Source of the DNA: Candidatus Versatilivorator sp.
GTDB lineage: Bacteria > Acidobacteriota > Terriglobia > Versatilivoradales > Versatilivoraceae
Length of the DNA: 64,000 bases
Direction: 5' to 3'
Assembly: GCA_965198125.1 (NCBI GenBank)
Contig: CBDAOQ010000003.1
Location: 3,407,953-3,471,952, forward strand
The position numbers were made by a program, and so were the translations under genes. The notes beneath the pieces were generated by a model that made no database searches, had not been told where the DNA came from, and worked only from the letters and a program-made list of their open reading frames with translations. Each line of letters starts with the position of its first letter. Positions within the stretch are counted from its first letter, which is position 1. Of the stretch, positions 1 to 64,000 are shown piece by piece.

Positions 1-468
1 GTCCCCCGCGGATTTCATTCCAAGGTTCTTGTCACAAAGCACGTAGAGAATTTGACCCAGGATCTCGGCCGGGTTGAGATTGCGCCTGAATCCCAGCATG
101 GCCGTCAAACAGAAACGGCAATCGAGAGGGCAGCCCGCCTGAGTCGAAATACACAGGGTATTGCGTTTCCGCTCGGGGATCAGGACGCACTCGATCTTCT
201 CCCCGTCCCGGAGTTCGAGCAGGTATTTCTCGGTACCGTCGGTGGCTCGCTGACGCCTTTGGAGCCGGGGCAGGGAAATGGTGCAGCTCGCAAGCTTCCG
301 CCTCAGGGATTTGGAGAGTTCGGTCATCGATCCCGGGTTCAGTTGGCGCCGGCGGTAGAGGGCCTCAAAGAGCTGGCGCCCGTGATAGGGATTCTCACCC
401 CAATCGACCATCAGGCCAGCCAGTTCAGCGGCGGTCAACCCCAATAGTTCGCCCCTGGAAGCATCCAT
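1..468 (-). CDS. rlmN: 23S rRNA (adenine2503-C2)-methyltransferase RlmN, N-terminal part (radical SAM); 3' end lies beyond window start
   Basis: Minus-strand translation from ATG at 468: MDASRGELLGLTAAELAGLMVDWGENPYHGRQLFEALYRRRQL...IECVLIPERKRNTLCISTQAGCPLDCRFCLTAM. This is the typical RlmN N-terminus with the CxxxCxxC radical-SAM cluster. It is absent from the ORF track because it runs off the edge. Confidence 0.85.
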   Translation of the reverse strand, partial: MDASRGELLGLTAAELAGLMVDWGENPYHGRQLFEALYRRRQLNPGSMTELSKSLRRKLASCTISLPRLQRRQRATDGTEKYLLELRDGEKIECVLIPERKRNTLCISTQAGCPLDCRFCLTAMLGFRRNLNPAEILGQILYVLCDKNLGMKSAGD

Positions 469-703
469 TGGCAGAAGTCTCCTGTTTTCAACCGGTTCAA
501 GCCGGGATTGTGATCATAGCAGAGGGATTGGAGACCGCGCAATCGCCGCCGGAGGCTCAGAGCCGCCATTTGGCGCCGGTGGTGTTCGGTGCTATATTTC
601 CACCTGATTTCAAAAGTTTGGCCCACAGCGTGAAGTGCTCAGGTTTTTGGGCGGGGGGCGAGGCAACCTGACCTGAAGGTGGGCCCGGTGCGTCAGAGGT
701 ATC

Positions 704-1855
704 ATGATCGGGAAGCTGCATTTTCGGCGTCTACGGTTGCGGAATTGGAGAAACTTCACCGGCGTGGAGGTCGCCATCCAGGACCGTCTGTTTCTCATAG
801 GCCCTAACGCGTCGGGAAAATCCAACTTCCTGGATGTTTTCCGCTTTCTGCGGGATCTGGCTGCGTCAGGCGGCGGCTTTCAAGAGGCGGTCGCCCGACG
901 GGGCGGGGTGAGCACCATCCGCTGCCTGGCGGCCCGCAGGCAGTCCGATGTCGAAATTGGGGTTGAATTGACCGAGGGAAAGGGAGGGAGTCAGTGGAAC
1001 TACGAGTTGGGCTTCCACCAGGACCAACAAAGACGGCCTCTGGTCTGCAAGGAGCGTGTCTTGCGCGATTGCGTGGAACTGGTCAAACGTCCCAATGAGG
1101 AAGACTACGCCGATCCCGAGCGTCTCACCCAAACCTGCCTGGAGCAGGTGAGCGTCAACCGGCCCTTCCGCGAGTTGGCTGCCTTCTTCGCATCCATTCG
1201 CTACCTGCACATCGTGCCCCAACTCATCCGCGACCCCGACCGTTCGGGGGGAGCCTTGAACGATCCGTTCGGCGGCGATTTCCTGGAGCAGGTCGCCGGG
1301 GCCCGGGAGCGCACCCGCAATGCGCGTCTCCGACGGATCGGGAAGGTCCTTCAGATGGCCGTACCCCAACTGGAAGCCATCGATCTATGGCACGATTCCA
1401 GGGGGATGCCTCATCTTCGCGGCAAATACCGGCACTGGCGCCCCCAGGGGGCCTGGCAAACCGAAGAGCAGTTCTCCGACGGCACCCTGAGGCTCATCGG
1501 CCTGCTCTGGTCTGCCATGGAGAAGGAGGGGCCGCTGTTGCTTGAGGAACCCGAACTCTCACTCCACCCCGGCATTGTCCGGGCGCTGCCGCGGATGCTG
1601 GCCCGGGTCCAGCGCGGAACCGGGAGACAGACCCTTCTGAGCACCCACTCTCCGGAGTTGCTGCGCGACAAGGAAATTGGTCCCCAGCAGACGCTGGTCG
1701 TCGTTCCAGGGGCCGAAGGCTCCCAGGCGATTCCCCTGGAGTCGAACGGCAAAGCCCGCGAGTTGCTGGAAAGCGGGTTCTCCCTTCTCGATGGCCTGAT
1801 TTCCAGGGACCGGTTTGAGCACTCGGGTCAACGCCCTTTGTTCGGGGAGGGGTGA
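704..1855 (+). CDS. ABC/AAA-family ATPase (AAA_21/AAA_15-like, AriA-like), no nuclease domain
   Basis: Walker A GPNASGKSN near the N-terminus. Signature-like SDGTLRLIGLL, Walker B LLLEEPELSLHP and H-loop LLSTHSPELL near the C-terminus. Sits immediately upstream of a second ATPase gene. Confidence 0.7.
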   Translation: MIGKLHFRRLRLRNWRNFTGVEVAIQDRLFLIGPNASGKSNFLDVFRFLRDLAASGGGFQEAVARRGGVSTIRCLAARRQSDVEIGVELTEGKGGSQWNYELGFHQDQQRRPLVCKERVLRDCVELVKRPNEEDYADPERLTQTCLEQVSVNRPFRELAAFFASIRYLHIVPQLIRDPDRSGGALNDPFGGDFLEQVAGARERTRNARLRRIGKVLQMAVPQLEAIDLWHDSRGMPHLRGKYRHWRPQGAWQTEEQFSDGTLRLIGLLWSAMEKEGPLLLEEPELSLHPGIVRALPRMLARVQRGTGRQTLLSTHSPELLRDKEIGPQQTLVVVPGAEGSQAIPLESNGKARELLESGFSLLDGLISRDRFEHSGQRPLFGEG

Positions 1856-1959
1856 AGGGGGTTGACGGGGCTTGCCGACCTGCATTCCGTCCAATATCCG
1901 CTTACCAATGAATCATGGCGGATGCAAGATGTTATGCTGATGGCCAAACCGAGGTGGCC

Positions 1960-3651
1960 ATGATCCGACGCCTAACCATCAAGAATTTCAAGCGGTTTCC
2001 AGAGCACCGATTCGAGTTGGCTGATTCCGTCGTGCTTGCCGGTCCCAACAACTCGGGGAAGTCCACACTACTACAGGCCATCGCCACCTGGAAGCTGGGA
2101 CTCGACCGATGGATCGCCCAACGTAAGGGAAACAAGAAGAGCAGGGCGGTCAGGCGGTCAGGGGTCTCTATCACCCGCGCTGACTTCACCCCGGTCCCAC
2201 TCCGCGAGATGAACCTCCTGTGGGAAGATCGCCGCGTTTCGGGCGGATCGGGAGAACCTCGTTTAATCGAGATAATCGTTGAAGGACACAACGATGGGAA
2301 ACCTTGGGAATGTGGACTGGAGTTTCAATACGCCAATCCCGAATTAGTCTATGTGCGGCCGCGTAATGCGAAAAAGCTTGACCAGTCTGCCATGGTTGCC
2401 TTCCCTCCACAGGCTGCCGAGAACCTTGGCGTCGTCTATGTGCCGCCACTATCGGGTATCGAGCGCGATGAGCCTCGCCGCGACAGGGGCATGCAGGATT
2501 TGCTTGTCGGTCAAGGCCGTCCCGGCGAAATACTGCGCAATCTCCTTTGGGAAATTGAGAAAAACGGGGAGAAGGAGGAGTGGAAGGAATTAGGCGCACA
2601 TATTCGTGACCTGTTCGAACTTGAACTGCAGAGACCTTCCTATTCGCCGGCTCAACCCTACATCGTGTGCGAATACCTGGAACCGGGACACTCACGACAG
2701 CTTGATCTGTCCAATGTCGGCAGTGGAACCCTTCAAGTGCTTCTCCTATTGGCGTTTTTGTATGCGCGTCCGGCAACCGTAATCCTCCTTGATGAACCCG
2801 ACGCCCACCAGCACGTCATTCTGCAAAAGCAGGTTTATGACCTGATTCGCAAGGTCGCTCACGAGCGCCGCGGACAAATGATTGTCGCTACTCATTCCGA
2901 AGTGGTCCTCGACGCAACCGAGCCGACCCGAGTGCTCGGGTTTTTCGGTGCGGCCCCGCGACCTCTGGCCAGCCAGACTGAGCGCGACCGAGTGCGTGAA
3001 GCGCTCAAGCGTGTCACCACCACGGATCTCCTTCTGGGTCGGGTGGCAGAGGCGGTGCTATATATCGAGGGTGAGACGGACGAGAGAATCTTGGCTGAGT
3101 GGGCACGGAAACTCAATCATCCAGTGCAGGAAGTTCTCAAACAGGCCGTGGTGCACTGGCTTGGTGGGCGAAGCCTTCGCGAGGCAAAGGAACACTTCTT
3201 TGCCATGAGGGCGGCGTTCCCCAATTTGCGTGCGCTTTGCCTTCTTGATGGAGACAATCGTGACCAACCGGATACGGAGACAACAGTCGCGGGTCTGGTC
3301 GTCCTGCGATGGACGCGCTACGAGATTGAGAACTATCTCTTACAGCCGGGAGCCATAAAGCGATTCGTGGAATTGCCGCCGTTAATGGAGCCACAAGTCG
3401 ATGAGGCCTTTTGGAAACAGGTACCACCGGGCACTGATCTTTTCGGAAAACATGTCTCGTTGGTGCGGGTCAAGGCCAGCACCGAGTTTCTGGTTCCTCT
3501 ACTTGACGATGTCGGTAGAAATACTCCCAAAAAAGACCTGTACCTGCTGGCAAACCTGATGACTAAAGAGGAAATTCATCCGGAGGTGCATCAAAAGCTC
3601 GATCGCATCGCGGTGATACTTAAACCGACGCAAGGAGAATCGTTGCCTTGA
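1960..3651 (+). CDS. OLD-family-like ATP-dependent endonuclease: N-terminal ABC ATPase plus C-terminal TOPRIM/DUF4435-like domain
   Basis: Start at MIRRLTIKNF with RBS GAGGTGG upstream. Walker A GPNNSGKST and Walker B ILLDEPDAHQH. C-terminal YIEGETDERIL (EGxxD TOPRIM-like), LLDGDNRDQPD (DxD) and RYEIENYL. Lower GC than the flanks. Confidence 0.65.
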   Translation: MIRRLTIKNFKRFPEHRFELADSVVLAGPNNSGKSTLLQAIATWKLGLDRWIAQRKGNKKSRAVRRSGVSITRADFTPVPLREMNLLWEDRRVSGGSGEPRLIEIIVEGHNDGKPWECGLEFQYANPELVYVRPRNAKKLDQSAMVAFPPQAAENLGVVYVPPLSGIERDEPRRDRGMQDLLVGQGRPGEILRNLLWEIEKNGEKEEWKELGAHIRDLFELELQRPSYSPAQPYIVCEYLEPGHSRQLDLSNVGSGTLQVLLLLAFLYARPATVILLDEPDAHQHVILQKQVYDLIRKVAHERRGQMIVATHSEVVLDATEPTRVLGFFGAAPRPLASQTERDRVREALKRVTTTDLLLGRVAEAVLYIEGETDERILAEWARKLNHPVQEVLKQAVVHWLGGRSLREAKEHFFAMRAAFPNLRALCLLDGDNRDQPDTETTVAGLVVLRWTRYEIENYLLQPGAIKRFVELPPLMEPQVDEAFWKQVPPGTDLFGKHVSLVRVKASTEFLVPLLDDVGRNTPKKDLYLLANLMTKEEIHPEVHQKLDRIAVILKPTQGESLP

Positions 3652-4283
3652 AGCCTTGTACCGGATCGTCAACGCGTATACCAACGCTACGAAAATCCCC
3701 TGGATTCGCTCGACCCATTTGACAATCGATCGTAAGACGGTTGTGAAAAGTCTAGGGCTCTTTGTTGGCTGAACGCTCTGATAGCGACCGACAGATCGTG
3801 TTCGTCAGCGGTCCGCGAACAGTGGCGGAACCCACTAGTGACGTCGTCACCCCCACACCTACCTCAACTCGTCTCCGGCGAGCTTGCAAAGGAGGTTCGC
3901 CTATCGCTGGATACGATTCGAGGTTGGATTGGTATTCTGTGCTCTTTCCATCTAGGTTTTCCGGTCAGGCCCTGGTTGAAGGATTTGGGTTTACCTTTCT
4001 GTCGCAACTCCAGGGAAGGTCCCGACTCCGAGTTCTGGCCGGACTTGACGGAGGTTCGCCAACGCCCCTTGGGGTCTGGACGGGAACAAGATATAAGGTA
4101 CTGATTATTAAACGTTTAATCCTCAGGGCCCGCTAAGATATGATCGCAGTTTTCCGTTGAAACCCCACCGGGCTTATGTTAGCTTGAGCCTGCACCTACG
4201 CGGCCCCACGGATTCTCTCACTGCCGCAGCCACAGTCGAGTCTTCCGGAACAATCCAACTCGCACCTCCAGGACACGGACCCC

Positions 4284-5552
4284 ATGGAGAATGTCAAAAA
4301 GGACGTGTTGGACAATGGGCTCACGGTTCTCACCGAGCGCATGCCTCACGTCCGTTCCGTTTCCATGGGGGTCTGGGTGAAGACGGGCTCCCGCAGCGAA
4401 ACCCCTGAGTTGAACGGTGTGGCTCATTTCGTCGAGCACCTGCTGTTCAAGGGTACCCGGCGGCGCACGGCCGAAGAGATTGCCAAGGAGGTGGACTCCA
4501 TCGGCGGCCACCTGGATGCCTTTACGGGCAAGGAAACCGTCTGTTACAGCGCCAAAGTCCTGGATGACCACCTTCCCCTGGCCTTCGATATTCTGTCCGA
4601 TCTCGTGCTCAATCCCCGGTTCGATCCCGACGAGATGGAGCGGGAACGCTCGGTGGTTCTGGAGGAGATCAAGATGGAGGAGGACATTCCGGACGATCTG
4701 GTTTGCGAGATCTTCACTCAGAACTTCTGGAAGAATCAACCTCTGGGACGGCCGATCCTGGGAACCAGCCAGACAGTCAGCCGCCTGGACCGAGACAGGG
4801 TGGCCGATTTTTTCCGCGAGCACTACACTCCGGACCAACTGGTGATCTCGGCCGCGGGCCACCTGGACCACCGCAACATCCTGGACCTGGCCTTGCGGCA
4901 TTTCGGCCACCTGGAACGCCGGTCGAACGGACGAGCCCTGGCTCCGGCCAAACCTTGCAATCCCATCTCATTGCGCACCAAGAAAGAGCTGGAACAAGCC
5001 CACGTTTGCCTGGGTGTTCCCGGCTGCGCCCTCGCCGACCAAAACCGGTTCGCGTTCTACCTCTTGAGCACGATCCTGGGTGCCGGCATGAGTTCCCGGC
5101 TCTTTCAGAACATCAGGGAAAAACAGGGCTTGGCCTATGCCATCTTCTCGGGGTTGAGTTCATTCCGGGACACCGGCTGTCTGTTGGTCTATGCGGGAAC
5201 CTCTCTGAAAAACGTCGGAAGGGTGGTGAGTTCCATTGTGCGGGAGTTGCGTGATCTTAAAGAGCGTCAAGTGGGAACCGAGGAACTGCGGCGAGCCAAG
5301 GATCACATGAAGGGGAGCCTTTTGCTGAGCCTGGAATCCAGTTCCAGCCGCATGTCCAACCTGGCGCGGCAGGAACTCTGTTTCGGGGATTACAAACCGC
5401 TGCAGGAGACGATACTGGATATCGATCGAGTTTCCGCAGATGAAATTCAGGCCTTGGCCCATTCGGTTTTTGACACTCCTCAGGTGGCTCTCACCGTGCT
5501 GGGCAACCTGGATGGAGTCCGGTTTACCCGTGCCGACCTGGATTGCGGATGA
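4284..5552 (+). CDS. M16 family zinc peptidase (insulinase/pitrilysin-like)
   Basis: Inverted zinc motif HFVEHLLFKG (HxxEH) near the N-terminus; 422 aa; coding-like composition. Confidence 0.85.
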   Translation: MENVKKDVLDNGLTVLTERMPHVRSVSMGVWVKTGSRSETPELNGVAHFVEHLLFKGTRRRTAEEIAKEVDSIGGHLDAFTGKETVCYSAKVLDDHLPLAFDILSDLVLNPRFDPDEMERERSVVLEEIKMEEDIPDDLVCEIFTQNFWKNQPLGRPILGTSQTVSRLDRDRVADFFREHYTPDQLVISAAGHLDHRNILDLALRHFGHLERRSNGRALAPAKPCNPISLRTKKELEQAHVCLGVPGCALADQNRFAFYLLSTILGAGMSSRLFQNIREKQGLAYAIFSGLSSFRDTGCLLVYAGTSLKNVGRVVSSIVRELRDLKERQVGTEELRRAKDHMKGSLLLSLESSSSRMSNLARQELCFGDYKPLQETILDIDRVSADEIQALAHSVFDTPQVALTVLGNLDGVRFTRADLDCG

Positions 5553-5679
5553 GCGGTCAGCCGAGGCAAGGTCAAGGCCGGTCAGGGATTTCAGGTAACG
5601 TTGAAGGAAAGGCCGCGGCGCTGGCGGACGGTCCTCAGGCGATGCATGCAAGTTTTCCGCGGTGAAGCCGGACGGGGCA

Positions 5680-6459
5680 ATGGTGGCGGTTACCGTTTCA
5701 ATACTGGGCAGCGGGAGTTCCGGCAACTGTACCTTCATTGCCACCGGAAGAGTCAAGCTGCTTCTGGATGCCGGATTCAGTCGGGCCCAGACGGCCAGGA
5801 GGCTGTTGGCCATCGGAGAATCGCTGGAAGACATCGATGCCCTGGTCATTTCACACGAGCACTCCGACCACGTCAAGGGCTTGGCGGGGCTCCTGAAGAC
5901 CTGTGATATTCTCACCTTCGTCGGAGAGGCGACTTACGAGGCGCTTTCACTCAAGCCTGTGCTGAAGAGGAGGGAATGCCTCAGGGCCGGAGAGTCGTTT
6001 CAGCTTGGCGACGTGACGATTTCCCCGTTTTCCGTTCCCCACGACGCTGCCGACCCCCTGGCATTCAACCTGGAAGCCGAGGGAATCAAAATCTCTCATG
6101 TGATGGACCTGGGCGTCCTCACCGAATTGGTGCGCCGCCGAATGGCGGGAAGTGACCTGCTGGTCCTGGAATCCAACCACGACCTGGAAATGTTGCGTCT
6201 CAGTCCCTACCCCTGGGCGGTGAAGCAACGAATCATGAGTCGTCATGGCCATCTTTCCAACGAAAGCGTCGGGAAATTCTTTGAGGAGGACTTTGACGGC
6301 AAAGCCGCATACATCCTGCTGGCTCACCTGAGCGAGAACAACAACCACCCCGATATCGCACGCATGGTCGCCCGCAAAGCCTTGGAAAAGAGAGGGTTTG
6401 ACTTGGATAATCTGCTCTTGGCCTCTCGGTCCGGTCCGAGCCGGGTCATCCACCTTTAG
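5680..6459 (+). CDS. MBL-fold metallo-hydrolase (YycJ/PhnP-like)
   Basis: HEHSDHVKG (HxHxDH) metallo-beta-lactamase motif; about 260 aa. Confidence 0.8.
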   Translation: MVAVTVSILGSGSSGNCTFIATGRVKLLLDAGFSRAQTARRLLAIGESLEDIDALVISHEHSDHVKGLAGLLKTCDILTFVGEATYEALSLKPVLKRRECLRAGESFQLGDVTISPFSVPHDAADPLAFNLEAEGIKISHVMDLGVLTELVRRRMAGSDLLVLESNHDLEMLRLSPYPWAVKQRIMSRHGHLSNESVGKFFEEDFDGKAAYILLAHLSENNNHPDIARMVARKALEKRGFDLDNLLLASRSGPSRVIHL

Positions 6460-6541
6460 GTCTCTCGAAGGCTGGATTGCCTGCAGGTCAGCCTGGCCGG
6501 GCCTCCGGGGCCGTGGTCGCTTTTCAGGAGGATCCTCCACC

Positions 6542-7837
6542 GTGATTGAGCGTTACACCCGTCCCCGCATGGGGCAGATCTGGACTCCGGAAAACAAGTT
6601 CCGGAAATGGTTGGAAGTGGAGCTGGCCTGTGTGGAGGTCCTGGCTCAGCGGGGCGTGATCCCCGGGGATGCGGCTCGGGTGATTCGGGAAAAGGCCGAC
6701 TTCGACGTGTCCAGGATCGATGAAATTGAGCGCGAGGTCAAACATGACGTGGTTGCCTTCACCACCTCGGTGGCCGAGCACGTGGGGCCGGAGTCCCGCT
6801 ATGTTCACTACGGTCTGACCTCCTCCGACGTGGTGGATACGGCCCTGGCTCTGCAACTCAAGGAAGCTTCGGAGATTCTGACCGAAGGGCTGGCCGAGTT
6901 CCTGAAGGTACTGGGAAGGCGTGCCCATGAGTTCAAGAGAACGGTCATGGTGGGCCGGACTCACGGCATTCATGCCGAACCGACCACGCTGGGCCTCAAG
7001 CTGGCCGTGTGGTACGAAGAAGCCCGCCGCAATCAGAGGCGGCTCCAGGCCGCGGCTGAATGCGTTCGTGTGGGAAAGTTGTCCGGAGCCGTCGGGACCT
7101 TTGCCCACCTCGATCCCACGGTGGAGGAATCCGTTTGCCGCATCCTGGGACTGCAGCCCGACCCGGTTTCAACCCAGATCGTGCAGCGCGACCGGCATGC
7201 CGAATATCTGTCGGCGCTGGCTCTGATTGCGGCCAGCCTGGAGAAGATCGCTACCGAGGTCCGGGGGCTGCAGCGCACCGAGGTTCGTGAGGTCGAGGAG
7301 TACTTCTCAGCCGGGCAGAAGGGCTCTTCGGCGATGCCGCACAAAAGGAATCCCGTAACCTCCGAACAGATATCCGGCCTGGCCCGGGTGGTGCGCTCCA
7401 ATCTGCTGGCAGGCCTGGAAAACATCACGCTTTGGCACGAGCGGGATATTTCCCACTCGTCGGTGGAGCGTGTGATTCTGCCGGATTCAACCATTCTGGT
7501 CGACTATCTGTTGGCCAAGACCACGCGACTGCTGGAAAGACTGCTGGTCTATCCGGAGCGCATGGTGGAGAACCTGAATCTGATGAAGGGATTGATCTTT
7601 TCCGGCCAGCTTCTCCTCGACCTCACTCGCAAGGGCGTCAGTCGAGAGGAGGCCTATCGATGGGTGCAGCGAGACGCCATGCGCGTCTGGTCGGAGAGGG
7701 CGGAATTCAAGAGCCTGGTCCTGCAGGACGAGGAGATTCTCCAACATCTGTCTCCCTCCGAGATCGAAACCAGCTTCGATCTGGAGCACCAGTTGCGCCA
7801 CGTGGATGCCGTATTCGAGCGTGTTTTCGGTGGGTGA
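6542..7837 (+). CDS. purB: adenylosuccinate lyase
   Basis: GTG start giving (M)IERYTRPRMGQIWTPENKF, the canonical PurB N-terminus; fumarate-lyase family length. Confidence 0.9.
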   Translation: MIERYTRPRMGQIWTPENKFRKWLEVELACVEVLAQRGVIPGDAARVIREKADFDVSRIDEIEREVKHDVVAFTTSVAEHVGPESRYVHYGLTSSDVVDTALALQLKEASEILTEGLAEFLKVLGRRAHEFKRTVMVGRTHGIHAEPTTLGLKLAVWYEEARRNQRRLQAAAECVRVGKLSGAVGTFAHLDPTVEESVCRILGLQPDPVSTQIVQRDRHAEYLSALALIAASLEKIATEVRGLQRTEVREVEEYFSAGQKGSSAMPHKRNPVTSEQISGLARVVRSNLLAGLENITLWHERDISHSSVERVILPDSTILVDYLLAKTTRLLERLLVYPERMVENLNLMKGLIFSGQLLLDLTRKGVSREEAYRWVQRDAMRVWSERAEFKSLVLQDEEILQHLSPSEIETSFDLEHQLRHVDAVFERVFGG

Positions 7838-7949
7838 GAAATGCGGGCGAGCCCAGCACCATCTGTACCTGCAAGCCTTTTTAAACAGTGCCAATAGGGT
7901 GTTGAAGATCAACTGCCTTTACAGGAAGTACTTAGCGACCCGGTGAGAA

Positions 7950-8192
7950 ATGCGGGCTAGAGTTTACGTCAGTCTCAAGAAAAGCGTTCTGGACCCCCAG
8001 GGCAAGACCATTCACCACAGTCTGCAGAATATCGGCTTTCGAAAGATTACCGAGGTGCGACAGGGGAAATTTTTCGAAATCGACTTTGCCTCCGAGCTGA
8101 CTCGGGAAGAAGTTCGGACTGAAGTCGAAAAAATAGCCAAGGACGTTTTGACCAACCCGGTCATTGAGGAATTCAGCTACCAGATCGAGTAG
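7950..8192 (+). CDS. purS: phosphoribosylformylglycinamidine synthase subunit PurS
   Basis: 80 aa, MRARVYVSLKKSVLDPQG..., PurS family; sits between purB and purQ. Confidence 0.85.
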   Translation: MRARVYVSLKKSVLDPQGKTIHHSLQNIGFRKITEVRQGKFFEIDFASELTREEVRTEVEKIAKDVLTNPVIEEFSYQIE

Positions 8193-8285
8193 TTACGTCC
8201 GGCATGGAGGGAGGCGGTCGTGGCAAAAGGAAGTCCCATCGGCCATGGCCACCCCTTGCGGCCGGTTTCCAGCGGATGGTTGAAG

Positions 8286-8990
8286 ATGAAATTCGGGGTC
8301 CTGATCTTCCCTGGCAGCAATTGCGAGCACGATGCCTATCACGCCGTTCGCAAGGTGCTGCAGCAGCCGGCGGAGTTCATCTGGCATCAGTCCACCGACC
8401 TCAAGGATTGCCAGGCCATCATCGTTCCCGGGGGATTCTCCTACGGAGATTACCTGCGCACCGGGGCCATTGCCCGCTTCTCTCCGGTGATGGGGGCGGT
8501 TCGGCGTTTCGCCGACGGGGGCGGATTGGTCCTGGGCATCTGCAACGGCTTCCAGATTCTGCTGGAGTCGGGGCTGCTGCCGGGAGCCATGCTGAGAAAC
8601 CGGGGGTTGAAGTATGTGTGTCAACAGGTCTCGATTCGGGTGGAGAACGCGCGGACTCCCTTTACCGGCCTGGCCAGGGAAGGCGATGTCTGGACCATCC
8701 CCATCGGGCACATGGAGGGCAACTACACCCTTGACTCCGAAGCTCTCCAGAGCCTGGAGAAAAACCGGCAGGTGGTATTTCGCTACTGCTCCCCGGACGG
8801 TGAGATTGCCCCTGGCTCCAATCCCAACGGCTCGGTGGCCAATGTGGCCGGGATCTGCAATCCCCGTGGCAATGTGCTGGGAATGATGCCTCACCCCGAA
8901 AGAGCCAGCGAACCGCTGCTGGGAAGCGAGGACGGGGTGCTGCTTTTTCAGTCGATGATCCATGCGAGCCAATCCGTCGATGACACCTGA
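8286..8990 (+). CDS. purQ: phosphoribosylformylglycinamidine synthase glutaminase subunit PurQ
   Basis: [17 protein letters not shown]-terminus; glutamine amidotransferase class I. Confidence 0.9.
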
Positions 8991-11244
8991 GGTCCTGGAA
9001 CAGCACAACCTGACCGAAGCCGAATACGACCGCATTCTGTCGATCCTGGGCCGGCCGCCCAACCTGACGGAACTGGGGATCTTCAGTGTCATGTGGAGCG
9101 AACACTGCAGTTACAAGAGTTCCAAGCTCCATTTGAAGCGGTTGCCGACTCAGGGCCCCCAGGTGCTGCAGGGACCCGGCGAGAACGCCGGCATCGTCGA
9201 TATCGGGGACGGCTACGCGGTGGCCTTCAAGATAGAGTCCCACAACCACCCCAGCTTCGTAGAACCCTACCAGGGAGCGGCCACTGGCGTCGGGGGGATT
9301 TTGCGCGACATTTTTACCATGGGCGCCCGTCCCATTGCCGCCATGAACTCCTTGCGCTTCGGGCCGCCCGACCAGCCCCGAAACCGGCGCATCATGGAGG
9401 GCGTCGTGGCCGGAATCGCCGGATACGGCAACTGTTTCGGGGTGCCTACCGTGGGTGGGGAAGTGGTGTTCGGGGAGTGTTATTCCCAGAACCCCCTGGT
9501 CAATGCCTTCGCCCTGGGGCTGTTCCGGAAGGACCGGATCTTTTACGGGAAAGCCGCGGGAATCGGGAATCCGGTGATCTACGTCGGTTCCAAGACCGGT
9601 AGGGACGGGATTCATGGGGCCACCATGGCTTCGGCCGAGTTCGATGAAGCCTCGGAGAGCAAGCGCCCCAACGTGCAGGTCGGCGATCCCTTCCTGGAGA
9701 AACTGTTGTTGGAAGCCTGTCTGGAGTCCATGAGGACGGGCGCCGTGGTGGGTATCCAGGACATGGGGGCCGCCGGACTGACCTGTTCCACCTGTGAGAT
9801 GGGGGGGCGGGCGGACACCGGGATCGAGATCGATCTGGCGAAGGTGCCTCAGCGCGAGCAGGGAATGACTCCCTATGAGATCATGCTGAGCGAATCCCAG
9901 GAGAGAATGCTTCTGGTGGCGGAACGGGGTAGGGAAGAGGAGATTCTCCGGATCTTCCGAAAGTGGGAGATCGACGCCGTCACGATTGGAAAGGTCACCC
10001 GGGACGGGATGCTCCGAATCCTGGACCGGGGAAAGAAAGTGGCCGAGATACCCAATCGAGCCTTGACCGATGAGGCCCCCGTTTACCGGCGACCGGTGGC
10101 GGCCCCCGCAAAGCCCTCGCCGGAGCCAGCGCCGCCGCCCGGGTCTCTGTCCCTGGATTGGGGCAAGGTCCTGGAATGCTTTCTGGCTTCTCCCAACCTG
10201 AGCTCGCGGGAGTGGGTCTATCGCCAATACGACCACATGGTTCGGACCAACACGGTTCAGGCTCCCGGCGCCGACGCGGCCGTGGTTCGGGTCAAGAACA
10301 CCGGGAAGGCCCTGGCCATGAGCCTGGATGGCAACGGCCGTTACTGCCGTCAGGACCCTCGGGTGGGAGCCCAGTTGTCGGTGGCCGAGAGCTGCCGCAA
10401 CCTCGTCTGTGCCGGAGCCCGTCCCCTGGCGGCCACCAACTGCCTGAATCTGGGCAATCCGGAAAAGCCCGAAATCATGTGGCAGGTGACCCAGGTGGTT
10501 GAAGGGATCGCCGAAGCCTGCCGCGCCCTGGAAACTCCCATCACCGGCGGAAACGTCAGCTTGTACAACGAGACGCTGGGGGAGGGCATCGACCCCACTC
10601 CCGTCATTGGAATGGTGGGGTTGATCGAACCGCTTTCTCGCCTTCGGGGCTCCTGGTTTGTCGAGGAGGGCCATCGGATCGTCTTGCTGGGTCCGCTGGT
10701 TGGCCAGCCGACGAGCTATTCGAGCGCTGTCCGCCGTAACCTGGCGAAGCTGCGGCGCTTGCAGGAAACGGGCGGAGATGTCTATACCCGGTGGGTCGGT
10801 GCGCTTCCCTGTCCGCCCCTGGACCTGGACCTGGAGGTTCGCGTTCAAAGGACCTGCCGGGAGGGCATCGAGAGCGGCGTGATTCTCTCCGCTCACGACT
10901 GTTCGGAGGGGGGATTGGCCGTGGCCCTGGCGGAGATGGGCTTTTCCCGCTTTGGCGGCAGGACTCTGGGGGCCGAGATCCGGTTGCCTCCGGCCGAAGA
11001 GGTGGGAGAGGTGTTGTTCGCAGAATATCCCTCCAGGATTCTGGTCACTGTTGAGGCGGAAAACCTGGCAGCCCTGCAGAGGATTGCGGCGCTCCAGGGC
11101 GTGCCGGTGACTTCTTTGGGACAGGTGGTTCCGGAAGTGTTGAGCCTGCGCAGCCCGGATTCGGCCGTGATCGAGAAATCGATGGTCTCCCTGGAGGAGA
11201 CCTGGAGGAATTGTCTGGGAGGTTTGTTCGCCGATCCATTATAA
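8980..11244 (+). CDS. purL: phosphoribosylformylglycinamidine synthase subunit PurL
   Basis: [19 protein letters not shown]...[12 protein letters not shown]; about 750 aa FGAM synthase II. Start could be 8962 or 8980. Confidence 0.9.
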
Positions 11245-11336
11245 TTTTACGGTCGCGCCGCCCGTCATCCTTGTGATCAGTCCCTCCCATAGCACAGGCT
11301 GCGTTCCGGACAAAATGAGGTGTCCCCGGGGAACCG

Positions 11337-12728
11337 ATGCTTGACAAGTTTCGGGAAGAGTGCGGAGTCTTTGGGGTATTTGGACATCGAGAGGCGTCCC
11401 GGATCACCTATCTGGGCCTGTACGCCCTTCAGCATCGGGGCCAGGAGAGCGCGGGAATCGTCTCGACCGATGCCAACGAACTCCACAGCGAGACGGGGAT
11501 GGGCCACGTGGCCGATATCTTTACCCAGTCTCGCCTGGAGAATCTGAAGGGGGAGGCGGCCATTGGCCATACCCGCTACTCGACGGCGGGTGAGAGCGCG
11601 GCGAAAAATGCCCAGCCCCTGGTGGTTTCCTGCAGCCAGGGCGAGTTGGCGCTCTGTCATAATGGGAACCTTATCAATGCCTTGCAGGTGAGGAGCCAGC
11701 TCGAGAAGGCCGGCTCGATCTTTCAGTCCACCACCGATAGCGAGGTCATTCTTCACCTCATTGCCCGATCCCGCCAGGGGACCATCGAGGAGGCCATCCA
11801 GGAAGCGCTGTCGCAAATGACAGGGGCCTACTCTCTGATTTTCCTGACCCACGAAAAAGTCATTGCCGCTCGGGATCCGCGGGGGTTTCGTCCCCTGAGC
11901 CTGGGCTGGCTGGACGGCTCTCCGGTGCTGGCGTCGGAGACCTGTGCCTTTGACCTCATCGAGGCCCGGTATGACCGGGAAGTCGCCCCCGGGGAGATGC
12001 TGACGCTTTTCAAGGGCGGGATCCGGTCTCGCCAGATCTCGCCACCGCTGTCTCCCTCCTTTTGCGTCTTCGAGCACGTCTACTTTTCCAGGCCCGACAG
12101 CCGGATCTTTGGCCGGTCCGTTTACGAGAGCCGCCACCTCCTGGGGCGATACTTGGCGCAGGAGCAGCCGGTGGAGGCCGACATCGTCGTACCTGTGCCG
12201 GATTCCGGAGTGGCTGCGGCCATCGGCTTCTCCCATGAATCGGGGATCCAGTTCGAATTCGGACTCATCCGCAACCACTATGTCGGCAGGACCTTTATCG
12301 AGCCCAAGCAGTCCATTCGCCATTTCGGGGTCAAGATCAAGTTGAATCCGGTGGCGGAGTTGATCCGGGGGAAGCGAGTCGTTCTGGTGGACGATTCCAT
12401 CGTGAGGGGCACAACCAGCCGCAAGATTGTCAAGATGGTCCGGGATGTCGGCGCCGAGGAAGTCCATGTGCGGGTCAGTTGCCCGCCGACGATCTCCCCC
12501 TGCTTTTACGGGGTGGACACGCCTACCAAGAGGGAGTTGATAGCTTCCAGCCATTCGGTGGACGAAATTCGCAAGCACATCAAGGCGGACACCTTGGGAT
12601 ATTTGAGCCACGAAGGCATGCTCCGCGCCTGTGGTGTGGACCAGGGCCAAGGCCACTTCTGCTCGGCTTGCTATACCGGCAACTATCCGGTGCCTTTTCC
12701 TCAGATGCCTGCGGTCGGGACTGCCTGA
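11337..12728 (+). CDS. purF: amidophosphoribosyltransferase
   Basis: MLDKFREECGVFGVFGH N-terminal nucleophile Cys motif, PRTase domain, C-terminal Cys cluster. Confidence 0.9.
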   Translation: MLDKFREECGVFGVFGHREASRITYLGLYALQHRGQESAGIVSTDANELHSETGMGHVADIFTQSRLENLKGEAAIGHTRYSTAGESAAKNAQPLVVSCSQGELALCHNGNLINALQVRSQLEKAGSIFQSTTDSEVILHLIARSRQGTIEEAIQEALSQMTGAYSLIFLTHEKVIAARDPRGFRPLSLGWLDGSPVLASETCAFDLIEARYDREVAPGEMLTLFKGGIRSRQISPPLSPSFCVFEHVYFSRPDSRIFGRSVYESRHLLGRYLAQEQPVEADIVVPVPDSGVAAAIGFSHESGIQFEFGLIRNHYVGRTFIEPKQSIRHFGVKIKLNPVAELIRGKRVVLVDDSIVRGTTSRKIVKMVRDVGAEEVHVRVSCPPTISPCFYGVDTPTKRELIASSHSVDEIRKHIKADTLGYLSHEGMLRACGVDQGQGHFCSACYTGNYPVPFPQMPAVGTA

Positions 12729-12801
12729 GCCTGTCCAGGCAACAAGGCTGCCGCCGGTGGGCACCGCCCCTTGTCCGCGGGAGCGAAGCTTTTTCTAACC
12801 C

Positions 12802-13845
12802 ATGACTGCCAAGACCGTCTTTGCCTACCGGGACGCCGGTGTGGATATCGACCGGGCCGATGCCGCCAAGAAACGCATCAAGGCCCTGGCCCGCCAGACC
12901 TTTACGCCTGAGGTGGTCAGCGAGATCGGCGCCTTTGGCGGACTCTTTCGTCTGGAGAGAGGGCGTTCGACCCGGCCCATCCTGGTGTCCAGTGTGGATG
13001 GTGTCGGGACCAAGCTCAAGATTGCCTTTGCCACCGGGATCCATCACACCGTGGGCAGGGATCTGGTGGCTCACTGTGTCAACGACATCCTGGTTCAGGG
13101 AGCGGTGCCTCTCTTCTTCATGGACTACATCGCAACCGATCGGATGGAACCGGAGATCATCGCCAAGGTGGTGGAGGGGATAGCCGCCGGCTGCCGGGAG
13201 GCGGGATGTGCTCTGCTGGGCGGAGAAACGGCCCAGATGCCGGGGTTCTACTCCAGCGGGGAGTACGATCTGGCCGGTTTCATCGTGGGACTGGTCGATC
13301 AGTCGCACCTGCTGGACGGACAACGCATCCGGCCGGGAGATGCCATCCTGGGACTGGCATCGACGGGGTTGCACACCAACGGTTACTCCCTGGCACGGAA
13401 GTTGTTGTTCGAGGTCGGCGGTTATGAGGTGAGTACACGGCTTCCCCGGTTGACGCTTCCCCTGGGAGAAGCACTGCTGCAGCCCCATCGAAGCTATCTG
13501 TCCTTGCTGAAGCCGCTGCTGGACCGGGGATGGCTCAGCGGGCTGGCCCACATCACCGGTGGCGGATTGACTGACAATCTCCCGCGCATTCTCCCCGGCG
13601 GCTGCTCGGCTCACATTCAACTGGAATCCTGGCCCGAGCCACCCATTTTTGGCGTGCTTCAGAAGCTGGGGCAGATCGATGAGGCCGAGATGCTGCGTAC
13701 CTTCAATATGGGTATCGGCATGGCGCTGATCGTTCCGCCCGCGGAAGTGGCCAATGTGGAAGAACATCTTGCTGGGAGCCGGGAGCCGTTATACCGAATC
13801 GGTGAGATCCGCTCGGGGAAACATCGGGTTTGCTACAGCCGGTAG
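12802..13845 (+). CDS. purM: phosphoribosylformylglycinamidine cyclo-ligase
   Basis: AIR synthase family; 347 aa; sits in the pur operon. Confidence 0.9.
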   Translation: MTAKTVFAYRDAGVDIDRADAAKKRIKALARQTFTPEVVSEIGAFGGLFRLERGRSTRPILVSSVDGVGTKLKIAFATGIHHTVGRDLVAHCVNDILVQGAVPLFFMDYIATDRMEPEIIAKVVEGIAAGCREAGCALLGGETAQMPGFYSSGEYDLAGFIVGLVDQSHLLDGQRIRPGDAILGLASTGLHTNGYSLARKLLFEVGGYEVSTRLPRLTLPLGEALLQPHRSYLSLLKPLLDRGWLSGLAHITGGGLTDNLPRILPGGCSAHIQLESWPEPPIFGVLQKLGQIDEAEMLRTFNMGIGMALIVPPAEVANVEEHLAGSREPLYRIGEIRSGKHRVCYSR

Positions 13846-13893
13846 GGGCAGCGGCGGGTCGCGGTGTTGGTTGCCGGGAGGTGGGCCTGCCGG

Positions 13894-14511
13894 ATGGGTG
13901 GGCATCAGGTGAAACGTCTTGCGATCTTGTTGTCCGGGCGCGGCTCCAACTTCGAGGCCATCGCCGACAGTGTCCAGGAGGGCCGTTTGCCGGCCCGCAT
14001 CGAGTTGGTGGTCAGCAACCTGGCCTCGGCCGCCGGACTGGAAAAAGCGCGGCGGCGGGGTTTGAAAACGGTCGTCATCCCCTCCGCAGGTGTGGCTCGG
14101 GAGGACTATGACCGGCGCCTGGTCGAGGAGTTGAAGCGGCACCGGGTGGAGCTGGTTTGCCTGGCTGGCTTCATGCGGATCCTCAGTCCCTTCTTCGTCC
14201 GGTCCTTTCCCAACCGAATCCTGAACATCCATCCCTCCCTGCTTCCGGCCTTTCCCGGACTGCATCCCCAGCGTCAGGCGCTGGAGTCCGGGGTCCGATT
14301 CGCGGGCTGCACCGTCCACTTCGTGGATGAAGGGGTGGATTCGGGTCCCATTCTGTTGCAGGCCGTGGTGCCGGTGCTGGAGAGCGATGACGAAGAGTCC
14401 CTGGCCGCGAGGATTCTTGCAGAAGAGCACCGGCTTTATCCCCGGGCAATTGGGATGGTGGTTCGGGATGAAGTGCGTCTGAAAGGGCGCAGGGTGGTCC
14501 GCAGGTCCTGA
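13894..14511 (+). CDS. purN: phosphoribosylglycinamide formyltransferase
   Basis: KRLAILLSGRGSNFEAI and the formyltransferase core HPSLLPAFPG. Start may be an earlier GTG/ATG (13864). Confidence 0.85.
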   Translation: MGGHQVKRLAILLSGRGSNFEAIADSVQEGRLPARIELVVSNLASAAGLEKARRRGLKTVVIPSAGVAREDYDRRLVEELKRHRVELVCLAGFMRILSPFFVRSFPNRILNIHPSLLPAFPGLHPQRQALESGVRFAGCTVHFVDEGVDSGPILLQAVVPVLESDDEESLAARILAEEHRLYPRAIGMVVRDEVRLKGRRVVRRS

Positions 14512-14788
14512 CTGCCGGATCGCGGAGCGCTATTCAGATCGAGGGTTTTTCCTCCCGAGTCCGTCAAGGATCAGGTGACACTGAACCCGTTTGCCGTCTG
14601 AAGCTCAATGGCCACAAAAGGCACAAAAACACAAAAAGAACCATCGGATCGGCAAGACTCGAAATCAAGAAACTCGTTTTGTGACTTTTATGCTTTTTGT
14701 GGTGAATGTCGGAGCCTGTAGCACATCACCTTTGCCGCCTCAATGTCGTTCCCGATTGCGAACTTTGCAAAAGGCTCTGGAATATGAA

Positions 14789-14994
14789 CATGGATGCACA
14801 GGATGCACAGGATAAAACGGGACGAGATGACGCGGCACAGGAAGTGGACTCGCTCGATGATCGGGTACGTATTCCGATTGACCCATGAGCGTGGGAGCGG
14901 GTTTTGGGTAATCCATGTAGGAACATAGGCGATGGTTGAATTCAAGACGGTGCAACCGCCCGCCAATTAATCCTGTATATCCTGTCCATCCATG
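14789..14994. repeat. MITE-like unit with about 25-bp terminal inverted repeats (CATGGATGCACAGGATGCACAGGAT ... ATCCTGTATATCCTGTCCATCCATG), copy 1
   Basis: The two termini are reverse complements of each other. Related units occur at 21557-21811, 47106-47238, 47261-47408, 47439-47489 and 54439-54505. The internal segment CTCGATGATCGGGT...GATCCATGAGCKTGGGAGCGGGTTTTTGG is shared with the 21.6-kb copy. Confidence 0.7.
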
Positions 14995-15071
14995 TAAATA
15001 AACCAAATACTCATACTTGACTGTGAACCGGTTTCGCGCCATCCGGCGCGGGGCGTTGTTTCGGACAAGTT

Positions 15072-15117
15072 GGGCCCCCGCCCCCACGACGGGGCGGATC
15101 ATCCGAGAGTGAAACAA
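15072..15117. repeat. GC-rich hairpin (GGGCCCCCGCC..GGGGCGG) followed by conserved ATCATCCGAGAGTGAAACAA motif, copy 1
   Basis: Near-identical motifs at 21371-21416 and 21449-21490. Confidence 0.6.
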
Positions 15118-15173
15118 TCGGAAATCGACAATCCTTTCGTGACCTTGGTATCCCGTCGCGGTTAACCTCAACG

Positions 15174-15250
15174 CCTTAGTGGCCCTTCGTCGTTCTTCGT
15201 GGCCCTTCGTGGATAACTCTTTTTTCTTTTGTTTCGGACAAGTAGAGAGG
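15174..15250. repeat. 9-bp tandem CTTCGTGGN array ending in GGATAACTCTTTTTTC...GTTTCGGACAAGT (short copy of the about 280-bp arm repeat)
   Basis: CCTTAGTGGCCCTTCGTCGTTCTTCGTGGCCCTTCGTGGATAACTC; homologous to 21870-22170, 33964-34240 and 47556-47700. Confidence 0.65.
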
Positions 15251-15263
15251 GAATCGCGTAACC

Positions 15264-16481
15264 GTGACTGTTGAGGAACAACTGGCCTTCCTGCAACAGG
15301 GAGTCGCCGAGCTGATTCGACCGGAGGAGCTTCGAGCCCGGCTGGCCCGCTCGGCTGAAACCGGAAGGCGGTTGCGGATCAAAGCCGGTTTCGATCCGAC
15401 GGCGCCGGACCTGCATCTGGGCCACACGGTCATGCTGCGCAGCATGAGGCGTTTTCAGGACCTGGGCCACACGGTCATCTTCCTGATCGGCGACTTCACC
15501 GGTTTGATCGGGGACCCCTCCGGGCGCAGCGCCACCCGCAAGCCTTTGAGCCGGGAGCAGGTGGCGGAGAATGCCGAGACCTACAAGCAGCAAGTGTTCA
15601 AGATCCTGGATCCGGAAAAAACTACCATCGACTTCAACAGTCGTTGGATGACGCCCTTTAGCAGCGAGCAATTTCTCAAGTTGGCCTCCCGCTACACCGT
15701 GGCCCGCATGCTGGAGAGAGACGACTTCAGCAAGCGATTGAAGAAGTCACAGCCTGTCGCCATTCACGAGCTCATTTATCCCCTGGTTCAAGGGTACGAT
15801 TCGGTGGTGTTGGAAGCCGACGTGGAAATGGGCGGCACCGATCAAAAGTTCAATCTGCTGGTGGGGCGGGAGCTGCAGAGGGAATATGGACAGGAACCCC
15901 AAGTGCTGCTGATGCTGCCGCTACTGGAGGGATTGGACGGGGTGCAGAAGATGTCCAAGTCCTTGGGAAACGCCATTGGGATCCAGGAACCGGCTTCGGA
16001 GATCTTCGGGAAGGTGATGTCGATTTCGGATGCCCTCATGTATCGCTACTACGAACTCTGTACCGACCTGAGCTCGTCCGAGATCGACCGAATCCGAAAA
16101 CAGGTGGCAGAAGGCAGCCTGCATCCCAAGGCTGCCAAGGTGGACCTGGCCAAGAGCATCGTGCGAGAGTTTCATTCGCGCCAGGCCGCCGACCGGGCCG
16201 AGGAGGAGTTCCATCGCATCCATTCTCAGAGGCTGCTCCCCAATCGAATGGAGGAGAAAAGGCTGCCGGTTTCTACGGAAGGGCTGCGGCTTTCGAAATT
16301 GATGGTACGGGTGGGGCTGGCCCCCTCGGTGGGCCAGGCCGTTCGCTTGATCACCCAGCAGGCGGTATCCCTGAACCATCAGAAGGTCACCGACGTCAAG
16401 GCGGAGATGGATTGTTCCCGGCCCTCCTCCTGGGTCCTGAAGGTGGGGAAGCGCGGCTTCGTGAAGGTGATTGTCGGGTGA
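15264..16481 (+). CDS. tyrS: tyrosine--tRNA ligase
   Basis: Class I HIGH motif DLHLGH and KMSKS motif QKMSKSLGN; C-terminal S4-like domain; GTG start. Confidence 0.9.
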
Positions 16482-16743
16482 GCCTGCCGGGAGCGGAACC
16501 GTGGGAATCACGGGATCTTCCTTATGATTTTTGAGGTAGGCGGGGATCACAGTCTACCGGAACAATCCTTTGGATGCTGGTGCCGGACTGGGACCCAGCG
16601 TTCCGCTTCGCCCATGCAGTCCTTTTTCGAAGTTATGTGAATCATTCTCGCGGTGTTCCTTGGTTGACAGGGAACAGTGGTTGGAGTAGCCTTGCCTCTG
16701 CAGTCTCAGGAGCAATGACAATTCTCGGGAAGCGGGAGGAATT

Positions 16744-17064
16744 ATGAGAAACGGAGTCCTGATTTTCTTGCTGGCGGTTGCGCTGACAGGCGGCCATCTC
16801 ATGGCGGGTGAGGCCTTGACGGGACACATCTCCGATGCCAAGTGCGGCGCTGCCCACGCCGACCATTCCGCCAAGTCGATCGGTTGCGTCACGGGGTGTG
16901 TAAATGGCGGTGAGAAGCCCGTGTTCGTCACGGGAGACAAGAAAGTCCTCCAGATCGCCAATGCCGACAAGGTGATGGCCCATCTCGGCCACAAGGTGGA
17001 GGTCACCGGCAAGGTGATGGACGGAACCCTGACCATCAAGTCGGTGAAGCACCTGGCCCCTTAA
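16744..17064 (+). CDS. small secreted Cys/His-containing protein, function unknown
   Basis: N-terminal signal peptide MRNGVLIFLLAVALTGGHLMA; coding-like codon usage; 106 aa. Confidence 0.5.
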   Translation: MRNGVLIFLLAVALTGGHLMAGEALTGHISDAKCGAAHADHSAKSIGCVTGCVNGGEKPVFVTGDKKVLQIANADKVMAHLGHKVEVTGKVMDGTLTIKSVKHLAP

Positions 17065-17289
17065 GGGTTGCACCCGACGGCAATCTTCCGGGGTAGGCGA
17101 TTCGGCCTTGCCCCCTTTCACTTCTGCAGGTCGCTGACCGGCTGAGTCCCCGTTGCGCCAGGGGTGCGACGGGGGCCGTAGTTTCCTCCAAGGCAGTTCC
17201 TTGCCCCCCCCCTGTCTCATTTTGTGGAACTGCATCCTCCGGCCCGGGGAGTTGGAGCCCAGCCCCTCAGCTTGTGACATAATGGTTTC

Positions 17290-17682
17290 ATGTTCAAAAT
17301 TCTCGCCCTCTTCCTCCTCCTTCCCTTGATAGAGTTGGCCCTGCTGATCGAGATCGGCAGCCACATCGGCACACTGGCCACCGTGGGGCTGATCCTCGCC
17401 ACCGGGGCCTTGGGCGCCTTTCTCGCACGCAGCCAGGGGCTGGAGGTTCTGCGACAGTTGCGGGTGGAAACGGCAGCCGGACGACTCCCGGCGGACCCGC
17501 TGGTTGACGGGGTGATCATCCTGCTGGCGGGCACCGTTCTGCTGACTCCGGGAGTCCTGACCGACATCCTGGGCTTTTTGTGCCTGATTCCGGCGTTCCG
17601 GCAATTTCTGAAAGCGATGCTTTGGCGAAAGTTGAGGCATTGGGTGGAACAGAATCGGGTTCAGGTCTCAGTCAACCTTTAG
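17290..17682 (+). CDS. fxsA: FxsA family inner-membrane protein
   Basis: Two N-terminal TM helices and the conserved GVLTDILGFLCLIPAFR motif typical of FxsA; 130 aa. Confidence 0.75.
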   Translation: MFKILALFLLLPLIELALLIEIGSHIGTLATVGLILATGALGAFLARSQGLEVLRQLRVETAAGRLPADPLVDGVIILLAGTVLLTPGVLTDILGFLCLIPAFRQFLKAMLWRKLRHWVEQNRVQVSVNL

Positions 17683-17719
17683 CATTTCAGCGGACACCCC
17701 GCATCGGGCGCGACAGGCC

Positions 17720-18079
17720 ATGAAATCCTCAGGGGCTTCAACCGATGTGGTCGTCGACAGCCGGACCGGCCTGGTCTGGAGCCGGCGAGACAATGGAAGG
17801 CGCCTCAACTGGCATGATGCCGCCGGCTGCGCGCAGAATCTGGATTTGGGTGGCTTTCACGATTGGCGCTTGCCCACTCTCGAGGAGCTCCATGGGCTGT
17901 GGGATCCGCCCCGCCGCACCATTCGAAAGCCCTTTGAATTGACAGGAGCCTGGGTTTGGAGCGGCACCCGGGCCGGGGCCGACCATGCCTGGTGTTTCTA
18001 CTACGCCATTGGGATGCGGGTGCGCTATCCGCTCAACGTGTCCTATGATTTGAGGACCCTGTTTGTGAGAGACCCCTAG
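17720..18079 (+). CDS. DUF1566 (Lcl C-terminal domain-like) protein
   Basis: WRLPTLEEL motif characteristic of DUF1566; 119 aa. Confidence 0.55.
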   Translation: MKSSGASTDVVVDSRTGLVWSRRDNGRRLNWHDAAGCAQNLDLGGFHDWRLPTLEELHGLWDPPRRTIRKPFELTGAWVWSGTRAGADHAWCFYYAIGMRVRYPLNVSYDLRTLFVRDP

Positions 18080-18163
18080 ATGGGATTCCTCACCGGGTTC
18101 CAGATTAGCCGGGAGTGCCGTGCGAACCGGCTGGGCGGGATTTGCCCGCGGGAAGGAGAAAAA

Positions 18164-19804
18164 ATGCTGGGCAGCCAGGTGATCGCCCAACTCTTGAAAC
18201 GGGAAGGAGTGGAGCAGGTGTTCTGCTTTCCACTGACTCCGATCCTCGACGCCTTGACCGAGGCCGGCATCCGGCTGATCGTGGCCCGTCAGGAACGGGT
18301 GGCGGGCAACATGGCGGACGGTTTCTCGCGAACCACTTGCGGGGACCGAATCGGGGTGGTGACAGTGCAGCAGGGTCCGGGAGCCGAGAACGCCTTCGCC
18401 GGGATCGCCCACGCCTATACCGATTCGAGCCCCATCCTCTTCCTTCCGGGTCATCCCGGGCGAAACCAGGTTGGGGTCCCACCCACCTTCGGCGCACTGG
18501 AGAACTACCGGGCCACCACCAAGTGGGCCGACCGGGTGCCGGCGGCAGCAGCCATCCCCGGACGGATGGCTCGGGCTTTTACCGCCTTGCGTTCGGGGCG
18601 CCCCGGACCGGTCCTGCTGGAGATTCCGGTGGACGTGGCCGAGGAGGAGTTTCCGGGTCCCCTGGAGTACCAGCCGGTGCCGAAAATAAGGACCGGTGGA
18701 GACCCCGCGGCTGTCAGGGAGGCCGTTCGGTTGCTGCTGGCCGCCAAGCGGCCGCTCATCTGGGCAGGGCAGGGGGTTTTCTATGCCAAGGCCTCCAGTG
18801 AGCTGGAGCAGGTGGCGGAGCAGTTGGCGGCGCCGGTGATGACCTCGCTCCAGGGTAAGAGCGCCTTCAACGAGACGCACCCCCTGGCCCTGGGGACGAC
18901 CGGATACAGCCAAACCGCCATGGTGGGCGAGCATCTGGCGGCCAGCGATGCCCTGTTGGTCGTCGGGGCCAGCCTGACCCGTTCCCTGTTCGCCCCCACC
19001 ATTCCCAACGACGGAAGGGTTCTGATTCACGCCACCCTGGACTGGAAGGATCTGAACAAGGGCTATCGGGCCGATGTGCCCATCCTGGGGGATGCCAAAC
19101 TGGTGCTGCAACAGGTGCTGGAGGAGATTGGCCGCCATTCGGGGAATGGGGAAAGGGAGGCTCGGCGCCAATCGGTCCAGGCCGGCATAGCGAGCCTACG
19201 GAAGGCTTGGCGGGCCCGCTGGGCTGGCAAGCTCCGATCCTCCCAGGTCCCCATCAACCCCTATCGAGTCATCGGGGAGCTGATGAAAGCGGTGGACCCG
19301 GCCTCAGCCATGGTCACCCACGATTCCGGCTCCCCCCGAGATCAAATCGCTCCATTTTATGAGGCGGTCACTCCGCGCGGTTACCTGGGGTGGGGAAATT
19401 CGACCCAATTGGGATTTTCCCTGGGCGCCGCCATGGGGGCCAAGCTGGCGGCTCCGGACAAGTTGGTGGTGACCTTCATGGGAGATGCGGCCTTTGGGAT
19501 GGTCGGCATGGATCTGGAGACCGCGGTGCGGGAACACATCCCCATCCTGATTCTTCTGGTAAACAATTCGGCCATGGGCGGCTACGAGCAGTACATCCCC
19601 AAGGCTGCCATTGAGGGTCGCGTTAAATTCCTGTCCGGGAACTACAGCCAGGTGGCTCGGGGGCTGGGGGCCTACGCCGAGCGGATAGACCGTCCGGAGG
19701 CGGTACAGGCCGCCTTGCAACGGGGAATAGCCGCAACTCGGGAGGGACAACCGGCCCTGCTGGAGTTCATCACCTGTGAGGAAAGGGATATCGCCAAGCG
19801 GTAG
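18164..19804 (+). CDS. thiamine pyrophosphate-dependent enzyme (acetolactate synthase / benzoylformate decarboxylase-like)
   Basis: Three-domain TPP enzyme organization with a C-terminal GDAAFGM-type TPP-binding motif. Strong RBS GGAAGGAGAAAAAATG at the chosen start. Confidence 0.8.
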   Translation: MLGSQVIAQLLKREGVEQVFCFPLTPILDALTEAGIRLIVARQERVAGNMADGFSRTTCGDRIGVVTVQQGPGAENAFAGIAHAYTDSSPILFLPGHPGRNQVGVPPTFGALENYRATTKWADRVPAAAAIPGRMARAFTALRSGRPGPVLLEIPVDVAEEEFPGPLEYQPVPKIRTGGDPAAVREAVRLLLAAKRPLIWAGQGVFYAKASSELEQVAEQLAAPVMTSLQGKSAFNETHPLALGTTGYSQTAMVGEHLAASDALLVVGASLTRSLFAPTIPNDGRVLIHATLDWKDLNKGYRADVPILGDAKLVLQQVLEEIGRHSGNGEREARRQSVQAGIASLRKAWRARWAGKLRSSQVPINPYRVIGELMKAVDPASAMVTHDSGSPRDQIAPFYEAVTPRGYLGWGNSTQLGFSLGAAMGAKLAAPDKLVVTFMGDAAFGMVGMDLETAVREHIPILILLVNNSAMGGYEQYIPKAAIEGRVKFLSGNYSQVARGLGAYAERIDRPEAVQAALQRGIAATREGQPALLEFITCEERDIAKR

Positions 19805-19906
19805 AAACCGGTGGGCTGAGATCGAACCTGCCGCTGGCGGCGACCTGCCGGACCTGCCCTCCCGATCGACGCCACGGGTCCGATCGGGCTTGCCGCCCTG
19901 CCCTGC

Positions 19907-20935
19907 CTACTCGCCACTTCCCAAACTATAGCTGACCACCGTATACAGGGCGTACATTGCCAGCATGGCCACTCCCTGAGAGCGGCTCAGCCGCTCTCTG
20001 CCCGGGAGGAGGCCGATCCTCAAGGTCAGCAGCAGCAGCAGCATGGTTGGGAAAAGGAGGGTAAAGAAGTGGGGATCGGCGATCAGTCCTCCGCGCGTGA
20101 CCGCCCCCGAAGCGCCGACCACGAACAGGACGTTGAGGATATTGGCGCCGATCACGTTGCCCAGCGCTAACTCCCCGTGACTCCGCAGGGCCGCTGTGAC
20201 GGCGATGAACAGCTCTGGCAGGGAAGTGCCGAAAGCCACCAGAGTTGCCGCGATCACGCTTTCCGGAACCTGCAGTCGGACGGCGCACTCGGTGACTGCC
20301 GGGAGGAGAATGCGGGCAGAGACGACCACCAGGGCAATGGCTCCCACCAACTTGGCGGCAATCACCCCGGTCGAGTCCGTTTCGCTCTCCTGTCCCTCTG
20401 ACGACGCCGGGTTTCTTTCCCGGGCCCAGCGGATCGATTGCCAGACATAACCGGCAAGGGCCAGCAGAAAGGCGACGGCCACGAATTGGGTGACTCGACC
20501 GCCGCCGGTGAGGGCATCCCCCGCCGATGGCCAGGGGATACAGGCCAGAACCAGCAGAATGACCGCGGCCAACTGGATGGCATTCTGCCGCATGACGATC
20601 TTCCGGTTGATCCTGGGCGGATCCAGGATACAGGCCAGTCCCAGAATCAGACCGGTGTTGCAGATGATGGAGCCGACTGCGTTTCCCAAAGCCAGACCCG
20701 ATTGGCCTCGGAAAGCGGCCAGAACCGAGACGGCCACCTCCGGCGTAGTGGTCCCCAGGCTCACAATGGTGGCGCCGATCACCACCTCGGGAATGTTCGA
20801 GCGTTGCGACAGGCTGATGGCTGCAGAGATCAGCCAGTCGGCCGCCTTTCCCAAAATGAGCAGGCTGCCCAGGATGACTCCTGCCAGCAGGCTCCAATGG
20901 ATCTCGGACAAAAGGGATTGAAAGGCTTGTTCCAA
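19907..20935 (-). CDS. calcium/sodium antiporter (CaCA/YrbG family)
   Basis: Two alpha-repeat regions (GNAVGSIICNTGLILG, GNVIGANILNVLFVVG) and about 10 TM segments; 342 aa. Confidence 0.8.
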   Translation of the reverse strand: MEQAFQSLLSEIHWSLLAGVILGSLLILGKAADWLISAAISLSQRSNIPEVVIGATIVSLGTTTPEVAVSVLAAFRGQSGLALGNAVGSIICNTGLILGLACILDPPRINRKIVMRQNAIQLAAVILLVLACIPWPSAGDALTGGGRVTQFVAVAFLLALAGYVWQSIRWARERNPASSEGQESETDSTGVIAAKLVGAIALVVVSARILLPAVTECAVRLQVPESVIAATLVAFGTSLPELFIAVTAALRSHGELALGNVIGANILNVLFVVGASGAVTRGGLIADPHFFTLLFPTMLLLLLTLRIGLLPGRERLSRSQGVAMLAMYALYTVVSYSLGSGE

Positions 20936-21122
20936 GGGGTCGAGCGCAGGTTGCAGGGTAGCGGCCGCTTGAGCTGCGAGTGGCTGATGGCGAGGACCGC
21001 TTTGGCGTTGGAGGGTCTCGCAGGCAGGATGCTATTCGTTTCTTTCCAGGATGGCAATCAAATCCCGGTAATTGCTATCGGGAGGGCCGCCCCATGAGAA
21101 CCGGGATTCAGGGGAGAAACCA

Positions 21123-21292
21123 GCGAGGCCGTGCCTCAGACCGACAAGCAAGGGAAAAGAGATATCCACGAAGTAACACGAAGGGACAAAAAAAGATATC
21201 CACGAAGGACCACGAAGGGGCACGAAGAACCACAAATGGACACAAATGGACACGAAGGAGCACGAAGAGACTGATTGATGAATGGTTAATTG
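21123..21292. repeat. conserved unit GCGAGGCCGTGCCTCAGACCGACAAGCAAGGGAAAAGAG followed by 9-bp CACGAAGGN tandem array and CTGATTGATGAATGGTTAATTG
   Basis: About 11 imperfect 9-mers at 21164-21268. The same unit plus a shorter array occurs at 54279-54367 and a truncated one at 54518-54562. Confidence 0.7.
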
Positions 21293-21370
21293 GGGGGGGT
21301 GTAAAAACCGATTTTGCCTAAAATCCGCAATCTACAATCCAAAACAGCCGTACGAGAAATTGGTTAGCCA

Positions 21371-21490
21371 CGCCCCCGCCCGGCATGACGGGGCGGCTCA
21401 TACGGGGTGAAACAGGGGTGTTTCAGAACGAGTGATTAGTGATTAGCCGGGCCCCCGCCGTGCCGGGCGGATCATTCGAGAGTGAAACAA
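21371..21490. repeat. two tandem copies of the GC hairpin + ATCATNCGAGAGTGAAACA motif (copies 2 and 3), separated by a GTGATTAGTGATTAG direct repeat
   Basis: CGCCCCCGCCCGGCATGACGGGGCGGCTCATACGGGGTGAAACAGG and GGGCCCCCGCCGTGCCGGGCGGATCATTCGAGAGTGAAACAA. The perfect palindrome GGGACATGTCCC lies at about 21511. Confidence 0.6.
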
Positions 21491-21556
21491 CGGACCCTTA
21501 TGGCTTTTTGGGAGTAGGGACATGTCCCGTTAAACCGGTTTGTTGTATTAGGGAAC

Positions 21557-21811
21557 ATCGATAGACAGGATAGACAGGATAAACAGGACGAGAAGCTGCT
21601 GCACAGGAAGGTGACTGGCTCGATGATCGGGTGTGGTTTGAAGTGATCCATGAGCTTGGGAGCGGGTTTTTGGAATCGGTATTAGGAGAAGGCGATGATG
21701 ATGGCCGTCTCTAAGGCAGGACTTGCCATTCAGTCTCACAAGCCCGCCAAGGTCTGCTTTCGGGAGAAGCCGGTTGGCGACAACACATCCTGTTTATCCT
21801 GTCCATCCATG
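21557..21811. repeat. MITE-like unit with ACAGGATA-repeat terminal inverted repeats, copy 2
   Basis: CATCGATAGACAGGATAGACAGGATAAACAGGAC ... ATCCTGTTTATCCTGTCCATCCATG; internal sequence homologous to copy 1. Confidence 0.7.
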
Positions 21812-21869
21812 TAAATCAGGGATCTGCTCATGCCCGACGCCGAGACGAAGGGCCGGGAACTTAATTTCG

Positions 21870-22170
21870 TGATCTTGGCGTCACTTCGTGCCCTTGGTGG
21901 ATAACTTTTTCCCCTTCGTGTCTTTCTTCTTGGCCCTTCACGGACCCCTTTCGACTATTTTCCAACCCCTTAGAGTCCCTTCGCGGATTAATCTCTTGCC
22001 CCCTGTACAGATACTTTGGCGCCCTTCGTGGAAATCTATTCCCCCTTCCCGACCTTTGGCGGAACCCTCTTGAGCCTTCTCCAACCCCTTAGTGGCCCTT
22101 CGTGGTCCTTCGTGCCCCTTCGTGGATATCTTTTTTTGTCCTTTGCGGATAACGCTCAAGTGTTTCAGGC
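21870..22170. repeat. about 280-bp arm repeat with CTTCGTG 9-mers, ending GGATAACGCTCAAGTGTTTCAGGCAAGC, abutting the stop of the minus-strand gene at 22175
   Basis: About 85% identical to 33964-34240; partial copies at 47556-47700 and 15174-15250. It is the inverted-orientation counterpart of the CACGAAG array at 21164-21268. Confidence 0.7.
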
Positions 22171-22174
22171 AAGC

Positions 22175-22813
22175 TCAATCAGTAGAATCCGATGCGCCTG
22201 CAGTTGATGAGTCCCCGTCGGAGCCTCGACCGGCGCTCTCGCCTTCGAGGTCCGGCTCCAGATGCACCGCATAGCTCTGGGCTACCGGAATGCAGAAGGT
22301 GTCGGCGTCATCGCAGGCGAAGTAGCGAACAGTAAGATGCAGAGGCCGGCTGTGGCCGGTGACGGCGATGTCCAGCAGGAACTCCCGGGGATCCTTGTCG
22401 GCGGGTTGCTCGACCTTGGGGCCGGTCCCGCGGTTGGGGGTGACCCGGACTCCCTCGGGAGTCTCCAGCCTGAATTCCAGTGGCTTGACCCGGTTGTTCC
22501 AGTGGACGGCGTAAAGTGGGTCCAGATGAAACCCGATATAGAGCTTGCCCTCTCCCCGGGTCAGGAAGGGTGGGTCCACCGCGGCCCGAAGCGTGGCGTA
22601 GAAGGGGATGGGTCTTTTCTGCTTGCCCGGCACGATTTTCAGCGGGACCATTGCGGAGGGCCGCCGGATCCCGGGAACGATGCCGGAGGGAATGTTTGGG
22701 TTGGGCCGGCCGAGCTTCAGCTCCGTCTGCAGCTCGGCCGCCTGAGCCCGTTCCATTGTCATGGGCGTCAAGGCAAGCAGGCCCAATCCAAACCATGCGG
22801 TTGCTCTCATCAC
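22175..22813 (-). CDS. secreted hypothetical protein
   Basis: Signal peptide MMRATAWFGLGLLALTPMTMERAQA. ATGA start/stop overlap with the upstream MATE gene suggests an operon. Confidence 0.5.
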   Translation of the reverse strand: MMRATAWFGLGLLALTPMTMERAQAAELQTELKLGRPNPNIPSGIVPGIRRPSAMVPLKIVPGKQKRPIPFYATLRAAVDPPFLTRGEGKLYIGFHLDPLYAVHWNNRVKPLEFRLETPEGVRVTPNRGTGPKVEQPADKDPREFLLDIAVTGHSRPLHLTVRYFACDDADTFCIPVAQSYAVHLEPDLEGESAGRGSDGDSSTAGASDSTD

Positions 22814-24288
22814 CGGTCTTCCTCTTCTTGTAGTGTACAGCCTGCCGAACGGCGGCCGCTACCGGGTTTGAAGACGCTGCCCGTAGCGTCGCGGTTCCCC
22901 TGAAGTGCAGCCGCCCGGCCCTCACTGAGCTCTCTGGACTTGCGGATCCAGACCGCCAGCAGCACCGTGCCGATGGCGATCAGCCCGGCCGACAGTCCGA
23001 CCCACAGGCCTTGAACCCCCCAATTGAAATGAAAACAGAGAAAATAGCCCAGCACCATCCCGACCGGCCAATGTCCGATCAGGTTGACCACCATGGGCGT
23101 CCTGGTATCGGCGGCGCCTCTCAGGTTGCCGGTGGCCACCACCTGAACACCGTCGAAAAACATGAAAGCCGCGGCGATCAGCAGCAGGGGCGTTCCGATG
23201 CCGATCACCCGCGGGTCTCCGGTAAACAAGCGCATGATCCCCTGAGGCAGCAGGACAAAAAGCAGGCCCGACACCAGCATGAATCCGCTTCCCAGCAGCA
23301 GGGCCATCCACCCGGAGTCCGCCGCCCGCTGGGGCTCTCCTCGGCCGATTTCCCGACCCACCCGCACCGCTCCGGCCGAGGAGATGCCCAGCGGAACCAT
23401 GAACACGAAGCCGGCCGCGTTCAGGGCGATCTGGTGGGCGGCCACCGCCGCAGGCTCCAGCTTGCCCGCCAGCGAGGTCACGGCGGCGAAGACGCCCACC
23501 TCCAGGGTGGTCTGCAGGGATGCCGGAAGGCCCAGGTTCACCATCCGGCGCATTCTGTCCAGGTCAGGCTTGAAAGAGATCCTCAGCAGGGGTGTCCGCT
23601 GGCGGCGGTGGTATCGGAAGATGAGCATCCCCAGGCCGAGAGCCATGTACAGGCGCGAGATGCAGGTCGCCCAGCCCGCGCCCTCGACTCCCATGGCGGG
23701 GAACCCCAGTTTGCCGAATATGAAGACCCAGTTGGCGCAGACATTCACCAGGTTGGCGGTGACCAGCACGACCATGATCCCCTTGACTCGCCCGATTCCT
23801 TGCAGATAGCGGCGAAAGGTGTTGTAGAGCATCAGCGGGAATATGCTCCAACTCACCGCTTTCAGGTAAGGTGGCGTGAGCGCCAGCACCTCCGGGTGGA
23901 AGCCCCAGAACTGCAGGTAGGGCAAGCTGCCCCAGAGGATGAACATCATAAAGGGGCTGAGCAGAAGGCTGAGATGAATGCCGTGCACCAGCCATCCCTG
24001 GCAGTCCTCCCATTGATTGGCTCCGTGGGCTTGCGACACCAGGGTGTCCAAGCCCAAAGACAAGCCCATCCCCAGGATAGTTGCCGCCAGAAATACCGCC
24101 GTTCCGATGCTCACGGCCCCGATGGCTTCGGCACTCAGGCGTCCCACCATCATGGTATCCACCAGGCTCATGGTCATCCAGCCCAGCTCGGTCATGACCA
24201 CCGGGACCGACAGGGATACCATCGGTTTCAGTTCTCGAAGCAATCTCGCCGGGCAGTCCTTTGGGACAGGAGTCGGAATGTGGGGCAT
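22810..24288 (-). CDS. MATE family efflux transporter
   Basis: 12-TM protein with MATE-like N-terminus MVSLSVPVVMTELGWMTMSLVDTMMVGRL. Start set at MPHIPTP; the ORF-track N-terminal extension is probably not translated. Confidence 0.8.
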   Translation of the reverse strand: MPHIPTPVPKDCPARLLRELKPMVSLSVPVVMTELGWMTMSLVDTMMVGRLSAEAIGAVSIGTAVFLAATILGMGLSLGLDTLVSQAHGANQWEDCQGWLVHGIHLSLLLSPFMMFILWGSLPYLQFWGFHPEVLALTPPYLKAVSWSIFPLMLYNTFRRYLQGIGRVKGIMVVLVTANLVNVCANWVFIFGKLGFPAMGVEGAGWATCISRLYMALGLGMLIFRYHRRQRTPLLRISFKPDLDRMRRMVNLGLPASLQTTLEVGVFAAVTSLAGKLEPAAVAAHQIALNAAGFVFMVPLGISSAGAVRVGREIGRGEPQRAADSGWMALLLGSGFMLVSGLLFVLLPQGIMRLFTGDPRVIGIGTPLLLIAAAFMFFDGVQVVATGNLRGAADTRTPMVVNLIGHWPVGMVLGYFLCFHFNWGVQGLWVGLSAGLIAIGTVLLAVWIRKSRELSEGRAAALQGNRDATGSVFKPGSGRRSAGCTLQEEEDR

Positions 24289-24462
24289 TCTTTTTGTTTT
24301 GTGGTTTGGGAAGTTACTCCGTAAACTCTCGGCACGATTCAGGCCGGTGCTGCAGTCGGGCCGGCGAGCTTCAGGAAGCGGGAGCCGGACGGCTGGATAA
24401 TCCCCCGGCGGGAGCGAGCCGGCGGCGGAAGCCGGTTCACTCAACGGGCAAAGGAGGTCCCC

Positions 24463-25572
24463 TTGGTCATGCAACAGGAATCCAATGTAGCAAAAAACAG
24501 GCCCATGGAGCGCCGGGAATTTTTGCGGGCGGCAGGAAAGATCGCCGCGGTCACCGCCATGACCTCCGAGGCCTTCGGCCGCAATTTCGGCCCTGAGGCG
24601 GAGCCGGTGCGCTATCCGGAGCCGGACGTGATTGCCCTCGACAAGCGCTTCAAGTACAAGCTGGGCAACTCACCCATCCTGCGCCTGCACCGCGGGACCC
24701 TGTGGGCTGAAGGACCGGCCTGGAGCGGCGTCGGCCGCTACCTGTTGTGGAGCGATATCCCCAACAACGAGCAGCTTCGCTGGCTGGAGGAAGACGGCCA
24801 CGTGGCACGGCGATTTCGCTTTCCCTCCGGGAACTCCAACGGGAACACCTTTGACTTTCAGGGCCGGCAGATCGCTTGTGAGCACGGCAACCGCAGGGTG
24901 GTGCGCTACGAGTTCAACGGTGGAGTCACGGTGCTGGCAGACTCCCACGGGGGCAAGCCGCTCAATGCTCCCAACGACGCCGTGGTCCATCCCGATGACG
25001 GTGCCGTCTGGTTTACCGATCCCGGCTACGGCAGCCTGATGAACTACGAGGGGCACCGGGCCGACACGGGATCGCTCCAGCCCTTTCAGAAGGAAGCCAT
25101 CTATCGGATCGACCTCCGGCAGGGTACCATTGAAAAAGTGGCGGACGACATCTACAAGCCCAACGGGCTCTGTTTTTCTCCCGACTACAAGAAACTCTAC
25201 GTGGCCGACACCGGCGCCTCACACTATCCGGAAGCACCCAGAAACATCAAAGTCTGGGACCTGGTGGACCAGAGGCACCTGCGAAACGGGAGAGAGTTCG
25301 CTTCGATGGAGCTCGAGGGCAAGACCGGTTTCGCCGACGGGATCCGGGCCGATACCGACGGCAATATCTGGGCCAGCGCCGGTTGGGTGGGGGACGGTTA
25401 CGACGGGGTACACATCTTTGCCCCCAACGGCGACCGCATCGGCTTGATCAGGCTTCCGGAGATCTGCTCCAACGTCTGCTTTGGGGGAACCAAGCGCAAC
25501 CGGCTGTTCATGACCGGGAGTCAGTCCCTGTACGCGGTCTACGTGGAGACCCAGGGAGCCCACCTGACCTGA
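24463..25572 (+). CDS. SMP-30/gluconolactonase/LRE family protein with Tat-type signal
   Basis: RREFLRAAG twin-arginine motif; six-bladed beta-propeller lactonase family features. Confidence 0.8.
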   Translation: MVMQQESNVAKNRPMERREFLRAAGKIAAVTAMTSEAFGRNFGPEAEPVRYPEPDVIALDKRFKYKLGNSPILRLHRGTLWAEGPAWSGVGRYLLWSDIPNNEQLRWLEEDGHVARRFRFPSGNSNGNTFDFQGRQIACEHGNRRVVRYEFNGGVTVLADSHGGKPLNAPNDAVVHPDDGAVWFTDPGYGSLMNYEGHRADTGSLQPFQKEAIYRIDLRQGTIEKVADDIYKPNGLCFSPDYKKLYVADTGASHYPEAPRNIKVWDLVDQRHLRNGREFASMELEGKTGFADGIRADTDGNIWASAGWVGDGYDGVHIFAPNGDRIGLIRLPEICSNVCFGGTKRNRLFMTGSQSLYAVYVETQGAHLT

Positions 25573-25638
25573 AGGTGATGGCCTTTCCCACCAGCGCAGC
25601 TTTCGCGACCCACACACCGGGGGGCACCCGCGGCCTTA

Positions 25639-26121
25639 TCAGCTTGAATCCGCGCCCGCGGTCTTGTTTCCGCGGCCACTGATGAGGAGCAGGATGGAGC
25701 CCAGGGCCAGGCCGATGACCATGGCCATCACGATCCAGACCACCGCGTTGCGCCCCGGAATCACCAGGTAGCCTTGCAGGGGGCCGATACCCTCGCCCAC
25801 GTTGCCTCCCTGAGTGACGAGGAAGCGGGGGGACTGCCACTGCCACAGGTAGGCCAGCCAGTAGGTCACCATGACCATCAATCGGGTGCAGAGGGTATAG
25901 AGGAAAAGCTCCTTGAATAGTGCTCTGTAGGGCCGGTCGCTCTGAGACTCCTGGATCCGGTAAGCAAGGTAGAAGGGTACCAGAAAGTGCAGCCAGGCGA
26001 CCCCCAGCAGATTGTTGATCGAATCGGGCGCACCCAGTTGTTCCAGGATGATTCGCAGCACGACCAGGGTTGCGGCGACGATCAGCGGCCATTTCAGCCT
26101 GTCTCCGGTATCCGGTGCCAT
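25639..26121 (-). CDS. hypothetical integral membrane protein
   Basis: Four predicted hydrophobic helices. Chosen over the overlapping Arg/Pro-rich alternate-frame ORF 25508-26167. Confidence 0.45.
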   Translation of the reverse strand: MAPDTGDRLKWPLIVAATLVVLRIILEQLGAPDSINNLLGVAWLHFLVPFYLAYRIQESQSDRPYRALFKELFLYTLCTRLMVMVTYWLAYLWQWQSPRFLVTQGGNVGEGIGPLQGYLVIPGRNAVVWIVMAMVIGLALGSILLLISGRGNKTAGADSS

Positions 26122-26293
26122 GGGTTGTCTCCTTGGGGAATCGGTCGACGTTGGTGGCTTGTAGCATATCATGGGCTGGAACTCGGAGTGATTCCTCCCG
26201 GCTGGGGTTGGGAATCGAAACGGGGCGTGCGGGCTCGGGAAGGAGACGAGTGATACATGGTTAGGTTCGGTCCCGCTGATCGGATGTCTCTTT

Positions 26294-27748
26294 GTGGCCG
26301 CGAGCGGTGGCTCGGCTCGAGCCCTGGATTTCGTGCAGCAGATCGCTCCCGGTGTCCACCTGGCCGGCTTCGCCGACCGTTACGGCTCCGCCAACTGCGG
26401 TTGGATCGAGTTGGAGGATCGGACGGTGCTGATTGACCTGCCGCCGGGGATCGGGGCCGAGGCCTTCCTGGCGGCGGTTGCCCGAACCAGCTCGAAGCCG
26501 GTCCGCTCGTTGTTGCTCACCAGTGAACCGGACCCGGAAAACGAGACGCTGCGGGCGCTCAAGGCGAGGGGCGTTGAGGTGGTGGAGGTTTCCGGGGCGG
26601 GAAGAAAAATCCCGGTGGGGAAGGGGCCAAGATCCATTGAAACGATCCCCTGCGATGACGGCCTGGAGACCGGGGCGACAGCCATCTACCTGCCGCGGGA
26701 GCGGATCCTGTTTGCGGGCCGGATGGTCATCCACGGTCCGCGGGCGGAGCTGTCGGGCCGGGACACCCTGGCCTGGATGGCTACGCTTCGAAAACTGAAG
26801 CGGCTTGGGGCCAAGCGGGTGGTTCCGGGCTACGGAAGCTGGGAGGGGGAAGATCTTCTGGGCCGCCAGATGCGTTATCTGGCCGAGTTGCGCCGCCAGG
26901 TGGCTTACGGGATCTGCCTGGGCCTCCCGCTGGAAGAGATCCGCAAAGGGATCCTGCTGCCCGCTTCCTACTATGCCTGGACGGCTTACGGAGAGCCCAC
27001 CGCCGAAGACATCGAGCACCTGTTCCGGGAACAGACGGTCCCCGCGGCTCCCTTCGGGCGAGAGGAGCCCTCTGGACAGGACAAGGGTCCTCAGGCCCTG
27101 GTCCTGATCGGTGACCGGTTTCATGAGCCGGAGCACATCCGGGAGGGCTTGAAACCGGTCTTCGAGGCGACCGGGGTGACCCCCCACTTTGCCGTAGACG
27201 TCCGAGCGCTGTCAGCCGGAAACCTGGCCCAGGTGCAACTGTTGGTGGTCCTGAAGGACGGCATGCTGTGGCCGGAGGGGAATGAACGTCCCTACCGCCA
27301 GTGGATGACCATGGAGCAGCAGAAGGCGGTGGTTGAATTTGTGGAAGCCGGAGGGGGATTTCTGAACCTGCACAACTCCATGGGACTCTACCCCGAGGGC
27401 CCTTATCTCGACCTGGTGGGAGGGCGTTACAAGGGGCACGGACCTCTGGAGAGATTTGGGGTGGAGGTCGTGGATGGGGACCATCCCGTTACCCGGGGCG
27501 TGAGCAACTTCTTCGTGGCCGACGAGCAGCACACGCCTTCCTACGACTCGCAGAAGGTGGAGTTGCTGCTGAGGAATCGCTCCGATCAAGGCACGGTGGG
27601 TGCCGCCGGTTGGGCGTATCAGGCCGGCAAGGGACGCCTTTGTCACCTGGCCAACGGCCATACTCGAGAATCCCTGGACCACCCGATGTTCCAGCGCCTG
27701 ATGCGGAACGCCGTCAAGTGGTGTCTGGCTGCGCCGGACCCCCGATAG
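26294..27748 (+). CDS. fusion protein: N-terminal MBL-fold domain plus C-terminal ThuA-like (class I glutamine amidotransferase-like) domain
   Basis: N-terminal half resembles metallo-beta-lactamase fold proteins. C-terminal half has ThuA hallmarks: GGGFLNLHNS, GGRYKGHGP, DGDHPVTRGV. GTG start. Confidence 0.65.
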   Translation: MAASGGSARALDFVQQIAPGVHLAGFADRYGSANCGWIELEDRTVLIDLPPGIGAEAFLAAVARTSSKPVRSLLLTSEPDPENETLRALKARGVEVVEVSGAGRKIPVGKGPRSIETIPCDDGLETGATAIYLPRERILFAGRMVIHGPRAELSGRDTLAWMATLRKLKRLGAKRVVPGYGSWEGEDLLGRQMRYLAELRRQVAYGICLGLPLEEIRKGILLPASYYAWTAYGEPTAEDIEHLFREQTVPAAPFGREEPSGQDKGPQALVLIGDRFHEPEHIREGLKPVFEATGVTPHFAVDVRALSAGNLAQVQLLVVLKDGMLWPEGNERPYRQWMTMEQQKAVVEFVEAGGGFLNLHNSMGLYPEGPYLDLVGGRYKGHGPLERFGVEVVDGDHPVTRGVSNFFVADEQHTPSYDSQKVELLLRNRSDQGTVGAAGWAYQAGKGRLCHLANGHTRESLDHPMFQRLMRNAVKWCLAAPDPR

Positions 27749-27792
27749 GGATCGGCGCCGATCCGGCTCCCCGCCTGGTCTGGCCGGGCGGG

Positions 27793-28857
27793 CTAGTTCT
27801 TCTTTTTCTCCTCTTGTGCCGAGAAGGTGGTTTTCACTTTGCTGGAGAGGGCCGTGATCATGGTCTTGGCCTCTGCAGCGTGCGACCCCATGGGCTCGAT
27901 CTCCAGATATCTCTGATAGGCCTCGACGGTGCCCGGAGCGGGGATGGTCTGACCATCGTCGGTCACCGTGGCCATGCTGACCAGGGTGACAGCCAACTGG
28001 TACTGGGACTCGGCGTTCTGGGGATCGGCCTTGAGGGATTTCCTGAAGGCCTCTACCGCCTCTTTTAGTCTGCCCGTTTGCACGTACGCCGCCGCAATTC
28101 TGAAATAGGTCCGGGATAGCTGTTTGGGCGCCACTTCGGAGATTTTCTCGACAGCGGCGTAGGCTTCCTTTTCCTTTCCTCCCATGGCAAGAGCTACGGC
28201 CAGGCTGGTTCTGTAAGCGACTTCCGAGTTGGGGTTGGGCTTCTTCTTTGCCAGAGCGGTGAGAGCCATCTGGTAGCTGCCGGCAGCCTGGTCATATTTT
28301 CTCATCTGCCGGTAGGTGTCGCCCAGAAAAGCGTGGATCACATGCTGATCGGGGTCCATCGCGGCAGCCTTCTGGAAGGCCTGGGCGGCCATGGTGAAGT
28401 TCTTTTTCTTGAACATGTCCCGGCCCCGCTGAAACTCCTGATTCAGCTTGGCGTAGGCGGCCTGATTGCCCCCTCCCTCTCCTCCTTTGGAGGTGCGCAG
28501 AGCGATGGGGGGCAGGATGCGGGATTCCTTTCCACCCAGGCAATCGGACTTTGGACTGCAGACGTCGATCGTGTTTTCCCAAACTTTCCTGTCATCGATG
28601 AGCACCGAGACCTTGTATCGTCCGATCGGAATAAAGTAGCGATTGAAACGCCCCTTCTTGTTCGTTTTGGCCTCAATGGGTTTTCCGGCCCTCGTTAAGT
28701 TCTCGAATCTGATGACGGCCTTGTGAACGGGTTTGCCGTCCAGAGAGACGGCCCCTTCAACGGTGCCTCTTTGAGCCAGGGCTTCCGGCGGCTCAGCCAG
28801 AGCGGCAAAGGTCAGTACCAGGCCACAGGCCAGAAAATATTTCCAATGTTTCCTCAT
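27793..28857 (-). CDS. secreted carboxypeptidase-regulatory-like + TPR repeat protein
   Basis: Signal peptide MRKHWKYFLACGLVLTFAALA. Multiple TPR-like repeats (AYAKLNQEF, AFQKAAAMDP, YRTSLAVAL...). Start trimmed from the ORF-track 488-aa call. Confidence 0.7.
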   Translation of the reverse strand: MRKHWKYFLACGLVLTFAALAEPPEALAQRGTVEGAVSLDGKPVHKAVIRFENLTRAGKPIEAKTNKKGRFNRYFIPIGRYKVSVLIDDRKVWENTIDVCSPKSDCLGGKESRILPPIALRTSKGGEGGGNQAAYAKLNQEFQRGRDMFKKKNFTMAAQAFQKAAAMDPDQHVIHAFLGDTYRQMRKYDQAAGSYQMALTALAKKKPNPNSEVAYRTSLAVALAMGGKEKEAYAAVEKISEVAPKQLSRTYFRIAAAYVQTGRLKEAVEAFRKSLKADPQNAESQYQLAVTLVSMATVTDDGQTIPAPGTVEAYQRYLEIEPMGSHAAEAKTMITALSSKVKTTFSAQEEKKKN

Positions 28858-29098
28858 GGGAACCTCCAGGGTCATCTCCTCAGGGGATGGGGCGCGGTTG
28901 CCGTTACGGAACCGGGACGTCGGTCTGGAAAATTGCGCCAACGATAGGAGTTCAAGCACCTTTGAATTATACGCCAGGGGGCCTGGTGCTGCCACCCTTT
29001 CTTCAGCGGCCGCGGGTTGGCGCTCGCTTGCATTGACGAAGAAACCGGTCCCTGGGTTTCGGAAAGGAGGGAATGAATGAGGAGGCGGTTTCAGCCAA

Positions 29099-30220
29099 CT
29101 AGCTGCTGGCCGCTGGCTTTGGAGAGAACTGGCGGTGAAGGGCGGGCATGACCTCCGAGGCGAACAACTCCAGGCTGTGGAGGTGCCGCGCTTTGTCGTC
29201 CCAATCGTGAGCCACCAGCACCAGCGTGCCGAAGGGTCCCACCTCCTGGCGCAGCTCAACGATCTGACGGGTCACCTCTTCGGGATCGCCGGCAATGACG
29301 ACCTCGTTCATGAAGTAGTCGAGGTTGCAATCGGCGTCGTCCATCTCCGGGTTTCGCCGAAACAGCTTCAGTTCGCCCGCGAACTTCCGGGTAAAGGTCA
29401 GGATGTATTCGATGGTCCAGCCCAGCGTATTTGCGCGCGCCAGGCGTCGGGCTTCCGACGTCGAGTCGGCCACGAAGATGTTGGCCGCAACCTTCCAGTT
29501 CTGAGGTTGGGGTTCCCGCCCGGCCTGTTGAGCCGCTTGGCTGTAGGTGATCCAGTGATCCTTCAGCACCTCGCGATGGAGCATATGGTGGCTGAAGGGC
29601 TGAAAGCCCCGGGCGCCGGCCATTTTGACCGTTCCCGAACCGCGGCTCATGCAGGGCACCGCGATGGGGGGATGGGGGAGCTGGAAGGGCCGGTGAACCA
29701 CTCCGGTACCCAGCTCTGCCGAAACACTCTCCTTCAGACTGTAGTCCCAGAATGCCCCCGTCATCTCCCGAGGCGGCCTCTCCCCCCAGAGTTTCAGGAT
29801 CATGTCGATGGATTCGGCGACCATGGCCCCGCTGCGCTTGGGGTCGACGTTGTGGACTTCCAGGTCGGAGGGAACCGCACCCGGCCCGAAGCAGAGGTTG
29901 AGCCGTCCCTTGCAGAGGTGGTCCAGGAAAGCCAGACGCCCGGCAACCTGGGCCGGGTGGTGGTACTGAAGGCAAATGGGCGCCGGTCCCAAGCGGATCC
30001 TTTCGGTCAGGGTAAAGGCTTTGGCCAGAAAGATCTCCGGCATGACGATGTTTTCGTAGCTGGATGTGTGGTGCTCGCCCACCCAGAACTCCTCGAATCC
30101 CCACTCCTCGCAGCGGCCGATCAGCTCCAGATCCTCGTCGTAGCACTGGGCCTTGGGCTTGGCCGGGTTGTGGATGGGCATCAGGAACATGCCGTATTTC
30201 AGGGATTGATCGGGACTCAT
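29099..30220 (-). CDS. LLM class flavin-dependent oxidoreductase (luciferase-like monooxygenase)
   Basis: MFLMPIHNPAKP...FEEFWVGEHH N-terminus typical of LLM family; 373 aa. Confidence 0.8.
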   Translation of the reverse strand: MSPDQSLKYGMFLMPIHNPAKPKAQCYDEDLELIGRCEEWGFEEFWVGEHHTSSYENIVMPEIFLAKAFTLTERIRLGPAPICLQYHHPAQVAGRLAFLDHLCKGRLNLCFGPGAVPSDLEVHNVDPKRSGAMVAESIDMILKLWGERPPREMTGAFWDYSLKESVSAELGTGVVHRPFQLPHPPIAVPCMSRGSGTVKMAGARGFQPFSHHMLHREVLKDHWITYSQAAQQAGREPQPQNWKVAANIFVADSTSEARRLARANTLGWTIEYILTFTRKFAGELKLFRRNPEMDDADCNLDYFMNEVVIAGDPEEVTRQIVELRQEVGPFGTLVLVAHDWDDKARHLHSLELFASEVMPALHRQFSPKPAASS

Positions 30221-30782
30221 GGTGGATTCCTCACTGGATGGAAACGGTCGCGGCCCCCGGCGTCACAGGCTCCGCCGGGCCCTCCGGAACGTCACCCGGG
30301 CAGGGTGTTCACGATCGTGGCAACCGGAGTGATGGTGATTGAAAGGATGCTGAAACTCCAGGTCCGAGAATGGCTGCAAAGGCGTTCGAACCCCTGCGAC
30401 ATCCGCGCTCCGATTGGACTGAGGAGGTTCCCGAAGGCGTGCTTGCGGGGTGCTTGCCGTATGTCAAAGGCCGTTGGTGAAGGGGACTCGGATTCCCCTG
30501 CTGCAAGACCGGAAACATATATTCAACCCCGGATAGAGTCAATCTCAAAAAGGGATGTCGATTGGCATGATTCTTGGGGACAGGCTGTGTTTACGGACCG
30601 GACACAATCGCGTCGTTCGGTCGAATCCCGGGAATCACCGGTCCGGACAGTTCTCCCAGCGCCGCGGTTTTCTCTTGGTGTTGTCCTGAGACTTCGACTA
30701 AATTAGGTGGCTGATCCGCATCCATGAGGCCGGGCCTCCGCCAGACCCGGGAACGCCGACATCGAAGGGAGAAGAATCGAAG

Positions 30783-32057
30783 ATGCCCAACGGGAACTGC
30801 TACACCGACGACTGGAAACGGACCAACCCCGACTATGCGGTCTATCTGCAGGAGGCTCCGGGGGAACGCGACGAGTATTCCGACCACATTCACGTCTTTT
30901 ACACGCCTGGGGGCGATCTCATGTGCATGTGGACTCAGGGCTCCCATGAGAGTTCCCCCGACCTGCGGGTGGTTTGTTCGCGCAGCCGGGATGGTGGGAA
31001 GACCTGGTCCCCGATTCTTGCCATTGACGAGCCCAAGTACAAGAACATGGTGCCGGCCCTGGGATTCCCCCTGATCAGCCGCACGGGCCGGATGTACTGT
31101 CTCTACAACCAGCACCTGGGTTACGGCGACGGGGGACTTTACTCCGGGCCCCTGCGGGTGAAATATTCCGATGACGACGGTCACACCTGGGTCGCCAGTG
31201 GGGTGGATCTCCCCTGGCGGCGGACCCGTTTCGACCACCCCGACCCCAAGGTCCATCCCAGTGGGATCATCTGGCAGCAGCCCATCCGGGACGCCAAGGA
31301 CCGGGTGATGGTGGGATTCACCCGCTGGAGCAGTCGGATGGCTTATCCCCGTCCCATTGGGGGGAATCGAAACCATTCTGACAGCGGCATCGAGTTCATG
31401 CGTTTCGAAAACGTGGATGAGGGCCCCCACCCCAGGGACCTGAAAATCACCTGGCTGCCGGACGAGGCAGGAACCGTTCGGGTCTCGCCCAACATCGAGC
31501 CCGAGCACTCCCGCGGCTACAGCCTGGCTCAGGAGCCGGGGCTGGTGCTTCTGCCGGACGGGCGATTGTTTACCACCATGAGGACCGTGACCGGCTACAT
31601 CTGGTACACCGTTTCCGATGACCACGGCCACAGCTGGCGCCCCACCCAACCCATGCGCTTTCGAGACAACGGCGCCAAGGTCGAGCACCCCAAGTCGCCC
31701 GAGCCCCTCTACCGCCTGGCAGACGGCCGTTACCTGTTCTTCTTCCACAACCACTCCGGCTACCGGGACGGGGCCACCGGTCCCTGGGACATGGACGCCC
31801 GCCGGCCTGTCTACATCACGGTGGGAGAATTTCGCCCCCAGGCGGAACAGCCTCTGTGGTTCAGCGAGCCCAAGTTTCTCTTCGACACCCAGAAGGTCAC
31901 TTGCGGAGTAACCCGGCTCTGGTGGCTGGCCATGTATGCCAGCCTGACCGAGCGGGGCGGCCAGCGCACCTTCTGGTACGCCGACCGCAAGCAGTTTGTC
32001 CTTGGAAAGAACATCACCGACGAAATGCTGGCCGGAATGAAGGCCCCGGAGGCTTAA
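30783..32057 (+). CDS. BNR-repeat glycoside hydrolase (exo-alpha-sialidase-like)
   Basis: BNR/Asp-box motifs SRSRDGGKTW, SDDDGHTW and SDDHGHSW. Confidence 0.7.
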   Translation: MPNGNCYTDDWKRTNPDYAVYLQEAPGERDEYSDHIHVFYTPGGDLMCMWTQGSHESSPDLRVVCSRSRDGGKTWSPILAIDEPKYKNMVPALGFPLISRTGRMYCLYNQHLGYGDGGLYSGPLRVKYSDDDGHTWVASGVDLPWRRTRFDHPDPKVHPSGIIWQQPIRDAKDRVMVGFTRWSSRMAYPRPIGGNRNHSDSGIEFMRFENVDEGPHPRDLKITWLPDEAGTVRVSPNIEPEHSRGYSLAQEPGLVLLPDGRLFTTMRTVTGYIWYTVSDDHGHSWRPTQPMRFRDNGAKVEHPKSPEPLYRLADGRYLFFFHNHSGYRDGATGPWDMDARRPVYITVGEFRPQAEQPLWFSEPKFLFDTQKVTCGVTRLWWLAMYASLTERGGQRTFWYADRKQFVLGKNITDEMLAGMKAPEA

Positions 32058-32062
32058 GGTTC

Positions 32063-33931
32063 ATGAACATGAAGAAGATACGGATGAGAAATCAGGTGCC
32101 GTTCGGGTGGCTGGCAGTACTGCTCCTTTCAGCCGCCATTCTCTGGAGCGGTTGTTCAGTGGCGCCTCCTCCCGGAGAGCAACCCGCGGCCGGTATTTCC
32201 GACGCGGATTCGGAGGCCAACGCCATCTATCTGACCGACCTGGAGAAGTGCCAGCCGGCTTCCGCCCTGGCCAGTGAATGGAAACATGGCACCTGGCGGC
32301 TGCTCTCCTACGCCACCGATTCCTTCAGTGGCAACCTGCTGTTGGCCGCCGAGGACAACCAGCCACCTGAAATCACCTATCCGCTGCAGCGGGAAGGATG
32401 GCACCGGATCTACATCGGCATCTACCGCGAACCGTTCACCGGCCCCAGACGGGTTCGGGTCCGCCTGAGCCACGACCAGGCCTTCGCCACCCTGACGGGG
32501 CTCGAGGGGGCCAAGGACCATCAGGAGCATTTTATCGATGATATCTTCTGGAAGGAAGCCGACCTCACCGGTAGGGACATCGTTTTTAAGCAGATCATCG
32601 AGCCCATGGCGGTGCACGCCTGGGTAGCTTACATCAAGCTAGTGCCCCTCACTGAGAAGCAGGTGCGATCCATCCAGACTGACCGTCGTCGTAAGGACAC
32701 TAAGAGACTGTTCATCCATAACGACGCCGGAGTGATCAATCGCAGCGGAACCGAGCAGGAAATCCGGGATCAACTGGAACCGTTGCGCCATTCCGACGTG
32801 GCCCGGGTCTACTGGGAGTTCGGTACCGGCGACCGCGCCAAGCGTTTCTCCAAGATCGCCCGGGACCACTCGCTGGATTTGACCCGAGCGGCAGGGGGCC
32901 GTCCCTTCTTTACCAGCCCCGGCGGCCGCTGGTGGGCCGAGAGCTGGAAGGCCTACCACCAGAACGGGGTGGACCCCTTTCTGGTGGCTGCCGAGTACGC
33001 CCGCCAGTTGGGAGTAGAGTTCCATGCCTCCTACCGTCCCGGGGGCTTCATCTACCCGGCTAACTATGGTCCGGCGCTTCCTGGCGTCAGCTTTTATGAA
33101 CAGCACCCGGAATTGGTTTGTATGACTCGCGAGGGCAAACCCATGCCCCGTATCTCCTATGCCTTCCCCGAGACTCGGCGCTATGTGTTGTCGCTCTATC
33201 GTGAAGTGGCCACAGAAAATCCTATCGACGGAGTGGCGGTTCTCTACAATCGCCGCCCACCGCTGGTGGCCTACGAGGCGCCGGTGGTTGAAGGGTTTCA
33301 GAAAGAGTACGGCCTGGACCCGCGCCAGCTTCCGGAGAATGATCCTCGCTTCATGCGCCACCGTTCACAGTTCCTGACCCAGTTCATGAGAGAGCTGCGG
33401 GCCGAGCTGGACCAGATAGCTCGAGAGCTGAAGAGGGAGACGCCCTTCGAGATCACAGCTGTTGTTTCCAATGGCGAAGAAAACCTGTTGTTAGGGATGG
33501 ACCTGGCCACCTGGGTTGAGGAAGGTCTGGTGGATTTGATCATCCCCTATTCCTCGGTCGAGCGGATAGGAGCCTATGGAAATAAAGTTGGCCCAAACAC
33601 ATGGGACGGCGAACCCAGCTGGGAGGACCCCGAGGATGTGGAGTGGTTTGTCTCTCTGGTCAAGGGCACCCGAACCCGGGTGGCCCTGAACATGATGCCG
33701 CGGTTCCTGACGAAGGAGGCTCAATACCGCAAGGCACACCAGCTCTACGAGGCCGGGGTGGAGAACCTCTTCTTCTGGGACGGGACCCACAGAGTGCGCA
33801 ATGTTCTGCGGTTGGGACACCGGGAAGAGGTGTCTGACTGGATGGCTTCGGGTCAGCCTCCCTTCCGACCCACCGCCCTAAGGGTTTGGGAGCTGGGGGG
33901 ATGGGATCTGCACACGGAAACCCCCGGGTAA
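32063..33931 (+). CDS. hypothetical lipoprotein (possibly glycan-active, co-located with the sialidase-like gene)
   Basis: Signal peptide plus lipobox LWSGCS; 622 aa. In-frame with ORF-track 31856 but starts at MNMKK. Confidence 0.55.
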   Translation: MNMKKIRMRNQVPFGWLAVLLLSAAILWSGCSVAPPPGEQPAAGISDADSEANAIYLTDLEKCQPASALASEWKHGTWRLLSYATDSFSGNLLLAAEDNQPPEITYPLQREGWHRIYIGIYREPFTGPRRVRVRLSHDQAFATLTGLEGAKDHQEHFIDDIFWKEADLTGRDIVFKQIIEPMAVHAWVAYIKLVPLTEKQVRSIQTDRRRKDTKRLFIHNDAGVINRSGTEQEIRDQLEPLRHSDVARVYWEFGTGDRAKRFSKIARDHSLDLTRAAGGRPFFTSPGGRWWAESWKAYHQNGVDPFLVAAEYARQLGVEFHASYRPGGFIYPANYGPALPGVSFYEQHPELVCMTREGKPMPRISYAFPETRRYVLSLYREVATENPIDGVAVLYNRRPPLVAYEAPVVEGFQKEYGLDPRQLPENDPRFMRHRSQFLTQFMRELRAELDQIARELKRETPFEITAVVSNGEENLLLGMDLATWVEEGLVDLIIPYSSVERIGAYGNKVGPNTWDGEPSWEDPEDVEWFVSLVKGTRTRVALNMMPRFLTKEAQYRKAHQLYEAGVENLFFWDGTHRVRNVLRLGHREEVSDWMASGQPPFRPTALRVWELGGWDLHTETPG

Positions 33932-33963
33932 GGACCGGCTCCGCCCGGGCCTAAACCGGTAAC

Positions 33964-34240
33964 GTCTTCGTTTCGTGTCCCTTGGTGGATTTCTTTTCCC
34001 CCTAGTGTCTTTCTTCGTGGCCCTTTACGGATCCCTTTCGAGTCTTTTCCAACCCCTTGGAGTCCCTTGGCGGATTCATCTTTTTGTCCCCTTGACAGAT
34101 CCTTTGGCGCCCTTGATGGAAATCTTTTCCCTTCCCGACCATTGGCGGATCCCTTTGAGTCTTCTCCAACCCCTTAGTGGCCCTTCGTCGTCCTTCGTGG
34201 CCCTTCGTGGATAACTCTTTTTTCCGTTGTTTCAGGCACG
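33964..34240. repeat. about 280-bp arm repeat (copy 3), abutting the stop of the minus-strand gene at 34266
   Basis: CCCTTGGTGGATTTCTTTTCC...CCTTAGTGGCCCTTCGTCGTCCTTCGTGGCCCTTCGTGGATAACTCTTTTTTCCGTTGTTTCAGGCACG. Confidence 0.7.
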
Positions 34241-34265
34241 ATTTGGGAAAGGTTCCCTCGGCCGG

Positions 34266-35648
34266 TCAGGGCTTCGCCTGCCGGTCCAGCCGGATCAGCG
34301 TCTGCAGCAGCAGGTTGGCTCCGTTGGCGACGTCCCGCGGGCGGGTGTATTCTTGCGGCGAGTGGCTGATTCCTCCCACGCTGGGAACGAAGATCAGGGC
34401 CGAAGGAGCGATGCGGGCCATATTCTGGGCGTCGTGGGCGGCCCCGCTGGGCAGCCGGGCGTAGCTCAGCCCCATGGCTTCGGCCGCTTCCCGGATCACC
34501 TCCTGCAACTTCGGGTCGGTCAGGGTCGGCTCCACCCCGATGTCGATTTCCTTGAACTCGATCCCGGTGTTTGTTTCCTGTTCGATGAGTCGCGCCTGGC
34601 GCCGAATTTCCTCGAAGACCTGATCCAGCTTGGGTCCTGCGAGATCGCGCAGCTCCAGGCTCAGCTCCACCCGTCCGGGGATGACGTTGGGAGCTCCCGG
34701 CTCGGCCGTGATGCGCCCCACCGTGGCCACCTGCCTTCCGGGCAGGCTTGTGGCGGCCTGGTTCACCCCGATCACCAGCTTGGCCGCCGCCAGCAGGGCA
34801 TCCCGGCGGGCGTTCATGGGTGTGGTTCCCGCGTGGTTGGCAAAACCCTTAACGGTCACGTCCCACCAGCGGATGCCCACGAATCCCTCCGCAATGCCGA
34901 TGTCGGTCCCCTCCGACTCCAGGCTGCCGCCCTGCTCGATGTGCAGCTCCAGGTAGGCCTTCACCTCTCCAGGGCGGCGGACGGCCCGGGAGACTCGGTC
35001 GGCATTCCCTCCCAGGGCTGCAATCCCCTGCCGTATGGACATTCCGCTGCGGCTGGATTCGTCCAGGGCCTGGGCGTTGAGCCGGCCCGACAGGGCGCGG
35101 CTGCCGGTCATTCCTCCTTCTTCGTTGGCAAAGACAATGACTTCCAGCGGATGTCGGGTCCGGATTCCATGCCCCTCCAGCACCTGGACACACTCGATGG
35201 CCGCCATCACTCCCAGCACTCCGTCATAGTGGCCGGCCAGAGGCACGGTGTCGATGTGGGACCCCAGCACTATGGCGGGGCGCACGGGTTGGCGTCCCGG
35301 CCGGCGGCCCGACAGGTTGCCGGCGTGGTCGACCCGAACTTGCAAGCCAGCCTCCTGCATTATCCGGGTCACATACTCCCGGCCGCGGAGGTCGGCCTCG
35401 GTGAAAGCCAGCCGGGTCACTCCCTGGGGAGTCCCTCCGATGCGGGCCAGCCGGTCGATGCGTTCCTGGAGGCGTTCCGCATTGACCCGGAGGGTCGGCG
35501 GCTCTCCGGATTCGGCCCCGTACAGAGGCCATGCGAGCAGCAGCAAGCCGAGGGTCAGGCAGCAGAGGTCGGGCAACCTGTTGATTTCGGATGGCTGCAC
35601 GGGCTTCTCCCGGATTGGGCTGATTCCGCTGGCTGTCGAATTTCCCAC
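34266..35648 (-). CDS. M20-family Zn-dependent amidohydrolase (allantoate amidohydrolase / N-carbamoyl-amino-acid hydrolase-like) with signal peptide
   Basis: N-terminal TM/signal helix. Conserved M20/AllC-type regions HIDTV, ANEEGG and the dimerization domain; 460 aa. Confidence 0.8.
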   Translation of the reverse strand: MGNSTASGISPIREKPVQPSEINRLPDLCCLTLGLLLLAWPLYGAESGEPPTLRVNAERLQERIDRLARIGGTPQGVTRLAFTEADLRGREYVTRIMQEAGLQVRVDHAGNLSGRRPGRQPVRPAIVLGSHIDTVPLAGHYDGVLGVMAAIECVQVLEGHGIRTRHPLEVIVFANEEGGMTGSRALSGRLNAQALDESSRSGMSIRQGIAALGGNADRVSRAVRRPGEVKAYLELHIEQGGSLESEGTDIGIAEGFVGIRWWDVTVKGFANHAGTTPMNARRDALLAAAKLVIGVNQAATSLPGRQVATVGRITAEPGAPNVIPGRVELSLELRDLAGPKLDQVFEEIRRQARLIEQETNTGIEFKEIDIGVEPTLTDPKLQEVIREAAEAMGLSYARLPSGAAHDAQNMARIAPSALIFVPSVGGISHSPQEYTRPRDVANGANLLLQTLIRLDRQAKP

Positions 35649-35943
35649 AGGAGCCGTGGACTCCTGTGGCAGCCATCATACCCGATGCGGGGAGATCGGG
35701 ATCACCAACAGGCGTTTTGCCGGCCTCGGGAGGAGCGTCGGGAGGGCGGTAAGCCTTGCAACAACCGGATCACGCAATTATACTGGCTCCGTCCTCGAAG
35801 ACTCCCTCTCCACATGGACCGTTTGTGGGCTGCTCCTTTCCCTGCGACCGTTGCAAGCCCTGCAGACAATTGGGGACCGGCGCTCCGCTTCCAACCGGCA
35901 GCAGGATTGAACGGTGAGCAGCTGGAACACCAAGTGAGATCCG

Positions 35944-36354
35944 TTGGAGCCAAAGAAAGGAGAGGGAACTCCCATGAGCATCATGGTCACGGAGGTTTAT
36001 CAGGCGCTTGTCGATGCGGGAGCGTCAGAGGAAAAAGCCCGAGCGGCGGCAGAAGCGATTCCCGACATGTCGGATCTAGCGAAAAAAAATGACGTAGCCG
36101 AACTTCGGTCCGAGTTGAAGCAGGATATCGCTGATCTTCGGGCCGAGCTGAATCAGGACATCGCCGAACTTCGGTCCGAGCTGAAGCAGGACATTGCCGA
36201 ACTTCGGTCCGAGCTGAAGCAGGACATTGCCGAACTTCGGTCCGAGCTGAAGCAGGACATTGTTGGGCTGAAGGCCGATCTGTACAAGCACATGTGGCTC
36301 ATGCAGGGGGCAACCATCCTTGCCATCGTCGGAATCTTGAAACTCCTGCCTTGA
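35944..36354 (+). CDS. DUF1640-like coiled-coil protein with C-terminal TM helix and expanded 11-aa tandem repeat
   Basis: VYQALVDAGASEEKARAAAEAI...; (DIAELRSELKQ)x4; C-terminal LMQGATILAIVGILKLLP. Confidence 0.55.
   Translation: MEPKKGEGTPMSIMVTEVYQALVDAGASEEKARAAAEAIPDMSDLAKKNDVAELRSELKQDIADLRAELNQDIAELRSELKQDIAELRSELKQDIAELRSELKQDIVGLKADLYKHMWLMQGATILAIVGILKLLP
36105..36270 (+). repeat. 33-bp in-frame tandem repeat (GCCGAACTTCGGTCCGAGCTGAAGCAGGACATT), about 5 copies with 3 perfect
   Basis: Direct inspection. The repeat encodes AELRSELKQDI units inside the DUF1640-like CDS. Confidence 0.85.
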
Positions 36355-36477
36355 TTGCAACGGCTCCGTTACGTGAACTCGTACGGGCCAAGCCCTCAGA
36401 CGCGCATCATCCGGCAACGACCTGCGATACCGGGTCCCGAGTCCCGGCACGTTCCTTCCCCGGAATCATGGCAACCG

Positions 36478-38559
36478 CAGTCCCCAGGGCCATTTCATGC
36501 TGAGTTCTAAGTGACGCAGGTACAAGGTTAGAAAAAAGGGCTGGCTTTTTCGAGGAGAGTTCTGTATATATGGAGGCATGGCGAAAGAGTGTGGAGAGTT
36601 CCGACCGGTGGTGAAAGAAGTAAAGGTACGGTTGGCGTGGCCGAAGGAGCGGCGGCGCTGGGACGCACTGATGGAGGAGCATCATTATCTGGGGTTCAAG
36701 CAATTCGCAGGGCGGGGACTGCGCTACGTAGCGGAGTGGGACGGCCGGTGGGTGGCGCTGGTGGGCTGGCAGGGGGGAGCCTTCAAGTGCGGTCCGCGGG
36801 ACCGGTGGCTGGGTTGGCACAAGGGGGTGCAGTTTCGCCGGCTGCACTTAATCGGAAACAACACGCGTTTTCTGATTCTACCGGAGGGGCAGGGAGTCAA
36901 GAACCTGGGCTCGCACGTATTGGGCCGCAATCTACGGCGGCTGAGCGAGGACTGGGAGCAGACCTGGGGGCACCGGTTGGAGCTGGCCGAGACCTTCGTG
37001 GATCCGAAGCGGTACCAAGGGACGGTGTACCTGGCCTCGAACTGGAAGCGGGTGGGACGGACGCGGGGGTATGGGCGCTCGAACGGGAGCTGGACCGAGC
37101 GGCACGGGGAGCGGAAGGAAATGCTGCTGTATCCGTTGCGGGAGGATGCGCGAGAGCGGTTGCGGGATCCGGAGGACCGGCGGGAGTGGGGCTGCCGGGG
37201 GGTGGCAGTGGACTACGGGAAGGGGGAGTTGCAGTCGTTGCGGAGGCAGTTGGAAGGGGTAGAGGACTTCCGGCGGGCGCAGGGGCGCAAGCACCGGATG
37301 GCGGCGGTGGTGTCGATCTGCGTGCTGGCGCGGCTGGCCGGGAAGGTGGGACCGACGGAGACGGCACGGTTTGCGAAGTCATTGACGCAAGAAGAGTTGC
37401 GGGTACTGGGCACATGGTTCGACCCCAAGGCGAACTGCTGGGTTCCGCCATCGCTGGCGACCATCCACCGGGTCCTGGCACACACGGGCCCGGATTCTCT
37501 GGCGCGGCAGGTGCAGCGCTGGACGGCTCCACGCTGCCGGGAGGGGACGGCCTTTGCCGGGGACGGCAAGCGGATTTGCGGGGCGAACCGTCACGCGCAG
37601 GGGAAGCGGCGCTGGGAGACGGTGACGCTGGTGGAACACGGTTCGGGGCTTCCGGTAGCGAGCCACAGTTTCGGCGAGGAGGGCGGGGAGGTTGCCGCGG
37701 TGCGGGCGCTGCTGGAGGAGGTCGACCTGCGCGGGCGCACGGTCACCCTCGACGCCCTGCACACCTGCCGCGACACCGAGCGGGCCCTGGTCGAGCAGCA
37801 TGGAGCCCACTACCTGCTGACGGTGAAGAACAACTGCCCGGAGACCTGCCGGATGCTGGAGACGGTGGACTGGGAGAGTCGCTCACGGCCTCAGGCGACC
37901 CAAGGCCCGGAGAAGGGGCACGGACGAATCGAGACGCGCAGGATCGACACCTTCTGTCCGCCGCCGGGCCTGTTGCCCTTCTCCCATGCGAAACAAGCCT
38001 TCCGAGTGACCCGGAAACGCTACCTCATCAAGGAGGGCGTCGAGACCGTCAGCTTCGCCTACGGCATCACCTCGGCAGGCCCGCAGCAGGCCGACGCCGC
38101 CCAGTTGCTGGAGTGGAACCGCGGCCACTGGAGCATCGAGAACCGCAACCACTACCGCCGCGACACGGTTTACGGAGAAGACCAGAGCCGGATTCATACC
38201 CATCATGGGCCGGCCAACAACGCCACCATCTCCAACGCCGCGCTGGCGATCGTCCTCCACGCCGGATTCGCCAACGTGCCGGAATCGATCGACCACTATC
38301 AGCAGCACCGGGAGGCCGCGCTGGCGACGATCCTCGCCGACTGAGCCCGGCGAGAGGGACCGAGCCGGGCCGGCAGGCCCGATGCCCGCGCTCCACTGGG
38401 CCTGCAAGGCCCGGACCTGGGTCCAGGCACCTCCAAACCACTCCAATCAGCCTGTCATCCCCCCGAAACTCTACCAGTCTCACCCATTCTTGGCCCAATA
38501 CGGTCTCATAAGGGAGTCGACGTTAGAAGAACAGCATGAAAGGACCCTGCCGCAGTCCC
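36478..38559 (+). mobile_element. IS element (ISAs1-like family) with about 35-bp imperfect terminal inverted repeats
   Basis: Left end GCAGTCCCCAGGGCCATTTCATGCTGAGTTCTAAGTGACG. Right end CGACGTTAGAAGAACAGCATGAAAGGACCCTGCCGCAGTCCC is its imperfect reverse complement. The pair brackets a single transposase gene. Confidence 0.7.
36578..38344 (+). CDS. ISAs1-like DDE transposase with a long N-terminal extension
   Basis: C-terminal HWSIENRNHYRRDTVYGEDQSRIHTHHGPANNATISNAALAIV matches the ISAs1/H-repeat transposase C-terminal signature; 588 aa. Confidence 0.8.
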   Translation: MAKECGEFRPVVKEVKVRLAWPKERRRWDALMEEHHYLGFKQFAGRGLRYVAEWDGRWVALVGWQGGAFKCGPRDRWLGWHKGVQFRRLHLIGNNTRFLILPEGQGVKNLGSHVLGRNLRRLSEDWEQTWGHRLELAETFVDPKRYQGTVYLASNWKRVGRTRGYGRSNGSWTERHGERKEMLLYPLREDARERLRDPEDRREWGCRGVAVDYGKGELQSLRRQLEGVEDFRRAQGRKHRMAAVVSICVLARLAGKVGPTETARFAKSLTQEELRVLGTWFDPKANCWVPPSLATIHRVLAHTGPDSLARQVQRWTAPRCREGTAFAGDGKRICGANRHAQGKRRWETVTLVEHGSGLPVASHSFGEEGGEVAAVRALLEEVDLRGRTVTLDALHTCRDTERALVEQHGAHYLLTVKNNCPETCRMLETVDWESRSRPQATQGPEKGHGRIETRRIDTFCPPPGLLPFSHAKQAFRVTRKRYLIKEGVETVSFAYGITSAGPQQADAAQLLEWNRGHWSIENRNHYRRDTVYGEDQSRIHTHHGPANNATISNAALAIVLHAGFANVPESIDHYQQHREAALATILAD

Positions 38560-38642
38560 GGCACGGCATTGTGCGCCTCGCCCCGCGGTGGTAACATTCG
38601 GTCGACCACAGAGTTGATCTGAAAGATGGAGGAAACCTGACG

Positions 38643-39686
38643 ATGCCCGGCTCCAGCCGCAGAGCACTTCTCAGAAAGATGGGCCTGATGGCCGGGGCCG
38701 CCGCGTTGAATGCCCCGGTCGCCGGATTGGCCGGACCAGGGTCCCCGAGCCGCCCCGACATGGACCGCTTGCGGGAGCGTATCCAGGGCGTTCACTGCTT
38801 CATGGTGACTCCCTTTCATCCCGACGGCAGCCTTAACGCCGAGGGCCTTCGCCGCAACATCGCCCGCCATGCCGATGCCGGTATCCAGGACATGACCATC
38901 GTGGTCGGGGGCGGCATGGGGGAGATCTTCTCCCTGGACCTGCAGGAGCACCGGGCCATGGCGGAAGCCGCGGCCAGGGGCGCCCAGGGCAAGCTGCCGG
39001 TGGTGGTGGGGGCCTGCGGCGGCTACCGCATGGCCGGGATCATGGCCCGTACCGCCCAGGAAGCCGGAGCCGACGCCATCCTCCTGTTCGCCCCTCCATA
39101 CTGGAACTGGATTCCCGGATACGACGAGGGCACCATTCGGTACTTCACCGAGGTGGCCCGATCGATCGACATCGGGGTGGTTCTGGCCACGGTGTCGGGC
39201 CACAATTTTCCCACCGGCAAGGAGAAGTATTGGCCCAAGGTCTTGAGACGTCTCTCCGAGCTTCCCAATGTCCTCGGGTTCGAGGATTCCAGCGGCGACA
39301 TCGCCATGGGACAGGAGCTGGGAACTTTGGTCTCCGACCGGCTGGTCTGGATCGCCCGCGGTGAAGGGCACGCCGTCAAGGCCTTGCCGGCCGGAGCCCG
39401 TGGCAATACCTCGGCGGTGGCCACCTTTGTTCCCAAAGCCTGCCGCGAGTTTTGCCGTCAGGGGCGCATGGGAAAGGTTGAGAGCATGCAGGAGGTCCTT
39501 CGGACGCGGATCCAGCCCATAGCTCGGGTGAGATCCCTCAGTCCCGGGTACCACGTAAGCGGGATCAAGGTGGCCCTGGAGGCCTTGGGTCGGGCCGGCG
39601 GTCCGGTCAGGCCCCCGGGGAGGGCCGTGCTTCCCGAGGACCGGCCCAGGATCGCCGCCATCGCCCGCGAGCATGCCGAGGATTGA
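38643..39686 (+). CDS. dihydrodipicolinate synthase (DapA/NAL) family lyase with Tat-like signal
   Basis: SRRALLRKMGLMAGAAAL twin-arginine-like N-terminus; DapA-family TIM barrel region with the GACGG stretch. Confidence 0.75.
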   Translation: MPGSSRRALLRKMGLMAGAAALNAPVAGLAGPGSPSRPDMDRLRERIQGVHCFMVTPFHPDGSLNAEGLRRNIARHADAGIQDMTIVVGGGMGEIFSLDLQEHRAMAEAAARGAQGKLPVVVGACGGYRMAGIMARTAQEAGADAILLFAPPYWNWIPGYDEGTIRYFTEVARSIDIGVVLATVSGHNFPTGKEKYWPKVLRRLSELPNVLGFEDSSGDIAMGQELGTLVSDRLVWIARGEGHAVKALPAGARGNTSAVATFVPKACREFCRQGRMGKVESMQEVLRTRIQPIARVRSLSPGYHVSGIKVALEALGRAGGPVRPPGRAVLPEDRPRIAAIAREHAED

Positions 39687-39801
39687 ACGCCGGCGGTTGC
39701 TCCGGGAGTGGAGGCCATCCCCACCTGATCCGGAAATCATGCAAGGGACGAGATTCGTGAACCGGCACTACCTTAACTCCGGAAAAAGGATCGGGAGCGG
39801 C

Positions 39802-41727
39802 ATGCGGGCGGTCTGCTCGGGACCGGCGCTGCTGGTCCTGCTACTGGTATCCCATGCCGTGGCCCAGGAAATGCCGGCTCCAATGCCCACCGAGCCGGAG
39901 GCCCACTGGATCTATCCTCTGGGAGGCCGCCAGGGCGCCCGCGTCGAGGCCGAGGTCGATGGCCGGTTGCTGCAAGAAGTGCACGCCGTCTGGTCGCCGG
40001 AGCCGGGCCTGAGGGGCGCCATCCTGGAAGTCCGCCCGGTTTCGGGACAGACGAAGGAAGCCGAGAAAAGCGGTTATGGAGACAAGGGCAAGGCGCCCAC
40101 TCAACGGGTGACCCTCGAGCTGGAGATAGGTCCCGATGTCCCGAGCGGGGTCCACTCCCTCCACCTGGTTTCCGGACGGGGGATGTCCAATCCTCTGAGC
40201 TTCCTGGTCAGTTCCGATCCCGTGGTGGAGGAGTCCGGGGATGGCGGTCGGGGTGCCTCCGAGCCCCAGGCGGTCCGTCCCCCGGTGATCCTCAACGGCA
40301 GGATTTCCCGTAACGCGGAAGTGGACACCTACGCGGTCGAGGTCGCCGCCGGGGAGGACCTCTCTTTCCAGCTCTTCAGCCCGGCTGAGACCTATCGGCC
40401 GATCCTCCAGCTGTACAGGGAAGAGGGAAGCTGGTTGCAGGAAGACAAACCGGCGGAGCTGGAGTTCAGCTACAAGGGAAGTTACAGGGCCTCGCAGGCC
40501 AAGCGCTGGCGCCATCGCTTCAACCGTGCCGGCCGCTACCTGGTCGGAGTGGGGTCGGTCTACGGCAGGGCCGAACCCGAGTTTGTCTATCAGTTTCGCA
40601 TCGTACCGGCTGCCCAGGGGCCGGGATACGACGAATGGCCCGGTTCCGAAGGGCCGGCCAAGTGGAGCGAGCGCCAATACCTCAGGGAGTTGACCCCGAA
40701 CAGGCTGCGCCAGCTCTGGGCGCGTACCGTCAAGGATGCCGGCATTCCAATCCGGTCCGAGGGCGACCCGGGGACGGAGAAGCCGTCGCGGGGGCGCACG
40801 GGCAAATCAGGCTCGCCCGATCCCTCCTCGGAGGGGACAAACCCGGACCCCACGGTCTTCGAGGAAAAAGAGCCCAACGGAGGCCGCGACCAAGCCCTGG
40901 CGGTTTCGCTGCCGGCTCTGATCAGCGGCAGCATCGAAGCCCCTGGGGACGTGGATTTCTTTCGATTTCAACTTTCGGCCGGGCAGACGCTGGTCTTTGA
41001 GGTGGAAACCCCGCGGGTGTCTCCGCCGGCCTTCAGTCCCAGCCTCAAGGTGTTGGATTCCGCCGGCCACCAGTTGTTCGACAACAAGCACCGCAAGATT
41101 GCCCTGACCCGGCAGGACCCCATTTTTCTGGTGGAGCTGCTCAAGCTCCATCTCCCTGACCGGGGAAGCTGCAGCATCGGATCTCTTGCCTTTTTCGAGT
41201 CGCTGGAGGCCAAGATGGTGGCCGAGTTCGGCGTTGCCGGAGAGTACACGCTGCAGATTGGCGATCTGACCTCCGAGCAGGGCCATTCGGTCCATGCCTA
41301 CCGGGTTCTGATTCGCCCCGCCATTCCGCACGTGGGGGAGCTTGAGCTCGAAGGGGATCGAATCAATCTCACACGGGGCCAGGTCAGAACGCTGAAAGTG
41401 ACCACCGGCCTGGAAGAGGGTTATTCGGGCCAGGTGGCCCTGAGCCTGGAAGGCCTGCCTCCCGGGGTGGCGCCCTTGACCGGCACGGAAGTGGAGCTCC
41501 CCAGCCCCATCGGGCCCACCACCGAGAGCCGAAAAAGCTTTCTGGGGTTCAGCGAGAAGGCCGTCATCCTGTTGCGGGCCGATGAGCAGGCGCCGTTGAC
41601 GGACATACCGGTGCGGGTCAAGGTGTGGGCGCGGCCGGCTCTCGACAATGAGCTGGGAGCCCGGCTGCCGGTGGGCGAGTTTCCACTCATGGTGATTGAT
41701 GCGCGGGAACAGGCGTCCGGTTCGTGA
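39802..41727 (+). CDS. secreted hypothetical protein (beta-rich, pre-peptidase C-terminal-like segments)
   Basis: Signal peptide MRAVCSGPALLVLLLVSHAVAQ; long ORF with coding-like composition; no catalytic motif recognised. Confidence 0.5.
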   Translation: MRAVCSGPALLVLLLVSHAVAQEMPAPMPTEPEAHWIYPLGGRQGARVEAEVDGRLLQEVHAVWSPEPGLRGAILEVRPVSGQTKEAEKSGYGDKGKAPTQRVTLELEIGPDVPSGVHSLHLVSGRGMSNPLSFLVSSDPVVEESGDGGRGASEPQAVRPPVILNGRISRNAEVDTYAVEVAAGEDLSFQLFSPAETYRPILQLYREEGSWLQEDKPAELEFSYKGSYRASQAKRWRHRFNRAGRYLVGVGSVYGRAEPEFVYQFRIVPAAQGPGYDEWPGSEGPAKWSERQYLRELTPNRLRQLWARTVKDAGIPIRSEGDPGTEKPSRGRTGKSGSPDPSSEGTNPDPTVFEEKEPNGGRDQALAVSLPALISGSIEAPGDVDFFRFQLSAGQTLVFEVETPRVSPPAFSPSLKVLDSAGHQLFDNKHRKIALTRQDPIFLVELLKLHLPDRGSCSIGSLAFFESLEAKMVAEFGVAGEYTLQIGDLTSEQGHSVHAYRVLIRPAIPHVGELELEGDRINLTRGQVRTLKVTTGLEEGYSGQVALSLEGLPPGVAPLTGTEVELPSPIGPTTESRKSFLGFSEKAVILLRADEQAPLTDIPVRVKVWARPALDNELGARLPVGEFPLMVIDAREQASGS

Positions 41728-41770
41728 GCCAGAGGGACCCTCGGGTGGAATCGGCAGGGTCCGGAGGTGT

Positions 41771-44359
41771 TTCATGGGGAAACCTGATTGGAAGAGACTT
41801 GTCCGGGGGTTGGTGCTGAGCCTCCTGCCGATCCTGGCGCCCGTACAGCTGGAAGCGGAGAAAGATAGCCGACCCCAGTCCGCAGAAGCGGCAGCGAGCC
41901 CGAACGGCTCGGCAGGCTCCGGCCAATTCCGTTCCCCCGAGAGTCTGCGGGACGTTCGCCTGGTTCCCTCTCAGGTGAGGCTGCAAGGGGAAGGGGCCTC
42001 GCAATCCTTCCTGGTGGTGGCCACCGACGCTCGGGGGCTGGAAGTCGATCTTACCTCCGAGTCGCGGTTCAGCCTGTCGGATGACCGGTTGGCAGAGGTC
42101 GGACCCGAGGGGCTGCTGAGAGCGCGCCGGGACGGAGAGGTCAGACTGCGGGCCGAGGTCGCCGGGCGGAGACTGGAGGCAGCGGTTCATATCGAAGGGA
42201 CCGCACGGGCCAGACCCTTCGGCTTCGCTCGCGATGTGGTCGGGGTCTTTACCCGCAACGGTTGCAACGGGAGTGAATGCCACGGCGGAGTGAAAGGCCG
42301 CGGCGGCTTCAAGCTGTCCCTGCATGGTATCAATCCCCGGGAGGACTACCGCTGGACCGTCACGGGCGGGGTCTATCAGGTGTTGTCGCCCAAAGCTGCC
42401 GAGCCCTTTGCCCCCCGGGTCGACCTGAAGGATCCGGAACAGAGCCGATTGCTGCTGAAGCCCACAATGGGGTTGCCCCACGGGGGAGGGCAGCGCTTCG
42501 AGCGGGACTCGGCCGACTACCGGAGGCTGCTGGAATGGATTCTCCAGGGAGCTCCCTACGGTGCCGGCAGCCAGGCGGGGGCGCGGATCGAGCGGCTGGA
42601 GGCCTCTCCGCGTGAAGCGATCATGGAGCCCGGGGCTCGGCGGCGACTGCTGGTGACCGCTTTTCTTGAGGACGGCCGCAGTGAAGACCTGAGTCCCGAG
42701 GTGCTTTACGAGAGCAGCGATCCGGCTGTGGTCGAGGTCAGCCCGGCGGGTGTGGTGCGCGCCCTCAAGCCGGGGCAGGCCAGAGTCTCGGTACGGGCGG
42801 CCGGGAAGCTGGTTCAGGTCCGCTGCGGGGTGATTCGACAACCTCTGGACCACTATCCGGAAGTGGCCAGACGCAATGTCATCGATGACCAGGTCTTCGA
42901 TCGGCTGCGAGAGCTGCACATCCTTCCGGCGGGTCTGTCAAGCGACTCCGCCTTCCTGCGGCGGGTTTGTCTGGACCTGACGGGGACCCTGCCGCCCCCG
43001 GAGCGCGTGCGCGAATTCCTGTCCGACCGGGATCCTCGGAAGCGGGAGCGTCTGATCGAGCGGCTGCTGAACTCGCCCGAATTTGTCGACTACTGGACGT
43101 TCCGCTTCGCCGACTTCTTCCGGGTGGTCTATCGCAATGCCTACAGCTACAAGAGCTGGATCCGGGAAAGCCTGGCCCGCAACAAACCCTACGACCAGAT
43201 GGCCCGGGAACGGGTGGCGTCCCAGGGCAACGGCGGGCCCACCCGGCATTTCATCAAGTCGGTCAGCGGGGAGGTCATGCGTCCCCACGAGAAGATGGGA
43301 GAGGACGTGCGGGTGTTCCTGGGCATACGCCTGGACTGTGCTCAGTGCCACGACCACCCCTATGAGACCTGGACCCAGGATCAGTTCTGGGGAATTACGG
43401 CCTTCTATGGTCAGCTGACCCGAATCCGCACCCCCTCGGTCTTCATGGACGACATTTCCGGGAACGAGGAGCAGCCCGAGGGACCCAAGGTGATTCACCC
43501 TCGCCGCCGGCAGGAAGTGGTGCCCAGCTTCCTGGACGGTTCGCCGGCATCCGCCACGGGCGTTAACCCGCGGGAGCTGTTGGCCGACTGGATGACGGCG
43601 CCGGAGAACCCCTATTTCAGCCGGGCCATCGTCAACCGGGTGTGGGCCAACTTTTTCGGAAAAGGACTGGTCGAGCCGGTGGACGATTTCAGGCCCGGCA
43701 ACCCTCCCAGCCACCCCGAGCTGCTGGAGGCCCTGGCCGAGGATTTTCGGCGCAGCGGCTTCGATCTCAAGCATCTGATGCGCACCATCGCCCGATCCGG
43801 AACCTATCAGCTTTCCGGAGACTTCAACCCGACCAACCGGGAGGATGAGATCAACCACTCCCGGGCCCTGCCTCGCCGATTGGACGCCGAGATCCTGCTG
43901 GATGCCATTTCACAAGTGACCGGCATCGAGGAGGCCTTTGCCGTCCACAATTATGTGCGTGGGGGCACCGAGCCCAAGGGGACGCGAGCCATTGAGCTGG
44001 TACCCGAAGTCACTCCCTCCCAGTTTCTGGAAGTCTACGGGAGACCCGTCAGCCGGGACAGCATGCCCTGGCGCGACTACCGTTCCACGCTCAGGCAGGC
44101 CCTCCACCTGCTGGTTGGCTCCACCTACACCACCAAGATCGGGGCCGAGGGAGGCCGGGTCGATCGACTCCTGTCGGACGGCGCCTCCGACCGGGAGATC
44201 GTTCGGGAACTCTATCTGGCCGCCCTGTCCCGCTATCCCACGGCGGAAGAGGAAGCCCGGCTCCAAGCCCTGATCGAGGGATCTCCATCGCGCCGGAAGG
44301 GTGTCGAAAACCTGGCCTGGGGGTTGCTCGCCTCGCGGCAGTTCACCTATAATCACTGA
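41771..44359 (+). CDS. PSCyt1/PSCyt2 (DUF1549)/PSD1 (DUF1553) domain protein
   Basis: CNGSECHGG (PSCyt1-type heme-like motif), LDCAQCHDHPYE (DUF1549 CxxCHDH motif), C-terminal DUF1553-like region, signal peptide. Confidence 0.8.
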   Translation, partial: FMGKPDWKRLVRGLVLSLLPILAPVQLEAEKDSRPQSAEAAASPNGSAGSGQFRSPESLRDVRLVPSQVRLQGEGASQSFLVVATDARGLEVDLTSESRFSLSDDRLAEVGPEGLLRARRDGEVRLRAEVAGRRLEAAVHIEGTARARPFGFARDVVGVFTRNGCNGSECHGGVKGRGGFKLSLHGINPREDYRWTVTGGVYQVLSPKAAEPFAPRVDLKDPEQSRLLLKPTMGLPHGGGQRFERDSADYRRLLEWILQGAPYGAGSQAGARIERLEASPREAIMEPGARRRLLVTAFLEDGRSEDLSPEVLYESSDPAVVEVSPAGVVRALKPGQARVSVRAAGKLVQVRCGVIRQPLDHYPEVARRNVIDDQVFDRLRELHILPAGLSSDSAFLRRVCLDLTGTLPPPERVREFLSDRDPRKRERLIERLLNSPEFVDYWTFRFADFFRVVYRNAYSYKSWIRESLARNKPYDQMARERVASQGNGGPTRHFIKSVSGEVMRPHEKMGEDVRVFLGIRLDCAQCHDHPYETWTQDQFWGITAFYGQLTRIRTPSVFMDDISGNEEQPEGPKVIHPRRRQEVVPSFLDGSPASATGVNPRELLADWMTAPENPYFSRAIVNRVWANFFGKGLVEPVDDFRPGNPPSHPELLEALAEDFRRSGFDLKHLMRTIARSGTYQLSGDFNPTNREDEINHSRALPRRLDAEILLDAISQVTGIEEAFAVHNYVRGGTEPKGTRAIELVPEVTPSQFLEVYGRPVSRDSMPWRDYRSTLRQALHLLVGSTYTTKIGAEGGRVDRLLSDGASDREIVRELYLAALSRYPTAEEEARLQALIEGSPSRRKGVENLAWGLLASRQFTYNH

Positions 44360-44370
44360 GGGATGCGCCT

Positions 44371-45705
44371 ATGGACCTGTCAATCGATCAGCTTGGCTGC
44401 TGCCGGCCCCGCCGGGAATTCCTCAGAGTCGGCGCTCTCAGCCTGCTGGGTCTGAGCCTGCGGCAGTACTTGGCCCTGGAAGCTGCCACCTCGCCTGCTG
44501 CCCGTTCGCGGAAAAAAGCCCAGGCCTGCATACTGCTGTGGCTGGAGGGTGGGCCCTCCCAGATCGACACCTGGGACCCCAAGCCCCACAGCCCATTCAA
44601 AGCCATTTCCACCCGGGCCGACGGCGTTCAGATCTCGGAGCTCTTTCCCCGGGTCGCCGGCCACATGGACAAGTTGGCCATTGTCCGCTCCATGCACACC
44701 GAGGAGAACAACCACCCTCAGGGCACCCACTACGCCCTGACCGGCCACCGGCCCAATCCGGCCTTGAAGTTTCCCAGCCTGGGTTCGATCATCTCCAAGG
44801 AGTTGGGGCCGAGGAACAACCTTCCGCCCTACATGATGGTCCCGGAGCACCAGGAGACCGATTTCTTTTCCTACATGGATGCCTACACCTCGGCCTTTTT
44901 GGGCTCGGAATACGATCCCATCATTCTGCCCGATCCCAGCAAGGAGTCCTTTCAGATTCCGGACCTGTCCTTGCCCGATACGCTGACGGCTGCCGATATT
45001 GCCGACCGCCGGTCGTTTCTGCAGGCGGTGGACCTTGGGTTCCGCCGGAAGGAGAAACATGCCGAATTCGGCAAGATGGACCGCTTCACCAACCAGGCCC
45101 TGACCATGCTGCTGTCGCCCAGCGTCAAGCAGGCCTTCGATCTGTCCCAGGAGTCGGACCGGACCAAGGAGGCCTACGGACGCACCCGAGTCGGTCAAAG
45201 CGTGCTGCTGGCTCGCCGCCTGGTGGAAGCCGGCTGTCGCTTTGTGACCACCTCCGGATACGCTCACGGGGCCTGGGACACCCACAAGGACAACGACCAG
45301 AGGCTGCGGGACAATCTGGCTCCCACCCTGGACCAGACCCTTTCCGCCTTGCTGGAGGACCTGCAGCAGCGCGGGCTGCTGGACTCCACCGTGGTGCTGG
45401 CCATGGGCGAGTTCGGCCGCACCCCCCACCTGAATGCCAACAATGGGCGGGATCACTATCCGGACTGCTGGTCGTTGATATTGGGGGGTGGAGGCATTCA
45501 GGGCGGGCGAGTGGTGGGCGCCAGCGACGAGCAGGGCGCCCAGGTGGCTGAACGGAGGGTCACCATGGGCGACCTCTTTGCCACCATCTACAAGGCCATG
45601 GGCATCGATTGGACCAAGGAGTACGTCAACCCCGGGGGCCGTCCTCTCTATATCGCCAACTCCATCGACGACGTCATGGGGCAGCCGCTCCACGAACTGG
45701 TGTAA
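44371..45705 (+). CDS. DUF1501 domain protein (sulfatase-like) with Tat signal
   Basis: RREFLRVGALSLLGL Tat motif; typical partner of DUF1549/DUF1553 proteins. Confidence 0.85.
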   Translation: MDLSIDQLGCCRPRREFLRVGALSLLGLSLRQYLALEAATSPAARSRKKAQACILLWLEGGPSQIDTWDPKPHSPFKAISTRADGVQISELFPRVAGHMDKLAIVRSMHTEENNHPQGTHYALTGHRPNPALKFPSLGSIISKELGPRNNLPPYMMVPEHQETDFFSYMDAYTSAFLGSEYDPIILPDPSKESFQIPDLSLPDTLTAADIADRRSFLQAVDLGFRRKEKHAEFGKMDRFTNQALTMLLSPSVKQAFDLSQESDRTKEAYGRTRVGQSVLLARRLVEAGCRFVTTSGYAHGAWDTHKDNDQRLRDNLAPTLDQTLSALLEDLQQRGLLDSTVVLAMGEFGRTPHLNANNGRDHYPDCWSLILGGGGIQGGRVVGASDEQGAQVAERRVTMGDLFATIYKAMGIDWTKEYVNPGGRPLYIANSIDDVMGQPLHELV

Positions 45706-45731
45706 CTGGCCGGTAGTTCCTTCCTTTTCCC

Positions 45732-46937
45732 CTAAAAGGCAGCCTGCAGGATTCGCTCCAGGTCATCCACCGTGGCCGGCCGTGGATTGCTGCGCATGAG
45801 CCGCTTGATCCCGAAGGCCATCTCGGCGAACGACCGGAGCTGGTGTTCCTGCACTCCGATTTCCCGGAGCCTGTCGGGGATGCCGATTTCCTTTCTCAAG
45901 GTCCGCACCCGGTCGATGGCGGCGTCGGCGGCAGCCTCGGAGGACAGGCCCTCCACCTGGAGGCCCATCAGTTCGGCCAGGCGGGCCAGAGGCTCCACCC
46001 GGGCCGGCTTGTTGAATTCCATCACATAGGGCAGCAGCAGGCCGTTGCCGCAGCCGTGGGAGCAGTGAACCGCTCCGCCGATGGGATACTCGAGCGCGTG
46101 GACCGCTCCCACGCCCACGTTGCTGAAGCCCATTCCCGCGATGAGCGCCGCCAGATGCATGCCCTCCCGGGCGTCCAGGTTCTGGCCGTCCCTGACGGCG
46201 TCCGCGAGGTGGCGCGCGATCAACCCGACGGCCGGCTCCACCAGGGCGTTCCCCAGGGGATTGCGGCCCTGATAGATGGAAACCTCGCCTTCCGGGATTT
46301 CAAGATGGGAGCTGTCGGTGGCCATGAAGGCTTCCACGGCGTGGGTGAGGGCGTCGATCCCGCTGTCCGCCGTGGCCTTGGGAGGGCAGGTTACGGTCAT
46401 GAGCGGGTCCACCACCGCCGCCCGGGGTCTCAGGTAGTTGCTGGCGATGGCCACCTTGATGTTGTTCTCGGTGTCGGTCAGGATTCCCGCATGGGTGACC
46501 TCGGAACCTGTCCCGGCCGTCGTGGGCACGGCGATCAGCGGCAGGATGGGGCCCGGAACCCTGCCTTCACCCATGTAGTCCCGGGGCTCGCCTCCGTGGG
46601 TGAGCAGGACACCGGCGGTCTTGGCCAGGTCCATGTTGCTGCCGCCTCCCAGGCCCACCAGCAGGTCCGGTTTTTGCCGGGAGGCGAAGTCGTGGCAGCG
46701 GAGCAGGACGGCAATGGACGGCTCCGGCTCGCCGCCGTCAAAGAGGGTGACCCGCACACCTCCGGAAGCCAGCCGGGATTGCACCTGGTCGGCCAAACCG
46801 GCTTTCACCAGAGCCTTGTCGGTCACCACCAGGGCGTGGCCGGCTCCCAGCTCCCGAGCAATCTCACCCAGTTGATCGGTGGCCCCCCGGCCAAAGTGAA
46901 TGGCCCCGGCAGTATGAAAACTCCATGTGGTCCGCAT
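45732..46937 (-). CDS. iron-containing alcohol dehydrogenase
   Basis: Fe-ADH family motifs: GGGSNMDLAK-type glycine-rich NAD site and a His cluster; 401 aa. Confidence 0.85.
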   Translation of the reverse strand: MRTTWSFHTAGAIHFGRGATDQLGEIARELGAGHALVVTDKALVKAGLADQVQSRLASGGVRVTLFDGGEPEPSIAVLLRCHDFASRQKPDLLVGLGGGSNMDLAKTAGVLLTHGGEPRDYMGEGRVPGPILPLIAVPTTAGTGSEVTHAGILTDTENNIKVAIASNYLRPRAAVVDPLMTVTCPPKATADSGIDALTHAVEAFMATDSSHLEIPEGEVSIYQGRNPLGNALVEPAVGLIARHLADAVRDGQNLDAREGMHLAALIAGMGFSNVGVGAVHALEYPIGGAVHCSHGCGNGLLLPYVMEFNKPARVEPLARLAELMGLQVEGLSSEAAADAAIDRVRTLRKEIGIPDRLREIGVQEHQLRSFAEMAFGIKRLMRSNPRPATVDDLERILQAAF

Positions 46938-47105
46938 GCTGGCCTCCCTCCCCGTGAGCTGAGGAACATAGATGAAAAACAGGGCAAAGTATAAAGATTC
47001 CTTTTCCGCTTGTCACCGTCCCGGAAGGTTCGGGCAGGAGGCGAAGGCTGATGCGGTGGGGGGGAACCGGCCCGGCGTCGAGGATTGATTTTTTTTCACA
47101 AATAA

Positions 47106-47489
47106 CATCGATGCACAGGATAAGCAGGAGGTCAGGTTGCTGGAGGGGAAAGCGGCTCGCGCGATACGACAGGCTCGATGCCCGCTATTGGGGCAAGGCG
47201 GTCGATGACAGTAATCCTGTGCATCCTGTGCATCCATGTTAATTAAAAAAATAAACAAACATGGATTAACAGGATAGACAGGATAACCGGGACGAGACGC
47301 TGCTGAAGGGAATGCTGACTCCAGTGATGATCGGTTGCGGGATTGCGGATGCTCAGGATTGCAAGCGAGCCGTTTCCTGAAAAATCCTGTGCATCCTGTG
47401 CATCGATGTTAATTATTCATTCCAATGTTGCACAGGATTACGGGGCTCCGGACTGGCAAAGGCAATCCTGTATGTGGTGTGCATCGATG
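47106..47489. repeat. three adjacent MITE-like units with ACAGGAT-type terminal inverted repeats (47106-47238, 47261-47408, 47439-47489)
   Basis: CATCGATGCACAGGATAAGCAGGAG...ATCCTGTGCATCCTGTGCATCCATG; CATGGATTAACAGGATAGACAGGATAAC...ATCCTGTGCATCCTGTGCATCGATG; TTGCACAGGAT...GGCAATCCTGTATGTGGTGTGCATCGATG. Confidence 0.65.
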
Positions 47490-47555
47490 CCAATAATCCC
47501 CATAAGTCAGTGCGCCGATCGACTGAAACCCCGCGGGTCAGGGACCTCCTCGTCC

Positions 47556-47700
47556 TTCCCAAACTTTGGCAGACCCCCCTTGCGCTTCCTCCAACCCCTT
47601 AGTGGCCCTTGGTCATTCTTCGTGTCCCTTCGTGGATAACTCTTTTTCCTTTCGTCGATCTATTTTTGGCCTTGGCGGATAACGCTCACGTGTCTCAGCG
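47556..47700. repeat. arm repeat partial copy ending GGATAACGCTCACGTGTCTCAGCGG, abutting the stop of the minus-strand spermidine synthase gene
   Basis: CCTCCAACCCCTTAGTGGCCCTTGGTCATTCTTCGTGTCCCTTCGTGGATAACTCTTTTTCC. Confidence 0.65.
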
Positions 47701-47704
47701 GATC

Positions 47705-49354
47705 TCAATTCCTCCAGGACTGCCGGTGGTACTGGAGAATGGTGGGCCGAAACTTGGTGTTGATTTCGATGTGAGCGTCATCGAGCCAGCGCTTGCCGAA
47801 GGCGGTGGCGTTGGACACCAGGGCTGCGGTGAGATAGCCGGTAGGGACCCCGATGGACTTCAGTCCTTCCAGCCTGGCCTTCATGGCTGTTTCACTGAGG
47901 CCGTCCAGCCAGGCCAGGTGCCATCCCCACTCCCCAAAGCTGGGGACGTTCTGGCGGTAGGGCAGGGCGCGGAAGCCGGCGGACCGCAGCGTTTTCCCAA
48001 TGCACAGAAACATCTCCCTGGAGTGGTAGGGCGAAGTGGATTGCACCGCCACCAGGCCGGTGGGACCGAGCTGGCGGGCCAGCCTGCGATAGAAATCCAG
48101 GGAATAGAGCTTGGCGGTGCCCACCGATCGCGGATCGGGAAAGTCGATGACCACCAGATCGTAGGGGCCCCGCAAGCTTTGGACGAACAGGTCGGCATCC
48201 AGGTTGAAGACCCGGACCCTGGCCTGGGGGTAAAGGGTGTCGCTCAGGAAGGAGGAGGCCAGCTTGCTGGGTCGGGAGATGGTCTGAGCTTCCCCGTCGG
48301 AGACGCCCTCCGCCTGCCGCAGGGTGACACGTCCGTCCAGCAGGGCTCCCCGGTTGAGTCGAACCAGGTCGGGATGGGTGGCGGCCAGATCGGTCATGGC
48401 GGGATCGATGTCCACCAGGTCCACTCGCCGCACCTCATCGTATTTCAGCACTTCCCGGACGGCCAGGCCGTCGCCTCCCCCGAGAATCAGGACTCTGGAG
48501 CGGGAGGAAGCCACCGAAAAGGGAACGTGGACCAGCATCTCGTGGTAGATCCGCTCATCCTGGGAATTGAACTGAAGTTGGCCGTTGATGAAGAGGCTGA
48601 GCCGGTCGTTCCTGCGGGTCATGACGATGTGCTGGTACCTGGAGCTGTGGCTGTAGATGATGGGGTCGCCGTAGGTTCTCTGTTCCAGCGAAACTCGCCA
48701 ATCCTCCGACAGCACCAGCAGGCAGCCCAGGATTGCCATTCCGGCGCAGGAGAGCAGCAGAAGCTTCCTGAAGTGTCGCAGCAGGGGACGGAAATAGGCC
48801 AGTCCCAGCAAGGCCAGCAGGAGGTTGGCGCATCCCAGGGCCACGGCGATCTGGTTGATGGAGAGGTTGGCGAAGAGGACGAAGGTGAACAGCAGGGCAC
48901 CCGCCAGCGAACCCACGTAATCCATGCTCAGGATCTCGGAGAGGTTGGTCTTGAGGCTGGCGGAATACTCGCGGTTGATGCGGATCAGCAGGGGGATTTC
49001 GAGCCCGATGAGGATGCCGATCCCCAGGGAGAATCCCCACAGCAGCAGCATGTAGCTGGAGGAATAGACGTAGGCCAGGTAGATGGCCAGGGCGCTGACT
49101 CCTCCCGTCAGCCCCAGCAGGATCTCGACCAGCAGGAACTTGTCGACCAGATCGCCGCTGATGTTCTTCTGCAGGGTGGCCCCCAGGCCCATGGCGAACA
49201 TCATCAACCCGATGACCACGAAGATCTGCTCGTGGGAGGACCCCATCAGGTTGTTGCCCAGAGCCCCCAGGGTGTACTCGTAGGCAATCCCGCAAGCTCC
49301 CATGACGAACATGGACGCCGCCAGCACCTTTCGGGCATGTCCGAATCGATTCAT
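47705..49354 (-). CDS. speE: membrane-anchored polyamine aminopropyltransferase (spermidine synthase-like) with N-terminal multi-TM domain
   Basis: About 7 N-terminal TM helices, then the spermidine synthase core VLILGGGDGLAVREVLKY...VDLVDIDP...YDLVVIDFPDP. Confidence 0.8.
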   Translation of the reverse strand: MNRFGHARKVLAASMFVMGACGIAYEYTLGALGNNLMGSSHEQIFVVIGLMMFAMGLGATLQKNISGDLVDKFLLVEILLGLTGGVSALAIYLAYVYSSSYMLLLWGFSLGIGILIGLEIPLLIRINREYSASLKTNLSEILSMDYVGSLAGALLFTFVLFANLSINQIAVALGCANLLLALLGLAYFRPLLRHFRKLLLLSCAGMAILGCLLVLSEDWRVSLEQRTYGDPIIYSHSSRYQHIVMTRRNDRLSLFINGQLQFNSQDERIYHEMLVHVPFSVASSRSRVLILGGGDGLAVREVLKYDEVRRVDLVDIDPAMTDLAATHPDLVRLNRGALLDGRVTLRQAEGVSDGEAQTISRPSKLASSFLSDTLYPQARVRVFNLDADLFVQSLRGPYDLVVIDFPDPRSVGTAKLYSLDFYRRLARQLGPTGLVAVQSTSPYHSREMFLCIGKTLRSAGFRALPYRQNVPSFGEWGWHLAWLDGLSETAMKARLEGLKSIGVPTGYLTAALVSNATAFGKRWLDDAHIEINTKFRPTILQYHRQSWRN

Positions 49355-49369
49355 GGGGAGAAATGCGGG

Positions 49370-50260
49370 TTAAATCATGAAAAATAGGATGGACGCCATG
49401 CCGATGGCCACCACCGACTCGATCCAGGCGGCTCCCAGGTTTCTGTCGACCGCAATTTCGTGGGCGATGCGGGTCCGGGGCAGCAGCGCGTGATCGACCA
49501 GTTCACGCAACAGGAAGAGGGCCACAAAGCCGACGACCGCCAGGCTGGCATATTCGGTGAGGCTGGCCCTGAAGGATTCGAAGTGGTGGGCGCTTGCCTT
49601 CAGCAACAGAATGCCCAGGGCGACCATGTTGCCGCCGAATGCCACCCCTGCCGCCGGGTTGTCCTTCTCAATCTCGGCGTGGATGTCGTAGCGGGTGATC
49701 CACTGATAGAAGATGGAAAAGAGGACCAGCGTCACTTGGCCCGCAAGGAAATAGCACACGGCGGTGATGGGGCCGGTCCAGGCTCCGGCGAAGGCGGATT
49801 CGGGGGGGATTTCGCCGTAAATCCCCCCCGCCAGGATGAGAGCCGTGGCGATATAGGCTCCGCACAGCACGGCTCCGGTCCCCACGTTTCTGTCCTGGAC
49901 CAGTTCCTTGTAGATGCTGAATTGGCGCAGCACCAGCTTGTCCAGGAGTTTTCTGCCCAGATTGAGCAGGATGATTCCGCCGAGGGCGTAGGCGGCCACC
50001 ACCCCCAGTTCCGGCAGAAGCCGGTCGAGGTTCAGCAGGTCGCCCTCGGTTCCGGTGGAGGCGCCCAGGAAGACAATCATGACGCCGGCGTAATAGCCGC
50101 TCAAGCTCAGACCGATGGCCGGGTTGTCCCGGACCGTCAACTCCTCGTCGAGGGAATAGGGCGTGAGCAGGTCGTTGACGAACTTGGCAATCATCAGCAT
50201 GACTGCGCCAAGGACCACATAGCACAAGCTGACTCCGAGATCGATCCATTCCATGGTCAC
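49370..50260 (-). CDS. DUF350 domain membrane protein (two DUF350-like repeats)
   Basis: Repeated 4-TM modules typical of DUF350/YjfL; tightly linked to the spermidine synthase gene (overlap with the next gene at 50257-50260). Confidence 0.65.
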   Translation of the reverse strand: MTMEWIDLGVSLCYVVLGAVMLMIAKFVNDLLTPYSLDEELTVRDNPAIGLSLSGYYAGVMIVFLGASTGTEGDLLNLDRLLPELGVVAAYALGGIILLNLGRKLLDKLVLRQFSIYKELVQDRNVGTGAVLCGAYIATALILAGGIYGEIPPESAFAGAWTGPITAVCYFLAGQVTLVLFSIFYQWITRYDIHAEIEKDNPAAGVAFGGNMVALGILLLKASAHHFESFRASLTEYASLAVVGFVALFLLRELVDHALLPRTRIAHEIAVDRNLGAAWIESVVAIGMASILFFMI

Positions 50261-51693
50261 TTGCCTCCAAAGGAGCGGCTCCCGCGAGAACGATAGGATC
50301 CGCCTCGTCCGCTGGCGCCGGCGGTTCGGTATCGAGAGGATCGATACCCCCTGAGGTTGCCGCCGCTCTGCTTGTAATAGGAGTTTCGATAGCCGCCGCT
50401 TCGGACGTAGCGGGAGGATCGATATCTGGAGGCGGCCATCCGGCTGTTGGTGCCGTAGCGAGGCCGGCCGGCGGCGGTCCGGCCGTAGTAGGTTCTGCCC
50501 GAGGTGTGGGATCGGCGATAGCCGCTGTAGTCATTGGGAAGGATAGGCCGGTAAGCGGATCCCCAGAACATGGAGCGCATGAACATGTACTGGCCGTAAA
50601 AGGCCCAGAAGGAACCGCCGTGGCTGTCCCGGCGCCAATGCCCGTACTGGTTGCTCTGCCCGGGGGGGGCCAGGTAGGAATAGCCGGCCGGCTGGACCAG
50701 GGTTTCGGCTTCTTCCTCGTATTTCCCCGCCGGCTTGCGGGCCACCGACATCCCCAGCTTGCCTTCCAGGGCATCGAAGGTGGCTTTGGAAACCTGAACC
50801 CAGGCCTCCCTTTCGGAGTGGGCGCCCTGTTTCTTCTGGGGATCCTGGATTTGTACGGTCACCGTCTTGTACTTGTGGTAGAGGGTCAGGGCCTCCCCCT
50901 CCCTGATTTCCATGTCCACCAGGACCCTGTCCCAGGAGAGGTAGAGCTCACCCACCCGCTGGCCGAGCTGACTGTCGAGCCGCGCCAGTTGCAGCCCGTC
51001 GGCCTGCAGGCTCTGGTGAGTCTCCAGAATCAGCAGGGCATCGGCGTCGGGGGCGGCGATGGCCCGGGAGCGCTCCTTCCACAGGGATGCTGACCGGGCC
51101 TTGACTTCAGCCATTCGCTGGATGGCCTGACTCAAGTCGGCTTTTTTCTCGGGCCAGTCGATCATGGCTCTCTGAGCGCCGGCAACGCTGGCAGGGCGAT
51201 AGGCGGAGAGTTGGCGAACGCTGGCTTGCACCTCCCCGATGTACCGGCTGCGATTCTTGTCCACCTCGCTGACGGTCCTGGCCAGATCCAGTATCTCGCT
51301 GGCCGCCTGCAAGGTCTGGGTCCGCTTCTGCCTGGCCTGGCCGATGCGGCTTTCGATCTCCACCCGCAGTTTGTCATCGTCTTGCGCGGCCAGTTCCTGG
51401 GCCTGGTCCAGTTCGCTGGAGGCCGAGTCCAGGTCCTTTTCGGAACGGGACAGTCGGGACAGCCACTGCTCCCGCCTGGGCTGAGGCAGCCCGGTCATGG
51501 AGTCGATCAGGGATCGGGCCTCCCGGCTCAGCTCGCGGAAATTGGCCCGTGACGAGTTGAGGAGCTGCTCGGCGGTAGCCAGGCCGGCTTGGGTCTGCGG
51601 ATTCAACCCCCCGCCCGAGTAGGTGAGAACCCCCACCAGGAGAGCCAAGACGGCTACTCCGGCCGAGGCGTAGATCAAGGATTTTCTGTCCAT
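50257..51693 (-). CDS. membrane-anchored coiled-coil protein with Gly/Tyr/Arg/Ser-rich C-terminal tail, function unknown
   Basis: N-terminal TM helix, long helical region, C-terminal low-complexity GYRSSRYR tail; 478 aa. Confidence 0.5.
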   Translation of the reverse strand: MDRKSLIYASAGVAVLALLVGVLTYSGGGLNPQTQAGLATAEQLLNSSRANFRELSREARSLIDSMTGLPQPRREQWLSRLSRSEKDLDSASSELDQAQELAAQDDDKLRVEIESRIGQARQKRTQTLQAASEILDLARTVSEVDKNRSRYIGEVQASVRQLSAYRPASVAGAQRAMIDWPEKKADLSQAIQRMAEVKARSASLWKERSRAIAAPDADALLILETHQSLQADGLQLARLDSQLGQRVGELYLSWDRVLVDMEIREGEALTLYHKYKTVTVQIQDPQKKQGAHSEREAWVQVSKATFDALEGKLGMSVARKPAGKYEEEAETLVQPAGYSYLAPPGQSNQYGHWRRDSHGGSFWAFYGQYMFMRSMFWGSAYRPILPNDYSGYRRSHTSGRTYYGRTAAGRPRYGTNSRMAASRYRSSRYVRSGGYRNSYYKQSGGNLRGYRSSRYRTAGASGRGGSYRSRGSRSFGGK

Positions 51694-51703
51694 CGTTCTC
51701 CTC

Positions 51704-52105
51704 CTACTGAACCACCGTCACCGATCGGCTCAAAACCGCCGTGGACTCCTGGGGATAGTAGTGCAGGGAACTCACCTCCAGCCCACGCTCCAGGGGGTCC
51801 ACTCCCAGGCAGGTCATCGGCGGGCAGTGGCCGACCTTCCCGGGGGCAAACTCCGAAGCCAGGTGGACCGGATAGCGGGCAATCCGGGTTCGCGCTCGAT
51901 CCAGCCATTCCAGTCCCGAGGCTCCTCCGGTTGAGATCCGCCGGATCTCGAACTCGAAGCGGAGGTCCCCGTCCCGGTACTGGAAGGGTTGCCGGCCGGA
52001 GAAGTCCGACCCCAGGCAGAAGACCGGCGCCATCTCGCTGCCGCCGGCGCAGGAGAGCAGTTCCGACCAACGCCTGCACCGTATCAGGTGACTGGCTGCG
52101 ATCAC
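51704..52105 (-). CDS. hypothetical protein (GTG start); could be an AdoMetDC-like or YjfI-like partner of the polyamine/PspA cluster
   Basis: Only positional evidence plus an open frame. No motif confidently recognised. The frame is open upstream to 52372 but has no alternative start. Confidence 0.3.
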   Translation of the reverse strand: MIAASHLIRCRRWSELLSCAGGSEMAPVFCLGSDFSGRQPFQYRDGDLRFEFEIRRISTGGASGLEWLDRARTRIARYPVHLASEFAPGKVGHCPPMTCLGVDPLERGLEVSSLHYYPQESTAVLSRSVTVVQ

Positions 52106-52374
52106 GTGAACCTGGAAGTCCAGGTCGAGGTGACGCAGGCCGGCCGAGGTTACGACCTTGAACCGGGAGGGGTCGATGGCTTCCCGGAAAAGGCGGAGTC
52201 GCAGGTTCCGGTGTGAGGTGTCCTGGTATTGTATGGCGAACCTCGGCCGGCAGTTCTCAGCCAGTGGCTGGGTGCATGGTGAAGATGATTCTTGCCGCGG
52301 CGTCTTTCCGGCCCCGCGGTGAATGCTGCCGGACAGAGACCGCGCCAGGCGCTCCCCCGAGCGAGCATTGCGGG

Positions 52375-52989
52375 CTAAGCTGGAAAGATCCTGACCCGGC
52401 TGGGGCTGATCTTTTCCGAGATGCCGACCTCGAAGGGGTCGCCCTCATATTTCTCGATGAAGAGCTGAAGGTCGTCGCATTCGAACTTCCAATAATAGAA
52501 CCCCTCGCCCTGCGGGCCGTCGTCCTTGAAATAGTCGGCCTCGGCGCTTTCCCGGTAGACCCATCGCTTCCCCTGATACTCGATGAAGCGGGACCGCGAT
52601 TTCTCCTCATCCATGCGGGCCAGATCCTCTTCGCTGGCGCCGATGGCTTCCAGGTGCAGCCCGCCCTGCCTCTGAATGGTGACTTCCAATTCGTCGTCTT
52701 CGGACCACTCCAGGAAGACCCTCTTGCCGGCACTGAGGCCGCTCAACTCGAACCACTCCTCGCCGTTGGACTCGTAGCGGTTCAGTCGGTCCACGGTAAA
52801 GGACAGGTCTTCGTAGGATTGGCCGGCTCCGGAAAGGATGAGGTTGTCCCCCCGGGACGCATCCTTGATGGTGAGGTTGGCCAGATCGGTTCTCTGGGGC
52901 AAGGCCTGCGCCTTGGGCTTTTTGCGAAGCGCTTTGTAGAGGAGGTAACCTGCCAGGCCCAGAAGGATCAGGATGAGGACTTCGGTCAT
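52375..52989 (-). CDS. DUF4178-like protein with N-terminal TM helix
   Basis: N-terminal TM MTEVLILILLGLAGYLLY. Immediately downstream of pspA, a known PspA-partner architecture. Confidence 0.55.
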   Translation of the reverse strand: MTEVLILILLGLAGYLLYKALRKKPKAQALPQRTDLANLTIKDASRGDNLILSGAGQSYEDLSFTVDRLNRYESNGEEWFELSGLSAGKRVFLEWSEDDELEVTIQRQGGLHLEAIGASEEDLARMDEEKSRSRFIEYQGKRWVYRESAEADYFKDDGPQGEGFYYWKFECDDLQLFIEKYEGDPFEVGISEKISPSRVRIFPA

Positions 52990-53012
52990 GGTGAGGTGCC
53001 GTCGCCGCCGGC

Positions 53013-53699
53013 TTAGGGAGCCTTGGAGGACTTCACCTCGGCCTTCAGCCTGTCCAGCTCGCTGTCGGTGGTGGAGACGTCCAGGGCGGCAAACTCCTTC
53101 TCCAGATCGGGGTCGGCGCCGGCCGACATGTTCTCATAGGCCTTGGCGGTGGCTTCTTCCCGGTTGACGGCCTCCTCGAAGCGCGCAATGGACGCAAAGG
53201 CGTTGTCGTCGGTCCCCAGACCGCTCATCACCTGGGCCATCTTCTTCTGGGCGTTGGCGGCGTTCTTCCTGGCAATGAGAGTGCTGGCCTTGCGCTTGGA
53301 CTCGTCGATCTTGCGGCGGAGCTGCTCCACCTGGTTCTTGAGCTTGTCACGAGCGGCCACGCCTTGATCCACCGCATCCTTGAGGGTTGCCGCCTGCTGT
53401 TCGCATTCGGTCTTTTTGGCCAGAGCCTTCCGCGCCAGATCCTCGTTGCCGGCCAGCAGGGCTTTCCTGGCCTTGCCTTCCCAGTCCTTGGACTGTTCCA
53501 GAAATTTGCCGTACTCGGCTTCGAGGCGATTGCAGTTGCTCATGGCATCGGCGGCGGACCGGATCACCCGGTGAAGCTGGTCCTCCATGTCCCGAATGCT
53601 CTGCCGCAGGGTCGACTCGAAAGTGGCATCCTCCAATTTGTCGACGCCTTGGTTGAGCTTGCCCTTGCTGACTCGAAACAATCTGTCCAGGATCCCCAT
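53013..53699 (-). CDS. pspA: PspA/IM30 family protein (phage shock protein A-like)
   Basis: MGILDRLFRVSKGKLNQGVDKLED... coiled-coil; about 228 aa typical of PspA/IM30/Vipp1. The ORF-track 278-aa N-terminal extension is rejected. Confidence 0.85.
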   Translation of the reverse strand: MGILDRLFRVSKGKLNQGVDKLEDATFESTLRQSIRDMEDQLHRVIRSAADAMSNCNRLEAEYGKFLEQSKDWEGKARKALLAGNEDLARKALAKKTECEQQAATLKDAVDQGVAARDKLKNQVEQLRRKIDESKRKASTLIARKNAANAQKKMAQVMSGLGTDDNAFASIARFEEAVNREEATAKAYENMSAGADPDLEKEFAALDVSTTDSELDRLKAEVKSSKAP

Positions 53700-53730
53700 G
53701 GTTATCGACTCCTTCGCTAAGAAATGCGGG

Positions 53731-54144
53731 TCAGGTGCTCTGAGGCTCTTCCAGCAGGTCCCTGGCCTCGCAGACATCTCCGACCAGGAAGCTGATGCAG
53801 GAGAGGATGTCGTCCCGATCATCCTCGCCCAGGCTCTGCAGCTTGGCAAAGTTGTTCAGGGTGATGGCCGTCTTGCCGTTCCCCAGGTCGTAAAGCTGGA
53901 AGCTGGAGGTGGAGATGCCGTTTTGGGCATCCAGCATCCTGGCCATCAAGGCCCCGCTGACCGAACCGGAATCCACCACCTGGCAAGAGACTGCGTTGTA
54001 GAGAATCTCCTGCTCCAGCACGCACGAGACCGAAATACCGCTCTCCAGGTCTCTGATCCGTAGCGTGTCGCCTTCAACCTCGACCACCTCGTAACCGGCG
54101 TTGGCAACGATTTCCTCCACCACATCGATCGACGGACCCGCCAT
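53731..54144 (-). CDS. YbjN-like small cytoplasmic protein (putative chaperone-like), co-operonic with pspA
   Basis: 31-bp gap to pspA. 137 aa from MAGPSIDVV; weak resemblance to YbjN-domain proteins. Confidence 0.4.
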   Translation of the reverse strand: MAGPSIDVVEEIVANAGYEVVEVEGDTLRIRDLESGISVSCVLEQEILYNAVSCQVVDSGSVSGALMARMLDAQNGISTSSFQLYDLGNGKTAITLNNFAKLQSLGEDDRDDILSCISFLVGDVCEARDLLEEPQST

Positions 54145-54278
54145 TGCGAAACCTCCCTGAGCAACTATCCAAAGCACATTTGCAACGGCGCCATTATGGC
54201 AGTAATGGCCGCGATTATCAATGCCGGTGGGAATGAGCGGCCGGAAGCCTTCGAACTCCAAGGGATTCCTGTTACAGT

Positions 54279-54562
54279 CTGGCGAGGCCGTGCCTCAGAC
54301 CGATAAGCCAGGGAAAAAAGATATCCACGAAGGGAGACGAAGAGACTGATTGATGAATGGTTGATTGCCGATCGATGTCTCCGGAAGGACCCTGCGCTTG
54401 CCGCTTGACCCTTGGAAGATCATGGATGGATGAAATGGAACATGGATGAACAGGATGGACAGGACAATGGAGACGGAAAACCATCCGGTTCATCCTGTCT
54501 ATCGATGTAAATCAAAGATCTGGCGAGGCCGTGCCTCAGACCGACAAGCAGGGAGGGGGAAA
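54279..54562. repeat. repeat locus 5: conserved unit CTGGCGAGGCCGTGCCTCAGACCGAYAAGC (x2, direct) flanking a short CACGAAG array and a MITE-like unit (54439-54505)
   Basis: 54279-54367 matches 21121-21292. 54439-54463 (CATGGATGAACAGGATGGACAGGAC) and 54488-54505 (TCATCCTGTCTATCGATG) are inverted. 54518-54562 repeats the unit. Confidence 0.65.
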
Positions 54563-54706
54563 AGAACCACAAATTCACACCAACGGACTCCAATGATGTC
54601 ATAGAACCGGCCACTCCCATTCAAGCTGGGGACGCTTGAAATCAAGGATCAATCCGACTCTCAAAAAACTATTGAATCAGTCTGCTATGTTTGTTATAAA
54701 GTATAT

Positions 54707-56539
54707 ATGGACAGTTCACACGCCAATTCGACCACGCTGCGCACCATCCGCGCCAACCTTGATCTCACCCAGGAGCAGCTCGCCGAGCGGCTCGGTGTCT
54801 CTTTCGCCACCGTCAATCGCTGGGAAGGCGGATTGGTAACGCCCCAAAAGGCAGCTCGGGAGGCCATCGCCGCGCTGGCTGCCGAAGCCGGAGTCGACGC
54901 CCAGGAATCCGTTGCGGAACCCACCGAAGCGGCGGCGCGCGTGACCCGCCGGCGGTCCCGCCGGCGCCGGACGGCTGCTCCTTCCACCAAACCCATGGAG
55001 CAGATGCTGTGGGACGCGGCCTGCTCCATCCGCGGGGAGAAAGACGCGCCCAAGTTCAAGGACTACCTGTTGCCGCTTCTTTTCCTCAAACGCCTTTCGG
55101 ACGTCTTCGACGACGAGATCGATCGCCTGGCCGAGGAATTTGGAGACCACGAGGTCGCGCAAGAGATCGCGGAGAATGACCACGATCTGCTGCGCTTCTA
55201 CCTGCCGCCGGAAGCCCGCTGGGGAGTCATCAGCGGACGCGAAACTCACCAGTGGCCCCTCGACGACCACGGGCGAAGCACGCGGCCGCACGACATCGGC
55301 GAGCATCTGACCCGGGCGGTGCGGGTGGTCGTGCGGCAGAATCCCTCGCTTTCGGGCGTCATTGACCTCGTCGATTTCGCCTCCGAGCGCAACGGCGAGC
55401 GCGACCTCAACCCGGCCAAGCTCGCCGACGTGGTCGAGACCTTCTCCGATTCCCGATACCGGCTCGGCCTGGCCGACGTGCAGCCCGACTTCCTGGGACG
55501 CGCCTACGAGTACCTGCTCCGCAAATTTGCCGAAGGTTCCGGCCAGAGCGCGGGCGAGTTCTTCACCCCCACCGAGGTCGGCTTCCTCATGGCCCACCTC
55601 ATGCGCCCCAGGCCCGGCGAGGACTGCCACGACTATGCCTGCGGCTCGGCCGGTCTGCTGGTCAAGCTCGAACTGGTCGCGCGCGAACTCGACCCCACCA
55701 GCCGCGTGCCGCTCAAGCTCTGCGGCCAGGAACTGCAGGCCGAAAGCTACGCCGTCGCCCACATGAACGCCGTCATCCACGACATGGAGGTGGAAATCGC
55801 CCGCGGCGACACCATGATCAACCCCAAGTTCAAGACCCCATCGGGCCAAATCGCCGACCACGACATCGTGGTCGCCAATCCCATGTGGAACCAGCCCTTC
55901 AGCCCGGACCTCTTCGCCAATGACCCCTTCGACCGCTTCCGCACCCGGGGCGGCGTCACCACCGGCAAAGGCGACTGGGCCTGGCTCCAGCACACCCTGG
56001 CCTGCCTCAACCAGCGCGGGCGGGCGGCGGTGGTGCTCGACACCGGCGCAATGACCCGCGGCTCCGGCAGCAAGCATGAGGACCGGGAGCGCAACATCCG
56101 CAAGTGGTTCGTCGAGCGCGACCTCATCGACGGCGTCATCCTGCTGCCGGACAACCTCTTCTACAACACCAGCGCCGCCGGCGTCATCGTGGTGCTGTCC
56201 AAGCGCAAACCGGCCGCGCGGAAGGACAGGATCGTGCTCCTCAACGCCAGCCGGCGCGTGCGCAAGGGCCGCCCCAAGAACTACATCCCGGAGGAGGACA
56301 TCCGTCCCCTGGCGGCGGCCTTTGCGAAAGGCGAGCCGTTGCAGGGCGAGGTCGCCGTCATCACGCGCGAGCAGGCGGAACAGGCGGACTACAACCTCAG
56401 CCCGAGCCGCTGGGTGGGGCAGGCCGAGGCCGTCGCTCAGCGACCGATTAGGGAGATCATTGCCGAAATGCAGCGCCTCGATGATGAGGCCCGAGAGGTC
56501 GATGCGCGCCTGGCGGAAATGTTAGCACGACTGCAATAG
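54707..56539 (+). CDS. hsdM: Type I restriction-modification N6-adenine DNA methyltransferase subunit M with N-terminal HTH (XRE-like) domain
   Basis: N-terminus [21 protein letters not shown] is an HTH. HsdM N-terminal domain. AdoMet site FFTPTEV. Catalytic NPMWNQPF region; 610 aa. Confidence 0.85.
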
Positions 56540-56574
56540 TCGTGGATACTCAGGACCAAAGGAGGTAGGAGAGC

Positions 56575-56946
56575 ATGGGAGCGACGCAGGTAACGGTCAG
56601 AATCACCAACCCCGCGGAGCCGGACAGGTTTTGGGAGGGGTTGTTTCTGGTGGATATCGGGGCCACCGATTCCCTTGTCCCCAGACAGCATCTTGAGGCT
56701 ATCGGCCTCCAGCCCAGGGGCCGAAGGACTTACGAGCTTGCCGACGGCAGTGAACTCGCCGTCGACGTCACGGTGGCGGAGATAGAGTTCATGGGCGAGG
56801 TCATCGGCGGGACGGTGATATATGGCGAGTCCAACGCGGAGCCGCTGCTGGGCTTAACGGCGCTGGAATCCGTGGGCATTGAGGTGGACCCGGTGAGCCA
56901 GCGGTTGAAGAGGCTGCCGGCCGTGCGGCTCAAGGGGCTGGTGTGA
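56575..56946 (+). CDS. retropepsin-like (clan AA) aspartic protease
   Basis: FLVDIGATDSLVP matches the D(T/S)G(A/S) active-site context of retroviral-type aspartyl proteases. 123 aa; stop overlaps the hsdS start (ATGA). Confidence 0.55.
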   Translation: MGATQVTVRITNPAEPDRFWEGLFLVDIGATDSLVPRQHLEAIGLQPRGRRTYELADGSELAVDVTVAEIEFMGEVIGGTVIYGESNAEPLLGLTALESVGIEVDPVSQRLKRLPAVRLKGLV

Positions 56947-58205
56947 CGACAAGGGAGACAACCCGCCTTGCGGACATGTGCGACCTGACAGCGGAGCCGG
57001 TAAGGCCCGGCACTCGGCCGGAGGCACTCTATCTCGGTCTGGAGCATCTTGCTTCCGGGCGGCTTGTTCGAATTGGCGGCGGTCGGGCGTCAGAGATGCG
57101 AAGCACCACATCCGCGTTTCAAGCCGATGACGTGCTGTACGGAAAACTCCGTCCGTATCTCGACAAGGCCATATTGGCTGACGAGCCGGGTGTCTGCACG
57201 ACGGAACTGCTCGTACTCCGGGCCAAGGCCAACGTAGACCCTCGATTCCTCGCTGTATTTCTTCATTCTCGTGGATTCCTCGAGTATGCGGTTGCGGGAA
57301 CAACGGGTGTCCAGCATCCAAGGACGTCATGGGCACACATTCGAGAGTACGTGCTCCCTGCCCTCACGTTAACTGAACAGCAACGAATTGCCGACCTACT
57401 TTGGCTTGTGCATGGGGCAATCAGCCGGTCAGAGAAGCTGGTCGACGAAGGCCAAGCCCTCAAGCGCGCCGCCATGCAAACACTGTTCACGCGCTGCCTG
57501 CGCGGCGAGGCTCAGAAAGAAACCGAGATCGGCCCGGTGCCGGAGAGTTGGGATATTGCGCCAATAGCCTCAGTCGCTAGGGTGAAGGGTGGAAAACGAA
57601 TGCCCAAAGGCGTTGCTTTGACAAATGAAGATACCGGAAAGCCCTACATCCGCGTAACGGATTTCAGGGACCATGGAGTGGATGTTAATCAGTTGCTGTT
57701 TGTACCAAGGGGTTACGAGTCGACGATATCACGCTACATCATCTCCATCGACGACGTGTACATCTCGATTGCCGGGACCATTGGCCTAGTCGGACAAGTT
57801 CCACAGGTTCTTGATGGTGCGAATCTGACCGAGAACGCTGCGAAAATCTCGTTGATCGATCAAAGCGTAAACACACGTTTCTTGATGTACGCACTTGCCT
57901 CAGATACCTGCCAATCGCAGATCGCACAATCTACAGCTACGAACGCACAGCCGAAGCTCGCACTGGTTCGTATAGAACAGATCCAGTTACCAATTCCTCC
58001 GACATTGGACGAACAGAACGAGATCGTCGCCATTCTCGACGCCATCGACCGCAAGATCGACCTGCACCGCAGGAAACGTGCCGTCCTCGACGATCTGTTC
58101 AAGGCACTCCTTCACAAGCTGATGACGGGTGAAATCCGTGTCGCAGATCTGGGTCTGTCAGCGCTAAGGGAAACGGCCTTATCTTCACAAACTTTTAGCG
58201 GCTAA
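56943..58205 (+). CDS. hsdS: Type I restriction-modification specificity subunit S
   Basis: Two target-recognition domains with conserved spacers (YLGLEHL, DVLYGKLRPYLDK, second TRD and LFKALLHKLMTGEIRV). Confidence 0.8.
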   Translation: MTTRETTRLADMCDLTAEPVRPGTRPEALYLGLEHLASGRLVRIGGGRASEMRSTTSAFQADDVLYGKLRPYLDKAILADEPGVCTTELLVLRAKANVDPRFLAVFLHSRGFLEYAVAGTTGVQHPRTSWAHIREYVLPALTLTEQQRIADLLWLVHGAISRSEKLVDEGQALKRAAMQTLFTRCLRGEAQKETEIGPVPESWDIAPIASVARVKGGKRMPKGVALTNEDTGKPYIRVTDFRDHGVDVNQLLFVPRGYESTISRYIISIDDVYISIAGTIGLVGQVPQVLDGANLTENAAKISLIDQSVNTRFLMYALASDTCQSQIAQSTATNAQPKLALVRIEQIQLPIPPTLDEQNEIVAILDAIDRKIDLHRRKRAVLDDLFKALLHKLMTGEIRVADLGLSALRETALSSQTFSG

Positions 58206-58244
58206 GCTCGTCTTCACGATTTGAGTTTACAGGAAGAATAGCTC

Positions 58245-61200
58245 ATGGATTTTCCCGATCTCCCACATCTGCGACAGCTTCAGAAAGACTTATGGCAATG
58301 GCCCAGTTCTCGTGCCACGGTCATGGTCGGAGCCGGGTTTAGCCGAAATTCAGTGCCTTTGCCTGGCGTGAGCACGAGCTTCCCAACTTGGCCTGAATTG
58401 GCCCAGGCCATGTTCGATGAGATTTACCCCGCATCGCCGAACGAGACAGCGGAACAAAAGCGAAGCAGAGAAAAACAATTCGACCGCAGTAACGCGCTCA
58501 GACTTGCCAGTGAATACGCGGCGACATTTGATCGCCAGAGACTTAAGTCCTTAATCCGCACAAGGATCCCTGATATCGATCACCAGCCGGGCAAAATTCA
58601 CAACCTGCTTCTCCAACTCCCATGGAAAGACGTCTTTACAACAAATTACGACACGCTTCTTGAGCGAACGGAGGTGCCGGGAAGGGTATATCAACCGGTG
58701 ACAACGGTACCCGAACTGACAACCGCGATTTCTCCAAGGATCATAAAACTACATGGCTCGTTTCCTTCCCTGACGCAATTCATCCTCACCGAAGAGGACT
58801 ACCGGTCTTACCCGAAAGACTTTGTGCTGTTTATCAACACCGTTCGCCAGTCACTGATCGAAAACACCTTCGTTTTAGTCGGCTTTTCGGGCGATGATCC
58901 GAATTTTTTGCAATGGACCGGTTGGATTCGGGATGAGCTTGGTAGTAACCATGCCCCTATCTATTTGGTCAGTCCTTTGTCATTAAGCAACGTGCAACGT
59001 TCGCTTCTCGCAAAACGGGGAGTAAAACCCATTGATCTCTCTCCCGTATTTTCGAGCAAAAATCGACCAGAAAGAATTCATGCATCCGCTGTCGAATGGT
59101 TTCTTCGCACTTTACTGGCAGCAAAGCCCCAACGACCGGATGCGTGGCTTAAAACCAAGAGGAGTGCCGCGGGAAACGCTGAGTTTGAACCTCCGATTCT
59201 TGTCAGCGGCTTCACCGAACCGGAAAAAGTTGATTTATCCGGCAGTTCTCAGAGTCCTCTGGACGAAGCTACCGTAATAAAGGTCATCAAGCGATGGCGT
59301 TTTGAGAGGAATCGTTATCCGGGATGGTTGATTCCAACGAACGAGATAAGATCTTTGCTTTGGCACGAAACGGGAGACTGGATAACGCCCCTTATCAAAT
59401 TTGCCGAAAACTGGCCGCCGGCCGATCGTCTTTTACTTTTTCGTGAGATTAACTGGCGGCTTGAAGTATCAATGATCCCGCTTTTTTCTGACTGGATAAC
59501 TCCGTTTGAGTCAGCAGTTGATGATCTATTTCCCAGCCTTAAAGATGGGATACCCATAAAGCCATCGGTCAAGGCAGTGAGGCCCATAAATGTTTCGAAT
59601 ACGGAAGTGCCTGAAGCGTGGCTGGAAATCGCCTTTGCGCTACTCCGCGAATCACGAGAAGACTATCACTCGGAGCGTTGGAACGCGTTCAATAACAAGA
59701 TTGGTCAAGTTGTAGGCAATTACCCGCAATTCACCGACAAGAATTATTACGAGCAGGCTTTATGGAGGATATGGAACATAGAGAGAAACCAAGCCAACGA
59801 TGTGCTTGCAAAATGGTCGCCTTCACCACATTCGCCCCTCGCCGTAATGTGGAAGGCAGGGCTTCTGGCCGAACTCGACGATTTAAACGAGGCGCGCTCT
59901 CTTCTACGAACCGCACTGCGAGAAATCAGAAAATCTCTCCATAACTCTCAAGGACGCAATATTGATCTGCTCTCGCTTGAAGGATGGTGTGCGTACTTAT
60001 TATTTACAAGCACGCTTTCGCTGGAAGGATCTGAAGGGCGGCAGCTCCAGGAAGAGTTCTCAGAGCGATGGCAGGAATTGGAAGCATGGGACTGTAGCCC
60101 TTGGCCGCTTAAGCAGTACTTCGACGCAATACTGTCGAAAACTCCACCCATCCCCCAAAAGCCAAAACAAATCGTCCGCAGCTTCGATCCCGGGCGTAGG
60201 ACTATCACTCACCATATTGGAAGTACCATAGGACCGTGGCTGCCCGCATTTGCTTGCATCCGGTTATACGAACAGGTTGGCATCCCCTTACACTTGCGCT
60301 GCTTCAACCTTTCAGGAAGCGCGCTGAGAAACGCGTGTAAATGGGTAGCTCCCTTCACCGGCTTCTGGAGCCCGGCACTTCTTATTCGTGCCGGTAAAAG
60401 AGACGATCTGACAAAGCATGACATTATGAATCGTGTGCAAGTTGCCGCGATGAAACCGGATCTTGCGAGAAGCCTGAACAAATGGGCGATGCGCGCATTG
60501 AAACGCGAGATTTCGTCTCTGAGCGGAAACGTTACACGGACATCCGGTCAAGAATCATTACTGGAAGTACTGCCTGAAGTCTTGTCAAGACTGGCGTTCA
60601 AGTTGGAATCGTCTGATCTCCAAGAGGCGTTTTCCGTGGCCTTGGGGCTTCATGCGCAACCTGGTATCGCCAGTAATATCAGCCTTCATCGATCGTGTAA
60701 ACCTTGGTTTGAGCGATTGTTTGAAGCCGCTGATGACAGACAACTTCTCGTATGGCTTCCCGAATTGATTCAGTTTCCGCTAAGTGTTGGAGGTGTTGGA
60801 AGTGATCGACTCTCGAATCCGTATCCTCACCCTTGGCCTGACCCGATGACACATTTTCCAATAGAACGATTACGTATTGCCGATGACTTGTCTTCCGAAC
60901 TTGAAGCTGAAATTAATGAGTCAACTGAGTGGCTCTTGGAGCGTGCCAAGAGCGAACTGGGCGAAGAACGTTGCAGAGCAATGATGCGTCTCATTGACCT
61001 TTTCGACACCAAACTAATGACGGAGGAACAAAGAAATCGTCTAGGTGCATTGCTATGGGAGAAAACCAGCGAATACGGTTTGCCTGATTTGCCGGATCTT
61101 AACTGTTTCAGCTACTTGCATTTACCCTCGCCTGAAAAAGTTGATGTCGTCTCGAAAGTTAATGCACACATACTTAACATCGCGCCAATTCGGTCCGTAT

Positions 61201-62129
61201 CAATTGACACCAAGGGAACGATCTCCATATCAAGACAAGCAACGGCAGATCCGATGATTTTTAATGCGGCATTTGCTTCAAAGGCCGCCGTTAATATTCC
61301 CTACGAACCGACGGGGATCATTGAATGGAGTTGGGACGAGGCGAAGAAACTGTGGGAAAGATCGAAAGAATGGTGGGATAACGAAAAAATCGCGTTGTCC
61401 ATCGAGAAGTCTTCACCCTTTCTTGGGACCGAGCATATATCAGACAATCTTGAGAGGGTGGGTACGTTTTTGGCACGAGCCGTATTGCCAAAAATGGACT
61501 CGGCAAGTGAGGATGAATGGAACAGTGTGCTTGCGTTTTTTTCCGAGACTCGGAAACGCGGAGTGTATCTGACCACGGTATTACCGTACGTCCTTCTCCA
61601 TCGTTCCAGCGAAAGAGAGAAAGTTATTGAAACGGTTCTCGATGACCTGTCTTCAGATGATGAGAAGGCTGTACAAGCGAGTGCAAGAGCTATTCGGCAT
61701 TGGGTTCATTTAGCCGTCGCGGGGTTTTTGGACATTCCACCGAAAACAGTGATTGACGAATTGATACGGCGGGTCGTATTCAGGCGACCTGAAGGGACCC
61801 AGACTTGCTTGCATCAATTGGCAGTTCTCCTAATCGAAAAACCCGATTTCGTCAATTCTGGACAAGTGAATCTCGTTGTTGCGAGTATAACACCATGGAG
61901 TCAGGCAACCTGTCTTCCGCTCTCCGAAGAAAGGAATGGCGATTTTCCTGAAGAGGAAAGACCCGAAATTCGCGCTCTTCTCGGAAGGTTGGCCTCTGCG
62001 CTCAGCATCTGGCTGAAGAAGAGAATTCCCAATCAACCAGAACCCCCGGGAATTTCTCGTTTGAGGCAATCGTACAAATCAGACCCTCTCCCAGAGGTTC
62101 GACGAGCTTTTGACACATGGAAGCAATGA
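58245..62129 (+). CDS. SIR2-domain (DSR2-like defense-associated sirtuin) large protein: N-terminal SIR2 NADase-like domain plus about 1000-aa helical C-terminal region
   Basis: VMVGAGFS (Gly-rich NAD loop), TTNYDTLLE with Asn134, IIKLHGS with His170, VGFSGDDPNF. The Asn/His positions match the catalytic N133/H171 spacing of DSR2. GC about 50%, below the flanks. Confidence 0.75.
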   Translation: MDFPDLPHLRQLQKDLWQWPSSRATVMVGAGFSRNSVPLPGVSTSFPTWPELAQAMFDEIYPASPNETAEQKRSREKQFDRSNALRLASEYAATFDRQRLKSLIRTRIPDIDHQPGKIHNLLLQLPWKDVFTTNYDTLLERTEVPGRVYQPVTTVPELTTAISPRIIKLHGSFPSLTQFILTEEDYRSYPKDFVLFINTVRQSLIENTFVLVGFSGDDPNFLQWTGWIRDELGSNHAPIYLVSPLSLSNVQRSLLAKRGVKPIDLSPVFSSKNRPERIHASAVEWFLRTLLAAKPQRPDAWLKTKRSAAGNAEFEPPILVSGFTEPEKVDLSGSSQSPLDEATVIKVIKRWRFERNRYPGWLIPTNEIRSLLWHETGDWITPLIKFAENWPPADRLLLFREINWRLEVSMIPLFSDWITPFESAVDDLFPSLKDGIPIKPSVKAVRPINVSNTEVPEAWLEIAFALLRESREDYHSERWNAFNNKIGQVVGNYPQFTDKNYYEQALWRIWNIERNQANDVLAKWSPSPHSPLAVMWKAGLLAELDDLNEARSLLRTALREIRKSLHNSQGRNIDLLSLEGWCAYLLFTSTLSLEGSEGRQLQEEFSERWQELEAWDCSPWPLKQYFDAILSKTPPIPQKPKQIVRSFDPGRRTITHHIGSTIGPWLPAFACIRLYEQVGIPLHLRCFNLSGSALRNACKWVAPFTGFWSPALLIRAGKRDDLTKHDIMNRVQVAAMKPDLARSLNKWAMRALKREISSLSGNVTRTSGQESLLEVLPEVLSRLAFKLESSDLQEAFSVALGLHAQPGIASNISLHRSCKPWFERLFEAADDRQLLVWLPELIQFPLSVGGVGSDRLSNPYPHPWPDPMTHFPIERLRIADDLSSELEAEINESTEWLLERAKSELGEERCRAMMRLIDLFDTKLMTEEQRNRLGALLWEKTSEYGLPDLPDLNCFSYLHLPSPEKVDVVSKVNAHILNIAPIRSVSIDTKGTISISRQATADPMIFNAAFASKAAVNIPYEPTGIIEWSWDEAKKLWERSKEWWDNEKIALSIEKSSPFLGTEHISDNLERVGTFLARAVLPKMDSASEDEWNSVLAFFSETRKRGVYLTTVLPYVLLHRSSEREKVIETVLDDLSSDDEKAVQASARAIRHWVHLAVAGFLDIPPKTVIDELIRRVVFRRPEGTQTCLHQLAVLLIEKPDFVNSGQVNLVVASITPWSQATCLPLSEERNGDFPEEERPEIRALLGRLASALSIWLKKRIPNQPEPPGISRLRQSYKSDPLPEVRRAFDTWKQ

Positions 62130-62457
62130 GGGTAGAGGGTATCCATGAACCTTGATGCAATCTGAGCGTTGGCCCGAACCGGCGAATCTGACACGCCGGA
62201 GTTCAAGGCGACGACCCAGACGAGTCGAGAGGCAGCCACGATGGGTTTCCCCTTCTTGAACAATCACGGCGGGCAGGCGCTGTTCGGTGTGACGCCGCAC
62301 GGTTGTGGTTAGCTGTTGGGTCAGCGGGCGGACCATCAAGGAATTGAGCGCCGAGCGTCGGCGAAGCACCCCCCCGGACTTCCCGACGGACGAACGGGTC
62401 CGCGTGGACGGCGACCGCGAAGTCATTGTCGAAGCGAACGCGACCCCAAGAGAATAA

Positions 62458-62790
62458 ATGATGATTCCGGACGTTGCCGAGCGGGCTGCTGAACTGGAAC
62501 AACTCTGCCGGGACCACCATGTCTGGCGGCTCGACCTGTTCGGTTCGGCCGCAGCCGGACGGTTTCAATCTGAAAGGAGCGACCTCGACTTCCTTGTCGA
62601 TTTCCACCCGCTTCCTTTCAGCGACTACGCCGACGCTTACTTCGGCCTGCTAGCCGCGCTGCGACAACTTTTTGAACGGCCTGTGGACCTTGTCGTTCGC
62701 GCTGCCATTAAAAATCCTTACTTCTTGCAATCAGTGGAGCAGACGAGGACATGCGTTTATGAAGCTCGAAGCCAAGAAATATCTGTATGA
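62458..62790 (+). CDS. nucleotidyltransferase (MNT/MntA-type antitoxin-like, Pol-beta superfamily)
   Basis: LFGSAAAGRFQSERSDLDFLVDF (GSxxxGxxxxxSDxD NTase motif); 110 aa. Confidence 0.7.
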   Translation: MMIPDVAERAAELEQLCRDHHVWRLDLFGSAAAGRFQSERSDLDFLVDFHPLPFSDYADAYFGLLAALRQLFERPVDLVVRAAIKNPYFLQSVEQTRTCVYEARSQEISV

Positions 62791-62878
62791 CAACCTGGGA
62801 CAGGCCACCACGAATTCACGGGGGCAGTTGCGGCGCGGGGTCTGCCGGAGGGAACAAGGTGGGAATGCTCAAGGATGA
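62759..62878 (+). pseudogene. truncated HepT (DUF86)-like toxin remnant overlapping the MNT stop
   Basis: Begins MKLEAKKYLYDNL like HepT N-termini but terminates after 39 aa; probably degraded. Confidence 0.3.
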
Positions 62879-62917
62879 TGTAATTCGAGTGCCCGCCCGC
62901 TGCTTTGGAGGGCATTG

Positions 62918-64000
62918 ATGCCGCCCGTTTATTATCACGAGGGCAGATTCCCGCCCGAGGAGCGCCTCGACTGGTCCAAGCTGATCCCGCTCATCGGCCG
63001 TGCCAGTGCTGCGGTGGCTCGCTACGACGGGATGCTCGGCGCCACCCCTGACCCCGATGTTCTGCTCTCCCCGCTGACCACCCGCGAAGCTGTACTTTCC
63101 TCACGCATCGAAGGCACCCAGGCCACCATGGGTGAAGTACTCGAGTACGAGGCCGGACAAGAACCCGATTCTCCCGCACGTCGGGAAGACATCCACGAGG
63201 TTATTAACTATCGCTCGGCCATGCGGCAAGCGGAAAAAATGCTGAAAGATCTGCCACTGTCCCTGCGGGTTATTCGCGAGGCCCACAAGGTACTAATGAG
63301 CGGCGTGCGGGGCGAGGGAAAGTCGCCAGGTGAGTTTCGCCGGGTCCCCAACTGGATCGGACCGCCCGGCTGCACGGTCAGTCAAGCCACGTTTGTGCCG
63401 ATCCGGGCAGACAAACTTCCCGAGGCAATGGGTGCGTGGGAGCGCGATATCCACCGCGCTGCGCCCGACCCCTTGGTACAACTCGCAATCCTCCACGCTG
63501 AATTCGAGGCGCTGCATCCGTTCCTGGATGGCAATGGCCGCCTCGGGCGCATGCTGGTGCCTCTTTTCCTGTGGCATGCCGGCCTCATCAGGGCCCCCCG
63601 GTTCTACATCAGCGCCTACTTCGAAACCCGCCGCGATGCCTATTACGACGGTTTGCTTGCCGTCTCCCGAGACGACGACTGGACAGGGTGGTGCCAGTTT
63701 TTCCTTGAGGCGGTATGGGTCCAGGCTGAGGAGAACCTGGCCAAGGCCCAAGGCATTATTGATCTCTTCGGCCGTATGAAGCAGCGGGTGGCGGAGTTGA
63801 CCCGCTCGCAGTACGCCTTTCGTGCTCTGGATTGGATTTTCGCGTATCCGATTTTCACCAGCACCCACTTTGTGCAGGGTGCAGGCATCCCGGAGCCCAC
63901 GGCTCGCCGGTTTCTTCGAGTGCTGCGAGACGGGGAGATTCTCAAACTGGCTAAACCTGGCGTTGGCCGACGGGCCAGCATGTTCCTTTTTCCGGCTCTC
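62918..64000 (+). CDS. Fic family protein (AMPylase-like), 3' end beyond window
   Basis: Fic motif HPFLDGNGRLGRML (HPFx[DE]GNGR) at about residue 170. Open to the window edge, so it is absent from the ORF track. Confidence 0.85.
   Translation, partial: MPPVYYHEGRFPPEERLDWSKLIPLIGRASAAVARYDGMLGATPDPDVLLSPLTTREAVLSSRIEGTQATMGEVLEYEAGQEPDSPARREDIHEVINYRSAMRQAEKMLKDLPLSLRVIREAHKVLMSGVRGEGKSPGEFRRVPNWIGPPGCTVSQATFVPIRADKLPEAMGAWERDIHRAAPDPLVQLAILHAEFEALHPFLDGNGRLGRMLVPLFLWHAGLIRAPRFYISAYFETRRDAYYDGLLAVSRDDDWTGWCQFFLEAVWVQAEENLAKAQGIIDLFGRMKQRVAELTRSQYAFRALDWIFAYPIFTSTHFVQGAGIPEPTARRFLRVLRDGEILKLAKPGVGRRASMFLFPAL

Follow-up and report, generated by a model that had tools for sequence, protein, structure and literature searches.

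The open reading frame at positions 58245 to 62129 is intact and encodes a large anti-phage protein of a type already catalogued in bacteria. Its product is a further member of the known Dsr2 family of defense-associated sirtuins; no new kind of system is involved. Positions refer to the window, the whole stretch of 64,000 nucleotides that was analyzed, and all features described below lie on its + strand. The frame runs uninterrupted from ATG to stop and encodes 1,294 amino acids plus the stop codon. A Shine-Dalgarno-like hexamer, AGGAAG (58231 to 58236), was found by inspection of the sequence 8 nt 5' of the ATG. With an E value of about 1e-218 against the family model and more than 100 full-length homologs at 50 to 92% identity, the reading frame is clearly real and far beyond chance. 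Its composition is foreign to its surroundings. The GC content is 0.493 and the GC3 value is 0.495, against 0.608 GC for the window, and the neighboring hsdM and protease genes have GC3 values of 0.80 to 0.86. Relatives are scattered over several phyla, and both observations agree with the probable horizontal acquisition that an earlier note on this DNA had proposed for the low-GC gene. A scan of viral contigs found no relatives of the protein and so gave no sign that the gene is phage borne.

The DSR2 family was defined in Gao et al. 2020, according to Garb et al. (bioRxiv 10.1101/2021.12.14.472415), and the match of the window protein to the family profiles is collinear and full length. The PADLOC Dsr2 model (PDLC02184) aligned amino acids 7 to 1259 with profile positions 11 to 1190 of 1,222 (E value, 1.8e-218), and the NCBIfam Dsr2 model (NF041819) aligned amino acids 7 to 1266 with positions 6 to 1193 of 1,215 (734 bits; E value, 3.9e-220). 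However, the latter score falls under the curated equivalog cutoff of 1,400 bits, which indicates a divergent branch: the protein is a homolog of Dsr2, yet the PGAP equivalog rule would not give it that name. A protein that PGAP does name Dsr2, WP_017895821.1 (1,246 amino acids), is encoded on a Clostridium tyrobutyricum plasmid and is 27% identical over amino acids 8 to 1204, or 93% of the length. The Clostridium protein scores 1,486 bits on the PADLOC model, in contrast to the 734 bits of the window protein on the NCBIfam model. Nonetheless, the window protein shares with it, and with the PADLOC and NCBIfam Dsr2 proteins generally, the architecture, the length class, and near-complete collinearity. 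Like the PADLOC and NCBIfam proteins, it combines sensor and effector in one gene, with an N-terminal SIR2_2 domain bearing the same catalytic motifs, and is found in a mobile or defense context. There is likewise no conserved partner gene, as in a single-gene system, and the neighbors vary by locus; the exception is a natural split version, with SIR2 and sensor encoded by two neighboring genes. Where the window protein departs from the catalogued Dsr2 proteins is in its branch, which comes from metagenome genomes of Acidobacteriota and Chloroflexota and is embedded in type I restriction-modification (R-M) operons. The catalogued family thereby reaches into lineages of soil and sediment that have been little studied. 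An Enterobacteriaceae homolog (L003) gave no blastn match in complete E. coli genomes. The earlier note had regarded the protein as longer than typical DSR2, but given the lengths of the two Dsr2 models and of the PGAP-named protein, 1,294 amino acids is a normal length for the family. It is the DSR2 of Bacillus subtilis 29R, with 1,005 amino acids, that is the short, divergent form.

The effector is a SIR2 domain of the SIR2_2 type spanning amino acids 1 to 293 (58245 to 59123), as supported by Pfam, Foldseek, and the family profile. The sole Pfam match in the entire protein is SIR2_2 (PF13289) at amino acids 130 to 263 (E value, 5.5e-20), and Pfam finds no domain in the remaining approximately 1,000 amino acids. 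The NAD-binding glycine motif is the GAGFS loop at amino acids 29 to 33 (58329 to 58343), of which G29, G31, and S33 are invariant in an alignment of 55 sequences (A3) with identities down to 24%. The catalytic asparagine, Asn134 (codon, 58644 to 58646), lies in a TTNYD motif starting at amino acid 132 and is invariant in the same alignment. The catalytic histidine, His170 (58752 to 58754), lies in a KLHGS motif starting at amino acid 168; it is invariant in a second alignment (A2), and its conservation in A3 is 90% or higher. A further motif, VGFSGDDPNF, occupies amino acids 212 to 221 (58878 to 58907), with G213, F214, D218, N220, and F221 invariant in A3. In the HMMER alignment, Asn134 and Asp136 pair with Asn133 and Asp135, and His170 pairs with His171, of the structurally solved B. 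subtilis DSR2. Mutation of the corresponding residues in that protein abolishes defense (Garb et al., bioRxiv 10.1101/2021.12.14.472415), and all three are conserved among relatives down to 24% identity. The predicted N-terminal fold is indeed that of SIR2, with TM scores of 0.75 to 0.81 to SIR2-only DSR2 chains in Foldseek. The four motifs and the DSR2-like register of the asparagine and histidine had been pointed out in the earlier note; the translation, the HMMER alignment together with the family profile, and the predicted structure bear these points out. By analogy with its characterized relatives, the domain should act as an NAD+ glycohydrolase.

Proteins with SIR2 folds can do other chemistry, and two such activities were weighed. 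Only the generic relationship to the SIR2 superfamily speaks for a protein deacylase of the classical sirtuin type, whose role would be regulatory and have nothing to do with phage. However, the Pfam match is to SIR2_2 and not to PF02146, and there is no cysteine in amino acids 1 to 280, so that the zinc-ribbon module of classical sirtuins is absent; on these grounds, identity as a classical sirtuin deacylase was rejected. Since, in addition, the full-length match is to a defense family and the gene sits within a restriction operon near toxin-antitoxin-type genes, we regard a regulatory deacylase as extremely improbable. Somewhat less remote, though still very doubtful, is the idea that the domain modifies a macromolecule, for example by ADP-ribosylating a target in the phage or the host, or makes an NAD-derived nucleotide signal without bulk depletion of NAD+. 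Several NAD-consuming reactions are compatible with the SIR2 fold, sequence alone cannot separate a hydrolase from a transferase, and the domain is equally close to ThsA and to B. subtilis DSR2. However, the closest characterized relatives, DSR2, ThsA, and KomC, are all annotated as or shown to be NADases, and no signal-reading partner gene is conserved alongside.

The similarity of the SIR2 domain to that of Thoeris ThsA, a SIR2-SLOG NADase, is about equal to that to DSR2, with E values of 4.9e-17 for S. equi ThsA and 6.4e-23 for the PADLOC ThsA model. Unlike the Dsr2 models, the ThsA models match only at profile positions of approximately 73 to 221 of 478, that is, in the SIR2 part. Pfam detected no SLOG domain in the window protein, and no gene for a TIR-domain ThsB lies beside it, the neighbors being hsdM, protease, hsdS, and nucleotidyltransferase genes. 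Without the SLOG domain and an adjacent ThsB, identity as a Thoeris protein was rejected.

Between effector and sensor lies a variable, probably disordered linker at amino acids 294 to 340 (59124 to 59264), recognized by pLDDT and column entropy. The pLDDT is below 50 over much of amino acids 303 to 336, approximately, and the column entropy is above that of every other segment. Natural two-gene versions of the protein are split at this linker. The region that follows, about 950 amino acids (341 to 1294; 59265 to 62126), is confidently predicted to be a helical, HEAT-like solenoid that lacks any enzymatic domain, on the basis of AlphaFold2, Foldseek, and the lack of a Pfam domain. An AlphaFold2 model of amino acids 281 to 1294 is nearly all helix (mean pLDDT, 82.4; pTM, 0.75), and its best PDB folds are the HEAT solenoids of importin, CAND1, and CRM1 (E value, about 4e-5; TM scores, 0.15 to 0.27). 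The composition, with 11.9% leucine and 3.7% tryptophan, also agrees with the earlier description of a Leu/Trp-rich, probably HEAT-like region of about 1,000 amino acids with no recognizable enzymatic motif, and many of the tryptophans are invariant across homologs. The sensor region was matched by 1,371 cluster representatives, and among the best 148 of these its only link is to SIR2, which is either part of the same protein or the product of the gene immediately upstream. About 24 apparently sensor-only representatives of approximately 940 to 985 amino acids had suggested that the sensor might also be used without SIR2. That idea was dropped when all three contexts examined (P0216, P0238, and P0126) proved to carry a separate SIR2 gene directly upstream.

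Mechanistic and structural work on proteins named DSR2 has all been done on the short Bacillus form, and the name covers two rather different proteins. [quoted passage not shown] The SIR2 domain of the window protein is homologous to that of B. subtilis DSR2 (E value, 6.5e-11), and a family profile built from 55 sequences matches residues 28 to 295 of the Bacillus protein (E value, 3.6e-15). No sequence similarity was found between the sensor and the MID/CTD of B. subtilis DSR2 (residues 299 to 1005) by single-sequence or 55-sequence profile search. When a model of amino acids 1 to 1200 was searched with Foldseek, the top 43 matches were B. subtilis DSR2 chains with the whole target aligned, with E values down to 3e-13, global TM scores by target of at most 0.50, and root mean square deviations of 11 to 23 Å. 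In a PDB fold search with the C-terminal model alone, generic HEAT proteins and karyopherins ranked above DSR2. The sensor is thus predicted to share its overall architecture with B. subtilis DSR2, without detected specific homology. Both proteins run from SIR2 through a linker or middle region to a helical solenoid, with the asparagine and histidine in register, but the window protein is about 290 amino acids longer, and the mixed alpha/beta linker of the Bacillus protein (PMC11850899) corresponds to its low-confidence variable stretch. Because sequence similarity ends at the SIR2 domain, a tail tube protein trigger is not simply transferable to the window protein. With the C-terminal model closer to generic HEAT proteins, and the sensor dissimilar in sequence to MID/CTD, both tail-tube sensing and the tetramer geometry would be extrapolations here. 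In light of the lack of a detectable sequence relationship between the short-form and long-form sensors, what triggers the long form is a question that can be tested.

We think it likely that the protein is a single-polypeptide sensor-effector of the Dsr2 type, in which binding of a phage protein frees the SIR2 domain, NAD+ is depleted, and infection is aborted. NADase activity, autoinhibition, oligomerization, activation by a phage protein, and abortive infection are in this case carried over from the family and from studies of B. subtilis DSR2 (Garb et al., bioRxiv 10.1101/2021.12.14.472415; PMC11850899; PMC11087589). In the resting state, the rest of the protein would keep the SIR2 NADase (amino acids 1 to 293) inactive. 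The solenoid (amino acids 341 to 1294) would act as the sensor and bind a protein made by the phage. On such binding, the SIR2 domains, which probably cluster in an oligomer in the manner of B. subtilis DSR2, would open up and hydrolyze NAD+. The infected cell would then exhaust its NAD+, and phage replication would abort.

The gene lies in a type I R-M operon, a setting that was absent from the earlier note. Upstream is hsdM, encoding a type I methyltransferase with an N-terminal HTH (54707 to 56539; Pfam N6_Mtase, E value of 8.4e-73, with HsdM_N and HTH_3). It is followed by a clan AA aspartic protease gene (56575 to 56946; NCBIfam TIGR03698, 75.3 bits, above the cutoff) that is conserved in loci L001 and L002, and by hsdS, encoding the type I specificity subunit (56943 to 58205; Pfam Methylase_S, E value of 8.3e-25; PADLOC Specificity_I, E value of 4.8e-71). 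Only 39 nt separate the end of hsdS from the start of the Dsr2-family gene, and no promoter-like or terminator-like site was found between them. The Dsr2-family gene is probably cotranscribed with hsdM and hsdS. The order in the window is hsdM, protease, hsdS, and Dsr2, and synteny with L001 puts hsdR just past the end of the window, the placement being synteny based for both; hsdR was observed directly in L002, L011, L012, L014, and L020. In the window and in L001, L002, L011, L012, and L014, the Dsr2-family gene lies 3 to 40 nt 3' of hsdS, ahead of hsdR. Together with L013, these loci form a single clade in a neighbor-joining tree. The hsdM genes of this embedded subclade fall into two groups that are only 46 to 47% identical, and the slot is retained in both.

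The embedding of defense genes in type I R-M operons has been described before (Payne et al.; for PrrC, PMC12707154). The arrangement resembles that of PrrC/EcoprrI, of TgvAB from Vibrio cholerae VPI-2, and of the "guilt-by-embedding" candidates of Payne et al. in that an effector lies between hsd genes and is probably cotranscribed with them, but the proteins are unrelated. The supplements of Payne et al. gave no relevant match for Dsr2 among embedded systems. PrrC is a known case of an effector that lies within a type I operon and is set off when restriction is inhibited (PMC12707154). By that precedent, the solenoid might bind or monitor the HsdM/HsdS/HsdR complex, and the SIR2 NADase would be activated by a phage anti-restriction protein of the Ocr, ArdA, or Stp type that disables restriction, and not by a phage structural protein. 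The constant hsdS-hsdR position in the subclade leaves room for such functional coupling, as does its persistence across two divergent hsdM groups. At least five further branches of the family adjoin hsd genes as well, including L020, in which the stop overlaps hsdR by 21 nt. However, the pairing of two different hsdM groups with a Dsr2-family gene also argues against a specific protein partner. Unlike PrrC, which is almost exclusively embedded (Payne et al.), the Dsr2 family is mostly stand-alone: of the 67 family loci whose upstream flank extends for 2.5 kb or more, 53 have no hsd gene within 6 kb, with hsd detection being a lower bound. The sister branches L007, L015, and L016 have no R-M linkage. 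Of the stand-alone relatives, L007 and L016 lie beside other defense or toxin-type genes, L004/L015 and L005 lie between metabolic or regulatory genes, and L010 is on a plasmid. Locus L013 keeps an intact gene of 1,292 amino acids flanked solely by decayed hsdS-like and hsdR-like remnants. Unrelated Fic, PIN, DUF1016, and MntA/HepT genes also occupy the hsdS-hsdR slot, in keeping with a general hotspot for insertion (Payne et al.). On balance, we consider a PrrC-like trigger unlikely and retain the sensing of a phage protein as the preferred reading. The gene appears to have held its slot since the ancestor of the subclade, as one of several defense or toxin genes found in the hsdS-hsdR gap. 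The stable position offers a concrete case for asking whether embedded defense genes merely share regulation with restriction or cooperate with it. If the PrrC-like trigger did apply, the protein in this subclade would not sense phage proteins independently but would serve the type I restriction enzyme as an accessory, with a solenoid that watches the Hsd complex or anti-restriction proteins. It would then be a SIR2 counterpart of PrrC that turns restriction failure into NAD+ depletion, carried as one hsdM-hsdS-dsr2-hsdR unit.

Downstream of the Dsr2-family gene lies a gene for an MntA-like nucleotidyltransferase (62458 to 62790; Pfam NTP_transf_2; PADLOC PDC-S09, E value of 3.5e-32). Its HepT partner is apparently disrupted, the frame being broken after KKYLYD relative to L001.

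The open reading frame at 58245 to 62129 on the forward strand runs without interruption and encodes a product of 1294 amino acids, with an AGGAAG hexamer 8 nt upstream of its ATG. The motifs GAGFS29, TTNYD132 (Asn134), KLHGS168 (His170), and VGFSGDDPNF212 were all found at the positions assigned in the earlier note. The gene has a GC content of 0.493 and a GC3 of 0.495 in a window of 0.608 GC overall, next to hsdM and protease genes with GC3 values of 0.80 to 0.86, and the C-terminal ∼1000 amino acids contain 3.7% Trp and 11.9% Leu. The low-GC SIR2 gene with a Leu/Trp-rich C-terminal part, as first described from the sequence, was thereby confirmed, and the gene is real, intact, and well conserved. 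Pfam recognized SIR2_2 (PF13289) alone, at amino acids 130 to 263 (E value, 5.5e-20). The PADLOC Dsr2 model gave an E value of 1.8e-218, with amino acids 7 to 1259 matching profile positions 11 to 1190 of 1222. NCBIfam equivalog NF041819 ("anti-phage defense-associated sirtuin Dsr2"; 1215 positions) aligned end to end with 734 bits, not reaching its cut-off of 1400 bits. A tblastn search of plasmids yielded WP_017895821.1 from Clostridium tyrobutyricum, a 1246-amino-acid protein named Dsr2 by PGAP and scoring 1486 bits on the PADLOC model, with 27% identity over window-protein amino acids 8 to 1204 (E value, 3e-110). On these full-length matches and the similarity to the Clostridium protein, we place the window protein in the Dsr2 family as a divergent but full-length member of normal length for the family. 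The earlier remark that it was longer than a typical DSR2 was wrong, given the model lengths and the Clostridium protein; the rest of that interpretation was essentially right. More than 100 full-length relatives share 50 to 92% identity with it, and the C-terminal 1014 amino acids alone detected 1371 cluster representatives (clustering at 50% identity) at E values of ≤1e-3 and 456 at ≤1e-30. The Dsr2 defense family is known; the window adds one further member.

The SIR2 domain (amino acids 1 to 293) is the most conserved part, with a mean column entropy of 1.72. G29, G31, S33, T132, N134, Y135, K168, G171, G213, F214, D218, N220, and F221 are invariant within it, and the conservation of H170 is ≥90%. 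A variable linker of low model confidence (amino acids 294 to 340) leads into the sensor (amino acids 341 to 1294), which has about 40 helices and a few short hairpins and in which numerous Trp and Arg positions are invariant. AlphaFold2 models built from a 72-sequence alignment had a pLDDT of 80.9 for amino acids 1 to 1200 and a pLDDT of 82.4 with a pTM of 0.75 for amino acids 281 to 1294. The linker is a true domain boundary, because sensor-only proteins start there. Among the best 148 representatives, about two dozen are such proteins, of 940 to 985 amino acids, and a separate SIR2_2 gene lay immediately upstream in all three contexts examined. In two of these (L008, 3102 to 6949; L009, 1420 to 5344), a SIR2 gene of 343 to 346 amino acids and a sensor gene of 939 to 963 amino acids overlap by 4 to 8 nt, and the L008 pair matches positions 10 to 293 and 311 to 1220 of the PADLOC profile. 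In the third, the SIR2_2 fragment is 226 amino acids long and lies about 300 nt upstream, in an assembly that is apparently frameshifted. Every one of the 148 representatives with an N-terminal extension carries SIR2 there, and no other effector was seen on a Dsr2 sensor in that set. Directly 3′ of the split Dsr2 in L009, on the opposite strand (5354 to 7466), are one Macro-domain gene and one TIR-domain gene, a further NAD/ADP-ribose-related defense-type gene cluster.

All mechanistic work on DSR2 has been done with the 1005-amino-acid protein of Bacillus subtilis 29R, a tetramer with the SIR2 core at its center that depletes NAD+, is activated by the SPR tail tube protein, and is inhibited by DSAD1 (Garb et al., bioRxiv 10.1101/2021.12.14.472415; PMC11850899; PMC11087589). 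Its match to the window protein is confined to the SIR2 domain (amino acids 110 to 272; E value, 6.5e-11), where Asn134, Asp136, and His170 align with its Asn133, Asp135, and His171, in the register that the earlier note had proposed for the Asn/His pair. A profile of 55 family members, with identity down to 24%, covered the whole SIR2 domain of B. subtilis DSR2 (profile positions 13 to 294 against residues 28 to 295; E value, 3.6e-15) and had no match past it. The same profile matched Streptococcus equi ThsA slightly better (E value, 4.9e-17). In a Foldseek search of the PDB with the model of amino acids 1 to 1200, the top 43 hits were B. subtilis DSR2 chains aligned over the full target (E values, 3e-13 to 1e-9), with a TM score by target of just 0.29 to 0.50 and an rmsd of 11 to 23 Å. 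SIR2-only DSR2 chains gave TM scores of 0.75 to 0.81 and an rmsd of 4.2 to 5.1 Å, in agreement with the SIR2 fold expected of the N-terminal domain. The C-terminal model alone best matched importin-13, CAND1, CRM1, and Kap121 (E value about 4e-5; TM, 0.15 to 0.27), and DSR2 chains were absent among its top 50 PDB matches. The window-protein sensor is thus predicted to be a solenoid, like the helical, HEAT-like region first envisaged, and its specific kinship to the Bacillus sensor is putative. The two proteins share a homologous SIR2 domain and the same overall layout, but the sensor of the long Dsr2 form has no detectable sequence relationship to the sole characterized DSR2 sensor, which goes beyond routine annotation.

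For the window protein, the nature of the domains, the catalytic residues, and the place in the family are established here; its NADase activity, oligomeric state, and activation we infer from the family. The best-supported reading, which we consider likely, is a one-protein sensor-effector with a SIR2 NADase, acting in abortive infection through NAD+ depletion. The helical solenoid would bind a phage protein, binding would free the NADase from autoinhibition, and the freed NADase would deplete NAD+ and abort the infection. The tail tube protein should not be assumed to be the trigger.

The gene lies in a type I restriction-modification (R-M) operon, all on the forward strand, in which an hsdM carrying an N-terminal helix-turn-helix (54707 to 56539) is followed by a gene for a retropepsin-like clan AA aspartic protease of 123 amino acids (56575 to 56946; TIGR03698, 75 bits) and hsdS (56943 to 58205). 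A 39-nt gap separates hsdS from the Dsr2 gene, and a consensus scan found no promoter-like or terminator-like site between them. Farther downstream is an intact MntA-like nucleotidyltransferase gene (62458 to 62790; PADLOC PDC-S09, E value, 3.5e-32), whose label appears to derive from a "guilt-by-embedding" survey. This arrangement is kept in two other Candidatus Versatilivoraceae (Acidobacteriota) loci, L001 and L002, with Dsr2 proteins 89% and 81% identical. In L002, a Fic-domain gene separates Dsr2 from hsdR within the operon. The hsdR gene of L001 begins about 0.8 kb past the stretch matching window positions 63776 to 64000, which places the window's own hsdR probably just beyond the window end. 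Independent metagenome contigs had Dsr2 in this slot too, in the orders hsdM, hsdS, Dsr2, DUF4926/PIN, and hsdR (L011); hsdM, hsdS, Dsr2, a 445-amino-acid gene, DUF1016, and hsdR (L012); and hsdM, ATPase, DUF4276, hsdS, Dsr2, MntA, HepT, and hsdR (L014). In a fourth, L013, Dsr2 is intact, and decayed remnants resembling hsdS and hsdR lie on either side of it. In a neighbor-joining tree, these loci and the window group in a single clade, whose hsdM genes fall into two groups of just 46 to 47% mutual identity. Defense genes embedded in type I R-M operons have already been described (PrrC, TgvAB, and the "guilt-by-embedding" survey); the stable place of this subclade between hsdS and hsdR goes beyond routine annotation.

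That fixed slot suggests the main rival reading, in which the protein guards the restriction enzyme as PrrC does and which we nevertheless regard as improbable. Outside this subclade, hsd genes adjoin Dsr2 in at least five other branches (L020, L029/L030, L044/L051, L057, and L091). Even so, the family is mostly stand-alone: no hsd gene was seen at 53 of the 67 loci whose upstream flank spanned at least 2.5 kb, although the count of hsd associations is a lower bound because the hsd models were built from few seeds. Among the stand-alone relatives are genes in Caldilineaceae and Bryobacteraceae genomes and one on the Clostridium plasmid. Moreover, the L013 gene is intact though its R-M neighbors are reduced to remnants, and the slot also holds unrelated toxin-type genes; these three features speak against the guardian reading. 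The L013 protein (locus 6220 to 11542, next to smpB) has 1292 amino acids and 66% identity, and is flanked by a 220-amino-acid integrase/Methylase_S-like ORF and a 218-amino-acid ORF with a weak HsdR match; the locus looks like a decayed type I operon with Dsr2 as sole survivor.

Horizontal transfer of the Dsr2 gene, proposed earlier, is supported by its foreign composition, by orthologs that keep a GC of about 0.49 to 0.50 across hosts of unlike GC, and by close relatives in different phyla. The L001, L002, and L004 genes have a GC of about 0.49 to 0.50 and a GC3 of about 0.46 to 0.50 in loci of 0.59 GC; the L007 gene is in the same range in a locus of 0.51, and a Bryobacteraceae copy (L005) has a GC of 0.60. 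These values suggest that the gene spread recently from a source of lower GC and ameliorated in some lineages. Flanks common to the window and L002 show that the island is older than the split of the window, L001, and L002 genomes.

The Dsr2-hsdR slot is actively rearranged. The gap is about 8.5 kb in L001, where a DDE transposase gene and a second copy of the nucleotidyltransferase module (18594 to 20444) widen it, versus an estimated 2.7 kb or so in the window. L014 is a single type I operon with three embedded cassettes, ATPase/DUF4276 (AAA_15/AAA_21 ATPase and DUF4276 genes between hsdM and hsdS, 3805 to 5608), Dsr2, and MntA-HepT, the last pair being intact in the same slot. In the window (62458 to 62878, forward strand), the HepT/DUF86-like frame that follows the nucleotidyltransferase in L001 breaks past "KKYLYD", so the HepT-type toxin half of the module looks disrupted. 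The protease gene extends 4 nt into hsdS and has the same place in L001 (98% identity) and L002 (84% identity). The XRE-type helix-turn-helix of HsdM (Pfam HTH_3/HTH_31, amino acids 10 to 58) is fused to HsdM_N and N6_Mtase and may serve operon autoregulation; the fusion recurs in L011 (hsdM 83% identical) and is absent from the L012 and L014 hsdM genes. Three short ORFs in differing frames, possibly gene remains, lie in the stretch that separates Dsr2 from the nucleotidyltransferase gene (62169 to 62457, forward strand), the first with a weak Schlafen/AlbA_2 match below cut-off (E value, 0.0055). A 269-amino-acid ORF in L001 (16029 to 16838) is a candidate intact counterpart.
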